Below the pieces are notes generated by a model. The model searched no databases. It was not told where the DNA came from and saw nothing but the letters and a program-made list of their open reading frames with translations. The position numbers and the translations under genes were made by a program. From Nageia nagi (taxonomy: Eukaryota; Plantae; Pinophyta), in assembly GCA_050084985.1 (NCBI GenBank), contig JBITNC010000002.1, positions 17,360,001 to 17,424,000 on the forward strand: a DNA stretch of 64,000 nt, read 5' to 3'. Shown here in pieces: positions 1-64,000 of the stretch. The number at the start of each line of letters is the position of its first letter. The stretch's first letter is position 1.

Positions 1-460
1 TGAGGTGAGACAAGGGGATATAGGGTGAGATAAGGTGCAAGCTAAGAAAGTATTTTTTTAGTCTATGACCTTGTATTTTTTGTAGTCCTTGACCTTGTAT
101 TCCTTTGAATATTGCACATATGTTTTTTTCTTGTATTATTTCTACATTTTTTAGAAATCTCATTTTTTATGTATCCTATAATCAATAAAGCCATGAAATT
201 ATGTTTACATAATGCATCTTATCAAATACATTTTGGTTTTTGTGTATTCTTCCATATTTTTCATGTGTCTAAGGGCTTTTTTAGAAAACTCATTTTGTAT
301 GTATCCTGCAATCATTGCAGAATATAAAATTATTTTTACATCATGTATCTTATCAAATAATTCTCAAGTTTTGTGTATTCTTCCATATTTTTTATACATG
401 TCTATCAGGTCACTCACAACTATGATATACAATTTACAAGCACCAAGTAGACAGATCCAT
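1..460 (-). pseudogene. PPR-fragment module (left part) of a probable second PPR-carrying CACTA-family copy; ~131-bp PPR S/P-motif repeats
   Basis: The minus strand reads LIDMYKKYGRIHKT*ELFDKIHD-type PPR motifs, with 'tgtgtatt' recurring at 241 and 372 (131 bp apart). Region 61-420 is the reverse complement of 25990-26480, and 1-35 resembles the GGTGAGA repeats at 15448-15510. No element terminus is in the window. Confidence 0.75.
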
Positions 461-1685
461 TGTGATGACCTAAAATCATCCTCAGCAAGAATAACTCCAC
501 TACGGTATTCAAACCCTAAACCAATGAAGAAAACACACCCACGTTGGGTCCCTAGGGCACCCAAGGAAACTATAATGCAGATGTGAGCCTCTTAAGGCCT
601 CCACACAACCCCTACACCCTAACATCAGCCCTCTAGGGCACACACCAACACTTGGCACCTCAATGAATGCCTCATAGATGAATATGCAATGCTTAAACAC
701 CCACGAATGCAATAAAGCTTCCTACACTAGTATACAAGAGACACACACACATACATAAATAATGCACAACATAATGGAGAGAGACATAAGCTATATTTTA
801 TTATGGAATGGTATGGAGTATAATGAGGATCTTAATATCTAGATCTAGAGTTCCAAACCCTCTACTAGTCGAATACCAAAGGGAAGACTGACTCCCTCAG
901 ACTTTGAATCCTCTCCTATTAAGGAGCCTCCTCAAACCTTGGCGACCACTGAAGGTAGAAGCTCACCCTCGAAATACCACTGAATGGACTAGGTGACCCA
1001 CCTAAGTTGTAGAATGCTAGGCTCCCAACCTTGTCACTCCTCTAGATGTCATCTAGGAATAATGCTTAGCATCGCTAAGACCTATATGCCTAATTGGGTT
1101 TAGTATAGAAGAAGTATAATCAATAGCTAACCTTCTCATGGAGCTCCATCCTTAATATGCAGCCTCATGTGTCTATCCATCATACCTTGTTATCATCCCA
1201 AGCCAAGTCTATTCTAACGTTGGGGTCAACAAGTCAACCATGCCAACGTGGGGGTCATATTGGTCCAGTATGCCAACATGGGGATCCTATTGGCCTAGTA
1301 TGCTAACGTGGGATTCTCATGGGGTCATAGAGGCCCTCAAGGCTAATGTGTAATCTAATGGGCCTCCTTAAGCTTACATGGGGGTCCAGGTGACCTCATA
1401 AGCCAATGTGGGGTCAGTGGGACCCTCCTAATGCTGGTGTATCCTTCTACTCACTCTAGACTATACAGGACTCATGCCTATGTAGGGATTCCCATAATAT
1501 GGGATAACCCATTACAAACTAATACAACACTACTCAAGGGAGATGTCCCATTACTAAGTTCACAATGGGGTCCACAGACCATAAGCTCCTGGTTGAGTTA
1601 CACATGTACAATATGATCATAAACAAACACTAGATTACAAAGTGACCAAGACACATTTTATCAATGGTCCAAATGGGATGTCACA
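461..1685 (-). repeat. 3' LTR of element A
   Basis: Ends TGTGA...TCACA. Direct repeat of 4877-6113 (7 mismatches in the first 60 nt by hand count). Contains short tandem ccaacrtggggg motifs at ~1215-1430. Confidence 0.93.
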
Positions 1686-2039
1686 AAGCCTCCCCTCTTG
1701 AATTGATTTCCCTTAAGTAATGGTAGGAGATAGCTAAGAGTTATTTTCTAATAATCCTTTAGTATCTTTAATTGCACTTTGCTTCTTTAAAAAACCACCC
1801 AGATATCATGTCCCTCTAGTTGAGGTGAGTCTTCAGTGCTGACTAGTCTACTACCCTGCGAACTCATGATGTATCCATGACCATCACTTCTTAGGATATG
1901 TTCATGGATGAATCTCTCTAACCATAGAACTAAGTGTTCTCTTATAAGGAATTGTACCTATAATATCTTGCAAAAAATGATTATCATCACAAAATGTGTT
2001 GGAATTAGGTCCCTTTTAAGATTCCTACCGATCCCATCA

Positions 2040-2500
2040 AGGAGTAATTCCCCAATCTACAATGTGGGGTTCTAGAACTCTTGAACACTTTGTATAGGTA
2101 CTTCTTCTCTCATCCTCAACATGGGATCCCCTCCTAATTGTAAACCCAATGAAGCTCCCTCTAGTGTCAGCATGTCCAATGTGGGGTTCCAGAACTCCTA
2201 AACACTTTGCATAAGCACTTCTTCTATTCTCATGCTCAACATAAGATCCCCTCCTCCTTGAAAACCTAATGAAGCTCCCTCTGATGTCAACATGTCCAAC
2301 ATGGGGTTCCAATATCCTTGGACACCCAACGTGACTTCCCCAGATGGCCTCCTACCTAATGTGGGGCTCTAACCTCCTTGGCTACCAAATGTGGCTATCC
2401 TATCCCTGTTCAAGATCAACATGGTACTCCAACCTTCTTAACCACCAAACATGGCTATCTTATCCCTATCCAGGATCAACGTGGTCCTCCTAATATCATC
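2040..2500 (-). repeat. Tandem repeats (~118-120 bp, then ~60 bp units) lying where RT-RH-INT would be in element A
   Basis: aatgtggggttc-type starts at 2061, 2178 and 2298. ORF 2037-2312 repeats EPH(V/I)GH.D.RGSFI.F..RRGS.VE. Confidence 0.8.
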
Positions 2501-2563
2501 CCATCCCAACTCCACTAACTCTAGCTGGTTGTTGATCCTCTATGTGTCCTCATCTCGTAGCCC

Positions 2564-3736
2564 CTATAGTGTGTACTCCACTCCATCCATCTCAAATCTC
2601 ATAGTAAGGTTTTGGTAGTTGGTGTGAATGTCACCCAAATCAAACAACCATTCCACCCCTAAAATGATATACAAGTGCCCCATGAGTGGATACAGGTAGA
2701 AGTTCTTCCTTACCACATAACCTTGTAGCTTGATCCCCAATCTCTCCATAGTCCAATCCACCAATGTTAGCTTGCCATTATTATTTGAAACTCAAAATTC
2801 CTCAAAACCCTTGGTCTTCAAGTCCTTCCTCTCTATAAAATTGATGTTAATAAAATTGTGTGATGCCCCTGGATCTATCATCACCATGACATCCTGATCA
2901 TAAGCTTGACCAATTAGCTTCAACATCAAAAACTTCTTTACCTTATGAAGTGAAGCTACCATGCTACCTAATGTGCCCTCCACATGTAGCAATTGTGAGT
3001 CCTCCACCTCCTCATTCAGGTCTAGCTCTAACTCCTTTGAGCTATCCTTAGCAAGCACCTTGATGTGGTGTACATGTCCTTTATCTATGCAATGGTGTCC
3101 TGACTCCCACTTCTTGCAAAAGGAGCATTTTCCCTCCTATCTCAGCTTATTTCTACTGGCATCATCCAACTAATTTGATCCAAGCATGGGGGTGATTTGG
3201 CCTTGCTAGGCCCTTCCCACATCCTCTGATTTGGTGGTACCTTATTATTTGGCCCTCCCTTAAGGGATTTCATTGTAGGCTCCAAGTCATACGTAACTCG
3301 AATGACATTGTCCAAGGTCCTAGGATATGAAATCTTGACCATCCCTCTCAACATTTTGGCTAACCCCTCTATGAATAGGAATGTTAGCATCTCCTTAGGC
3401 ATGTGGTGGATCATCACTACTAGCTTCTCAAACTCCATCACAAACTCATCCAACATCTCTGTCTACCTCAAAGAATTCAAATCTTGAAAGTAATCATTAT
3501 CCTTCTTCCGATTGAACCTCTTCACTAATCAGCCAGTGAACTCCTCAAATGTGGTAATGTGGGCATAGCCTTGACTCACCATACGATGATGCCACCACTC
3601 CAATGCATCTCCTTCCAAATGCAAAATTGATGGCTTCCTCCTCCATCATGCTATGGTTCAAAATAAAGTATGTCTGCAATTGATGCACCCAAGCCCTTAC
3701 CATTATCCTCTTACCAACAAACGTGGGTACTTGCAT
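2564..3736 (-). pseudogene. Frameshifted gag-protease of element A
   Basis: ORFs 3545-3736 (VRAWVHQLQTYF), 3142-3456 (LTFLFIEGL), 2792-3058 (VMIDPGASHNFI) and 2564-2764 (IILGVEWLFDLG). Confidence 0.88.
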
Positions 3737-4876
3737 CTTGTTGATCTTATGTTGTAGATCTCTCTTTCTATCCCACTACCCTCCTGACTTACATTGGCCA
3801 TGTGAGCCACTCTTCAACCCCAGTAGCTCCAAATAATTGCTAAAATTGATGTCTCACCTCACATCTAGATGCAACATGTTGTAGTCTCTGTGATGCTTGT
3901 TTAGTTCCAATGGACCAGCCACCCTTGCTCTAGGGTCTTCTCTCTTTTTTGATGCAAACATGGGCTTGTTTGGCCTAGGAATGATAGGTTGATCATCCCT
4001 TCCTCCAACGTTGGTTTCCAGATACCATTTGAGAAGGGGGCTCTCCTGCTATGGTATTTGCTATGATTGGGATCTTTGGAATTATTACACAAATTATTCC
4101 TTAGACCCATAGATGGAGTCCTTATCTCTCATACTCTTAGATCTCCTCAACGAATGCTCCCCTTCCATATGATCACCCTCTTAAGATCCTTCGAAATCAT
4201 TCTCATCTTGACATGGGGGTGGAGTTGCTTCCTTGGTGTGATGTGGGGTCCTAAAACCCTCATTCTCTCACTGTAACTCCTTTGGACCTTCACTAAGTTG
4301 ATGTGGGCCTTCATGGCCTCCCCTATCACCTCATTGGGCTTTATAGCCTCTCTAAGTGTGGCATGGATCCCGATCCTCACTATACACCACTCGTGGACCA
4401 ACTCCCTCATCTTTGATCCTTTGTCCATGCCTTCTTTTGTTTGAGTCATACCGAGAAGGTTCCTAATAATTTTGTACATGGATCCTTGCTCTCAACTCTT
4501 CTCTTCCTTCTCTTCTCTGTTGATCTCCTTCATCTACCTTGGCCCAATACCGATCCATTCTTTGCTCCAATGATCTCATGGTTCCAGTCATGCTATGTAA
4601 GGATGAGATCAAATCCCTAAACTCCCATTCAAGTGTACCATCCCTATCCTTCCTCCTCTCAACCAGAGGTTCTTCTTATGCTGCTTCCTCAAACCTTGGC
4701 CTTGGGATTTCAACATCTTATCCAATCTAATGTTTGGCCTCTTCCTCCTGATGGCCATCTTTAGATCTCCTACCTCTCCTAATAGATAACATCTCTCTCT
4801 TATTGGATCTGGTGTAATAATGGTAGATCTTGGGTTTCATATAATAGGCTAGTAAGATCTAAGATTTTATACCACT

Positions 4877-6113
4877 TATGATGATCTAAAATCATCCTTA
4901 GAAAAAATAACTCCACTACAGTATTCAAACCCTCAACTAATGAAGCAAACACACCCACATTGGGCCCCTAGGGCACCCAAGGAAACTACACATGCAGACA
5001 TGAGCCTCCCAAGGCCTCCATGTAACCCATAAACCCTGATGTCATCCCTCTAGTGTACACATAAATACTTGGTACCTCAATGAATGCCTCATAGATTAAT
5101 ATACAATGCTTGAACACCCATGAATGCAATAAATCTTCCTACACCAGCATACAAGAGACACACACATACATAAACAATGCATAACATAATGGAGAGAGAT
5201 AAACCTATATTTTATTATTGAATGGTATGGAGTACAATGAGGATCTCAATATCCAAATCTAGGGTTACAAATCCTCTGCTAGCTGAACACCATAGGGAAG
5301 ACTCACTCCCTCAGACTCTGAATCCTCTCCTATGATAGATCCTCCTTGAATCTTGGTGACCACTGAAGGTAGAATCTCACCCTCAGAATACCATCAAATG
5401 GACTAGGTGACCCACCTAAGTCATAAAATGCTAGGATCCCAACCCTGTCACTCCTTTAGACATCATCTAGGAATAATGCTCAACATCGTAAAGACTTGTA
5501 TGCTCAATCAATTTCAGTATAGAAGAAGTATAATCAATAGCTAACCTTCTCATTAAGTTAAATCTTCAATATATAGCCTCCCTTGTCTATCCATCATACC
5601 TCGTTATCATCCCAAGCCAATTCGATTTCAATGTTGGGGTCAACAAGTCAACCATGCCAACATGGGGGTCACATTGGCCTAGTATGCCAACATGGAGGTT
5701 CTATTGGTCCAGTATGCTAATGTGGGGTTCCCATGGTGTGCCAATGTGGGGGTCATAAAGGTCCTCAAGGATGATGTGGGGTCTAATGGGCCTCCTCAAG
5801 CTAACGTGAGGGTCTAAGTGACCTCATAAGCTAACATGGGGAAATCAAGACCTCCCAATGCTAGTGTATTCTTATGCTCACTCTAGATTGTACAAGATTC
5901 ATGCTTATTTAGGGATTCCCATAATCTAGGATAACCCATTACAAACTAATACAACAATACTCAAGGGGATACATCCCAATATTAGGCTCACAGTGGGCTT
6001 TGCAAACCATAAGCTTCTGCTTGAGTTACACATGTACAACATGATCATAAATAAACATTAGATTACAAAGTGACCATGACACATTTTATTAATGGTCCAA
6101 ATGGGACATCACA
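4877..6113 (-). repeat. 5' LTR of element A
   Basis: Direct repeat of 461-1685, adjacent to the PBS and followed by the TSD TCCAT. Confidence 0.93.
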
Positions 6114-6118
6114 TCCAT

Positions 6119-6620
6119 GCACCCAATTCATGGTTTATGGGTATTTTTGTAGTGAATTTCAAAGCTTCCTCAAGATAGCCTTCACAAACCATAATATTCA
6201 ATTTACAATCACCAAGTATACACATTCACATATATAATTCATGGTTTATGAGTATTTTGGAATTCAAGTTCATAATGCTTCCTCAATATAACCTTTATGA
6301 ACCATAACATTCAATTTACAAGCAAGTAAATACATCCACATACCCAATTTAGGGTTTATGGGTATTTTGGTAGTAAAGTTTGAAGCTCAACAATGCATGT
6401 ATAATGATTCATCCCAAGAATAATGTAATAAGAGTCAGTCAGATAAAAGATTTTAAAGGCATCCTTGTTGTAGCCATGAATTGCATATCCTCCAATCATT
6501 ACATTATATGAACCTATGTTTGTATCATGCATCTTGTCAAATAAGTCTTGGGCCTTGTGTATTCTTCCATACTCTGCATGCATGCCTATTAGAAAATTCA
6601 TAACCACAACATTTGATGCA
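6119..6620 (-). pseudogene. PLS-class PPR gene fragment plus ~2.5 copies of the 111-bp PPR-derived repeat
   Basis: ORF 6356-6607 reads ...LIGMHAEYGRIHKAQDLFDKMHDTNIGSYNVMIGGYAIHGYNKDAFKIF...GMNHYTCIV. It continues across the empty site of element A into 420-460. Confidence 0.85.
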
Positions 6621-6621
6621 A

Positions 6622-8250
6622 TGATCTTAAATAACTAGGGATGAGGGGGGGACTCAACTCACTGGTCAAGGAGCTTTTCCCCAATGACTAATGAACTCCT
6701 GCAAATGGTTGACTTCTAGAGAAACCTTGTTAACTTGATCAGTAATCTGAAACCAGATGTCATAGAAAATGATGAGCTTGTCAGCCAAAGAAAAATCTAT
6801 AGAAGGAACTTTCCTAGAAAAAATAACTGCATTCCACTCTTTCCATAAATGGAACATAATTCTAATTTAGAAAATCTTCCAAAAATCTTCCAAAGGCATG
6901 CAAAAATCTGGGGGATCTCCAAAGAGATTGTTAAGCTAGGAAAGAGGTTGCTACGAAAAATGGTTGGAAAAAGGAAATCATCTATTTCCATGCCTTTTGA
7001 GATTTACCATAATGCCAAATCAAATGCATAACTAACTCTTCAGAGTTACAAAATGAGCATAAAAGATTAACAACCCCCAAGTGTGTAAGCTTGTTCCCTA
7101 TAGGTAGACCGTGGAAAATCAAACTCCATGCAAAATAAGCTTGCTTAGGTTAAATATATCTAGCCCACATAATCTTGTATTGAGCACTCCACTCAAATAT
7201 AGTGGAGGGGAGGCACCAATGCTCATTAAGCTTAGGAACCATGGGAAGATTGGGAGAAATCCAATTGTAATCCTCTTAGTCCTGTAATTAAAAATTGGAG
7301 AATCCTTGATCCATTTCCTTTCTATCCATCATGGGCATTGCAAATGTTGTCCAAGATTGGGTCATGATGAAAATGGAGTGCAATTGAGCATTATTTCGTA
7401 TGTATCCTTATCCTTAGATTTCATAGGAAATCTAAGTTTGAAATCCTCATAGGGAATCCACCCTTTAGAGGAATGATTAAAAAATCAAAGCGGGAGGTAA
7501 TAACTTTTTAGAAGAATTTCTTGGCTTAAATCCATTGAATGGAATCAAGAGGTTGATTCTACAACTTGATAATAGAAGACCATCAGACATTAAGGGAAGT
7601 AAGAGTAGACATCTTGAAATACCTATGAAACTAGACCTTGGTGAGGTGTGTAACATGGTGTAGAGGGGAAGGGAGATAGGTGTACATGCAGAAGGAGGAA
7701 TCGTGAGGAGTCATGGGTAGAAGAGGAATTTCCATTCAAGAGATTGAAATCTCCTCAGGCGAGTGTGAAGAGCAAGAAGCTGGTGGAAAAAATGAATGAG
7801 AGTTTTGTGAAAGAAAAATAGGGAGTGGGGAAGGTGATGAATGTACAAGGAAATACAAGAGTGAGCAATGGACAAGGCTGAGCCATGATTTAGAATACTT
7901 AGAGTATGGTGGCAATGGTTGATCTTCCAAATGAAAGAAGGTAAGGTAAAGAACAACAAGGAAATGAGTGGTGCAGTTTGTGAGGAGAAACAAGAGTGCA
8001 TAACAAACATGGTTGGAAATTGATTTGGAATACCCATACCAAAAAGGTCATGGTGATCTTTCCGAATTGGGAAGATTCGGGAAAGGATGTTAGGGGGATA
8101 GATGGTGTAGGAACAATAGGAAATATTGATATACATAACTACCACACCAAGGTATGGCTTCATAGGAACCTCTCAATATCTCTTCTCTCTCATAAGTATT
8201 CCTTTTCTTTCCTTTTTATGAAAAATTAGGTATCAACCTGGTATTTAAGC
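6622..8250 (+). mobile_element. Possible orphan LTR followed by a degenerate PBS
   Basis: PPR similarity stops abruptly at ~6620. The segment runs TGAT...ATCA (8235) and is followed by tggtatttaagc (8239-8250), resembling the iMet PBS tggtatcagagc. No partner LTR or TSD was found. Confidence 0.35.
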
Positions 8251-9389
8251 TTGAGATTTATCCTTTATTAGAAGTTTTTCAAAAGTCTAATCTGTCTTTA
8301 CAAAAAAACAAAAATTATTTAGAGATTTGGCGATCTGCATTTTCTTTTCTCGAGTGAATTTTTTCTTGTGATTTTTGTCATGTTTGGAGTTGGGAGATGT
8401 ACCATCTTACTTGATTTTTGTTATCTTGTATGGGAATTAGTGTTGCCTTTCAACATCCTTCATTCACATTTAAATTGACCTATTTTCAACTCATACTATC
8501 AGGTGTTCATAATTTATAAGTTATCATAACCTGGCTTGGCAAGTTGGACAATTTGACCAGATATTAAGCCCAAATGATGCAAGACATCTTTTTGATAAGA
8601 AAAATGTACCTTTTTTCCAAGAATTGGATACACATTGATCTATACTTTAATAGATCCTTCATCCTCATTCTCTAATCTTTACCTCAATTTAGGTTATGCA
8701 TGTACTTTTCTAAGGGAAGAAGGGAAATTTCATGGTAACCATGAGTCATGATGATTTTGGCAATCTTGACTATATCTACGAAGGTATCAAGTAATATGTA
8801 TGGTATTTATTTCTAATTTGGCCTTTGGGAATATCTGTTCTTTCTCTCCACCTTCATCGGTGATACAGAAAGTATACATTATATATTTGTGCTAAGAATA
8901 CCTTCATCCTTATGGTAGGAAATACTTTATCTTTGTTGATATCATTTATTGAAAATTTATAGGCTTAGCTTATTTTAGCTCTCCATCTTTGGGAATAGTC
9001 TATCTTCAGGATTTTGACTAGATAGAGGAAGAAAACTCAACTTAGATAAGGATATATAATTGTATTAACATAATCAAACCTCAGGCCACATGTACATCTT
9101 AGGCTAAAGAAGTTTTACTCAAAACCTTCTAGTGTACATACGAAATAAGATGTAGGAAGACTACCTTGTATGAAAAAAGATTCATTCCTTGATAACAAAT
9201 GGAGATTGTAGAAACAACGACTAACTAGTTGCTTGATTAGAAAAAAAAAAACATTCCTTATGCAAGTAAAAAATAGGAATCATAAGATATATAGGAACTT
9301 ATTTTTACAATTAGGGATTACTTTGACTTCAGATTTTATTTACAGGAATAATATACGAACATGGATCATATCTTTGAGTGTATGGGATG

Positions 9390-10360
9390 GGTCCCATTGA
9401 GCGTGCCAAAAATTGTTGATCGAAAATGATGTAGGATATGTTGGGCTAAGATCATACTAGCCAACATTGGATGGAATGTGTGTCCAACCTCCAATTTTAT
9501 AAGTCATTTCTTAGATGAATTGCCTCCTCTGAGAACTCACCACCCATTGATAGAGTATCAGATCCCTTTGTTAAAATAGTCTCCTTAATAAGAGAACACG
9601 TCCCTAGATCAAGCAAATAAAACTTTGGGACCTTGGGACAACCAACCCATAGACAAAGTGACCAACATCCTATGAGTGCATGTACTCTTAGTTAAAGATG
9701 TAGACTATAAGGTCGAGGTTTCATAGTTCAATTTTGATTTTGTCAAGTTAGAGACATGCTCCACTAAGCATGGCGTGCCTTTTTGTGTTAGTGTCAAAAG
9801 TGCTAGAAAGTAAGAGATAAGGGTGTTAGAAAGAGTCTAACTATCAGAGAATATAAGAGGTACTTGAAAGGAATGGGGAAAGGGTGAAGCATAGGTCCAA
9901 CCTGGGCTTCCAACTCAGTGCACCAAAACCATGGTGAGGACACCCAATGCACAACCATAGATAGAATTCAAACTCAGATATTCATAGCAAGAGGGCTCAG
10001 CATAACAACTACTAATATATCAACTTCCCACATCCAAATGTAGAAAGAATAAATCGAATCCATCCCTATGAACACCTAGAAATACAGACATTGAAATAGA
10101 AGAGCAAACATGAGCCAATCCAATTTGATGTAGCATAAGCAGTTTTTCATTATAAAAGAAAAATGTTGAATAATCCTCCCATAATACAATACTGAGCTCT
10201 CTATTTATAATAGATGAGTCCTTTTAGAAAAATACAAAAATCCTAATTATAGGTTCTCTAATACTTTAACTAACTCGTAATCCTACTACTGCAATTTGCT
10301 AGTTATACTATTTATAATAAGATATTAATTCAATAAACTAAAACATCACTACAAGATCCA
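9390..10360 (-). mobile_element. Possible 5' LTR + PBS of a Tat-like gypsy element (degenerate)
   Basis: The reverse complement reads ...tcaaca-attt-ttggcacgctcaatgggac, resembling the TGGCACGCCCAGTGGGAC-type PBS. There is a minus-strand TATA-like ctattataaatagagag at ~10197-10213. The right boundary is uncertain. Confidence 0.35.
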
Positions 10361-10368
10361 CATTTAGA

Positions 10369-10653
10369 AGTTACGAAATGTTACACCAAAAGGTTGACAT
10401 GTTAGTGAATACACATATCTAGGATCTTAACATTTCACCATGCTTTGCATTTGACATCTTTGGCAGCTCTCACTTGTGGAGGCTTTCATTCATGGTGGTT
10501 CTTACTCTAGCCTTTGCTAGATATCCCTTTCCATGGTATCCCTTTTCAGGGATTCAAACTTGGGATGAATGGCCTACTCTGATACCAAATGTTACAAACT
10601 GTTACACTAAAAGGCTAACCTATTAGTGAATTTGCACATCCAAGATCTTAAAA
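10369..10653 (-). mobile_element. Miniature LTR retrotransposon (TRIM/SMART-like), 285 bp
   Basis: Gap-free 64-bp direct repeats at 10369-10432 and 10590-10653 (49/64 identical, consensus TGTTA...TAACA). TSD TTAGA at 10364-10368 and 10654-10658. iMet PBS (rc tggtatcagag) at 10577-10587. Confidence 0.85.
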
Positions 10654-11749
10654 TTAGATCACTTTAGGATATTATTACAATCTTTGTACATAGCTTGATT
10701 AACACAGGCTAATATTTCATGCATGAATTCTCAATTCAAATAGTGAAATGAGTTAACTGATGTAATGGTCCTTATACACATGCTCATATCTAGGAAAAGA
10801 TCATTGGTGGAAGGATATTACACTCTAAGACTTCTACATATTTTTCATTGTTACTTATAATGCCTAAGTCTTGTGCTACATGCACAATATATAGATTGTG
10901 CCTCAATCCTTGGGTAATTTTGGGATTTTATTGTATAAACGATATGCCCGATAAATTGTTGCTTTTCTCTTCTATTGGTTGGTATCATAATTCAACTAGA
11001 CTCAATTTTATATTTGTTAAATTTTCCCCTGCTACATGTGAGACATGCCAAGCATTATTACTAGGGATCTCCCACGGAGGCAAATTATGCTCTAGGTTTT
11101 CTTTCCACCTTCCATTAGTTGGCCAAGCCTTCATTTATTCTTCCTTTCCTTAGCTTTTCATTATCAATAGTAGGATATATAATGAATGACATCATTTCCT
11201 TGAGGTTAATTGGTCTTGGTATTTTTAACATTAGCCTCCTCCTGCTAAGTTTGACTCAAGGGCTTAAATCCTTACAGCTTTTCTCTCATTGAACGACTAC
11301 TTCCTTTTATTGGATATTTGATGTTTTTCTACTGACATCGTCCAACATAGTGAGCCAACTTTGGTTAGTTGGTTGCTGGTGTCAATAGATTGGGATTCCC
11401 GACCTTGGTTCATTTTGAAGTCCTCTTTCGCTGCTAACATCTCATGATAGGGTATTACTTTTGATTGCTCTTCCTTTTTGGGAGTTCATTGTTCTTCTAT
11501 TGATGTCATCTATTCAAACTTCTAGCAATATTTTCCCTTTGGATGACCTTGATAGGATGACTCTATCCTCAACTCAGAAGCTTTTAAAATGGTTAATCTT
11601 ATCCGAATCGAGTCTTTTGTCATTTGGAACTTGTATCACCATTAGGAGATCTAGGCATCAAACAAGCCTCCATGTTGAAGGGGAATATTCTCAGATTATA
11701 TCCTAACATTCAAGTAGCATACATGGACTTGGAGGGAGTTCCAACCAAT

Positions 11750-14700
11750 GATGGTGGTTAGGGTAGCTCCAAAGAAAAGTTAAAGGTTGTAACGATGCAA
11801 GCATCCTACTCCTAAAAACCTATATCATGCTTTTATGTATAGTAACTTGGGAAAATGACCCCACTCATCATGTGGTATGGATCATGCTATAAGTAGGTGA
11901 AATATCTTTCAACATAATTAATATTTATGCCTCAAAAAAGGATTTGGATAGATGCACTTTATGGAAATGATATGCATTTTCCTTGTCACCAATTGTTTAG
12001 ATTATGTTTGGGAATTTCAACATGATTGAAAAGGTATTTGATAAAAAAAACTCCACTCCCAATAAGTGGTCCACTAGGGAGATACAAGTGTGGTTTTTGA
12101 TGAAGAACAAGCTTAAGTTGTCAGATCCTAACTCATGTTTTCTAGCATACCACTTTTTAAAACATATGTGGTACATGTGGTTTGATTTCTAAGTTGGCCA
12201 TAGAAAGGTGCTCAAATGACTCGAAAAGTAATGCTTATTGATAATCAAGAAGTTTCCCCCCCTATCAAGAGTCTTCTGGCCCATATGTCAAGACAATCCT
12301 AAGTTTTATTTCCTCTGATCATTCACCCAACATGTTTATTACCTCCCACAAAGATATTACAAAATTTAATTATTTATAAATACTTCTTTTCTTTTGCAGT
12401 ATGCCATGGTTTTTCATATCTAATGAGTTTGGAACTTGGTTCCTAGATAGATGAGAGCCTCATGATGGATTGAGTGGTGGAATGATGCCATATTTCATAT
12501 AACTACATTACTTCGTAGTTTAGGAAAAACTGTTGCTCAATTTCATTTCCAATATGCCTCCTCTATGAGAGATAAGGTAGGTAATTCCTCTATACATTTG
12601 GAGTCCAATCCCTTCAATCACCACTTGCAATCCCATATAGCTCATATAAAACATAAGCTCAAGCTAGTAGAACTATATGAAGCTAAAGGAGCTCAGATAA
12701 AATCTCATCTACATTAGCTAAAGATTGATGATAAGATCACCAAATATGTTTTTTAAATACTTCATCCACAAAGGCTAGCTACTCAATTCAAAGAAATTGT
12801 AGATGATGAAGTTCAAATCACCTCTCTATCTGAGATTGCTTCATCTTTCTCCATCCATTATACATAAGTCTTTTTATCTCAACCATACACTCTTGACAAA
12901 ATTCAAGCTCTTCAACTTTGTAAAAATGTTTTTCCTTCATGAATTTCTCCATATAAAATAGTAAGAGTGTGACAAACTCCTTTATCTTAAAGATCTAGAT
13001 GAAGTACTCTCTAAAATGTTAGATGGTAAGAACCCTTACCTAAATGTATTTCCCTATTAATTTTACAAAATGTGCTAAGATTTTTTTGGCTTTGACTTGT
13101 ATAAAGTCTATATTGAAGGCTTGAATACAGGTTCCCTTGGTTTGATCATAAATAAGGGTAATGTCAAGTTCATTCCCAAATAATGGTACCCTAAGCTTAT
13201 CACCAATTATTGACCTATTACCTTACTAAATGTAAGCTACAAAATTATTTCTAAGGCTCTTTCCCTTAAACTTCATTCTCTTCTTCCTCTTATTATTCAC
13301 CTAAAACAAAATGGGTTCATTTAGAATAGGTTTATATTAGACAATGCCATTGTAGTTTGGGAAGACATGAAATGGACTTAGATATTAAATCAAAAAACCC
13401 TCTTCCTTAAATTGATCTTTAAAATGTCTTATGATTGCATCGAATGGACTTTCATCCTATATATATTAGAAGATATTTGATTTGTAACTCAATTTCTAGA
13501 TGTTATTCAAGGATGCATATGTATTGCTTTCTCTAAATATTTTTCAAACAAAAACAAATAGACTTCATCAATATATTCGACAAGGATGACCTTTGGAAAT
13601 TTTTCTCAATGTTTAGTAGTATAAGTGTTTGGATACCTACTTGCTTGACATTCTTCTAAGGGTAGACTCAAAGGTATCTCTCTACTAGATAATTAAGGCC
13701 AACTTATCAATGGCCACTTTGAAGATGACTCTTTCGTCACTTCAAAGAAGTATGAGCAATATGTATATGAAGCTCTTAATTTCCTAGATATTTTTTGTAA
13801 AGCCTCAAATTTAAATGGAGGAAAACATTTTGTTAGAGGAAATCTCCACTATCCATTCCCCCTATCTTCTAAAATTCCCATGGAATTGGATACTTCTAGG
13901 GAAAGTTCTCAAAATTTTAGGAATTATATTTACATTACAGGGCTCACCTTTACAACTATGGTGCTATATGATCAATATGGTGGAGAAAAATTAGACCATT
14001 GGAATTCTTAAAAACTCTTCTTCGCTAGAAAATTCCATATTTATTCTAAAATCCTTGCTTCCATTGCATACTATTCCTCATGTTGGGTTCCTTCTCAAGT
14101 ATGCTACGATAAACTGGAAAAGCTTTTAAGAGATTTATTACGGAAAAATAATGCAAATAAAAATGATTTTCATAGAGTAATGAGGAGTACCTATTTCCTT
14201 CCCAAAGAATCTGGCAGCATGGGGCTCCTAGATTGTAAGCAACAAAGTGTTTATCTTTATGCCAATGGATTTTAAGAGCTCTTAAAGGTACAAAATCATA
14301 GAATATTCTCATTTTCCATTTCATTTCTTTTGTCCTTCCTCTCAATTGAAAGGCATGGAAGGGTATGGATTTCCTCATTTTGATTATTTCAATAGTTTTC
14401 ATTGAAATTCTAGGCTCATTTGTTATTAGGATTATTTACAAATCTTGGAAACAACTTATCCCCTAGATCAAATGGAAAGGTGAAAGTTTTCATATGAGTT
14501 TTTCAATTAACAAAATCAACATATGGTGGTCCTCTCTCTTTCATTTTATGGCTCACCTCTAGCGCAAATTCAATGGATACATACCATAAATCATTTTAAG
14601 AGAGGTATTTCCATAATTACAATTTTTTTCTCTTAACATACCTTAGACTAAATTCCTTGGGAGGAGTTCAAACACAGTTTTTCTAACTACTATGAATAAA

Positions 14701-15195
14701 GCTACCTATGATACCATTATTGAACTCGCACCTTTATCCATGCTACATAAGATAAGTGTTTATTTTCAAAATCTATCATGGAAATATTGGGGTTGATATG
14801 TGAACATCCCTCTTCTCAATTATAAAGCTTATTTGGATTATGCTCATCTCTTACCAATGTCACCCACAGCCCCTAAACTGAAAGAAAATTAGGACCTTAT
14901 TTTTGGACATTCATGATGGAAGTTTTATTTTTCTTCAACCTAATATTCCTATCTCGATCCTAAAAAATCATTTGTTTTCTTAGATACTATTAAACTAGGG
15001 GCTTCTACTTTATTCTTTCCTGCAACATTTACATATCCCTGACCTAAGGTGCCCTTTCTGTAATGATCCAGAATCATGTATGCACATATTCTAGTCTTGT
15101 AAATATTCCAAAATAGATTGGTAATGGATAACTTCTTTTTTTGCTCCATACATGCTGACTCATTCTTCATGGAAGCATTCTTTATTAAGTGATAC
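11750..15195 (+). mobile_element. LINE (L1-like) ORF2 pseudogene, 5' part (endonuclease, RT, zf-RVT)
   Basis: Motifs seen: INIYA, GNFNMIE, SDHSP (EN); PITLLNVSYKIISKAL, RQG*PL, GHFEDDS (RT); CPFCNDPESCMHIF*SC zinc finger at ~15050-15100. Many stops. 10700-11750 may be a decayed ORF1. Confidence 0.88.
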
Positions 15196-15529
15196 CATTA
15201 GATCAAAAAAGGGTTTTGGGGGCAAGCGATTTGATGTGGTTTTTTTAGATGATTTTTGATCTCCTTAATATTAAGTTTTAGTGGTGGTTTTTATTGGAAA
15301 ATTTAGAATCACCCCCAAAAATTATAATGAGGCAAAGTAAAACCATCCCTTAATAAAACCAAAAATTCTTAAGAGGGCACTTAGAATATTTTAACCATTT
15401 TGAGTTTGTTGGTTGAGGCGTTACAGGAGAGAAAGGGGTCTTTGTAAGGTGAGATGAGCAAAGATGAGGTGATACGACAAGGTGAGAGGAGGTGAGATGA
15501 TGAGATGAGAATTCTTCCCCATATTTTAG

Positions 15530-15934
15530 ACAACACATTTTATGTATAGCTTGCAATCATTGCATACCATGAAACTATGTTTATGTCATGCATCTTGTCA
15601 AACAATTCTTGAGTCTTATGTATTCTTCCATATTTTTCATATTTATGGACCTTTTTCAAAAAATCCATTTTGTGTGTATTCAAGGTTTATGGGTATTTTT
15701 CCATTGAAATTCAAAGCTCCCTTAAGATAGCATGCATGAACCATAACATTCGATTTAGAAGCACCAAGTAAACACATCCACACACCCAATTCAAGGTTTA
15801 TGGGTATTTTGGCAGTGAAATTCAAAGCTCCCCCAAGATAGACTACACAAACCATAACATTATATTTAGAAGTACCAAGAATACACATTCACATAGTCAA
15901 TTCATGGTTTATGTGTATTTTGGCATTGAAGTTT
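15530..15934 (-). repeat. PPR fragment plus start of the 111-bp PPR-derived tandem array
   Basis: ORF 15643-15888 reads YLGGALNFTAKIPINLELGVWMCLLGASKSNV...YTQNGFFEK. The aagatag anchor sits at 15724 and 15835. Confidence 0.88.
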
Positions 15935-17342
15935 TGTAATGTCCCCATTTTTATGGTGTTTTCTCCATTTCACCTCTAATAAATGGGAATATTAGATTAG
16001 GAGTATTTTTAATTAATTTTGGTAATTTAGTAGAATTTATGCCCAATTATTGTAAGTTCACTTGGAGAATAATTAATTACTCCAATTATGGGATGTTGGG
16101 GCCTATTTTAGTATTTTAAGAATTATTTTATATTTTAATGCTAATAATTATGTAATTAAAAATATCAAGGCAATTATTTATTATAAATACAATATTAGTT
16201 ACCATTAATGGGATGTTGCATATATTTAGCCTTGATAAATGTAATATTGATATTAATGGGCCTCTTTTGTAATAATTTATCCCCTTTCAAGGTAAAGCAT
16301 GATACCAAGAAATTTTACCTACTACGAGGCATAGGAAGACTCCACACTTGGATGTTGGGATTGAGTAGGAAGATTGAACCATTAAGATGTGAAATTGGGC
16401 ATCCCAAGATACCCACATATCCCTTGGAAGATCTTAGACTAAAGTTGGTGATATCTAGGTGTATGGAAGACTCCCATAACCCAACGTTAGCATTCCTAAA
16501 CTTTGGATGTGATCACTCCCATATCGAGGCATCTTGATCTTGGATGTGGGATGTGAGAGCAAACATATCATCCTTGGATACCATTGGATGAGATCACATC
16601 AATCCCAATGCATGATTAGAAGAGCTACCTCATCTATATAAGTAGGATTCCTAAAATACCAAAGGCATGCGATTATTATTAATTCTTCTCTTCTTGGTTG
16701 GTGAGCTTGTCTTTTCTATAATTCCACTTCTTCAAAGTGAGGTACCTATAGTGGGTTGTAGTAGAAGACTTACATGGGCACACACTTGGGGGTTGGTGCA
16801 ACCAAAGTTGTCAGCTAGCTATCCAAGGATGTTGGCACTATCCTATATTATTATAACACTATCAATGGATCTTTAAGATCCCACCATAGCTACTTACCAA
16901 GGAATCCTTGGTACACTATTTGTCACACTATGGATACTAATCCCTAGAGCATCAGTCCCTAGGAATAATATTGTAATTGATATTCATCACCATTTTTGTA
17001 TTTGAATACAATTACATTATTTTGCTATTATCTTATCATTTATATCCTTATGCTTGGATGTTGGATCTGGTAAGGGTTTTGCATTCCTATTTCATAAGTT
17101 GGCTTCCTTAGGCCCTAAGTTGGGTATTTATGAGTATTTGATAAGTGTTTGCTTCATTCCTACCAATAATAGCTAGATATTGGATTACTTACTTAATTTT
17201 ATATATTATTGGTGAGATTTGGATATGTGAAGGCTAATGTCGCTCTCTTAAAGCATGTTTAGTTGCTTTTCATATCTCTTGCATTTTGAACTTAAGGGAT
17301 TTAGGAAAAAATCCATAGTGAGCCCAAGTTAGGCTCATCATA
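15935..17342 (+). repeat. 5' LTR of element B
   Basis: Runs TGTAATGTCC...CTCATCATA (terminal CA mutated to TA) and is followed by the PBS. Confidence 0.93.
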
Positions 17343-20336
17343 GTGGTATTAGATCCATGATCTTGCCATCATGATGGTTAAGAAGGGAAAAGGAGAATTT
17401 GAAGATCTTTGATACCAACTCATAATGGTATTAGAGCCAAAATCTTACCATCTTATCGGGTTAAATCTTGGAGGAATTTTTCAACTATTGAAAGGAGAAT
17501 TCTAAAGAAGTTGGAAGGAGATCTCTCCATCTTGTTGGAGAGTAACTACTGAGTAATATCTTATCATACTGCAAGAAGATCTAAGGAGTGATATATCATA
17601 GTGGTATTTACCTAAGATCATAGTGATGTCAAAGAATTAAGGAGGTTTGATATGAGATTTGAAGGAGAAGAGAGCTCTTTGAAGCTTGGATCTAGCTCAT
17701 TTGGACACTAGAGAGTTGACATTGAGGTTGTAGCATCATTTATACTAGATTTGGATACTAGGAGACTTACATTGGATATCTAGGAGGTAGATATCACCTT
17801 TTGGTATTTCAATGGACCTAATTTGACTACATTTTCGAGTTTGAAGGCTTTAAGGAGGATCATCTAGCTTGGAAAGAGGTAATTTTCAAAAAATTTCTTA
17901 ATTATCATCAAGTTTGAGGTTTATTTCTACATTGAAGGCCTAGATTTGGGTTTATTTGGACATTATGAGGCTAATGTGGGGGATTTGATCAGATCTAGTA
18001 TTTCATGCCATTTGTGTATGAACGTTAAGCTTGGAGGAGGCACATATTTAGTCAGAGTTGATTTTTAGGCCCATAACCCATAGGTTTGATTAATTTATCA
18101 CCTAAATCAAATCATACACCATGCAAGGAATTAAATATTAGGTTTGAACTATTTTAATAATGTAAATTTATTTGAAGCTTAAAAATATTTATGGATTTAA
18201 TTTATTTTGAGTAGGAGAAATAAGGAGGAAAATTAAAACTAAAATTTGGAATTCTTTTACTTAATTTAATTTGACAAGAAAACTAAATTAGGAGAAATAA
18301 GGAGTTTTAATTATTTAAGAAATTTTGAAATTTAGAGGGAGAGCAGATGCAAATATGAAAAGCAAATTTCAAATAATTTTGAGACACTATAAAGCTAGAT
18401 GTGAGGAGTGCTAGGAGGTCACACCATTTTTGTAAAATAAATTCCAAAATTTAGAGTTAGAGGCAATTCGTTGGGGCATTGAGAAGTTGGAAGATTATTG
18501 TTGGGCATCTTGAGAACCTCAAAGCCATTTGTTTTGCATTTTAGAGACTAGGAGGTAGATGTGGCACATCAAAGAAGCCTGAAGTGAGTAATTGGATATT
18601 TGGGAAAACTTTTGAAGCTATCACATGCACCCTAAAATTCATTAGTAATACCAGCATAGGAATAAGAGGTAGGATGATGAAATATTAGATCAAAAGTTAG
18701 ATGCTTTTATCAATCTTATGAATCAAATGATGGCATAATTGAAACCACCTAATCGAGGCACCCTAATTGAAAGTGAGGGATCATCCAAGTAGACACCATT
18801 ACAAACCAACAAATCATTATTCACACCTAAGTGAAGTCCAAAAATGGAACTTAATGAAGCTTAAATGGAGTAAGTGCTACAAGAGTACATGGATAAGCTA
18901 GATTCCTTCAGAGAAACTGTCTCATTTCAAACCTATTGGTATGCTTTGAAAATATGGAAGCACTAGATGTATCCTAAGCATTTAGATGATAAGAGATTAA
19001 AAATGCCTTTGCCTATTTTTAATGGAGGAGAAAAGTTATCCGCTAGGGCCTGGTTACGAAAGCTACAAATTTATTTCTGATCACTCTACCCAATGGATGA
19101 AGAAGAGGAAATAATTATAATATCAATGTATCTTGATGTGATAGCTTATGAATGGTGGCATAATGGTCTCACTACACTAGACCATGGAGATGTCAAGTGA
19201 TTTAAGGATTTTAGCATAAGAATGCTAAACATATTATATAGAAGAACATTTTAAGGAGTTAGCATTGCTCAAACAAACTACCACAGTTAGGGCTTTCATA
19301 GAAGAGTTATAAAGAATTGCAGTTATTATTCCAAATATGAATGATGGGAGACTCACATACCTCTTCATAGATGGGTTACAAGAACCCATGAGATCATCAC
19401 TCAAGGCCATGGAACCTCCAACATTTGTAATACCTACTTAAAAGGTACTATTATTGGAAGGGTCTAGTAAACCTAAGGAAGTTACAACAAAACTAATGAT
19501 GATAGGTTCTCCAATAGCTATGAAAACCAAGGTACCCATAGGAGGAATACCTTCACTACTTCCCTCAAAACTTCTTAGCAAAATGGATTCTACAACATGA
19601 GAAGAACTAAGGAAGAAAAAACTTTGTTTCACCTGCTAGAATCCATGTGAAAAAGAATATCGATGTAATGGAAAGGTGCAAAATCTATATCTTAAATTCC
19701 TTGAGGTAAAGGAAGAATCTGATGATTAGTTGAATACTTGCCAACATGAGATTGATGTTAAAGATATTAGAGGAGCACTCACCTCCTTGAAGGGACCATC
19801 CCAATTAATGACAAGTGATGTGGATGGGACTATTGATAATAGCAAGGTTGTGGTCTTGATTGATGGAGGGGACACTCATAACTTTATCGATGAAGAATTC
19901 ATATGGAAGAATGGGTTCAAAACTTAGGAATTCCCAATATTTGAAGTGGTTGTTGGTAATGGAATTACTACATCAAGCAATAGGATGGTAGATAATGTTA
20001 AGGTCAAATTTGGAGAATACATTATCATTAGAGAGTTCTATATTTAACCACTTAGAGGATTACCACACTTGGTGCTAGGAGTTCAATGATTGTATATGGT
20101 TGGATAAATTACCTCCAACTATAAAACCTTAGAGATGAAATATAAGGTTAAAGCCCAAGAAGTTATACTACATGGTATTAAAGAAGGCCAAGGACTTGGT
20201 CACCAAAGGATGGAAGCCATCAAGAAGATTTACCCAGAGTTCATTGAAGATGAATACAAAGAGGATCTTGAAGACTTTATTATAGTTGGAGATGTTTTGA
20301 ATTACTTGGGGACAAGCGATTTGGGAGGGGAAAAAT

Positions 20337-21738
20337 TGTAATGTCCTCATTTTTATGGTATTTTCCCCATTTCACCTCTGATAAATGGAAACATTAGATT
20401 ATGAGTATTTTTAATTAATTTTGGTAATTTAGTAGAATTTATGCCCAATTATTGTAAGTTCCACTTGGAGAACAATTAATTACTCCAATTATGGGATGTT
20501 GGGGCCTATTTTAGTATTTTAGGAATTATTTTATATTTTAATGCCAATAATTATGTAATTAAAAATACCAAGGCAATTATTTATTGTAAAAGTAATATTA
20601 GTCATAATTAATGGGATGTTGCATACATTTAGCCTTGATAAATGTAATATTAACATTAATGGGCCTCTTTAAAATAATTTCCCCCTTTTGAGGTAAAGCA
20701 TGATACCAAGGTATTTTTACGTACTACGAGGCATTGGAAGACTCCACACCTAGATGTTGGGATTGAGGAGGAATATTGAACTATCAAGATGAAAATTTGG
20801 GCATCCCAAGATACCCATGTCTCCCTTGGAGGCTCTTATATCGAAGTTGGTGATGTCTAGGCACATGAAAGACTCCCATAATACAAAGTTAGCATTCCTA
20901 TCCCTTAGATGTGATCACTTATATCTTGAGGCATCTTGATCTTATACATGGGGTATGGGAGCACATAGATCACCCTTAGAAACCATTAGATGAGATCGCA
21001 TCAATCCCAACACGTTATTAGAAGAGCTACCTCATATATATAAGGATGATTCTTGGAATACCATAAGCATGTGATTATTATTACTTCTTCTCTTCTTGGT
21101 TGGAGCTTGTCTCTTCCAAAATTCCACTTCTTCAAAGTGAGGTACCTATAGTAGGGTGCAATACAAGATTTATGTCGACACACACTTGGGGGTTAGCATA
21201 ATCCAAGTTTTCAGATAGCTATCCAAGGATGTTAGCATTACCTTGGATTATTGTAACATTTTCAATGGATCTCTAATATCCCACCATAACTATTGATGAA
21301 GGAAGCACTAGTGCATGCTTCACCACATTAGGAATCCTAAGCCTTGGAGCATCAATCCCTCACAACAATATTATAATTAAGGTTCACCACCATTTATGTA
21401 TTTAAATATAATTATATTATTTTACTATTATCTTTTCATTTGGCTCTTTATGATTGGATGCTAGATCTAAGAAGGGTATATTTTGTATTGATATTTTAGG
21501 CTTTCTTAGGCCCTACATTGGGTATTTGTATGTAGTTGATAAGTGTTTGCTTCATTCCTGATAATAATAGCTATACATAGGGTTACTTGCTTGATTTTGT
21601 GTATTATTGGTGAGATCTAAAGTTGTGAAGGCCAATGTCCCTCTCTTAGGGTGTGTTTGGTGGATTTGCATGTCTCTTACATTCCATACTTTAGGGATTT
21701 GGGAAAATCCCTAATGATCCCAAGTTAGGCTCATCACA
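20337..21738 (+). repeat. 3' LTR of element B
   Basis: Runs TGTAATGTCC...CTCATCACA, preceded by the PPT and followed by the TSD. Confidence 0.93.
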
Positions 21739-21743
21739 AGTTT

Positions 21744-22260
21744 AAAGCTCCCTTAAGATAGCCTACATGAATCACAAAATTTGATTTAGAAGCATCAAGT
21801 ACACACATCCACACACCTAATTTAGGATTTATGGGTATTTTAGAAGTGAAGTTTAAATATCCCTCAAGATAGCCTATATTAACCACAACATTCGATTTAG
21901 AAGAACCAAGTAGACACATCCACATTCCCAATTTATAATTTATGGGTATTTTGGTAATGAATCTCAAAGCTCCCTCAAGATAGCCTATACAAACCATAAC
22001 ATTTAATTTAGAAGCACCAAGTACATAATCCACATACCCAATTTAGGGTTTATGGGTATTTTGGTAGTGAAGTTCAAAGCTCCCTCAAGATAGCCAACAC
22101 CAACCACAACACTTGATTTAAAAGCACCAAGTAGACACATCCACATACCCAATTTAGGGTTTATGGGTATTATGGTAGTGAAGTTAAAAGCTCCCTTAAG
22201 ATAGCCTCTATGAACCAAACATTCAATTTACAAGCACCAAGTAAACATATCCACACACCA
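21744..22260 (-). repeat. 111-bp (37-codon) PPR-derived tandem array, continuation (~4.7 units)
   Basis: Anchor aagatagcc at 21755, 21866, 21977, 22087 and 22198. The unit translates GYLEGALNFTTKIPINPKLGMWMCLLGASKSNVVV.., resembling the PLS S2/E1 region (AGYLEEALNFI.KMPIKP...VWMCLLGAC). Confidence 0.92.
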
Positions 22261-23289
22261 TGTTACATTATTTTCATCTCATCATTCTATTTATACAACA
22301 TGACATCCACTTGGGAGCAATATGTTTTTTTTGTATTTGGCTAATTATTATAGGCATATTTTTGAATACTTAGATTAGAGATTCAAGGCATCCTTTTTGT
22401 AGCCATTAATTGCATATCCTCCAATCATTGTAGTCTAAAAGAATGTTGAATCAAAAATAAGTTTTACCTTATCTATGATGTGATTAGGTATCAGTGAGGG
22501 ATCAAAGAAGATATTTAATGGTGAGATAACATTTTACGAAATACTAGATTATAGTAAGTTTTTATAATAATCGTACGTAGAGTGATTCAAAGTGAGTATT
22601 TCCTCTAGGACATACCTATTTTGATTCACCCAATGTCTGGTTATTGTTAGAAATTATTGCAAATATCATTTTGTATAAGCATTAAAAATTATGAGATATC
22701 AAGTGTTGGATTCCTTCCAAGTATATATTTACTTTTTATATATGTGTATTTATTTATATTTTACTTATGTATTTCTTACCTCTTCTAGGATATATCTCAT
22801 ATCCTTCACCTCTTAAGATTCATTGGCATAATTTCTTATTTCAAGCTCACGTCGTTTCTTGTTTCAAGAATGTTCAAGAATTACATAATTATTCTCTACA
22901 ATACTTCTACAACATGTCACAATTTATGGTCTACAATATTGCTCAAATGATAAAGATTTAAATATGTTCCACATTTCTTTATTTGGCAAAGTATAACAAG
23001 CCAAGTATTTTTGATACTTAGGAAATTTATGGATTGAAAATTGCTTTCCTTCTTTAAGCCAATTTTTGGATCATATAATGTATTTAAATCATTTCATATC
23101 ATATGTCATACTTTATTTGTAAATAAGTTCTAATACATACTAGGAAATGATGGAACCCACAACATGTTCCATTATTTTTATCTCATCATTCTATATACAA
23201 TATAACATCCACATGGGAACTACAATTTTTTTGTGTTTGGCTAAGTATTACAAGCATGTTTTGCCAACTTTACACTTTTGGAATGGTTT

Positions 23290-25545
23290 TTAGATCATTT
23301 TATATTATATATATATGGTGCACTTGAATCATATGATATCATATGGTATACTTAGATAATTTCATATCATATATGTGGTGCATTTGGAACATTTCATATC
23401 ATATGGTGTACTTAGATTATTTCATATCATATTGTTGGAGCATTTAGATCATTTTGTATCATATGGTACTATTTTTAAATCATTTAATATTAAATTATAT
23501 ATTATATTTAAATCATTTCATATCACATGGTATATTTATATATTTTAGTGGGAGATGAATTAAATCATTTCTCAGGATAGCCTGCATGGCCAAGAAGGTA
23601 AATAATTTTATCAAATGATATATGGTTGAATCATTTCAGAATATATGATAGATGAGACTAAATTATCACTTTTAGATTGGTTCTTAACACTTAAAAATTT
23701 ATGTCATGACACAAGCACCAAGTAGACACATCCACACACCTAAGAAGCACTTTTTGAAAAATTGCAATGGAACATAAATCCTGATAGACATGTATGCAAA
23801 ATGTGGAATATGCATAATGCAGATAGTTTCATAGATTGCAATGTGAAAGATGCATTATGCAGATACAATTTCATGGGCCTGGTGTATTATTCTTTCATAT
23901 TTGCAAGGATCTTAGGTGGACATTTAGAATATTTTAACATTTAAAGTTTTTCAAGTTTGCTAGTTAAGGGGTTAGAGGAGAGAAAAGGGCATTTTGCAAG
24001 GCAAGACGAGAGGAAATAAGAATTTATATCATTTCATATCATATAGTCTATTTAGATATTTTAGTGTGAGGTCTGAATGAAATCCTTTCTCAAGATAGCT
24101 TTCACGACTAAGAAGGTCAATAATTTTATGCATTTAAATGGTGTATAGTTTCATTATTTTAGAACATATGGTGGATGAAGTCAACTTATCACTTTTAAAC
24201 TAGTTTTTAATACTTAGAAAATTATATCATAACATAATTGACAAACAACCACCAGTAAAGGAGATCACCAATTATGTCATTTGTTAGGAAATGAAGGAGA
24301 TCATAACATATTCTATTATTTTAGAGGTTTCAAATATACTTAGATCATATCATAACAAAATTTCATATCATATAATGTATTTAGATCATTTCATATCATA
24401 TGGTATAGTTGCATCATTTCAAAACATATGAAGTAACCCATAATATGTTCTATTATTTTCAACTCATCGTTATGTATATACAACATGATTCCACTTTGAA
24501 ACCACATGTTTGTATTATAAGTATGTTTTTACCAACTTACCACTTTTGGATCGATTTTTTATACTTATAAAATTCCATATCGCATAGTCTATTTAGATCT
24601 TTCAATTGGAGGTATGAATTTGTTGGAGGTTTAATATAACATATTTGATGCTTCTATTACTTCATGAGGTTTCATATAATATGTTGATGCATTTAGTTCA
24701 TTTCATATCATATATAGTTCACTTGGTTCATTTCATATCATATGATATACTTAAATTATTTTATATCATATGCATGTTGCATTTAGATCATTTCATGTCA
24801 TATTATGCACTTGGATCATATAGGTTGAACAATTGCTTTCCTTCTCCAATTGCCAAGATCTTATGGGTTGGATGTGCACAAAATGGATTTTTTATAGCAT
24901 GAGTGATTCTTGAAGAAGGTATGGACATACATCAAAGAGTAGTTGAAAATGGGTTAACAATATGCATGATGTAGACACAATTTCATGAAATGCAATGATC
25001 ATAGGATATGCACAAAATAAGTTTTCTAGAAAGGCTCTAGAGACTTTTAAGCAGATGCAATTTTTAGATGTAAATCCAAACTCTATAACATTCTCCAACA
25101 TGTGCCACCATGGGAGATCTAGAAGAAGGTATAGACATCTATCAAAGAGTGGTTGAAAATGGTTTTGCATCAAATATAGTGGTTGTGAGTATCATGATAT
25201 ACATGTATACAAAATATGGAACAATACACAAGGCTTGAGAATTATTTGACATGATGCATGATTGCAGGATATGCAATTTTATTTAGATCTTTCAGTGGGA
25301 GTTCTGAATTTGTTGGAGGTTTAAGATAACTTATTTGATGCTTCTATCACTTCATATGTTGGTGCATTTAGATCATTGCATATCATATATAATATACTTG
25401 GTTCATTTCATATCATATGGTGTACTTAAATAATTTCATATCATATACATGGTGCATTTAGATCATTTCATACCATATGGTGTACTTAGATAATTTCATA
25501 TCATATGTTGGTGTATTTATATCATTTCATATCATATGATGCACT
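23290..25545. repeat. Clusters of ~28-32 bp tandem repeats (tggtgcatttagatcatttcatatcata) and shuffled duplicated blocks inside the CACTA element
   Basis: Clusters at ~23290-23540, 24330-24430, 24685-24820 and 25355-25545. Block duplications: 22262~23163~24443, 23540~24058 and 24590~25280. Confidence 0.85.
24860..25265 (+). pseudogene. PLS-class PPR fragment (L-S-P motifs) in + orientation
   Basis: Reads EEGMDIHQRVVENG / MHDVDTIS*NAMIIGYAQNKFSRKALETFKQMQFLDVNPNSITFS / MGDLEEGIDIYQRVVENGFASNIVVVSIMIYMYTKYGTIHKA*ELFDMMHD. Confidence 0.9.
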
Positions 25546-25774
25546 AAAAAATTATTTTTATTCTCTAAGTACCAAGATCTTGTGGGTTGGATTTCTTTGC
25601 CCCTAGGAGACTTGTACGAAGCATAATGCATGGTAACATTATGAATAATCTTGAAACATAACGATGATATATATTGAGAGCTTATAAATGTATCTAACCC
25701 TAACTTATCAAATTCATGATATTTCTTATAGGTTCTCTTAGGGGTTATGACATCTGATCATTGTAATTACATGA

Positions 25775-26490
25775 AATTATCTTTGAGATCTTAGCTTTGA
25801 ATTTCCTAAATACCCATATAAACCTTGAATTGGGTGTGTGTATGTGTCTACTTAGTGCTTCTAAATCGAATGTTGTTGTTCATGCAGGCTATCTTGAGGT
25901 AGCTTTGAACTTCATTGCCAAAATAACCATAAACCTTTAATTGGCTATGTGGATATGTTTACTTAGTGCTTGTAAATCGAATGTTGTGATTGTGAATGTC
26001 CTTATAGACATGTATGAAAAATGTGAAATAATACATAATACTCAAGAATTATTTGACAAGATGCAAACATAATTTCATGGTATGCAATGATGGTAGGATA
26101 CACACAAAATAGATTTTTTGAAAAAGGCCAATCGACACATATGAAAAATGTGAAAGAATACATAAGACCCAAGAATTGTTTGACAAGATGAATGACTTGG
26201 ACATAGTTTCATGGTTTATAATTATTATGGGATACACACAAAATGGGTTTTCTTAAAAGGCCCATAAACACATGAAAAATGTAGAAGAATACATAAGACC
26301 TAGGAATTGTTTACCAAGATGCATTATACAAACATAGTTTTCATGGTCTACAATGATTACAAGATACATACAAAATGGATTTTCTAAAAAATATAAAGAA
26401 GTACAAGGCACAAACATATATGTAGAATGGAGAAGAATACAAGGTCATGGACTATGGAAGATACAAGGTCACGAAGAAGGAAAGCAACTA
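25775..26490 (+). repeat. Inverted copy of the PPR modules: ~2 x 111-bp units, then 3 x ~127-131-bp units
   Basis: ggctatcttgaggtagctttgaacttc is the rc of the 111-bp unit. Anchor atacataa at 26031, 26158 and 26289. The unit resembles DMYEKCGRIHKTQELFDKMH.NIVSWYAM..GYTQNGFFEK. Confidence 0.88.
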
Positions 26491-27331
26491 TTTAATCCAA
26501 AAAATTTCTTGGAGAAAGAAAGCAATTGTTCAATCCAAAATTTTTCTAAGTGTTAAAAATTAGTCCAAAAGTGGTAAGTTGGCAAAATCACACTTGCAAT
26601 ACATATCCTGCAAACATAGAAAAAACTCACATTTCCTACAAATTGGTGAAGGTATGAAGCAAACAAATACACACTACAAAGATTAAGTATTATTATTATT
26701 CTATTTTTCTTTTGGTGCATTTAGATCATATGGTAAGAAGCACATAAGTTGTATGTTGTTCATATTTATTTAACCTAATTATGTATGATGTGTTTATTGA
26801 AATTTGTATACTTTCATAATGATGTGAAATTATTTGATAATTATATGGTGTGCACATAATTTTATTTTTTATGTTAATAGTTCAATTTATTTTCAGTTGT
26901 ACTATGTATTGGAAATGTATAGGTGAAGTGATTGGTCAAATCCATTGGGCTATGCTTCAAGAGCCCATGACCAACACTATATTTGGGCTCACTATGATTG
27001 AGCTTGGGTGTCTTGGGTAACCAAGGTTGGTGTAGCCTAGAAGAATTCTTCCATTTGTAAGAATTCATCTAAGTTATGCTCCTTTTTTTAAATGTAATTA
27101 TTAAGTGATGAGTTAAAATTGCCCCCTTAAACTATAACAAGGTAGTTTAAAACCTCCTCTTTATAACCCTAGGTGGCAGTTTAAAGTACCATATATTGAT
27201 GATTATTACCTGCCACCATATGGGATCAAATTTTGGTAGCACCCTCATAGATGATGGTTAAATAACTACCTGTAAAGATATTAGGTGATGATTTATAAAT
27301 GCCCCCAAAGGTCCTTTTTCATCTAGTGTAC

Positions 27332-28230
27332 CTTCACCCTCTTCCTCCCTTTACAAGAAGTTTGAAAAATCTTTAGATTTATACTCTTATTCTATATTTG
27401 GAAATTAGCTAGGAATAAGATTATCTTCAAAAATGCAAAACCATATATGGATTTTTATCTCATTGATAAATTAAAAATTTTCTTTGATGTATGGCTACAG
27501 ATCATTGACCAAGATCACAAAGTGGAGGTTGAGTTGGTGTACTTACACACCTTGTTGGATTACTAAGGTAATACTCCTTATGCCAATACTCAATTACCTC
27601 CTAGTCACTCACTATAGGATCACTTAAGGTCACACTCATGCCAACATCCTTCATCGTATGTGTGGATGCAACATGTGGACCATCACTAGTATTAGCCTTC
27701 TTTGGTGTGAAAAATGCTACAATGATGTAAGGGCAAGCTTCTCTTACCAAAATGATGGATGGATCATTCAAGCACAACCATTATTAATAATCCAATGCAA
27801 CATAGATGGTCTCATCCTTCCAATCCTATCCAACCTATATCTAGGTGGGGAGATGAAATGGAAAATAATAGTAGCCCCTTTTTCATCCCAATGATGGTTG
27901 GGATTTGATATCCATCCCTTCCAATCAATGGAAGTGCATGGAATATCTTGATACTACCACTCAAGGTGATCTCAATAAGGCCAATGATTTATGTTATATA
28001 TTTGGTTAGCCACTATGTTATGATGGCTTATGCTACTTATTTTTGTAATTATTTTGGACTTTAATGTTCTGACTCATGGTTAGGGTTAATGTGAATAATT
28101 TTTTGGTTTCCTAACCCATAGTTAGGGTTAATATGAGATAATTTTAGGGTGTGTTTTCTACCATCCACCACTCTCTTTTTTATTGTAAAAGGCTTTTTAT
28201 TTCAATAAAATGCATTTTTAACAAAAAAAA
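27332..28230 (+). mobile_element. 3' remainder of the LINE split by the CACTA element
   Basis: In-frame YIWKLARNKIIF (the WxIWKxRN motif of the L1 ORF2 C-terminus), AATAAA at 28204 and an A-run at 28223-28230. Confidence 0.75.
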
Positions 28231-29049
28231 TTTACCTTGATAGGAAAAATAAAATAGAATAAGCTTGCAAAGAATAATAGTATCTTTTCAAATACAATAT
28301 ATATATATACCTTTATAAACCATATTATGAGTGGATCTAATAAAAAAAATTCACTTAACAATGTAACAAGAGGTTGAATATCCAGAAGGTGTAGTTATAA
28401 TGATGCCTTCCTATGTAACACACAACCTTTTATGCATGTGAAATCCTCTAGAGAGATAGGGAACCATACAAGTTGGACTTCGTGCACATTAGAAGGGGGT
28501 GGATGAAGTTGAGAGGTCGCTACATGGTGGGCTAGTCCCCCATGGTGGATGACTCCCACCATCTATCATTTATGTTTATTGTCAACCAATATCATAGTTC
28601 CATACATGATGTCCATGCAAGCTTAGTAATCATCCTACATGACACCTTCCATTTGTAGATCCACATGCTCCATTTGGTGTAGATTTAAAGCCCATGTATT
28701 TCCTTTGGTTTGATATACAAAGACATGTATGTTTCACAATGCCCCATGGTACTCAATGTGGGGTTTCTTATCCTTTTTTGCTTATGTGGCATCCACCTTG
28801 CTTATCCAGTTACTTCATGGGTCTCACTCAACTAAAGAGTGGTAATAAAGGATTTATTTTCCCTTTGATTTTTAATTACATTTTTGAACTTAAGTGGAAC
28901 TTTAAAATGTATAACTTCCTCATTCATAATCATATTTTTATGCAGTTAAAAGAATCAAAGAGTGGAGAAGGAGAGCTTTATCATGGAGATATAAACTTAG
29001 CTTTTAAGATACTTTTATTTTAACCATTTTTAATGATCTCAAACTTTCA

Positions 29050-29444
29050 ATTTCAAATCAATAACAAACATAATGGTAGAGGTGTTGGATTATGTTTGGA
29101 GAATATGGTTTTACATATTATATGATGAAACTTGAGGTTAAAAAAATAATATCCAAGCAGCTAATTGCTTATTTGATGAATTCTTCCTCTTTAAGAAGAG
29201 TTATGAAAGAAACATCCTTGAAATACCAATTTATGAGTTAGATGAAATCCTAGTGATGCACTAGAACTATTTTAAATTTTTGTATTAGGTTTGGTTAATT
29301 GTAAGCATGGTAGAAGCATATGCAAAATGAATCTCAATTACTTCATTGAACTTTGTCTCAAACCCTAAAGGGTTTAGCATATTTAATATGAAGTACCATT
29401 TGATTTTATCTTAGGCCTTTAGATAGTCAATTTCAATATATATA

Positions 29445-29491
<47 letters not shown>

Positions 29492-30900
29492 TTGTTTGGT
29501 CATGAGCCCACTCCATTACTTTGTATACCACTAACATATTACCCAAAATGTAGTAGTTGCAAATAAAATCTATTTGTTTAAGTTGGGTTATAGCTTGGAA
29601 GAGAGGTATGAGCCAAAAAGGAAGAGCCTTGGAAATTATTTTGTATAAAATGTTTAACAAGGTGATGGGTCATTAGTTTGTTATAAGCTCTAGATTATTT
29701 GGTTTTGATATAAACTTTATGTTACCATGGTTAATCATTAAACTAAGAGATCCAATTGCAATTGCTTCTTGATAAACCTTTAAGAGGTCAAGCCTAATTG
29801 TTTCCCATATTGATTTGTAGAATTCACATGGGAATCTAGCTTTGTCATTGGTAACATGAGGCATGGTCCCAAAAAGCTCATCTAGAGTGAGGGTTTATCG
29901 CATAGGTAACATTGAGATTTTAGAAGTTTGTAGTGAACCATTAAAGGCATTCATGTATGGCATGTTCTCTTTGAAGAGAGAGGGGTTGAGAAGCAAAAAC
30001 CTAATAATAATGGAAGGTGAAGGCCTATAAAATATCAAAGTTTTTTATAAGATGTAAATTGAATTCTTGGAGATATTTTAGTTGCATTACTCTATTGTTT
30101 GGGTGGATTTTAAGAACTAATTCATTTTTCATCTTATCCCTAATTTTGAACTAGTGGAGATGGGCTTTTAAGTGGACCCCCCTCACTTTATAAAATTTTG
30201 AGAGTCTAACTTGGTGGTGAATTTATATCATATGAATATTTGCAAATAAGTATTGAAGGATAAGCTTTTAGCTTAAGAGAAGCCACCATAAGCTCATTTT
30301 ACAAAGTTGCATTAGCACATTGGTGAAACCATTAAAGCTTCTAACCAAAGTTGTGTAAGAAGCCTATGAATATTAGGATGAAATTATTCCACCATTCAAT
30401 CTAGCCTCTTATCACCTGGGGAATGAGGGATGAGATTTGAACCATCTTGAATGAAGAACATAGTGGTAGGGCAACAAAGGAAGGATGCATTAAGGTAGAC
30501 TAAGGATTTGTACTTATGAAGGTGATCATGAGATCATTGGATAAAAAATGATACAAATGAATTGTATGATATGGATGTAATTAGAATAATATATATAAAA
30601 GGACCTAATGTGTTATATGTAAAGTATAAAAGATAAGGTATCCTAATCTAACAACATTTATCTATCTAGTCTTTTAACGATTAGATCATCCCTACTTCAA
30701 TGGTTAAATTAGGTGAACCATGACAAATGATGGATATATACCTAACAGAAGTTGAAATAAGGATTTGGAAGTCCTAATCTATTCTTTAGAAAATACAATA
30801 TTGATTGTTCCTTAGTACACTAATACAAGGAAATGTGGAAGGTGGGAGGGAGATGGCCAACCAACATTATAGATTGTAATAATATAGGGTGTTTTTTGGT
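29050..30900 (-). mobile_element. Degenerate LINE ORF2 (RT/EN) fragment
   Basis: ORFs 29673-29864 (FPCEFYKSIWETIRLDLLKVYQEA...NHGNIKFI) and 29451-29660 (LNILYKIISKAL). It is related to the + strand LINE at 13000-13450. Boundaries are approximate. Confidence 0.8.
29436..29488. repeat. (TA)n microsatellite
   Basis: Directly visible, with one interruption. Confidence 0.95.
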
Positions 30901-31599
30901 ACATAAATATTGATAATTCTAAAATAATATTTGAAAAACTCATGAGAGAGCCACACTACATGATTAACATGCTCCACTTCCCATTGGCCACATGGACATG
31001 CCATCAATGAGCTAGGAAGATAACTACATAATCTTGATCATTCTCATAAAATGACATGAAATTTAATCACTTCAATTTCTTGTTAAAAAAATCTAGAGCT
31101 CTATACCTTTATGAGAAGGTTTTTAGTTTATAGTGAACCACATATTTTTAGAATAAGCCCATAAACCCTTACATATGCCATGATATGAAGTTCATGAAGA
31201 TGGGTTAAGATGCATATCACCTATGATGTATTTACCATATTTGATATCTTTTTTTATGAATGTTTTATGTTTCTCACGGAAAAAGGTTGTTATCCTCTAG
31301 TTTTATCACCTTAAATCCTTTTAGGTCTTCAAGAATAACAAACTACATTGATATATAAGGATGTCAATATAATTTGTCACCTCCAATGCCCTTAGGAGGG
31401 CTACGAGTGTAACTACTATATTAGAATAAGTGGAAGTGTTGTAATAGATTCAAGACCCCCTTACGCAAGGCTAAGGTTAATGTCACCAATCCTATTTCCA
31501 TTATTTATCAACTAATTTAAGGTTATCCTATTATAACGTACTTTTAGGAAAATCTCAAATTAATCGATAGTAATCTTGGATTCTCACTTAGATGGCCTA

Positions 31600-34500
31600 G
31601 TATGTAACCCTCCCTATGATCTCTATCAAATTTTTAACCTCAAAAGACCAATAGGTGTAATTAAAAAAGTAAATAATTTTATAAAAGAAAAAGATCTAAT
31701 CAACAATAACTTTTCCAATTAAAAACTTATTAGACCTATGCCAAGTATCCTAAATAAGAAATGGGCATGGAGTCTATGCTAGAGATAAATAAAATGAACA
31801 ATACTCATGTGACAAATCATTCATACATGTAATGATAAGAAATAAATTAATACAAAATAACACACTTTAATAACATTCAATTGAAAAAGGGCATAAATTA
31901 TTGCATCTACACAAAAGATTGATCCAAAGTAGAAGTTGTTGTATTATATTCAAAATGCTTTTAAGAGTCTAAGCTCATCGTCTACAAAACATTATATACT
32001 TGAATACAAAAGAACATCTTGTTGAAATAATCAAACAAATCCTTCAACTAATAACCTCCCTAACCTATATCAAAAAGGACCTTGACATGGCCGCAATGTC
32101 TGGAAATGATCAATAGTGGCTACTTAGTTGGAAAACTCTCCTGTGTAAATAACAAGAAAGAAAGGAAAGGTGATTGTAATATGGAAAAGAGGAATGGAAG
32201 AGATGAACAAGGAACTAAACACAATACATGAGGCTCAAAAAAGATAAATGATGAAAATACCCTTGCTTCTTTATCATCTTCTCCTTTTATAACATCTCAA
32301 TGGTGTATTTTTGCTTTACAAAATATGATGGATTTGATACATATGCTAGCTATCTTGATTTGATTTGATATGATTGATAACTCCTTCCTTCTTCATTTTG
32401 GTGCAATAGTTAATGTTGAAGGTTCTCCTACTAACTATTGCCACATAAAGTTATTTGATAAAGACAACATACTAAAATTAGTGCATTCTATTGGATTCAA
32501 AAACTATTAAATATTGGCATTGTCAGATATCTACCCAATTTGTTACTGTTGAGAGGAATTTCCAAAATTTGTTAGGCACAAAAATTCTTTTCTCAAAAAG
32601 ATACTAACAATACTTATCATAATTAATTTTTACTACAACCCTATGTGTTTTCTTTAGCTATTATTATATATTAATTAATCATTTGACTCATCATCAAATT
32701 TTATTATTATTTTTGTCCTCTTTAGTGATGGTTTCTTTCTAGTAGTTGTCATCCCTACACTTCCTGATGTGGAAGGACATGTTGAGGATAACTTAGAAGG
32801 ATATGTTCCTGAACATGAAGGAAGAGATTTATCATTGGGAGAATTTTTTGAATCACTACATGATTCAACCAATAGAATCGAAATCCATAACTTGAAATTT
32901 GGGGGCACATTTTTGAAAGCCCTTCTTCTTGTCTCCTTAATTCTTTAAAATAATCATAAATCATATTTTCCTTTCTTTGTTTCTTTACTCAACTCATACT
33001 CAAAGTCATCAATTTAATGATGAACTATCATGGAAATGTCAACTTTGGTCATCCAACTCATGTGTCATCTCATAGGATCTATAGTCTCCAAGTCACTTAG
33101 TAAATACAAAACTTATCTATTTTTTTTATGATACCTAACATGGATTGATAACCATTATACAACAAGTGACCAAATATGCATGGTGAAATCATCTATGAGA
33201 TATTTTCACAAACTTCATTACCAATTTCACCTTTGTATCTTCTATCAAATGCCTCACAATTTCTAACACCATTAGGGAAAATAATGCATTATCTGGAAAG
33301 GCTTTCGATGTGAGTTTTAAACTATACACTATGATAAAGAGAATTTCTTAGTCATAAGTAATCCCCCATATGATTATCAACCAAAATGGAAATGTAACAT
33401 TATCATTTAACATTTGTACTATTTATTGTCTATCAACCTTCACAAAACTAGGGTATAATCCAAAAATTCTTAGAAATTCAACTAGATTTAATGAAATGAA
33501 ATTGTCCCCTTGACTTTCTTAAACACTCTATTACGTGGATCAAAATACTTTGCATACCAAACCATTAAGTCTAAGCTAAAACATACTTCGGGATAAATAA
33601 TATTTTCGAGGTTGGAATCCCAACTATGGTAGAAAGGCATCATTCACAGTCTTACTGATTTGGCTTGGCTGTAAAGTCTTCTTGTCAAGGATGCAGAAAT
33701 GAAAGGTGACTCTTCTACCTCTATAAACCTTGAAATTGTTAATACTCCCATTTGATCTAATTGCTCCTCTAATGCAAAATCTTTAGTTATAGTTCCTCTA
33801 AGTATTTCAATGATTTCACTTTTAATAAACTTGCCTACAATTTGTTGGTAATACCCGAGCTTTTGCCTATTGAAAGTCTCCATATATGCTCTTGCCAAAT
33901 TATTTTCTCACCTTTTGATAATTTGGTATAATAATGACAATATACTTAGTTTATCAATTGTGGTATTGATATTCTTAACAACTAACTATCTAACTTTGTG
34001 ACTTGACTCCTCACACATTCCAACCATCCATAATTATATGGATGACTTCACTAAGTCCATTATGATGTCTTTATCTTAATAATTGAGCTAATTTTTTTAC
34101 CTCTTTTAATTATGTTAAGCATTTCATTGGAACATGGTGAAAATAATTTTTGTTGTCAAGGTTGGTGAAGAATTCTTGGGAGTGTACTTTAATCATTATC
34201 TACAAATTTGGCCTAATAGAAAAATATTTTAAGTAGAGTGATGAAAATAATACATGGGAGTTATCATTCTCTTTTGCTTGATGGATTTGATGATAGCAAA
34301 CATCAACATACAAAGGTTTTTGTGTTTCATAATTAGGGAATTTTCAACCAATTAATAGGATTATAAGCAATAGCTTGGTAATGTGGTCTTATAACATTAT
34401 GGCAATCTTTACTAATGCCTACTTGACCATGCACTCAATTCTCTATTATAATTATCGAACAAGAAGGTTTATTCATCCATTAGCCAACTTTTTCCTTCAT

Positions 34501-34900
34501 TGATTAACTTTGGACATGATTTATCCATCAGGTAACCTAATATGAACATCATATTTGGTGTAGTAATTGTTGAATTATCCTAAAATACTCTTAGTCGATT
34601 GTATGTTAGTTGTTATAGGTCTATTCGACAGATTAAGGCCACTTACCCGATTGTTTGGTAACATATTACTTTATCTTTTTTGACCAAAATCTTTCTCAAA
34701 CACCAATTTCACACTTAGTCGACCATTTAGTGATTACTTTAAGTGCATTGCATTAAATGACACTTCTTACCTAATTGTTGACTAACCACTAGTCATGTGC
34801 ATTTTCAGGTCCTCATGCTTAATCAATCCTTGTTTAGGCTTGCATCTTCTTTTATCCAACTGTTATTCCTTACACAACCAAGAGAAAGTTGTTGGCCACA
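31600..34900 (-). mobile_element. Highly decayed, probably retroelement-derived sequence with non-canonical ORF fragments
   Basis: Short minus-strand ORFs (32675-32964, 33644-33898) with many stops and no splice structure. Family not identified. Confidence 0.3.
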
Positions 34901-37900
34901 TGAACTTTGATTAATCCAATTTGTAACAAGGTAAGTAATGTAAAAAATTTGCATTTTTTTTTATAAATTATGTTAAATTTGGAAATATCCTAACATTACA
35001 ATCTTTCAATGATATAATAGGATTTATAGTATAGATGATTTATGAGGAAGTTAGAACTCCCATGGGTTCTTAAATATCAAAAAGGTTGAACCTAAGATTT
35101 GCTCGAAAGAAAAATTCCTAAGGTGTTGTTAGTTTATCCAATAAGAAGCTTCCACCAAAGTAGTGATCCTTGGGACAATGGAGAAGTCAAAAGGAGCAAG
35201 CAAGTTTAGAGATGGAAGAAGGGACAAGGGCATAAGCTAAGGCTGGTGAGGGTTTGGGTTGACCCATCCAAGCACTAGGTTTTTTCCCTTTCATATTTAA
35301 AATTTTTGTACATTCCTCTTGAGAAGAAATAGAAGTATGAACTGTTCCCACTTGCCTATTTGTTCTTAAAGTTGGAGAGGGTTTAAGCTTGAAACAACCC
35401 TCCATTACTGAGTAGACACGTATTTTGTAAGCAATTGACTGGTACCAATAATAAGTGTTTAGGAGGCTTATGTATACCACTTATTATTGGAAGCACATAT
35501 CATCAAATTTGATTTCTAGGACCTCTTTAAACTCCTCGATTAGGTTATTTTCTACATACAACCTCTTGTGAGGATAAGCAAAGAACTTAAATTGCTTAAT
35601 GCATATAAATCACCTTAAGGAGGTAGTAAAAAGATTAGATGAAGGATTAAAGCAAGTATGAAAGCAAATTGAAAAATTAGCAACATTTCTTATATGAAAA
35701 CATTTTGGGCTTTAGTACATAGAACTTCAAAAAACCCTCAATCATGTTTTGCTTGATTCCACTGACCCACTTAGGTACAACAAAAAAAAAATAATAATAA
35801 TCTTTTGAGTATACTACTCGAGCAACGATAAGCATAATCAAATTCATTCTCAGGAATTACCACATCAAGTTTAGAATCTTTATTTTGGCGATGAACTTCC
35901 TGGTGATATGATGCTCTCCCACACGAGTATCGACCAGAGTAAATGCTTGATGGAAGATGTAACCATTATAATGGCAACGCCGGACACAAGCGGTATGAGG
36001 GTGAGATGTAGCAACAAATGTGGGTTAGTTCAGACAAAGACAAGATGACAACGAGGTTGAAAGCATGCAAGAAACGTAAATAACATAGAAAACTCATGGA
36101 TATTCTGACAAGCTGCATAAATCAACACTATACTGCTTGATTGTGTTCTGCGCAGGAGACGATTCGTTCAAAGCACAGCCGAATCGCCGATATCTATAGT
36201 AGTGCATGGAAATCATGGATATATACAAGACTTGAATACGGAATGGATGTGAATATAAAAGAATAACTCAAGTCAAAGACCTAAATCAACCAATGACTGT
36301 GTTCACTCAACTTGTTGGACTATAGATAACGAACCATCCAGTTTTGTTTTTGTACTGTGTCCATTACCATCCTTGAATCTCAACTTAAGGTCTGCTTACT
36401 TTCCACAATCCATTTCACAATCTATATTGGTTGGTAGTTTCTAGTTTTGGATGTGCTTTCTTATGTTGGGTTGGATGCTAGCAGTTTACTGAAGTCAAAC
36501 AGCAATAGACAGTTTGTTCTTCTTATCATTATTTTCATTTCAGACCTTTTATGGGTTTGCGTTGAATTCCGTTTGTTAGTAATTGAATTGCCTTAGCCGT
36601 GCCCTCTGAGTTATACATGGGAGTGGTTGGACGACTTCGCCTTCCCCTGCCTGTAGTGAGTGGTAAGGTGGAGCACCTACTGTCACGATGGATTTTCTAA
36701 ACGCAGATCTTGTGAGCATGTAGCCTGTGGTAATGTGGGTGCAAAGGCAATATCTAAAATATGGTGCTGATATGAAAAAACAGGGAATCTTACCTTATTC
36801 GCTGCTATTCGTTCCAGGGTGCCTTATGGTTCCTCTGATAGCAAGTTGCTTGTAAGATATTGATCCTTAAGCAAGGTCTTTTGGACCTAGGTTACCTTTT
36901 GATGAAAATGTGATAGAATTCTTGGTAGCTTGTATTGATTGGACCAACCTCAGGAATTTAATGTTTGGCCACTCCAAAAGAACAGTAGTGAAGTTGCAGA
37001 ATGTAAAATATTGTTTTGGGTTAGACATTGCCACTTTCCAGAAGCAAGTTCTGTTGCTGCAATGGAGCAGCTCTGTTATGCACAAGTGCACATAGGCACC
37101 ACATGATCAATTTCATAAACAGCAAAGAGAATGCTTGGTCAAATCTTATATCTCCCACTAAAGAAAAAGCAACAGTATTCAATTTTTTAGTCAAACATAG
37201 CTCTGGATATAATTTCTGGGAAGCCTCTTTTTGCACAATTGCAAAAATCTATTCAAAATAGCCTCATATGAATCCTAAACCAGGAAAATGACAAGCTTTG
37301 GTCACAAAATGTGTATTTAGGGCTGCATGCAATCTTGAATAGTGAAAACAATTGGTTTGCAGGTTATTGTTTATAATCGAAGAACAATTCCCTCCTCTAT
37401 ATTTAAAATTGACCAGGACAATCAAGAAATATATGGATCGCATGACACCTGAGTATAAAGTGCTTTATAGATACCTTAAACAGAGTTTAATTCATAATTA
37501 GTGTGGTCTGATGTTGAATCATTGCAGTTGGATGTATCAATATTGATATAGGCATCAAACTTTAGGTAAGTAGTTTTCAGTGGTTACTGTTCTTGAATTG
37601 TCATGTGTAGAAGCTGGATGGCCAAGGTGAGCCTCACCTCTTGCCTTGCCTATTGTTTAAATGAAGTAAAGCTGAATCAGGGATACAACACAAGGCTCCT
37701 TGAAACACATTTCTGTCACAGAATGGTGGATAATAGTTTACAACCAAAAGAACTTGACGGTTGGATCTTTATGGTTCAATGATCTCTCAGCATTGCTTGA
37801 TTTGGCTTGCAAAGGAGCTGCAAAATGCCACAGACAAGGCATTGGGCAGAAGGAAAGATCCACCAAATTTTCAGTGAAATGTCATATGGGGACAGATGCG

Positions 37901-39000
37901 ATTTCATCTCTTATGCATGAACCTCTATTTTATGGCAAGTGGAAATGGATATCAAGCTGACATGGACCAGGAAACGAAGATTATTTTTAAAATGACAAAG
38001 GCTCTTAGATCCTTTGCTTAGAAAAGAATATACCACATATGGGAAATTATAAATATCCAAATTTGCACATTATGCTCCTAAAGTGAGGATAGTTTTAGGA
38101 AATTGTATCCTTGGATGTGGAGTTTTTAATTTGCATTCACTTTTTTAATATTTTGATCTGGTTATTTTGTTTAAAAAATTCACTGTAGCAAATAAATTTT
38201 AGGAATAACTTTATATGCAGGATTTGTCTAATAGTTGGTTTCCAAATATAGAAATCAAAAGACGTTTATTTTTGTTTAAATTGAAGTAACATGTTGCTCC
38301 ACTTGTTAATTCTGAAATACAGCTTTCTTCTAGCTTGTGATACCACTTCCACAGGTTTCTCATAGATAAATTTAACTGTTCGCAGAAAACTGTGGGACTT
38401 GTAAGGATAAGCTTTGTTGAAGGGATTGAACCTACTTCTTCTCACATATACCTTTCTGAGATTGATGTCTTTAGATTGTTGTGTTACAGAGTCAACTCAG
38501 ACAATCTCTATTCTTGTGAGAAACAAATATTTTACCCTTCAAGAAATGGTTGTGGGCACTATCCATGCAGTTGAAGTTGAAGGAAGGACAATGCTATAGC
38601 AATGAATAGCCAATTTGTAGATTACAATATCAAACTGAAAAATGGTTTTATCTATCTTGCTTGGAAAATAGTAGAACAAATGTTCATGATTGATATCATC
38701 ATACATGTACTGTTCAGAAGTTAGGAAAGTGTGTTTTCATGTTTTTTCCTAATTGATCTATTGTTATTTGAATTACAGTTCGAACAAAAGAAATAGTTGA
38801 CAAGGTGGTGGATTGCAAAATTATTTTAGCTCGATTCAAAGAGCTATTTATTCAAAAGGCTTTGTTGTAGTTGGAGCTATTTGTACAGAGGACATGTCGA
38901 AAAGCATATTGGTAGGCTGGGCGATGACAAATTGTTTGAAACTTATTCTATTGTTAGGTCAATTTTGGTCAAGAATTGGAGTTGGAGGAGGAAAATAAGA

Positions 39001-39055
39001 AATTACTAATTACTAATTACTAATTACTAATTACTAATTACTAATTACTAATTAC
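39001..39055. repeat. (AATTACT)n heptanucleotide tandem repeat, ~8 copies
   Basis: Perfect repeat, directly visible. Confidence 0.95.
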
Positions 39056-39669
39056 AGAGCATAAATTTCATAAGGATTGATGTCTTATCCTCCTTTTTGG
39101 TAATAGGCTGTCATTTCCTCACTTTCCCTTTCTCCTTTAGTATCTTTTTCATCATACTCTTATCCTTAAATTCTTTCCATGATGATATGGTTTTCATCTC
39201 CAGAGGAGCTTTTCTTGTTTATTTTTCTTCATTTCCTTATGTGCTTTTGTTAGAGAATTTTTTTTTCCTTTGTTGGACATTATGGAACCCATCAGCCTTA
39301 ATTTCATTGCTTTGAGATTCCACTCACTTTTTATAGGCTTTTGAAATTACATTTCAGATAGAGATTTACTCATATGCATCCCAACTTTTGCATCTACTTG
39401 TTCCCAGCAATTGTTACATAAATAGATATTTGTTTTATTTATGTTGTAGATTTTATGAATACCATATACATTGCATGATGATTGGTTATATAAATAAATT
39501 CAACAATGTTAAATAGTACTAATGATAAATTGTTATGCCCCTTGAGCTTTATATATTGAAAAAGGTTGAATTTTGAAATACAAATAGCCCTATGGATTGA
39601 AAAATCTTTCATCTTATTACAATTATATGGTAAGAAGGGCTAAAATATAATTTGTTAATGAGAGCAGGC

Positions 39670-39728
39670 ATGACGATAGAGGGAGATGGGGACAAATTGA
39701 ATTCCGAAGCTCTCTTTCTCGAAGGGAT
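39670..39728 (+). CDS. ENT3: ENT3-like nucleoside transporter, coding exon 1 (phase mismatch with exon 2)
   Basis: gcag|gcATG...gat|gtaagt, encoding MTIEGDGDKLNSEAL... The exon is 59 nt (phase 2), whereas exon 2 needs phase 0. Confidence 0.6.
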
Positions 39729-39867
39729 GTAAGTGTTCTGATTTCTCCAGCTCCCTTACATTTGAGTAAAATGAAGGAACACATTTATTTTCTTTTCATT
39801 GTTTGGACGTCTCTTTCTTTTATTTCAGTGAAACTGCTTTTTACAAAAATTGTATAATACATAACAG

Positions 39868-39972
39868 GGAAGAAATGCTGCATATGCAATTTGTTGGCTT
39901 CTTGGGGTTGGATCCCTTTTCTCCTGGAATAGTATGCTAACAATTGAAGATTACTATCAATACTTATTTCCT
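39868..39972 (+). CDS. ENT3: ENT3-like, exon 2
   Basis: cag|GRNAAYAICWLLGVGSLFSWNSMLTIEDYYQYLFP|gtaagt. Matches plant ENT TM1 (GSLxSWNSMLTI.DYY). Confidence 0.93.
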
Positions 39973-40929
39973 GTAAGTATAGCAATTTTCAATTTCTACT
40001 CTTTCATGCATTCAATCGATCATATTTTATTTATTTCTGCACCTTAGTTAATATCAAGTTGCAATGGCCTAATTTTATGCATCTTTGTTACTAAGCAATA
40101 GAATTCTTATGGAAGGCAACCATTATCATAAAGATGGTATGCTTATGTATTTTATGATTTTTAGTAAGAGATTATTATTTATCTCTATTTATTGATACGA
40201 ATCTATGATATTAGGATTGTGCTGACATTTTGAATTGAATAGCTTAGAGCGTGACATGTTATGGTCTTAAAAAGGCCTTTGGTGATGGAAAAAGCCAAAA
40301 GTCACAGAATTAAGATAGTTGAAGATACCCTAAGAAAGAGGAATTCAAAGGAATATAAAATAGATCACAAGAAAGCTGATGTCTGACATCATTATAACAG
40401 ATAATATTAGTACTGCATCATCTTTATATTTTGTATGCAGTTCCTATTTTCTATCTAGTAGCATGCATATCTTCCTTTGCATGACCAACCTAGAACATAT
40501 GTTGCATTAACCCAAGTGGTGTAATTAACTAGGCCAGCTTATGCTGAGTAAACCCTAACTTTTATCATAAAGAACATATAAATGTCAGTAGCTTCATTAA
40601 ATGAGTACAGCAATTTTCTGTCCTCCAACTGCTAAGAAAGATGAACATAAACAATGGATTTGCTGTTAGTTCATACTATTTTCCTGAGCATACTCATGGA
40701 TGACGTTGATCAAGTTTATAGCAGTCAAACAGGATTTAATTTGAGGTCAATTGTTTATGACTGAATCTGTCAAAAAAGTTCACAATATTGACTAGGGCCT
40801 TTTGGATTGAATACAACTTTCTGCATGTACTATGGAAGATATCGATTGGTTACCATCAAGGTAATATTGTCTATTGACATGTCAATGGACAAAAGTTTCC
40901 ACTGTTACCATATTGTAGACTATTTCTAT

Positions 40930-42250
40930 ATTTCAATTGATCCTATACTTTTTGAAGTCAATTATTATCAAGTTTTGGGATATCATCAAAGAAGATTTTT
41001 TGAATTTAGTAATTAAAGCTTTTACTGCTAATCAAATTCTAAAAGCTGTAAGTACCATCTTCTTGGCCATTACAAATAAATATGCCTACTATGTAGATAA
41101 CTTTAGGTTGATTTCCCTTTGCAACACAACCTGTAAAGTAATAACAAATAGGCTCAAACAATTGCTCCTCGAAATCAATAATAGGAAGGTTTTTTTGTAG
41201 GAAGACAAATATTAAATGGCATAATCACGGTACATGAAACTGTCCATTCGACTGTGAAACACCACTGAAAATGTATAGTCATAAAGCTTGACATTGAAAA
41301 AGCTTATGATATATTAAACTAGCTGTTCCTCATTAAAGCACTAAGAAAATTTGGATTTAGTGGCAAATGGTATGAACATATTTGGAAATTTTTCTCCTCC
41401 CTTGCCCTCTCTGTATTGTTAAATGGGAGACCCACAGGTTTCTTCCAAGCCTTCAGAGGTTTAAGGCTGGGTGATCTTGTCTTCCCTTATCTTTTCATAA
41501 TCATGGTAGAATCTCTGGGAAGAACTATTAGATCATGTCACCAAGAAAAAAAAGATCAAAGGTCTAATTGTCACAAACAATGAAGTGGCTACCCATAGCC
41601 AATTTGTAGATGACACAATACTTTTTGTAGAGTCCACAATAGGAGAAGTAGTACACTTAAATTGTGAAAACTTATGAACTTATAGTAAGCTTAAAAGTAA
41701 GCTGACAAAAATCTAAGATATATTTTTTGACACTCCAAACAGAAGTAAAATATGATAAGCATTAAATGAGGATATCAATAGGAAAGTATTTTAATACCTA
41801 CCTAGGAATGCCCCTTTTCCTAAGTAAAAACCATAAGGCTCTTTGGCAAAATGTTATTGATAAATGCTGGAAGAAGCTATAAGTATGGGCTGGAAAACGA
41901 CTATTTAGTGGAGGTAGATTACAACTATTGAAAACTACCCTCCAAGTCCAACCCTTTTACACCATGTCCTTATTTAATATGCCAAGCAAAATGGAAAACG
42001 ATATAACAACCATCCAAAATAATTTTCTGTGGAACAGAAGAAAAAAAGAAAATACCTCTTATTGTGTAAGAGCTATTATGCAAATGGATCATAATAGGAG
42101 GCTTTGAAATAAGAAAGATGTCCTTTATGAGTAAGGCCCTTGGTGCAAAAATTCGTTGGAGGGCATACCGATTCAAAGAACAGAAATGGAGCATAATATT
42201 GTAGAAAAAACATATGAAGAATAAACTTGATGATTTCTTTAGACACAACA
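40930..42250 (+). mobile_element. LINE RT fragment within ENT intron 2
   Basis: Motifs FWDIIKED, NFRLISLCNT, GRQILNGI..VHE, IKLDIEKAYD, RGLRLGD..FPYLF, HSQFVDDTILF and TYLGMPLF. Confidence 0.88.
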
Positions 42251-43273
42251 CCTTCACGGCCATGTACAAATTTATTCTATCTTGCATATATTAATTCATT
42301 GAATTTGAAGCGACTACCAGAAAAAGAGGACCGAACATTCTTTTGAACAAGTAAGAACCATTTATAACATCTTTAACAGGTTTCTCTCTGAGAGCAGATC
42401 AACTAATTGCATTGCAAAAGACTTAGCAAGTTGTGCTATTGATCCTGTAAATAAGGATGATGATGATGCTATCCAGGAAGGCAATGCTTTGGGGTTCGGG
42501 CAAGAAATACCTGCTTTCATGCAAAATCATGCAAATTCCACTATTGGAAATGAGCAGGTGGATGATATCTCTAACAACTAAGATGCACAACACTTTTTTC
42601 CTGTTCAGGCTAATTGAATAACCCTTTTTGTTTTGATTGTTTACACAAATATATTTGGATATCCCTTTCTGAAGGTCATGTGATCTTTTATGCTAAGTAA
42701 TATAATGCTTTTTAAGTTTTTTACATGTCTTTTAGAAAAATTATCTAGTTTTTGTTTATGCATTTATAATATAACATTTAAAGAGGTCCATAATACAATG
42801 TATCATTGTCTTTTCAGGTTGATGAAGCATTAGCTAGATCTAGATCCTTAGTTGAGTTGTGTCATACTATATTTTCCATGACAAAGAAACACAGAGTGGA
42901 TGAGGACAAAAATAAGAAAGCTAATTTCAAGAGAACTTGCCAATGTAAACAATACGTTGTTGGTGTTTAGTTGTCTTTTTCTGGAGATTAAAAGAAAGAG
43001 GATATCGACAAGTGCATTAGGGATCTCCCATAGGCCTAATAATGGTTAGAACTGCAATCATTTGTGATTTTTTGTATTGAAAAGGATTCAATATAGGAGC
43101 TTTATGGCTTAAAAGAAACTACTTAATGATCTCTAGGAGTCTATATGGTGATCAAAGATGGGGAATAGTATTCTAATTGATTGAATTTATTGCAGTGTGC
43201 AAATGAAGATGATAATTTAAACTGTGTATATTTCCTTCATAGAAACTCATGGAACCTGTGTCTTTTTGTGCAG

Positions 43274-43429
43274 GACTACCATCCTTCAAGAGTCTTGACA
43301 TTAGTGTACGAGCCTTTTGCGTTGATAACACTTGCTATACTTTCATACCATGAAGCTACTATTAATACTCAACGACGCAACCTATTCGGCTATGTCCTTT
43401 TCTTTCTAAGTACATTAATTGTTTTAGTT
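43274..43429 (+). CDS. ENT3: ENT3-like, exon 3
   Basis: cag|DYHPSRVLTLVYEPFALITLAILSYHEATINTQRRNLFGYVLFFLSTLIVLV|gtgagt, 156 nt. Confidence 0.95.
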
Positions 43430-43663
43430 GTGAGTATTCTGATATGGATTGAGTCATTTGAGACATTTTTCAATTATCTCATCAGCTTTAGAACAAGCTT
43501 TCAGTATTACATCTTAAAAAGATGGGGAGACTGGCAAAAAAATGTTCAGAAAGAAAATGCATTCAGACATTTGAGATTTTAAAGTTCTGTGTATCTTTCT
43601 TAATTGTTAGAATAAAAAAGGAGAATGTAATGTTTGTGAACTGTAATTTGGTTTTTACAACAG

Positions 43664-43807
43664 CTGGACCTTGCAACACATGGGAAGGGAGGGTTGGAAA
43701 TGTTCATTGGAGTATGTGCAACGAGTGCACTTTTTGGTATTGCAGATGCCTATGTCCAAGGAGGAATGTTTGGAGACTTATCCTACATGGATCCTGACTT
43801 TATTCAG
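43664..43807 (+). CDS. ENT3: ENT3-like, exon 4 (GC donor)
   Basis: cag|LDLATHGKGGLEMFIGVCATSALFGIADAYVQGGMFGDLSYMDPDFIQ|gctaga, 144 nt. Confidence 0.92.
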
Positions 43808-43921
43808 GCTAGACAATCCAAGAACAAGTTTCCAATTTTTGGTTTGTGTGTGTAAGAGACTAAGATCATTATTTTAGCATAGTTTTTCAAGGTATTCACA
43901 TTTTTGATTTTCTAATTGCAG

Positions 43922-44027
43922 TCTTTCTCAGCGGGATCAGCAGCATCAGGAGCTGTTACATCTTCATTGAGATTTGTTACAAAGGCAACCTTTGAAAACT
44001 CACTCAATGGATTTCGGAAAGGAGCTT
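43922..44027 (+). CDS. ENT3: ENT3-like, exon 5
   Basis: cag|SFSAGSAASGAVTSSLRFVTKATFENSLNGFRKGA+1|gtaagc. Confidence 0.94.
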
Positions 44028-44810
44028 GTAAGCGGTTGGTCCATTGTTGCTGTGATACCTATCAAGTAGTATTAGAATCAAATATTGTTTTTTCTTCATT
44101 AATATCAGAGAACTGAACAAGTTTAACTGGGATTATCACTAGTTTCAAGTATGGATTCTGGGTAAGGTTGCCTTTTCCATTTATTACTTGTATGATGTTG
44201 CATGCATCTCAGAACATTTAATGGAAGGTGGTTGTGATCTAAAACTCTTGTGTCCATCTCTAACTATTGTAACTGTCTATATGATTGACTCCCTCATTTT
44301 TATATGTAGTAACTGGGACTGAATCTTTATATTTCTCTCCGTTAAGTCATCAAAGGTCCTAAACCTACGTATCAGAAATTCATTAAACCAGCTATAATTG
44401 ATAGAGTGAAATAAATGTTAAACTAATACAAGAACTTAGAAGGCGGAAGAAATAGGAAAATAAACATGGGAATATGCATAACTTGGGAAGAAAGAATAAG
44501 AAAACATGAAAAGTTATACTTTGTGAATATAAAACCTATCCTGAAGTTGAAGGCAAGAAAATGAATTTCAAATTGAGAAGGAAACAAAAGTCAAATGCCA
44601 TTGAAGAATCAAGTTCTTGAACTTTAGAAGTCCAGAATTTATTCATGACTTAGGTCATATTATTCTAAGTGGTAACAGGGTATTGGGGTCACTGGTTTTG
44701 TTTACAAAAAAGTCTTACTTGTTCAATGTTTGTTTAGTGCTTCGTATGCAGATACAGAATTGCGTTACTTCTGTTTCCAAAGACTTGACTTCTTGCATTT
44801 TGTTTGACAG

Positions 44811-44983
44811 TGTTGTTCTTTTCGATATCTACCTTGTATGAGCTATTCTGTATTTTTCTCTATGCTTTTGTCTTCCCACGCTTGAAGGTTGTCAACTATT
44901 ACCGTTCCAAAGCAGCTTCCGAAGGATCAAAGACTGTGGCAGCTGATCTTGTAGCAGAAGGTGTTGAAGTGTTCTCCCAAAAT
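44811..44983 (+). CDS. ENT3: ENT3-like, exon 6
   Basis: cag|(L)LFFSISTLYELFCIFLYAFVFPRLKVVNYYRSKAASEGSKTVAADLVAEGVEVFSQN|gtaata. Confidence 0.94.
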
Positions 44984-45110
44984 GTAATAAATTACCTAAA
45001 TTGTCAAGACTAATGAAGTCCATCTTTCTGCTCACGGAGATTTAGTTATTGTGTCTGAGCTCACAAACTTCCTGCATTACTTATTTTAATCTTTCTTTGT
45101 GAATGAGTAG

Positions 45111-45271
45111 GACTTTGAAGAATCAATACTTATGCAACGCCTGGGTAACAAGGAGCTTCTGAAACAAAATCTAGATTATGGTTTCAATCTTTTTGTTATT
45201 TATATCCTGACACTATCCATTTTCCCTGGATTCCTATCAGAAGATACAGGCAAACATGGGCTGGGTTCCTG
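45111..45271 (+). CDS. ENT3: ENT3-like, exon 7 (last exon in the window; C-terminal exons lie beyond 64000)
   Basis: tag|DFEESILMQRLGNKELLKQNLDYGFNLFVIYILTLSIFPGFLSEDTGKHGLGS(W)|gtgagt. The expected YALVLIAMYN... exon is not seen in the window. Confidence 0.94.
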
Positions 45272-46249
45272 GTGAGTTTCCTTAACTTTTTCTATACCTT
45301 AAAAATTATAATGAAATCCAAAAAGTTTTAAATTTCTGATCATGTTCTAGAAAGGAAATAATCATTACCAAAATTTGTTATATGTACATATGATTTCTTT
45401 TGTAGTGCAATATGTTCTTCTGTCCTTTTTGCAAGATCTACATTAAAGGGCTTTGGTGGTTCAGCTACTAGTGTGTTAAATCTTGGAAATACCCGACTTA
45501 GTTGTATATAAAAAAAAGGGTACTTCAGGAAAGCATTATAAATAAACTAGTGTTTCAGATGAATAATGGAATAAAAGATTAATATCATCCATTTTCTTCC
45601 GACCTTTGACAAGTTATTGGGCATGGGGGTGTTAGAAGAGGTCCCTGGAGAACTTCCCTGCTTTACTAGGATTATGTAGTCTTATTTCTGTAGTCCGAGG
45701 CATTGTTTTGAATTGAGATAATTAGATCCTGTATTGGTGCTTTTGTGGTGGTGGTGGCTCTTTTTGTTTCGAAACTGAAAATGATGGTCTTCAGCCCCAA
45801 TCTCTTGTTTTGGACTTTAATGGCCTTTTCCAAGAGTGTTCTGCTCCCTTACCATTATGATTATTATTTGCACTTGTATTGTAAGGGATAGGGTTTACCT
45901 CCTTCACTTTGAATTTGAACTGTTCAACAGTTTTGGTCCTCAGTTAATTTTCATCTGCTTTTTAATTTTTCTGTTCTACGGTTGTTTTGATCCTAGTACT
46001 TTCTAACTATAACCGTGTAAATTTCTGAGTCCCATTAACATGTTTTGGTCAAGGACATTAACTATGCAATGCTATAGTTACAACCCAAGAGAAGGATTAG
46101 TGCCGGGAGGGGAAGTGGCTTAAAAAATGGGGAATTGAAGAGAATGATATACTTGAAAAGGTATCTTTAATTTGAGACTCGGTTTAAAAAAAGGTAATAG
46201 AGATGTTTTAGGAGGATCCTAGGAAGAATTAAAGATTCTATGTGTCATT

Positions 46250-47264
46250 AATAAAATGGTTACTTACACAAAACAAATTTTTAACCTTACAGAAGATATC
46301 TAGACGCATCAAAGATTCATAATTAATAACTTCAAATTTAGCTATCAACATCTTGCAATTGAAACTAAAAGTTTAAAAACATTGAAAAAGACGAAATGCC
46401 TATTCCTACAATGTAATCAAGGAGAAATTGAGGATGAGTATTTCAGGCAGAACAACTTGCAAAAGAAAGACTCGAGAAACTTCAGGTCACAACTTGTGCA
46501 GGACACCTGTAGATGTATGAGACTCCCAAGTTTTCAAAAGGGAAATTACCATTATTCATTAGTTCAAAATTCTACCACTGAGAGAGGAAGCATTTAATCC
46601 GTACACTTATATGCTGAAGAGTAGAACAACCACCTACAGTTGTTAACTAATGATTCTTTCTTATATCCTGAAGAGTTGATCACTTCATGTGAAAATTGAT
46701 AAAATAAAATAGAATAGTCAATGACTCTTGAGCTTCAAGCAAGCCAAGAGATACAAGGCAGTAAAAATAAAGACTTCAAGAGAAACCATATGGCATGCGA
46801 AACTGAAAAGGTCATCCAGAATGTAATAAATCATACATGTGTTTCTTTTTGTGTGTGTGGTGTTGATGTGTATATGCACTGATTTGAGAGCAATGCAAGA
46901 CTCCCATTGAAGTGCCAAAATCTGTTTTTTTTTTCTTGTACCGTTGTATTCATCTCTAATTTTTTTCTTATTTTGTGACAAGACTCCTTTTGAGAGGAAG
47001 CCCAAGGTTGTCCACTTGAAGGTTTTTGGATGTTTAGCATATGTCCATGTGAGGAAAAGTAAAAAGTTTGAACCAAACAATATTCCTTGTATGTTTGTTG
47101 GGTATTTAAAGGCAAGCAAAGCATACCAATTTTACAATCCAAAGACTATCAAGATCTTTGAATCTAGAGATGTGATCTTTGATGAAGGGGGAGCATATGT
47201 TCAAGGTCGTAGGAAGCTTGTGAGAGTTGGAGAGACAAATGGAACTTTCAATCACCTTCTATAC
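46250..47264 (+). mobile_element. Ty1/copia relic, left part (GAG-pre-integrase remnant and post-integrase SH3-like region)
   Basis: IWHAKL at ~46790. ORF 46944 reads RKPKVVHLKVFGCLAYVHV...CMFVGY...KAYQFYNP...SRDVIFDE. The left boundary is approximate. Confidence 0.8.
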
Positions 47265-48340
47265 TGTTGTGATGTTTTTCTTTCCTACCTTGCGAATAGG
47301 CAACTGAATGGCAAGGCTAGCAAAGAAACCAACACCTTAGGTGAGGAGACATTACTCTTCTTTGCTAGGAGGATTGGTTACGTCAAAGGTATCTCTCTCT
47401 TGGGTGGTCAGGAACAGGGCTCAGAGAGTGGCTGAGATGTTTGAAGCTATCACCATATTAAATAAAATTTATTTGTTAAGGACTCGGATTGTCTGGTATC
47501 TTGGGAAGGGCTCCTTCTCATCTACGACTACAATGTGGTTGCAAAAGTTGCCAAAAGAAAATAAAAGAAAAGAAAAATGGAAGGAAGATTGGAGATGGCT
47601 AGAGGCATATGAGTTCAGCCCTCTTACATCAAGCTCCACCACTGTGTATAGTATCTAAATGCCAAGTTCCTCCGGGTTGGTTATGAGTTACACGCATCCA
47701 CCTATCCTCTCACACTAGCCAACAACACGAATGATCTAAAGAAAGGAGCAAGCTTGTAAGGGAGTAATGGTGTTGGTTATGGCATGGATGGCACCTTCAA
47801 CATGTGGATGAAGTTCTCATGCTAAACATCATAGGGGAATACGCTTCAAAATTATACAAGTCTAATTGCATACCATGAGCAATCACTAATTATGCATTAC
47901 AGTTGACTGTTCAAAAGAATAATCAACTACTCTTTCGCCCACCTTCAAAGAGGTTCACAAAATGTTACAAGCGTCTAATTAAAACACACCAATGATAGCA
48001 TCACATGCCAAAGCTCATACTCACATAGAAATGGAGTTGTGCAATTTAATTTAAAAGATCATGCCACATTTACAATAGACAAGTACTTGATGGAAAGAAT
48101 TGCTTTACTCCTTTATTTGCAAATGTTCATCTTTTATAATCCAAAATTCCACCCCTTACAAATGAGCCCTCTAGAGCTACTTATAGTTTTTGCAAGAAAA
48201 CCCTAACCAAATGCAAATTCCAATTATATTTAACTAAAATAATCCTAATTAATAATGGTCCAATAAAAACACACCACATGGAGCTACAAGATCACGTACA
48301 ACACTTGTGGAAGCAAATCCTCATTCATCACAAGGCTTTA

Positions 48341-48371
<31 letters not shown>

Positions 48372-50149
48372 ATAAAATTTGGAATCCAAATTGACTAAAT
48401 TATGCATAAAAAAATTAAAGTTATTATCCAAGATGCATTGCCTTCAATCAACTGGTGTCCATGAGTCCATCTGCTCCTTTCACCTCTGCAACACTTGGCT
48501 TGGAACCTTCTACATTCACTTGTTGGGGATGTCCCTGTTCTTGAACTTGCCTAGTATGGTGTAGGTGTCTGGAGGGTCATAATGCTTGTCTTGGTCATGA
48601 CATGCACTCAAGATGTGACTTCATGGCTAGTGTAGATTTCCAAGAGGACAAGGGTGTGTCTTGGTTGGGACATGCACTTGGGAGCCGCACGTAGGTATAA
48701 TGGAGGTCGTTGTGAAGTTTGTCTCTTGTGGCTCTTGTGCCAAGGAAGAGGAATGTGAGCCCAATGCATGTGTTAAAAGGGTCACCCTTGTTGTCTTGCT
48801 TGGAGTTTGCATCCAAAAAAAGGAAGTGTAAGCCCAGCGCAAGGTTTGGGGAAGACAAGATGGGTGTCTTGGGTTGGATTTGCGCCAACAGGAGTGAAGG
48901 GAAGCCTATCACAAGTCTTATGGGGGTCAACAATCTTGTCTTGGTCTGGATTTGCGCCAAAGAGAGATAGCTAGGCCTGTTGCATATCTTTGGGGGGTCA
49001 AAACTCTTGACTTGTTCTAGACTTGTGCTAGGAATGAATATGCTCTTAACTTGTGATTTTCTCTCTTTTGGGGACCTCATGCTGATGGGGAACACTTTCG
49101 TAGGTTGGCACATGTATAGAAGATCAGGTTAGGGCATGCGTTTAGGTGAGGGTATGCGCCAAGGTTGAAGCCTTGAATCCTAGCGCAAGCTCCTTGAGGG
49201 TCAAGGTGGGTGTCTCGGTGAAGGTTGCATCCAAAAAGGGTGTGTTTCCCCTTGCGCAAGCCTTGATGAGGACAACATTGGTGTCTAGGTCCACACTTGT
49301 GCCATGATGATGAAGTATTGGCCCAATGCAAGTCCAAAGGGGTCATCATGTGTGTCTTGGCTTGCACCTGCACTTGGAGAAGTGCATCTAAGTTTGACGT
49401 AGGTCCCTTGGGAGTCATGAAGCTTGTCTCCACCCAGACTTGCGCCTAGGGAAGAAATACTCTATACATAGCCAACATTTGTCTTTGTTACTCGAAGTTG
49501 TCTTCTGAAGATCCTGGAGTGCTGGCGCAAACCTTGAGGGAGACGAGAAGGTTGTCTTGGGCCACACTTGTGCTTGGGGCTACGCATGAGTTGGGCGCAC
49601 ATCCTGGATGAGACAAGATGTTTGTCTCCTATCAAACTTGCACCGGGGTATAAGAGGGGTTTTCATGCCTAGTACTTAGTCAATTTACACCCTTGTCGTT
49701 TATATGAGTCTTTGGAAGGTTGGCGCAGGTCTTGGAGGAGTCAAAGTGGATGTCTTATCTTGCATCTGCGCCAGAAGGGGAAGAGACAAGCCTAGCACAA
49801 GTCTCCCTCCAGGCATGCGCCAAGGAAAACAATGTTCCATATTTAGTCAAATTTGGCCTTAGTTGCTTGAAATGATCATCTGGAGCTCTTAGAAGTCTAG
49901 CGCAAGTATTGGGAGAGACAATGAGGTTGTCTCCTTGAGTACATGCGCTTGAGGAGGACTTAGCCAAAATCTTGCTTTATTGCTACCAGAAATTCAATTT
50001 TGTTCATTTTCACCAATTCTGGTCTCCAACGCCTCTTGATCTCAAGACACCATCAACTTAGTCACTCCTCCTGTGTGACTCCTTATTGCCAAAATTTGTG
50101 GGTCCTCAAATTTGCTAAAAATTTGGGGCATGTTGTGGAGGCCACAACA
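47265..50149 (-). repeat. LTR (2885 bp) of element C
   Basis: Direct repeat of 54868-57716, with an expanded (TA)n at ~48341-48373. Confidence 0.93.
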
Positions 50150-51711
50150 ATAGCTAAAAAAAAAATTAGAAATAAAAATAGGATGCACAACGACATGCGT
50201 CATCCTTAGGGTGCGAGCCTTTGTCAACATGTCACAGTTGCATTGCTAGTTTCATTATAGTGAGTGAACTCTTTCTAGCCATTTGAATGATCATTGGGAC
50301 ACCTGAGTTATAGTCCAGGTTCAAGGACATTATGTTCATTCAAAGTATCTGTTCTAACTCTTTGGAGAAAAGGACGATTCATCCTTGAGCTCGATCACTT
50401 TTTGTCATCCAAGGTGTTTGTTCCATCTGTATTCCCTGGAGTGAAGGACAACTAGTCCTGGAGCTTGGTCGTTCTCATGATGAGTACCTATGGATAGGAT
50501 TTAATGTTCTTAATATTTTTTTTGTAGTAACACTAATCTACTCTGTACACTAAACTACCATACAAAAATTTCTTTTTTATTCCACGGTCAAAGACCTTGG
50601 TTTGATCTTCACCTAAATGAGTAGAATGCACATTTTCATCTCCATGTAACAGACCTCTAAGCTGAACGGGTGATTGTAGTAGAAGGCTTGAATATGCCCA
50701 TAAGAATGCACTGTGCACACATGGGGAACTAATCTTTGTGAAAATCCTTTGCATGAAATGATATGAGCCATTAACAAAAACGAGTAAAAGACTCTCATTA
50801 ATGGCCATCTCATAATGTAGGATGTCATCTGTTATGTACCCTGCAAGTATATTGATCTTGTCTGTAACAACCATCTGACCCTGACTCTCATCATTTACAA
50901 CCTCTTCGTCACTAAAAGATGGAAAGTATGAACACCTAGGCATAAGGATAGTAGGAATGTAAGGTCTGTACCTCCTGGGGTTCGACTCAGATTCTGTTAT
51001 CACCAATTCAAGTTCTTCCAACACATAGTTTGACTTCCTCTTCATTGCTTCATTATGGTCATTAAAGGTATCGCAAATTTCTACAACTTTTCGAACGTCT
51101 CCACATACCAGTCCTTGTGCATGAACCACAGAAGCATCATTGACATCTTGATATGGAGATTCTTGCCTCTTGTAAAATAAGGAGTCTTCGATATCATTGA
51201 ACATTGGACCAAGAAACTCATCCATGGTGGACTTCGGTTCTAATTAGACCTCATCTCAATTATGTAGCAATGATGCATAGACTTCAAGGAGGTCATCAAT
51301 GTTCGTTGCTTGCTCATCCTCTTGACGTGACCGGTCACATGTCTTACCAAACAAAGCCTCTTCAAGCTCTTTGAGTTCTGTTTCTGGACATATCTCAGTT
51401 GGAAGCTCCTATTCAGTTTCCATGGTGTCCTTGTCCATGAGTGACAACAAAAATTCATTAATTACAACATTCTGGTCTTTGACATCATCTTCATATCCTG
51501 GATCAAAGGGTTCATCTAATTTTGGTCCAAGGCATATGAAGTTATCTTCAAGGTAGGCGTGATTGGGTTTCCACTATAGACTTGATTCATGATCCGGTTT
51601 AACATTAATATTGTCCTCTTCTAGCATTGCCTTAATCGGTTGATCATTGGAGAAGAAATCCAAAAAGAAATCATCTACAAAGGTCTCTTGATGCAAAGAT
51701 TCCATGGAGCT

Positions 51712-51819
51712 ATGATCCACTTCAAAAGAATTATCATGTTATATGTTATGATCCACTTCGAAAGAATTATCATGTTATATGTTATGATCCACTTCGAAAG
51801 AATTATCATGTTATATGTT
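51712..51819. repeat. 36-bp tandem repeat x3
   Basis: atgatccacttc(a/g)aaagaattatcatgttatatgtt repeated three times. Confidence 0.95.
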
Positions 51820-53144
51820 TGACTGCTCCTCATCTTCTTCTTCATCTTGAACCATCCCGAAGCTAGGGTATTCATTCTCCTTGAGGATGTGTACCCATTC
51901 TTTACCTAGCACAAGGGAAACGTTACTAGGTACATCCACAACCCATATGTCTACAAAGTAATAATTAGGTGACCCTCTAGGACGCATGTGTACACTCAAG
52001 ATGTCACTTATTTGAAATTCACCATCAGTACCTATGCGAATCTCCTTGTCTAATGTTGTTGGAACCAACCCTACGCCTTTGCACACTTCATATGACATCA
52101 CATTAAGATATATTTTGGAGCTCACCATGCAATTGGTAAACTCTCGACCCTAAAGGCACACAAATGTCATAAATTCAGGTTCCTAGACTTCTTGAACAAT
52201 CCCCTCTTCTTCATAATTTGGATTGAGTGGTTCCTCTAGTTTTGGTGCAATGGGTGAGGAGTTGTTTTTGAGATTATCATCATCAAACTGTAAGTGTGAA
52301 TTGACCTCATTATCATGCTCTTCATTAATGTGGTTTCTCTCCAATCCTATCCGGTCTAGTTGATCATCAAAGAAACATTCAAAAGCAAGATCCGGGTTAA
52401 GGATACCTTCATGTATAGATTTTGTTGTTCCTTGATCTCCTTCGCAAGACAAATTACTAGCGTTCATGGAGTTTTCTTCCTCATCTACCTCTCCATTTTC
52501 GAATGACTCAATAAGTGAGGAATCACAGTCATCTACAAGGAATCTCCATTCCTTGCTAAACAAGATTGAGAGAGTATTTTTATGTCACATCAATCACCAG
52601 GATATCTAAGTAATATTGATCTTTTGATTTTGTGGTCTGTATGCAAATATTCTTCAATATCCTTACCACCTGCACTTCGCCCCGAGGAAATCTTATAGTA
52701 TTGTTGCAATATACTCCAGTAAGGCCAGCTTTATAGTATACTATGTATGGCATAAAGCTCCATTTATAACTAGGATTTACCTTGCAATCATGGAGAATTT
52801 TGCCTTCTGAGCATAACTCTATGGAAAACAAAGAGGATTGATATTTTTCTACCTCTTGGACCACCTCTTTCTTTGGACTCAACTCTTGTAGCATACAACA
52901 TTCAACATGATCATTTGCCTCTTTATATTGATTACCCTGAAATACTTGCTGAACTCAAATAGGCTGTGGAGAAAATGTATAGAAGCCACGTTGAGATCCT
53001 ATACTTAGTATTTGTTCTTTCTTCATCTCTTTTACATCATCGCTCAACTCTACCAAGGTGCTTTTTATCTGTCCCAATTCTATACTTTGTTTAAGTAGCT
53101 CCATAGCATTATTTAGTGTCCACAAGTGTTGTCACATTTCTCTT

Positions 53145-54372
53145 TGTGACATCCCCTTGTACTTTTGATGGGACCCATTGGGTCATCTTGTATTATATTC
53201 CTTTCATGTATTTGCATTCACTGTGTTGTAACTTAGGATAGGAGTTTAATGGGTCATGTGAATCCCACTGTGAGCCCCAAATGGGACGTCTCCCTCCTAA
53301 GAGGTAGATTAGGCATGCTTTGTATTGGAGATCCCGAGTTGTGGGAATCCTAAGGTAGATTTGTGCTCTATCATGTTAGATGGCCATCAGGATGCTAGCA
53401 CTAGTTTGGGGAGGGCCACACACCCCCACGTTGGCACTCTAAGTGTTAAGGGACCCCACATTGGTACTTAATGTGGCCATGACCCTCACGTTGGCATATT
53501 ACATGATTATGACCCCCATGTTGGCACCTTAAATGAATTGGGCCCCCTAAATACCCAACATTGGAATAGAATAGCTTGGGATGATTCCGAGGTAAGTTCC
53601 GAACATGAGAAAGATATAAATAGACACAGGAGGCTCATTACAAAACCACTTGATTATTATACACTTATACCAGACCTTCGAGCAACCAGTCTTAGCGGTG
53701 CTAAGCAACTCTTCCTAGGCGGGTCGTCTAGAGGGTAGGCAGGCGTTGGATCCCTGACTATCTACGACTTTGATGGGTCACCAAGCCCATTCCGGTGGCA
53801 TTCCGAGGATACACTTCTACCATTCAGTTGGTCGCCAGGTTTGGAGTAGGGCTCCTTCAATGGAGAAGAATCGAGGTCTGAGGGGGTGGATCTAATCTTG
53901 TGGTTCGACAAGTTGCAGTGAGGATTTGTCAATGGTTTTGCCCTAGTTGGCTCCTATGAGGCCAATGTCTAGCTCTTGGAGCAAGGTCTTGTATTGCTGC
54001 TCATTTCCTATCATAATACAAGCTGTTGGGCATTGGATCTCAGCTTTGTGTTATTAATTCTATTCTTGTGGCATCGTTGAGCATCTGGGTTTCATATTTG
54101 TACATGTGGCGTTGTTGTGGTGTTTGTTTATGTTGGTGTTCCAATGTAATCAATGTGGGTGTATGTAATTCATTAATTCATCATTGTGAGCAATTGTTGT
54201 GTGTCTAGTGTGATTGAAAGCCCTAGAAAGCTGACGTCATGCTTGTTGTATTGTTGTGTGCCCTAGAGGGCTAACGGTGTACGGTTTGCATTTTTAAGGG
54301 TGTTGGAAACCCTAGTTGGTGTGTTTGCTTATTGTTTACTAATTGGTTTGAGGTTCATTTTGGATCCTCACA
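53145..54372 (+). mobile_element. Solo LTR related to the element A family, nested in element C
   Basis: Runs TGTGACATCCC...CCTCACA with TSD CTCTT at 53140-53144 and 54373-54377. 53690-53885 aligns with the rc of 890-1080. Confidence 0.9.
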
Positions 54373-54867
54373 CTCTTGTATCATCCCAGGAAGTAGTAGA
54401 AGTGCTTGATGAGCTTGAAGTGTCGTCAAGATTTGGACAAGCCACTTGCATTGGTGTAACTTGATTGCTCATGTCATCCCATGTGTTGGATTGAGATTGA
54501 CACTTTGGTTGCGTTGGCCACGGTGAAAAATATTACAAACTATCTGGATTCAAGTAACCATTACAAACTATTTGAGGTTTTATATATCCAGGTGAAAAAT
54601 ATGGTTGACTTTGAAAGTTTCCCGACATGCCTCCTTGCCACCATGGTCCAGTGGCCATGATTATGCAATACAATGGTTAAAGAAACCATCATAGGATGTA
54701 TCTTCAGGACTTAGAATATGTGCTTCGAGTGTCCTAACAAGAAGGGCTTGGATCCCTTGTTTGATGTACTCCTTGGCTTAAAGGACCCAAGTAAGAAAAA
54801 AATGTAAAAGAGAAACAACTCTCAATGGATACCAAGACAACCATGCCTCCTTATAGCACCAATTTAG

Positions 54868-57716
54868 TGTTGGGACATTTTTCTTTCCTACCTTGTGAAT
54901 AGGCAACTGAATGGCAAGGCTAGCAAAGAAACCAACACCTTAGGTGAGGAGGGGTTACTCTCCTCCGCTATGAGGACTAGCTACCTCAAAGGTATCATCT
55001 CTTGGGTGGTCAAGAACAGAGCTTAGGGAGTGGCTGAGATGTTTGAAGCTGTCACCATATTAAATAAAATTTATTTGTCAAGGACTCAAATTATTTGGTA
55101 TCTTGGAAAGCGTTGCTTCTCACCTACGACTACAATGTGGTTGCAAAACTTGCCAAAAGAAAATAAAAACATAAGGAAGATTGGAGATGGCTAGAGTAAT
55201 ACGAGTTCAACCGTCTTACATCAAGCTCCACTGACAAGTATAGTGTCTGAACGCCAAGTTCCTTTGGGTTGGTTATGAGTTCCAGGCATCCACCTATCCT
55301 CTCACACTAGCCAACAACACGAATGGTCTAGAGAAAGGAGCAAGCTTGTAAGGGAGTAATGGTGTTGGTTATGGCATGGATGGCACCTTCAACATGTGGT
55401 TGAAGTTCTCATGCTAAACGTCATAGGGGAACGAACTTCAAAATTATACAAGTCTAATTGCATACCATGAGCAATCACTAATTATGCATTACATTTAACA
55501 CTTCAAAAGAATAATCAACCATTCTTTCACCCATCTTCAAAGAGGATTGCAAAATGTACCAAGCGTCTAAGTAAAACACACCAATGATAGCATCACATGC
55601 CAAAGCTCATACTTACATAGAAATGGAGTTGTGCAATTTAATTTAAAAGATCATGCCACATTTACAATAGACAAGTACTTGATGGAAAGAATTTCTCTAC
55701 TTTATTTGCAAATGTTCCATCTTTCATAATCCAAAATTCCACCCCTTACAAATGAGCCCTCTAGAGCTACTTATAGTTTTTGCAAGAAAACCCTAACCTA
55801 ATGCAAATTCCAATTATATTTAACTAAAATAACCCTAATTAATAATGGTCCAATAAAAACACGCCACATGGAGCTACAAGATCACGTACAACACTTGTGG
55901 GAGCAAATACTCATTCATCACAAGGCTTTAAAAATATATATATAAAATTTAGAATCCAAATTGACTAAATTATGCATAAAAAAATTAAAGATATTATCCA
56001 AGATGCACTGCCTTCAATCAATTGGTGTCCATGAGTCCATCTGCTCCTTTCACCTCTGCAGCACTTGGCTTGGAACCTTCACCATTCGCTTGTTGGGGTT
56101 GTCCCTGTTCTTGAACTTGCCTAGTATGGCGTAGGTGTTTGGAGGGTCATAATGCTTTTCTTGGTCATGACATGCACTCAAGATCTGACTTCATGGCTAG
56201 CGTAGATTTCCAAGAGGACAAGGGGTGTGTCATGGTTGAGACATACACCTGGGAGCCTCGCGCAGGTATAATGGAGGTTGTGAAGTTTGTCTCTTGTGGC
56301 TCTTGTGCCAAGGAAGAGGAATGTGAGCCCAATGCATGTGTTAAGAGGGTCACCCTTGTTGTCTTGCCTAGAGTTTGTGTCCAAAAAAAGGAAGTGCAAG
56401 CCCAGTGCAAGGTTTGGGGAAGACAAGATGGGTGTCTTGGGTTGGATCTGCGCCAACAGGAGTGAAGGCAAGCCTATCACAAGTCTTATGGGGGTCAACA
56501 ATCTTGTCTTGGTCTGGACTTGTGCCAAAGAGAGATAGCTAGGCCTGGTGCACATCTTTGGGGGGTCAAAACTCCTAACTTGTTCTAGACTTGCGTCAGG
56601 AATGAATATGCTCTTGTGATTTTCTCTCTTTCGGGGACCTCATGTTGATGGGGAACACTTTCGTACGCTGGTGCATGTATAGAAGATCAAGTTAGGGCAT
56701 GCATCTAGGTGAGGGTATGTGCCAAGGTTGAAGCCTTGAATCCTAGCGCAAGCTCCTTGAGGGTCAAGGTGGGTGTCTCGGTGAAGGCTGCATCCAAAAA
56801 GGATGAGTTTCCCCTTGTGCAAGCCTTGATGAGGACAACACTAGTGTCTAGGTCCACACTTGTGCCTTGATGATGAAGTATTGGCCCAATGCAAGTCCAT
56901 AAGAGGTCATTGTGTGTGTCTTGGCTTACACCTGCACTTGGAGAAGTGCATTTGAGCCTGGCGTAGGTCCCTTGGGAGCCATGAAGCTTGTCTCCACCCA
57001 GACTTACACCTAGGGAAGAAATGCTCTATACTTAGCCAACATTTGTGTTTGTTGCCCGAAATTGTCTTCTGGAGATCTTGGAGTGTTGGCGCAAGCCTTG
57101 AGGTAGACAAGAAGGTTGTCTTAGGCCACACCTGCACCAAGGGGATATGCATGAGTTGGGTGCACATCCTGGATGAGACAAGATGTTTGTCTCCTATCAA
57201 ATTTGCGCTGGGGTATAGGAGGGGTTTTCATGCCTGATACTTAGTCAATTTACACCCTTGTCGTTTATATGAGTCTTTGGAAGGCTGGCATAGGTCTTGG
57301 AGGAGTCAAAGTGGATGTCTTATCTTGCATCTGTGCCAAAAGGGGAAGAGACAAGCCTAGCGCAAGTCTCCCTCCAAGCATGCTCCAAGGCAAACATGTT
57401 CCATACTTAGTCAAATTTGGCCCTGGTTGTTTGAAATGGTCATTTGGAGCTCTTAGAAGTCTAGCACAAGTCTTGGGAGAGACAAGGAGGTTGTCTCCTT
57501 GAGGACATGCACTTGAGGAGGACTTAGCCAAAATCTTTCTCTATTGCTACCAGAAGTTCAATATTGTTCATTTTCACCAATTTTGGTCTCCAACACCTCT
57601 TGATCTCAAGACACCATCAGCTTGGTCACTTCTCTTGGGTGACTCCTAAATTTGCTAAAAAATTGTGGGTCCCCAAATTTGCTAAAAATTTGGGGCGTGT
57701 TGTGGAGGCCACAACA
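54868..57716 (-). repeat. LTR (2849 bp) of element C
   Basis: Direct repeat of 47265-50149, followed by the TSD TATAC. Confidence 0.93.
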
Positions 57717-57721
57717 TATAC

Positions 57722-58098
57722 CACCTTCAAATCCATTACTATCACCACCATGGCACCTTTTTTCAAGTGAAGATGATCATGATAGGGGCACTAGTGATGA
57801 TGATTCAATCAACAAGGTTAGAAACACTTTTATAGATAAGAAAATTATTAAAGATCTTCCACTACCTCAAATTCTTGATTCCAATTACTATAAGAGGCTA
57901 ACTAGAAGTCAAGCAAATGAGTTGGATGAAGTTATTAATATAATTAAGAGGTGTTTAAAACTAAGCACAAGAGGGATGGAAGTGTTGAAAAACACAAGGC
58001 TAGGCTAGTGGCAAAAGGTTTCACACAAAGAGAAGGCATTCATTATGAAGAGATCTTTGCACCTATGACTAGGATGGAGGCCATTCACATAAATTGAA
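57722..58098 (+). mobile_element. Ty1/copia relic, right part (start of RT)
   Basis: [33 protein letters not shown] at ~57985-58090. It continues the relic that element C interrupted. Confidence 0.82.
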
Positions 58099-60049
58099 TG
58101 TTGAACTATGTGTGACACTGAGAGGGGGGAGAGGGGGTGGTGAATCAATTTGAATTAAAACCTTAACCAACTATAAAAATCCAACAATCAACCACACTCA
58201 CAAAAGCATGCATCACATAACAAGAGATTTATAGTGGAAACCCGACGTGGGAAAAACCACTGTGCCAATGGATTGCTTGGGACGATCCAAATCCAATCCA
58301 AATTAAAATGAATGGACTTTTTCAAATTTTCACAGCACCCACTGCAAGGATGACACCAACCAACTAAATATTTTGCAGCACCCATTGCACGGAGCTCTGA
58401 ACCCGATTACCAAGCACCCACTCCGCAATATCTTAAAGCTGTAGCAAAAATGAATCCAATTCTTGAAGACTTTGAATGGTCTTGCTCAACTTCAATCTCT
58501 TCTCACACAGACTATCTCAATCCCACTACACTCCAACAATTTGAAAGTTGATTCTCTGCACACACAATAAAAACTTTTTCCACAAGCTCAACACAAAACC
58601 CTTAAAACAAAATTGCGAATTTGTACTACAAGATGTTTTTAGTTGTCAATAGCGTCTCCCTTGGGAGACATGACAAATTTATAGATCTTCAAATTCTGCA
58701 CGCTTTGAAAAAAGAACGAGCTCAAATGGAGTCACGGATCAAAAGTTATGGCCAAAATCATGAGACCCTTTTCATTATCTCTTTTTCACTTTTTGCTTGA
58801 GAAAAATTACTTTTTTTTTTTCTAAACTCCTTATAAAGATCTTTTCTCCTTTTTTTTAAAAAAAGTAACCGACTCTTGCACTTCTCTTAAAGAAAAATAA
58901 AACACCTTTATATTCTCTTTAAGAAACTCAATAAATTTGTTGACCATTTCTATTTACACATACACCTCCAAAATACCGTTATTTTGTTGTGCCACTTAAT
59001 TTTAATAAAGATGATTTTTCTACAAATATTTTAAATACACCAAACCATCATATCACGGCCAAAGTATGAATACCTTGCAGAAACTCATACCTCAGGACCT
59101 TAGGTTGAAATGGTTCAAAAAGCAAAGTTGCTCATTTTGATAAGATGATCATCAATAAATCATCAGATTTTGAAATTTACAACAAAACATGAAGTATTTT
59201 ACCATTTTACCGGTGTCCTACAAAATGGAAAAAAATGAGAAAATGTCTTTTTGCAATACACGCCATTTCTTCCTCAAATGTTTGTTTGATTTGAAATTTG
59301 AACTTTATGCATATCTTAGTACCAACTACCTCCAGTTAAAATTTTATGTTCTAACGCTTGACGGTTTGATTAATATTCCACTTTCAAAGTGGCCTCCGGC
59401 GCTAATTTTATGACTGTCCCAAAATGTGCAAAATTGTCCAACCGGGTACCAACAATGCAAATGATTGGTCCAAACACCGAGCTGACATTTCAAACACATG
59501 CTGACTTGTTTTCACACATGCTAACACGTTCCACATTGATCCATCCTGCCTAAACACACACCGAAGTGAAATTGGCCTGTTCCAACAAAATTGTCAAGAG
59601 GTCCAAAATGGTACTGAAATCCGTCTAACATTGAATCAACATTGCAACTTCACTTCCAATTGATAAATAAGGCTCGAAATGATATGTTGGGCTATCCAAC
59701 ACAGTCCATTGGCACATATGCGCAACATTTGTGCAATTTTTGCAACTTTTACAACTTTTGCATCTTTTGAAATTTTGCAAGAACATGCTGCAACAACTTT
59801 TCGGGAGCACCGAACATGTCCACACATGCACCAAACATCTCCAAATAAGCTCCAAACAACTTTTGCAATTTTTACAACTTTTTGACAACTTTTGCAGATT
59901 TGCACAAATTACTTGCACCAACTTTAACTAAGCATCAAACAGATCCTCAACATCATTGAACATCTCTATCCATGCTCCAAACATTGTATTAGAACACCAA
60001 CTGGGTCCCACTGAGTGTGTTGACAACAATGACAACATTTTGCTCAACA
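58099..60049 (-). repeat. 3' LTR (1951 bp) of the SIRE-like Copia
   Basis: Bounded by the PPT (rc aagggggagat). Contains repeated ttttgcaac/ttttacaac motifs at ~59725-59925. Confidence 0.85.
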
Positions 60050-63000
60050 ATCTCCCCCTTTGGAATTGTTGGCAATGCATAAGTAAATACTTGCAACTTT
60101 TCTTCCCCTTTGACAACAATGATAAAGAGCTACTGTAAACTCCCCCTAATTCCATACACAACATTCTCATGCAAATATTAGTACTGATAGTAAAACTCAC
60201 AAACAAGAGCAGAACGATAAGACAGTAAGAAAACGCTCTCCCTAATAATGTGGTCCCGAATGCTAGTCAATGCTTGGGAAGTGGAGTCACTCCCTACTTT
60301 TTGTGAAGGTACTCAAAAACTTCCTTAGGCAATGGTTTTGTAAAAATGCCTTTTACTTGCTCTGTTGTTGAGACAAATTCTAACTTGACCTCTCCTTCAG
60401 CAACTTTCTCCTTCAAGAAATGATACCAGATAGCAATTTGTTTTGTATGGGAGTGCATTATTGGATTCTTTGAAATGTTTATAGCATTTGTATTATCGCA
60501 CTTTACTGAAATACGCTCACTAAAATGAATACCAAGATCTTTTAGAGTTTGCTTCATCCAAAGTACATGGGTGCAACATGATACTGCTGCAATATATTCT
60601 GCTTCTGCTGTAGATAAGGATATTGACTCTTGCCTCTTACTATGCCATGCTACAAGTCTATCACCGAGATAAAATGCACCTGCACTAGTGCTCTTCCTGT
60701 CATCCATGCAACCTGCCCAATCAGCATCTGAAATCCTTGCCTTTTGGGTACCAAAGATCATAATCCATTGTTCCTTTGAGATACCAAAAAATGCATTTTA
60801 CTATCGAGACGTGTTTCTTTTGGACTTGCTTGAAACCGTGCAACCATGCAAACTGCCTGTAAAATATCTGGTCATGTGGTCGTCAAGTACAACAAGCTCC
60901 CTATCATAGATTTGTACATGGTTTGATCGACTGGTGGTGACTTGTCATCTTTGCTCAACTTGCAACCTGTTGTCATTGGAGTGCTAATTATCTTGCAATC
61001 CTCCATAGTGAACTTCTTTAGCATTTCTTTAGTATACTTTATTTGAGAAATAAAAATGCCATTCTTTAACTGATTTACTTGAAGACTAAGAAAGTATGAG
61101 AGTTTACCTATCATTGACATTTCAAACTCACTTTGCATTTGATTGGCAAAGTTTTTTGCACAACTCATCTTTGCATCCTCCAAAAATGATATCATCTACA
61201 TAGACAATAACAATGATTTGATAGTCCTTTACAGATTTCACATAAAGATTGCTATCAACCATACCCTTTTTAAAGCCTTGTTGTTGGAGAAAGGTATCCA
61301 ATCGCGCATACCAAGCACGAGGTGCTTGTTTCAGACCATACAATGCCTTTTTCAGTTTGCATACCATATTTGGATCCTCTAAAAGTTGAAAACCATCAAG
61401 TTGTTCAATGTAGACTTTCTCTAGTTTTCCATTTAAAAATACTGATTTTACATCCATTTGATATACTTTGAAGTTCTTATACACTGCAAGAGCAAGAAAC
61501 ATTCGAATTGCCTCAAGTCTAGCTATTGGTGCAAAAGTTTCCTCAAAATCAATACCTTCAACTTGTGCATATCCCTTGCATACCAATCTTGCTTTGTTTC
61601 TTACTACCTATCCATCCTCATTTAACTTGTTTCGAAAGACCCACTCTGTGCGGATTACATTTTTGTTTTTGGGCCTTGGTACTAATTCCTATGTTTTGTT
61701 TTTCTTGATCTAGTTCAATTCCTCTTCCATTGCTTTTATCCAACTTTCATCTTGACTTGCCTCAGCAACATTTTTAGGTTCTATACTAGATAAAAGGGAA
61801 TAAGTCCTCATTGCTCTTCTTCTTATCTGAATGCCATTGCTAGGATCTCCAATTATTTGCTCTTTGGGATGATCTTTTTGCCAACTTCTTGTTTTGAATT
61901 TTTTATTTTCTTCCAACTCTTCTTCCTTTGAGTCATTTTTTGATTCTTTTTCTATTTTCTCTTCCTCATCTCCTTGAATAATCTCTTTCTAAATTGGAAA
62001 GTTGTCATTATCATTTTTTGGTAATTCTCTCTTTTCATCAATCTTGACATCAGCACTGTCAACAATTTTTCTCAACCTTTTATTGTAACACTTGTATGCT
62101 TTACTTTTTGTTGAATAGCCAAGAAAGACGCCTTCATCTGCTCTATCTTCGAATTTCCCAAGATTTTCATCTTAATGTAGCATTTGCTTTCAAACACCTT
62201 GAAATGTCTCACTGTTGCTTTTCTACCAAATCACAACTCATATGGTGTCTTATTTTCATGTGGTCTCAATAAGCATCTATTTTGAATGTATAATGTTGTA
62301 TGAACTGCTTCCTTCCAAAATCTGTTAGCTATTTTGCTTTCAATCAACATAGTTCTAGCCATTTCCTGTATTGGTCTATTTTTCCTTTCCACAACTCCAT
62401 TTTGTTGTGGTGTCCTTGCTGCTGAAAATTGTCTCTTGATACCATGCTCTAAACAATACTCTATAAAATCCTCTGATATAAACTCGCCTCCTTTGTCTGA
62501 GCGTAGGCACTTAATTTGTTTGTCCATTTGATTCTCAACTTGGTTCTTGAATGCCTTAAACATATCAAGTGTTTCTAATTTGCGCTTCAAAAATTGTATT
62601 CACATCATTCTTGTATAATCATCAATAAATAACATAAAATATTTGTCCCCATTTATGCTTTGTGTTCTCATGGGTCCACACAAGTCTGTATGTATTAGTT
62701 CTAAAGGCCTGCTAGTATGATTTTCTTTTATTTTGAATCTAGCTCTGGTTTGCTTTCCTTTCTGACATGAATCACAAATGGCATTGGATGGTTTTGTAAT
62801 ACTGCATATATCTCTTATAGCCTTCTTTGAACATAGTTTCACTAAATTGTCAAAGCTAATATGCCCAAGTCTCTTATGCCAAAGCCAATCTTCATCTTTC
62901 TTTCCGAGCAAACATGATCCCTCTGAAGTCTTTGCAATGTATACAAATTTCCAGAAGTGCTTATGCCAACTAAAACTAACCTGTCACTACCCGTTCTTCT

Positions 63001-64000
63001 AATTTGACATCCATATTTCTTAAATGTTACATCATGTCCTCTATCGCAAATTTGATTGACACTTAACAAACTATGTTTCAACTCAATCACAATAATACTT
63101 CCTCTAACCTGATCTTTCCATCATTGATCTTAACTGTGTTTTTGCCGACAATCTTTGCTCCATCATTGTTGCCAAATTTTATTGATCCACCGTCATACTG
63201 TTGCAGTTTCTCAAATCTCCTTTTATCTCCGATCATATGGCTAGAACAACCACTGCCTAGTATCCATGGAGCTGGTTTATCCTATGCTTTAAAAGTTGTT
63301 TGTACTATCAATGATTTCTCATCATTCTTTGATTGCTCTTTCTCCTTCCACACATGTTTTACTTTAGGTTTGGGTTCTTGTACCTGTTCATTTTTTGTTT
63401 CTTGCATAGAGTTTTCTTGGATTTCTCTATCTTGTCTCATGGATTGAAATCTTTTATCTTGAATACTGTTTGAAGCAAATTTGTTTCTACAAAATCTTGT
63501 TATGTGTCCAAAGTTATGACAATTATAGCATTCTACTGGACATTCCATTAATGGTCCAAATGCATTTCTACTTACAAAAGTTCTTGGTGCAACATTAAAT
63601 TTGCAATTTGATAACTTATGACCGTAAGCATTACATTTAAAACAATAGCCATTAAAGGAAAGATTGAATTTGATTTGCGGTCTTTGCCAATAATTTATAG
63701 GTGCCATGTATTGCCTTCTTCTTTGGTATTGGACTTTTGTGAATCCATCATCAATGTTCCTCTCTTACCTTGCATCCTCTTTTACTGGTTTCTTTTCTTC
63801 TTTCTTGAAAATTATTGTATTCTTGATCATTGGCATATTTGATGATTGCCCCTTTTCAAAACCCAAACCAACCTTGTTTGAAGAATTTTGCTGGCCTTTT
63901 ATTATTTCTCCCAACTTTGTGGAACTACCCTCAAGAACTTGATATGTATTAATTCTTTGAGTCATTTCTTCCAATTGCATTCTCAAACCAATTATCTTCT
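58099..64000 (-). mobile_element. Ty1/copia retrotransposon, SIRE/Maximus-like (multi-PPT), cut by the window edge; frameshifted gag-PR-INT-RT-RH
   Basis: 3' LTR at 58099-60049 (TGTTG...CAACA; rc of attcacc...ccccctctcagt near the end). PPT repeats at 60051, 60101, 60140 and 60236. Domains: RH DADWAG...STAEAEY; [21 protein letters not shown] and VYVDDIIFG; INT RSDKGGEF and TPQQNGVVERKNR; GAG-pre-int LWHKRLGH; PR SGCSSHM; two CCHC zinc knuckles. Confidence 0.95.

Follow-up and report, generated by a model that had tools for sequence, protein, structure and literature searches.

A fossil copy of a probable non-autonomous CACTA transposon family with PPR-derived arrays in the genome of Nageia nagi

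In the Nageia nagi genome, a probable degenerate LINE ORF2 is split by DNA rich in fragments of pentatricopeptide repeat (PPR) genes, which raises the question whether a single transposon carried these fragments there and, if so, of what kind. The window analyzed in this work is a stretch of 64,000 nt (contig JBITNC010000002.1, positions 17,360,001 to 17,424,000 of the forward strand). Its region 15196-27328 is interpreted here, with a probability of roughly 0.85, as one fossil copy of a non-autonomous, Pack-CACTA-like family of CACTA (En/Spm-type) DNA transposons.

Ends, insertion site and nested retrotransposon

Inverted ends of the CACTAG type, each 29 nt long, delimit the region, and a TAC/TAC duplication flanks it. 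The right end starts with CACTAG and the left one with CATTAG, one transition away, in agreement with a 5'-CACTA terminus, and 15196-15224 matches the reverse complement of 27300-27328 at 22 of 28 ungapped positions, as the first-pass annotation of this DNA had reported. A search with the 29-nt TIR pattern recovered just these two sites (0 expected by chance), and in a window-wide scan the 15196/27328 pair was the only CA[CT]TA pair of at least 19/28 with a matching 3-bp flank. The family end consensus, built from 7 further ends, reads CACTAGACCAAAAA. The TAC target site duplication (TSD), reported earlier as well, was found on both sides (Table 1), and its 3-bp length is that of the CACTA/En-Spm superfamily. 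Subterminal repeats, also claimed for this element, amount to no more than a few G5C/C5G-containing motifs recurring near the ends, which is a weak point, and the subterminal blocks are conserved across copies.

The description of the element as an insertion into LINE ORF2 that rejoins in frame was borne out: the flanks, with one TAC removed, read through (...SWKHSLLSD/TFTLFLPL...IWKLARNKIIF). The empty-site comparison was made on LINE paralogs. Against the flanks keeping both TACs, the uninterrupted LINE paralog of contig L003 shows a gap of exactly 3 nt, and an in-window paralog, 6622-7507(-), is continuous across the insertion site. The paralog stretch homologous to the flanks gave a Pfam match to zf-RVT that stays below the cut-off (E=2.2e-4); for the L003 paralog, RVT_1 was matched with E=0.027. 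The LINE flanks themselves gave no Pfam match; CPFC..H..C and IWK.RN..IF motifs are visible in them by eye.

The proposed LTR element nested in the region was recovered with all its hallmarks. It is 5.8 kb long, and has LTRs 83% identical to each other and ending in TG..CA, a 5-bp TSD (AGTTT at 15930-15934 and 21739-21743), a PBS-like TGGTATTAGATC, a PPT and gag/protease remnants (RVP_2, E=1.6e-4 in Pfam).

In agreement with the reported absence of a transposase, Pfam revealed no transposase domain in any open stretch of the element or in the unmatched interior of its complete relative in contig L005. A TnpA-like appearance of L005:5742-6527, noticed by eye, was unsupported by Pfam. As host-gene fragments are carried and a transposase is lacking, the element fits the definition of a Pack-CACTA; its CACTA superfamily assignment follows solely from the CACTAG terminus and the 3-bp TSD, no autonomous copy with the same TIR having been found in the window or among the nine loci described below. 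Judged by the Pack-TYPE classification of PMC8903248, it is TIR- and TSD-bounded, devoid of a transposase, significantly matched to host coding genes and, given a second copy in the window and those in L003-L009, not a singleton.

Table 1. Features in and around the putative CACTA element (feature, window position, strand, evidence or remark)
Feature	Position	Strand	Evidence or remark
Second, truncated family copy, same orientation	1..6634	+	left TIR beyond window start
Second copy, left arm	1-460		
Second copy, different LTR element	461-6113		TSD TCCAT; again within 111-bp array
Second copy, array and PPR 3' region	6114-6634		
Host LINE (degenerate ORF2), upstream of insertion	12643..15192	+	homology to L003 LINE copy; in-frame rejoin
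Left TSD copy, TAC	15193..15195	.	3-nt excess vs LINE paralog
Left TIR	15196..15224	+	CATTAGATCAAAAAAGGGTTTTGGGGGCA; aligned with four other left-type ends in alignment A1
Left subterminal region	15225..15523	+	GGTGAGA-rich stretch 15440-15510; conserved in other copies
Module B, PPR S/P fragment (..MYEKYGRIHKTQELFDKMHDINIVSWYAMIASY..)	15524..15677	-	tblastn, 50-62% aa identity to real PPR proteins; weak Pfam PPR
Module C part 1, 111-bp tandem array from PPR P2-end/E1 motif	15678..15934	-	split by LTR element
Nested non-autonomous LTR retrotransposon, gag-protease only	15935..21738	+	LTRs 15935-17342 and 20337-21738
Module C part 2, 111-bp array, ~4.7 units, 84% alike	21739..22259	-	tandem repeats and tblastn
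Module D, degenerate PPR S1-P-(L2)-S2	22260..22476	-	tblastn (P0078, P0027, P0137)
AT-rich interior, repeated modules	22477..24859	+	28-32-bp and 60-bp tandem repeats; ~520-bp units
Module G, best-preserved PPR P-L-S stretch	24860..25280	+	one 11-nt deletion, one stop
Module H, 28/60-bp tandem repeats and spacer	25281..25792	+	tandem-repeat evidence; copy comparison
Module C', 111-bp units inverted vs left arm	25793..25991	+	80-89% complementary; inverted repeats I1-I9
Module B', PPR S/P fragment as 131-bp tandem array, ~2.9 units	25992..26471	+	repeats, Pfam, tblastn
Right subterminal region	26472..27299	-	conserved in L005 and L009
Right TIR	27300..27328	-	CACTAGATGAAAAAGGACCTTTGGGGGCA
Right TSD copy, TAC	27329..27331	.	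3-nt excess vs LINE paralog
Host LINE, downstream of insertion (..IWKLARNKIIF..)	27332..27650	+	in-frame rejoin; LINE paralogs

PPR-derived modules and their decay

Without the nested LTR element, the element measures 6,324 bp, in accordance with the ~6.3 kb estimated before, and ~38% of this sequence is derived from PLS/E-class PPR genes. The PPR identity of the modules is backed by 6,364 phmmer matches, and tblastn with 150 real PLS-PPR proteins and the PPR-derived repeat ORF P0001 as queries gave matches at 15402-15861, 21743-22476, 24783-25280, and 25797-26574. The P, L and S motifs of the PLS-class source are recognisable by Pfam at 24989-25153 (PPR/PPR_2, about at the curated cut-offs) and 6359-6634, and by tblastn against long PLS proteins, with matches covering L-S and S-P stretches. 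Module G matched Pfam PPR_2 (7.7e-7) and PPR (1.2e-5) and showed 45-54% aa identity in tblastn; in the second in-window copy, 6359-6634(-) matched PPR_2 (3.3e-11). Module D runs colinearly with the 3' portion of genuine PLS-E genes before it continues into the E1 array, 22476->22048 following the order S1-P-L2-S2-E1 in tblastn. In P0027, P0137, and P0078, the segment aligned with the 111-bp unit is GYLEEAL.FI.KMPIKPD.VWMCLLGACRSH (43-53% identity), and the assignment of the unit to E1 is based on tblastn, since the ORFs of this unit gave no Pfam match, the E motif included. For the 102-aa ORF of the array one homologous protein was found, P0001, to which, given the length filter, little weight is attached.

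The PPR fragments listed in the first-pass annotation were thus upheld by tblastn and Pfam as to their identity, with the reservation that 23710-23880 is just a short E1/LIDMYAKCG junction fragment within the AT-rich interior, recognised through the DNA repeats D9 and D19. This interior also includes a duplicated module (22260-22345 and 23166-23250). A "skips 909" joint, considered as a nested insertion, was rejected, as it corresponds to the duplicated internal module. Short tandem repeats had been predicted, and repeats of 28-32, 60, 111, and 131 bp are present; the period of the 131-bp array is not divisible by three, so the array is out of frame. The left and right PPR arms are inverted relative to each other and 80-89% complementary over 84-177 nt. 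The picture of a fresh mosaic copied from many PPR genes had to be abandoned: the pieces are family-wide modules, tandemly amplified, set in inverted arms and neutrally evolving.

Stops and frameshifts occur in every PPR piece, and no intact or constrained ORF of a functional gene was found. Stops are present in five of the seven module G copies, and a sixth (L004) has a frame-breaking deletion. Diversity by codon position, calculated from the copy alignments, was 0.25/0.21/0.21 and 0.29/0.24/0.29, which amounts to equal values for the three positions. The DNA of PPR origin does not code for protein and evolves by neutral drift. An Rfam search of the whole window gave no match.

Further copies, abundance and competing readings

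It had been proposed that the termini recur elsewhere, and they do so in independent contigs. With the 111-bp unit as bait, nine metagenome contigs were recovered, which added five left ends and two right ends to those of the window copy (left-type in L003, L004, L005, and L006/7; right-type in L005 and L009); their outer flanks are unrelated and homology begins exactly at CACTAG (alignments A1, left, and A2, right). Family ends were present in five of the seven distinct baited loci. The PPR-derived modules of these other copies, whose existence had likewise been anticipated, lie at the same places, 250-500 bp inside the ends, and the module order is the same in the contig copies and in the second in-window copy. 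It should be stressed that PPR presence in the contigs follows by construction, because a PPR unit was itself the bait, so the ends are the informative part, and the PPR-baited loci cannot give the fraction of the family carrying PPR sequence. In the sole complete extra copy available, L005:2676-10810 (8.1 kb), the two flanks join up as continuous B-module sequence with 3 nt in excess, and the TSD is degenerate (CTT/TAT). The ends are 66-73% alike between copies, and exact and degenerate TIR patterns gave 0 matches in the metagenome contigs because the ends are too diverged for an exact search. That 15196-27328 belongs to a family is newly shown here. Neither the recurrence of the ends, nor the cargo of the other copies, nor the LINE paralogs contradicted the first-pass interpretation.

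Sequencing runs from four organisms each yielded 15,000-69,000 contigs lying on 21737-27700, about 0.1-0.3% of the contig records read. Contig depth, when summed, is ~500-1000x lower at the right end than on the PPR pieces. Rarity of the termini was rejected as the explanation, as the ends fall under the 85% cut-off used and depth is not a copy number.

The same depth profile, in which the 111-bp unit and module G reach 10^2-10^3x the sum on the right terminus, could also mean that other vehicles carry most of the PPR-derived DNA, the arrays being an independent, genome-wide dispersed or satellite repeat spread by LTR elements, MULEs or plain tandem arrays, for which the CACTA family is a secondary carrier or a frequent landing site and not the driving force. 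We consider this reading possible but doubtful. It agrees with loose ends, where PPR sequence goes on in genomic relatives beyond a break in this copy, with P0001, a distinct tandem ORF of PPR origin recorded from another sample, and with L001 and L002/L008, module scrambles without a family end within the contig. However, the loci with family ends hold the modules at fixed positions from these ends, the modules are multicopy per element, and the ends diverge past the cut-off, depth being no measure of copy number; moreover, the idea of many carriers is compatible with the main explanation and does not exclude it. Far less probable, and the least so of all the readings weighed here, is that there is no single transposon, and that a chance TIR pair, or the ends of two neighbouring elements, surrounds a PPR cluster decayed in situ. 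Ungapped CA[CT]TA pairs of 19-22/28 are indeed common in sequence as AT-rich as this, with 11 in the window and 2-12 in shuffles, and for Pack-CACTAs a capture by two elements has been modelled (PMC6379663, PMC8903248), but only one pair has a matching TSD, the reading frame of the host LINE is restored with an excess of exactly 3 bases, and both end types recur with the same internal architecture, the complete L005 copy included.

The inverted PPR arms, given their complementarity, could also be read as a hairpin locus whose small RNAs silence or methylate PLS-PPR editing-factor genes, i.e., as a TE-borne regulator. Captured fragments have been reported as siRNA reservoirs for maize TEs (reviewed in PMC13317346), and a regulatory role was suggested for the antisense PPR fragment of the grapevine Cactavine-5 (PMC2528002). 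We nevertheless hold this to be improbable: no RNA run among the sequencing runs was found to contain the sequence, no Rfam family matched, the arms are now ~18% mismatched and separated by 10 kb that include an LTR element, their evolution is neutral, and only about 45-60% aa similarity to real PPR proteins remains, which makes long perfect matches to PPR genes unlikely. A shade less credible still is the broader proposal that the family, perhaps with other TE classes bearing the same cassettes, may serve throughout the genome as a source of hairpin or antisense small RNAs that keep the very large PLS-PPR editing-factor family under epigenetic or post-transcriptional control, or as a reservoir of E1 or PLS modules for gene conversion of real PPR genes. 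On the CACTA interpretation, the copy is old and immobile, and its family, though real and abundant, is of an ordinary kind.

Proposed history and relation to known elements

The history of the element may be outlined as follows. The family ancestor would have taken up the 3' portion of a PPR gene of the PLS-E/DYW class, a step we infer; its pieces would then have been rearranged and tandemly amplified inside the element (P2-end/E1 into the 111-bp array, S/P into the 131-bp array), and both arrays, as the present anatomy shows, ended as inverted arms just inside the subterminal regions. The multiplication seen in the copies was presumably driven by a transposase supplied in trans from a partner not found here. 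As the sequence shows, this copy was cut and pasted into the tail of the LINE ORF2, creating the TAC duplication, and the LTR retrotransposon entered it later, followed by decay of everything.

The class of Pack-CACTAs is already established (PMC6379663, PMC8903248). The element shares with the Pack-CACTA/Pack-TYPE elements of Arabidopsis (Catoni et al. 2019, PMC6379663; Gisby & Catoni 2022, PMC8903248) a non-autonomous nature, CACTA-type ends, a 3-bp TSD, and an interior of host coding fragments without a transposase, and the second same-orientation copy <10 kb away resembles the "local insertion" pattern described in these papers. The TIRs differ (CACTAGACC.. here versus CACTACAA in Arabidopsis), and, unlike in Arabidopsis, the cargo is common to all copies seen, tandemly amplified and set in inverted arms by the subterminal regions. 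The family is also very abundant, whereas Arabidopsis Pack-CACTAs are mostly low-copy with rather unique interiors, and it is known from sequence.

The only case of a PPR-carrying TE family that we found in the literature is the grapevine Cactavine-5 (Benjak et al. 2008, PMC2528002), a CACTA with part of a PPR coding sequence, whose antisense or regulatory role was only speculated upon. In that case, two copies of an autonomous-type family carry one fragment, downstream of the transposase ORF, whereas the present family is transposase-less, and PLS/E-type PPR debris in arrays makes up the share of its own sequence given above. Several host gene fragments are also mobilised by soybean CACTA elements of the Tgm-Express type (PMC1947982), but those stem from different genes, and splicing joins them into chimeric transcripts, in contrast to the single gene class, tandemly amplified and known from DNA alone, found here. 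Internal CACTA sequence turned tandem is known from CACTA-derived arrays and satellites of Chenopodium (PMC7320549), and a high copy number of a non-autonomous CACTA family from pvCACTA1 of common bean (PMC4938662); the arrays in these systems derive from the transposase (tnp2) region, and here from a host PPR gene.

These findings leave the current understanding of CACTA elements and of PPR proteins unchanged. The main practical effect of the PPR-derived DNA is the presence of many PPR-like pseudo-sequences in the genome. Numbering tens of thousands in the genomes concerned, they can make PPR genes seem more numerous than they are and give rise to false gene models (an ORF of this sort, P0001, has already entered a public protein collection), and they can contaminate repeat libraries or be wrongly removed from them. 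As to the family itself, it is a clear case in which captured host coding DNA has become a stable, amplified structural part of a transposon family, in the form of inverted arms and tandem arrays, and not a one-off passenger. The family offers a concrete substrate for asking if captured fragments act back, via small RNAs, on a large gene family.

Ends, insertion site and nested insertions

Ungapped pairs of CA[CT]TA ends are no rarity in this AT-rich DNA: 11 pairs matching at 19 or more of 28 positions were found in the window and 2-12 in shuffled sequences. Among the 11, only the pair delimiting the element had a matching 3-bp flank (TAC/TAC), and a 29-nt pattern taken from its right end had two sites in the window, the element's own ends, with none expected from shuffles. 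Thus, the CACTA-type terminal inverted repeats (TIRs, mismatched at 7 of 29 positions) and the TAC target-site duplication (TSD) proposed in the first-pass annotation were confirmed. Equally, its claim that a transposase is absent held, as Pfam gave no transposase family match in any open stretch of the element.

Features of the element and its surroundings (window positions)
Feature	Position	Strand	Details
Left end of element	15196	+	sequence start CATTAGATCAAAAAAGGGTTTTGGGGGCA
Right end of element	27328	opposite	reads CACTAGATGAAAAAGGACCTTTGGGGGCA
LTR retrotransposon nested in element	15935-21738		LTRs 1.4 kb, 83% identical, TG..CA; TSD AGTTT; PBS-like TGGTATTAGATC; purine tract
PPR-like sequence in element	15402-15861, 21743-22476, 24783-25280, 25797-26574		tblastn
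PPR-like sequence in second copy	169-597, 5965-6763		tblastn
LTR retrotransposon in second copy	461-6113		TSD TCCAT
Uninterrupted LINE paralog	6622-7507	-	
Further LINE RT fragment	29454-29894	-	..FPCEFYKSIWE.., ..PITLLNILYKIISKAL..; then (AT)n/(TATA) run; no match in Pfam
Direct repeats	47262-50149, 54865-57716		2.9 kb each, 91% identical, 7.6 kb apart; probably LTRs of a ~10.5-kb LTR retrotransposon
Copia-type retrotransposon (by eye only)	60297-63764	-	long open pieces; gag with CCHC knuckle, RT motifs and integrase-like motifs, RNase H-like piece

When the element and one TAC are taken out, the flanks form a single open frame (...CPFCNDPESCMHIF..SWKHSLLSD|TFTLFLPL..IWKLARNKIIF), which resembles the C-terminal end of ORF2 in plant LINEs. 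The host LINE has two uninterrupted paralogs, one in the window and one on the metagenome contig L003, that continue across the insertion site, and comparison of the L003 paralog with the flanks, both TACs kept, leaves a gap of exactly 3 nt; insertion into a probable LINE ORF2 tail that rejoins in frame was borne out. In the in-window paralog, the stretch homologous to the site matches Pfam zf-RVT below the cut-off (E=2.2e-4); the flanking LINE sequence itself, too decayed, gave no Pfam match. The element is bounded by TIRs and a TSD, lacks a transposase and was inserted by a cut-and-paste reaction duplicating 3 bp.

Since the nested LTR retrotransposon is an insertion, the CACTA's own sequence amounts to 6,324 bp, as estimated earlier (~6.3 kb). 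The interior of the LTR element retains gag-protease remnants only (RVP_2, E=1.6e-4), and the insertion interrupts a 111-bp tandem array that becomes continuous after excision in silico. In both in-window family copies an LTR retrotransposon lies inside the 111-bp array; the two are unrelated in sequence, differ in TSD and each hold gag-protease only. The left arm of contig L004 has a 3.8-kb block without match inside. This pattern, to which the nested L005 copy described below also belongs, could have arisen by chance, the genome being dense in TEs, or reflect preferential insertion into these arrays.

PPR-derived cargo and its decay

Queried by phmmer, an open piece of 92 aa from the second copy gave 6,364 matches, the best 150 of which were all long PLS-type PPR proteins, and tblastn of PLS-type proteins from the phmmer search limited PPR-like sequence in the 64-kb window to two loci, the element and the second copy. 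Pfam PPR_2 and PPR match 24989-25153 (E=7.7e-7 and 1.2e-5) and, more weakly, four other pieces. By tblastn against real PPR proteins, the 111-bp unit aligns with P2-end/E1 (GYLEEAL.FI.KMPIKPD.VWMCLLGACRSH, 43-53% identity), 22476->22048 is colinear with S1-P-L2-S2-E1, and 24860-25280 is a P-L-S stretch (45-54% identity). The S/P piece occurs at 15524-15677 and 25992-26471, the latter as a 131-bp tandem array, a period at which the reading frame cannot be kept. The PPR fragments and short tandem repeats described previously were recovered, the repeats measuring 28-32, 60, 111 and 131 bp. PPR-derived DNA makes up ~2.4 kb of the 6.3 kb; the remainder, rich in A and T, consists of ~520-bp units and repeats of 28-32 bp and 60 bp. 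The left arm B-C-D (S/P piece, 111-bp array and S1-P-(L2)-S2 stretch, antisense on the plus strand) and the right arm C'-B' face in opposite directions and are 80-89% complementary. An internal module is duplicated at 22260-22345 and 23166-23250 (~85% alike), and contigs of all four sequencing runs described below link 22316 directly to 23226, which indicates that other copies have one module and are without the intervening low-copy 909 bp.

Seven copies of module G, the P-L-S stretch, were compared. For codon positions 1/2/3, the two parts compared gave diversities of 0.25/0.21/0.21 and 0.29/0.24/0.29. Stops are present in five copies, a sixth (L004) has a frame-breaking deletion, and the window copy has an 11-nt deletion besides. 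Given this equal diversity and these lesions, the PPR cargo is pseudogene DNA under neutral drift. Copies diverge by 17-35% and the nested LTRs by 17%; the window insertion is old and the copy dead.

Read in the sense direction, the 111-bp array is nearly open despite ~16% divergence between its units: at 21737-22227 (-) a single frameshift separates ORFs of 102 aa and 74 aa, and the left part, 15646-15888 (-), has an 81-aa ORF. P0001, a 177-aa ORF from the Logan assembly, consists of tandem copies of a ~78-aa chimeric unit derived from PPR sequence (HY.CIIDLL..YL.GAL.F...IPIK.ELG.WMCL...NSLIDMYAKC); being an array-type predicted protein in a public collection, it shows that arrays of this kind are annotated as genes.

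Copies, abundance and proposed origin of the family

The second copy (1-6634, same orientation) contains a GGTGAGA-rich subterminal stretch, the B and C arrays and, matching PPR_2 at 3.3e-11, a PPR 3' region; on the left it extends beyond the window start, and on the right it is truncated at a LINE. A 22-mer of the 111-bp unit retrieved nine plant contigs from JGI metagenomes, reduced by overlaps (L006 with L007, L002 with L008) to seven distinct loci. Ends beginning CACTAGACCAAAAA.. are present in L003, L004, L005 (both ends), L006/7 and L009, and when the ends were aligned, five of left type and three of right type, homology began exactly at CACTAG and the outer sequence was unrelated. PPR modules follow 250-500 bp inward in constant order. 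A complete 8.1-kb copy (L005:2676-10810) has inserted into a different copy, within the B array; the sequences on its two sides are contiguous apart from 3 extra nt where they join. Among the baited contigs the termini named in the first-pass annotation thus recur, and the copies that they bound carry PPR sequence, although the presence of PPR follows from the bait.

Contigs from four low-coverage DNA runs (four organisms, three studies), aligned to 21737-27700 at 85% likeness or more, numbered 69,021, 55,421, 15,004 and 28,505, i.e., ~0.1-0.3% of records read, with depth maxima on the 111-bp unit and module G. At the breaks of the window copy, loose contig ends show relatives continuing as PPR (..ILPTCATMGA, ALIDMYAKCG, CIIDLLGHA). 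Parts of the stretch occur in DNA runs of at least six organisms and one air metagenome (X1-X8), which points to a group of plants that share the family and disperse pollen or spores by wind; no RNA run was among those listed as matching.

A less probable rival explanation is that PPR-derived DNA is carried by several vehicles. Family ends were found in five of the seven PPR-array loci, from which, the bait being the PPR unit, the proportion of members without PPR is not readable. Contig depth at the right end lies far below that on the PPR modules, which is not read as rarity, because depth does not measure copy number, the ends of different copies are only 66-73% alike and modules are multicopy within each element. 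The element itself belongs to a family with conserved, asymmetric ends and shared PPR-derived modules, which have been tandemly amplified, arranged in inverted arms and left to decay neutrally. A single capture, in an ancestor, may have brought in the 3' part of a PLS-E/DYW gene; internal rearrangement would then have joined an E1 piece to an S-motif piece (at '..LLGA.KSNVVV..LIDMY..'), arrays would have grown through slippage or unequal exchange, and an autonomous CACTA not seen here would have mobilised the copies in trans.

Pack-CACTA is an established class (PMC6379663, PMC8903248), to which we assign the element, and a CACTA with a PPR fragment was described in grapevine (PMC2528002); a full-text literature search of partial coverage found no TE family bearing PPR arrays. 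Compared with known Pack-CACTAs, the window family is notable for its high abundance and for a cargo that is common to the whole family and organised in tandem arrays and inverted arms.
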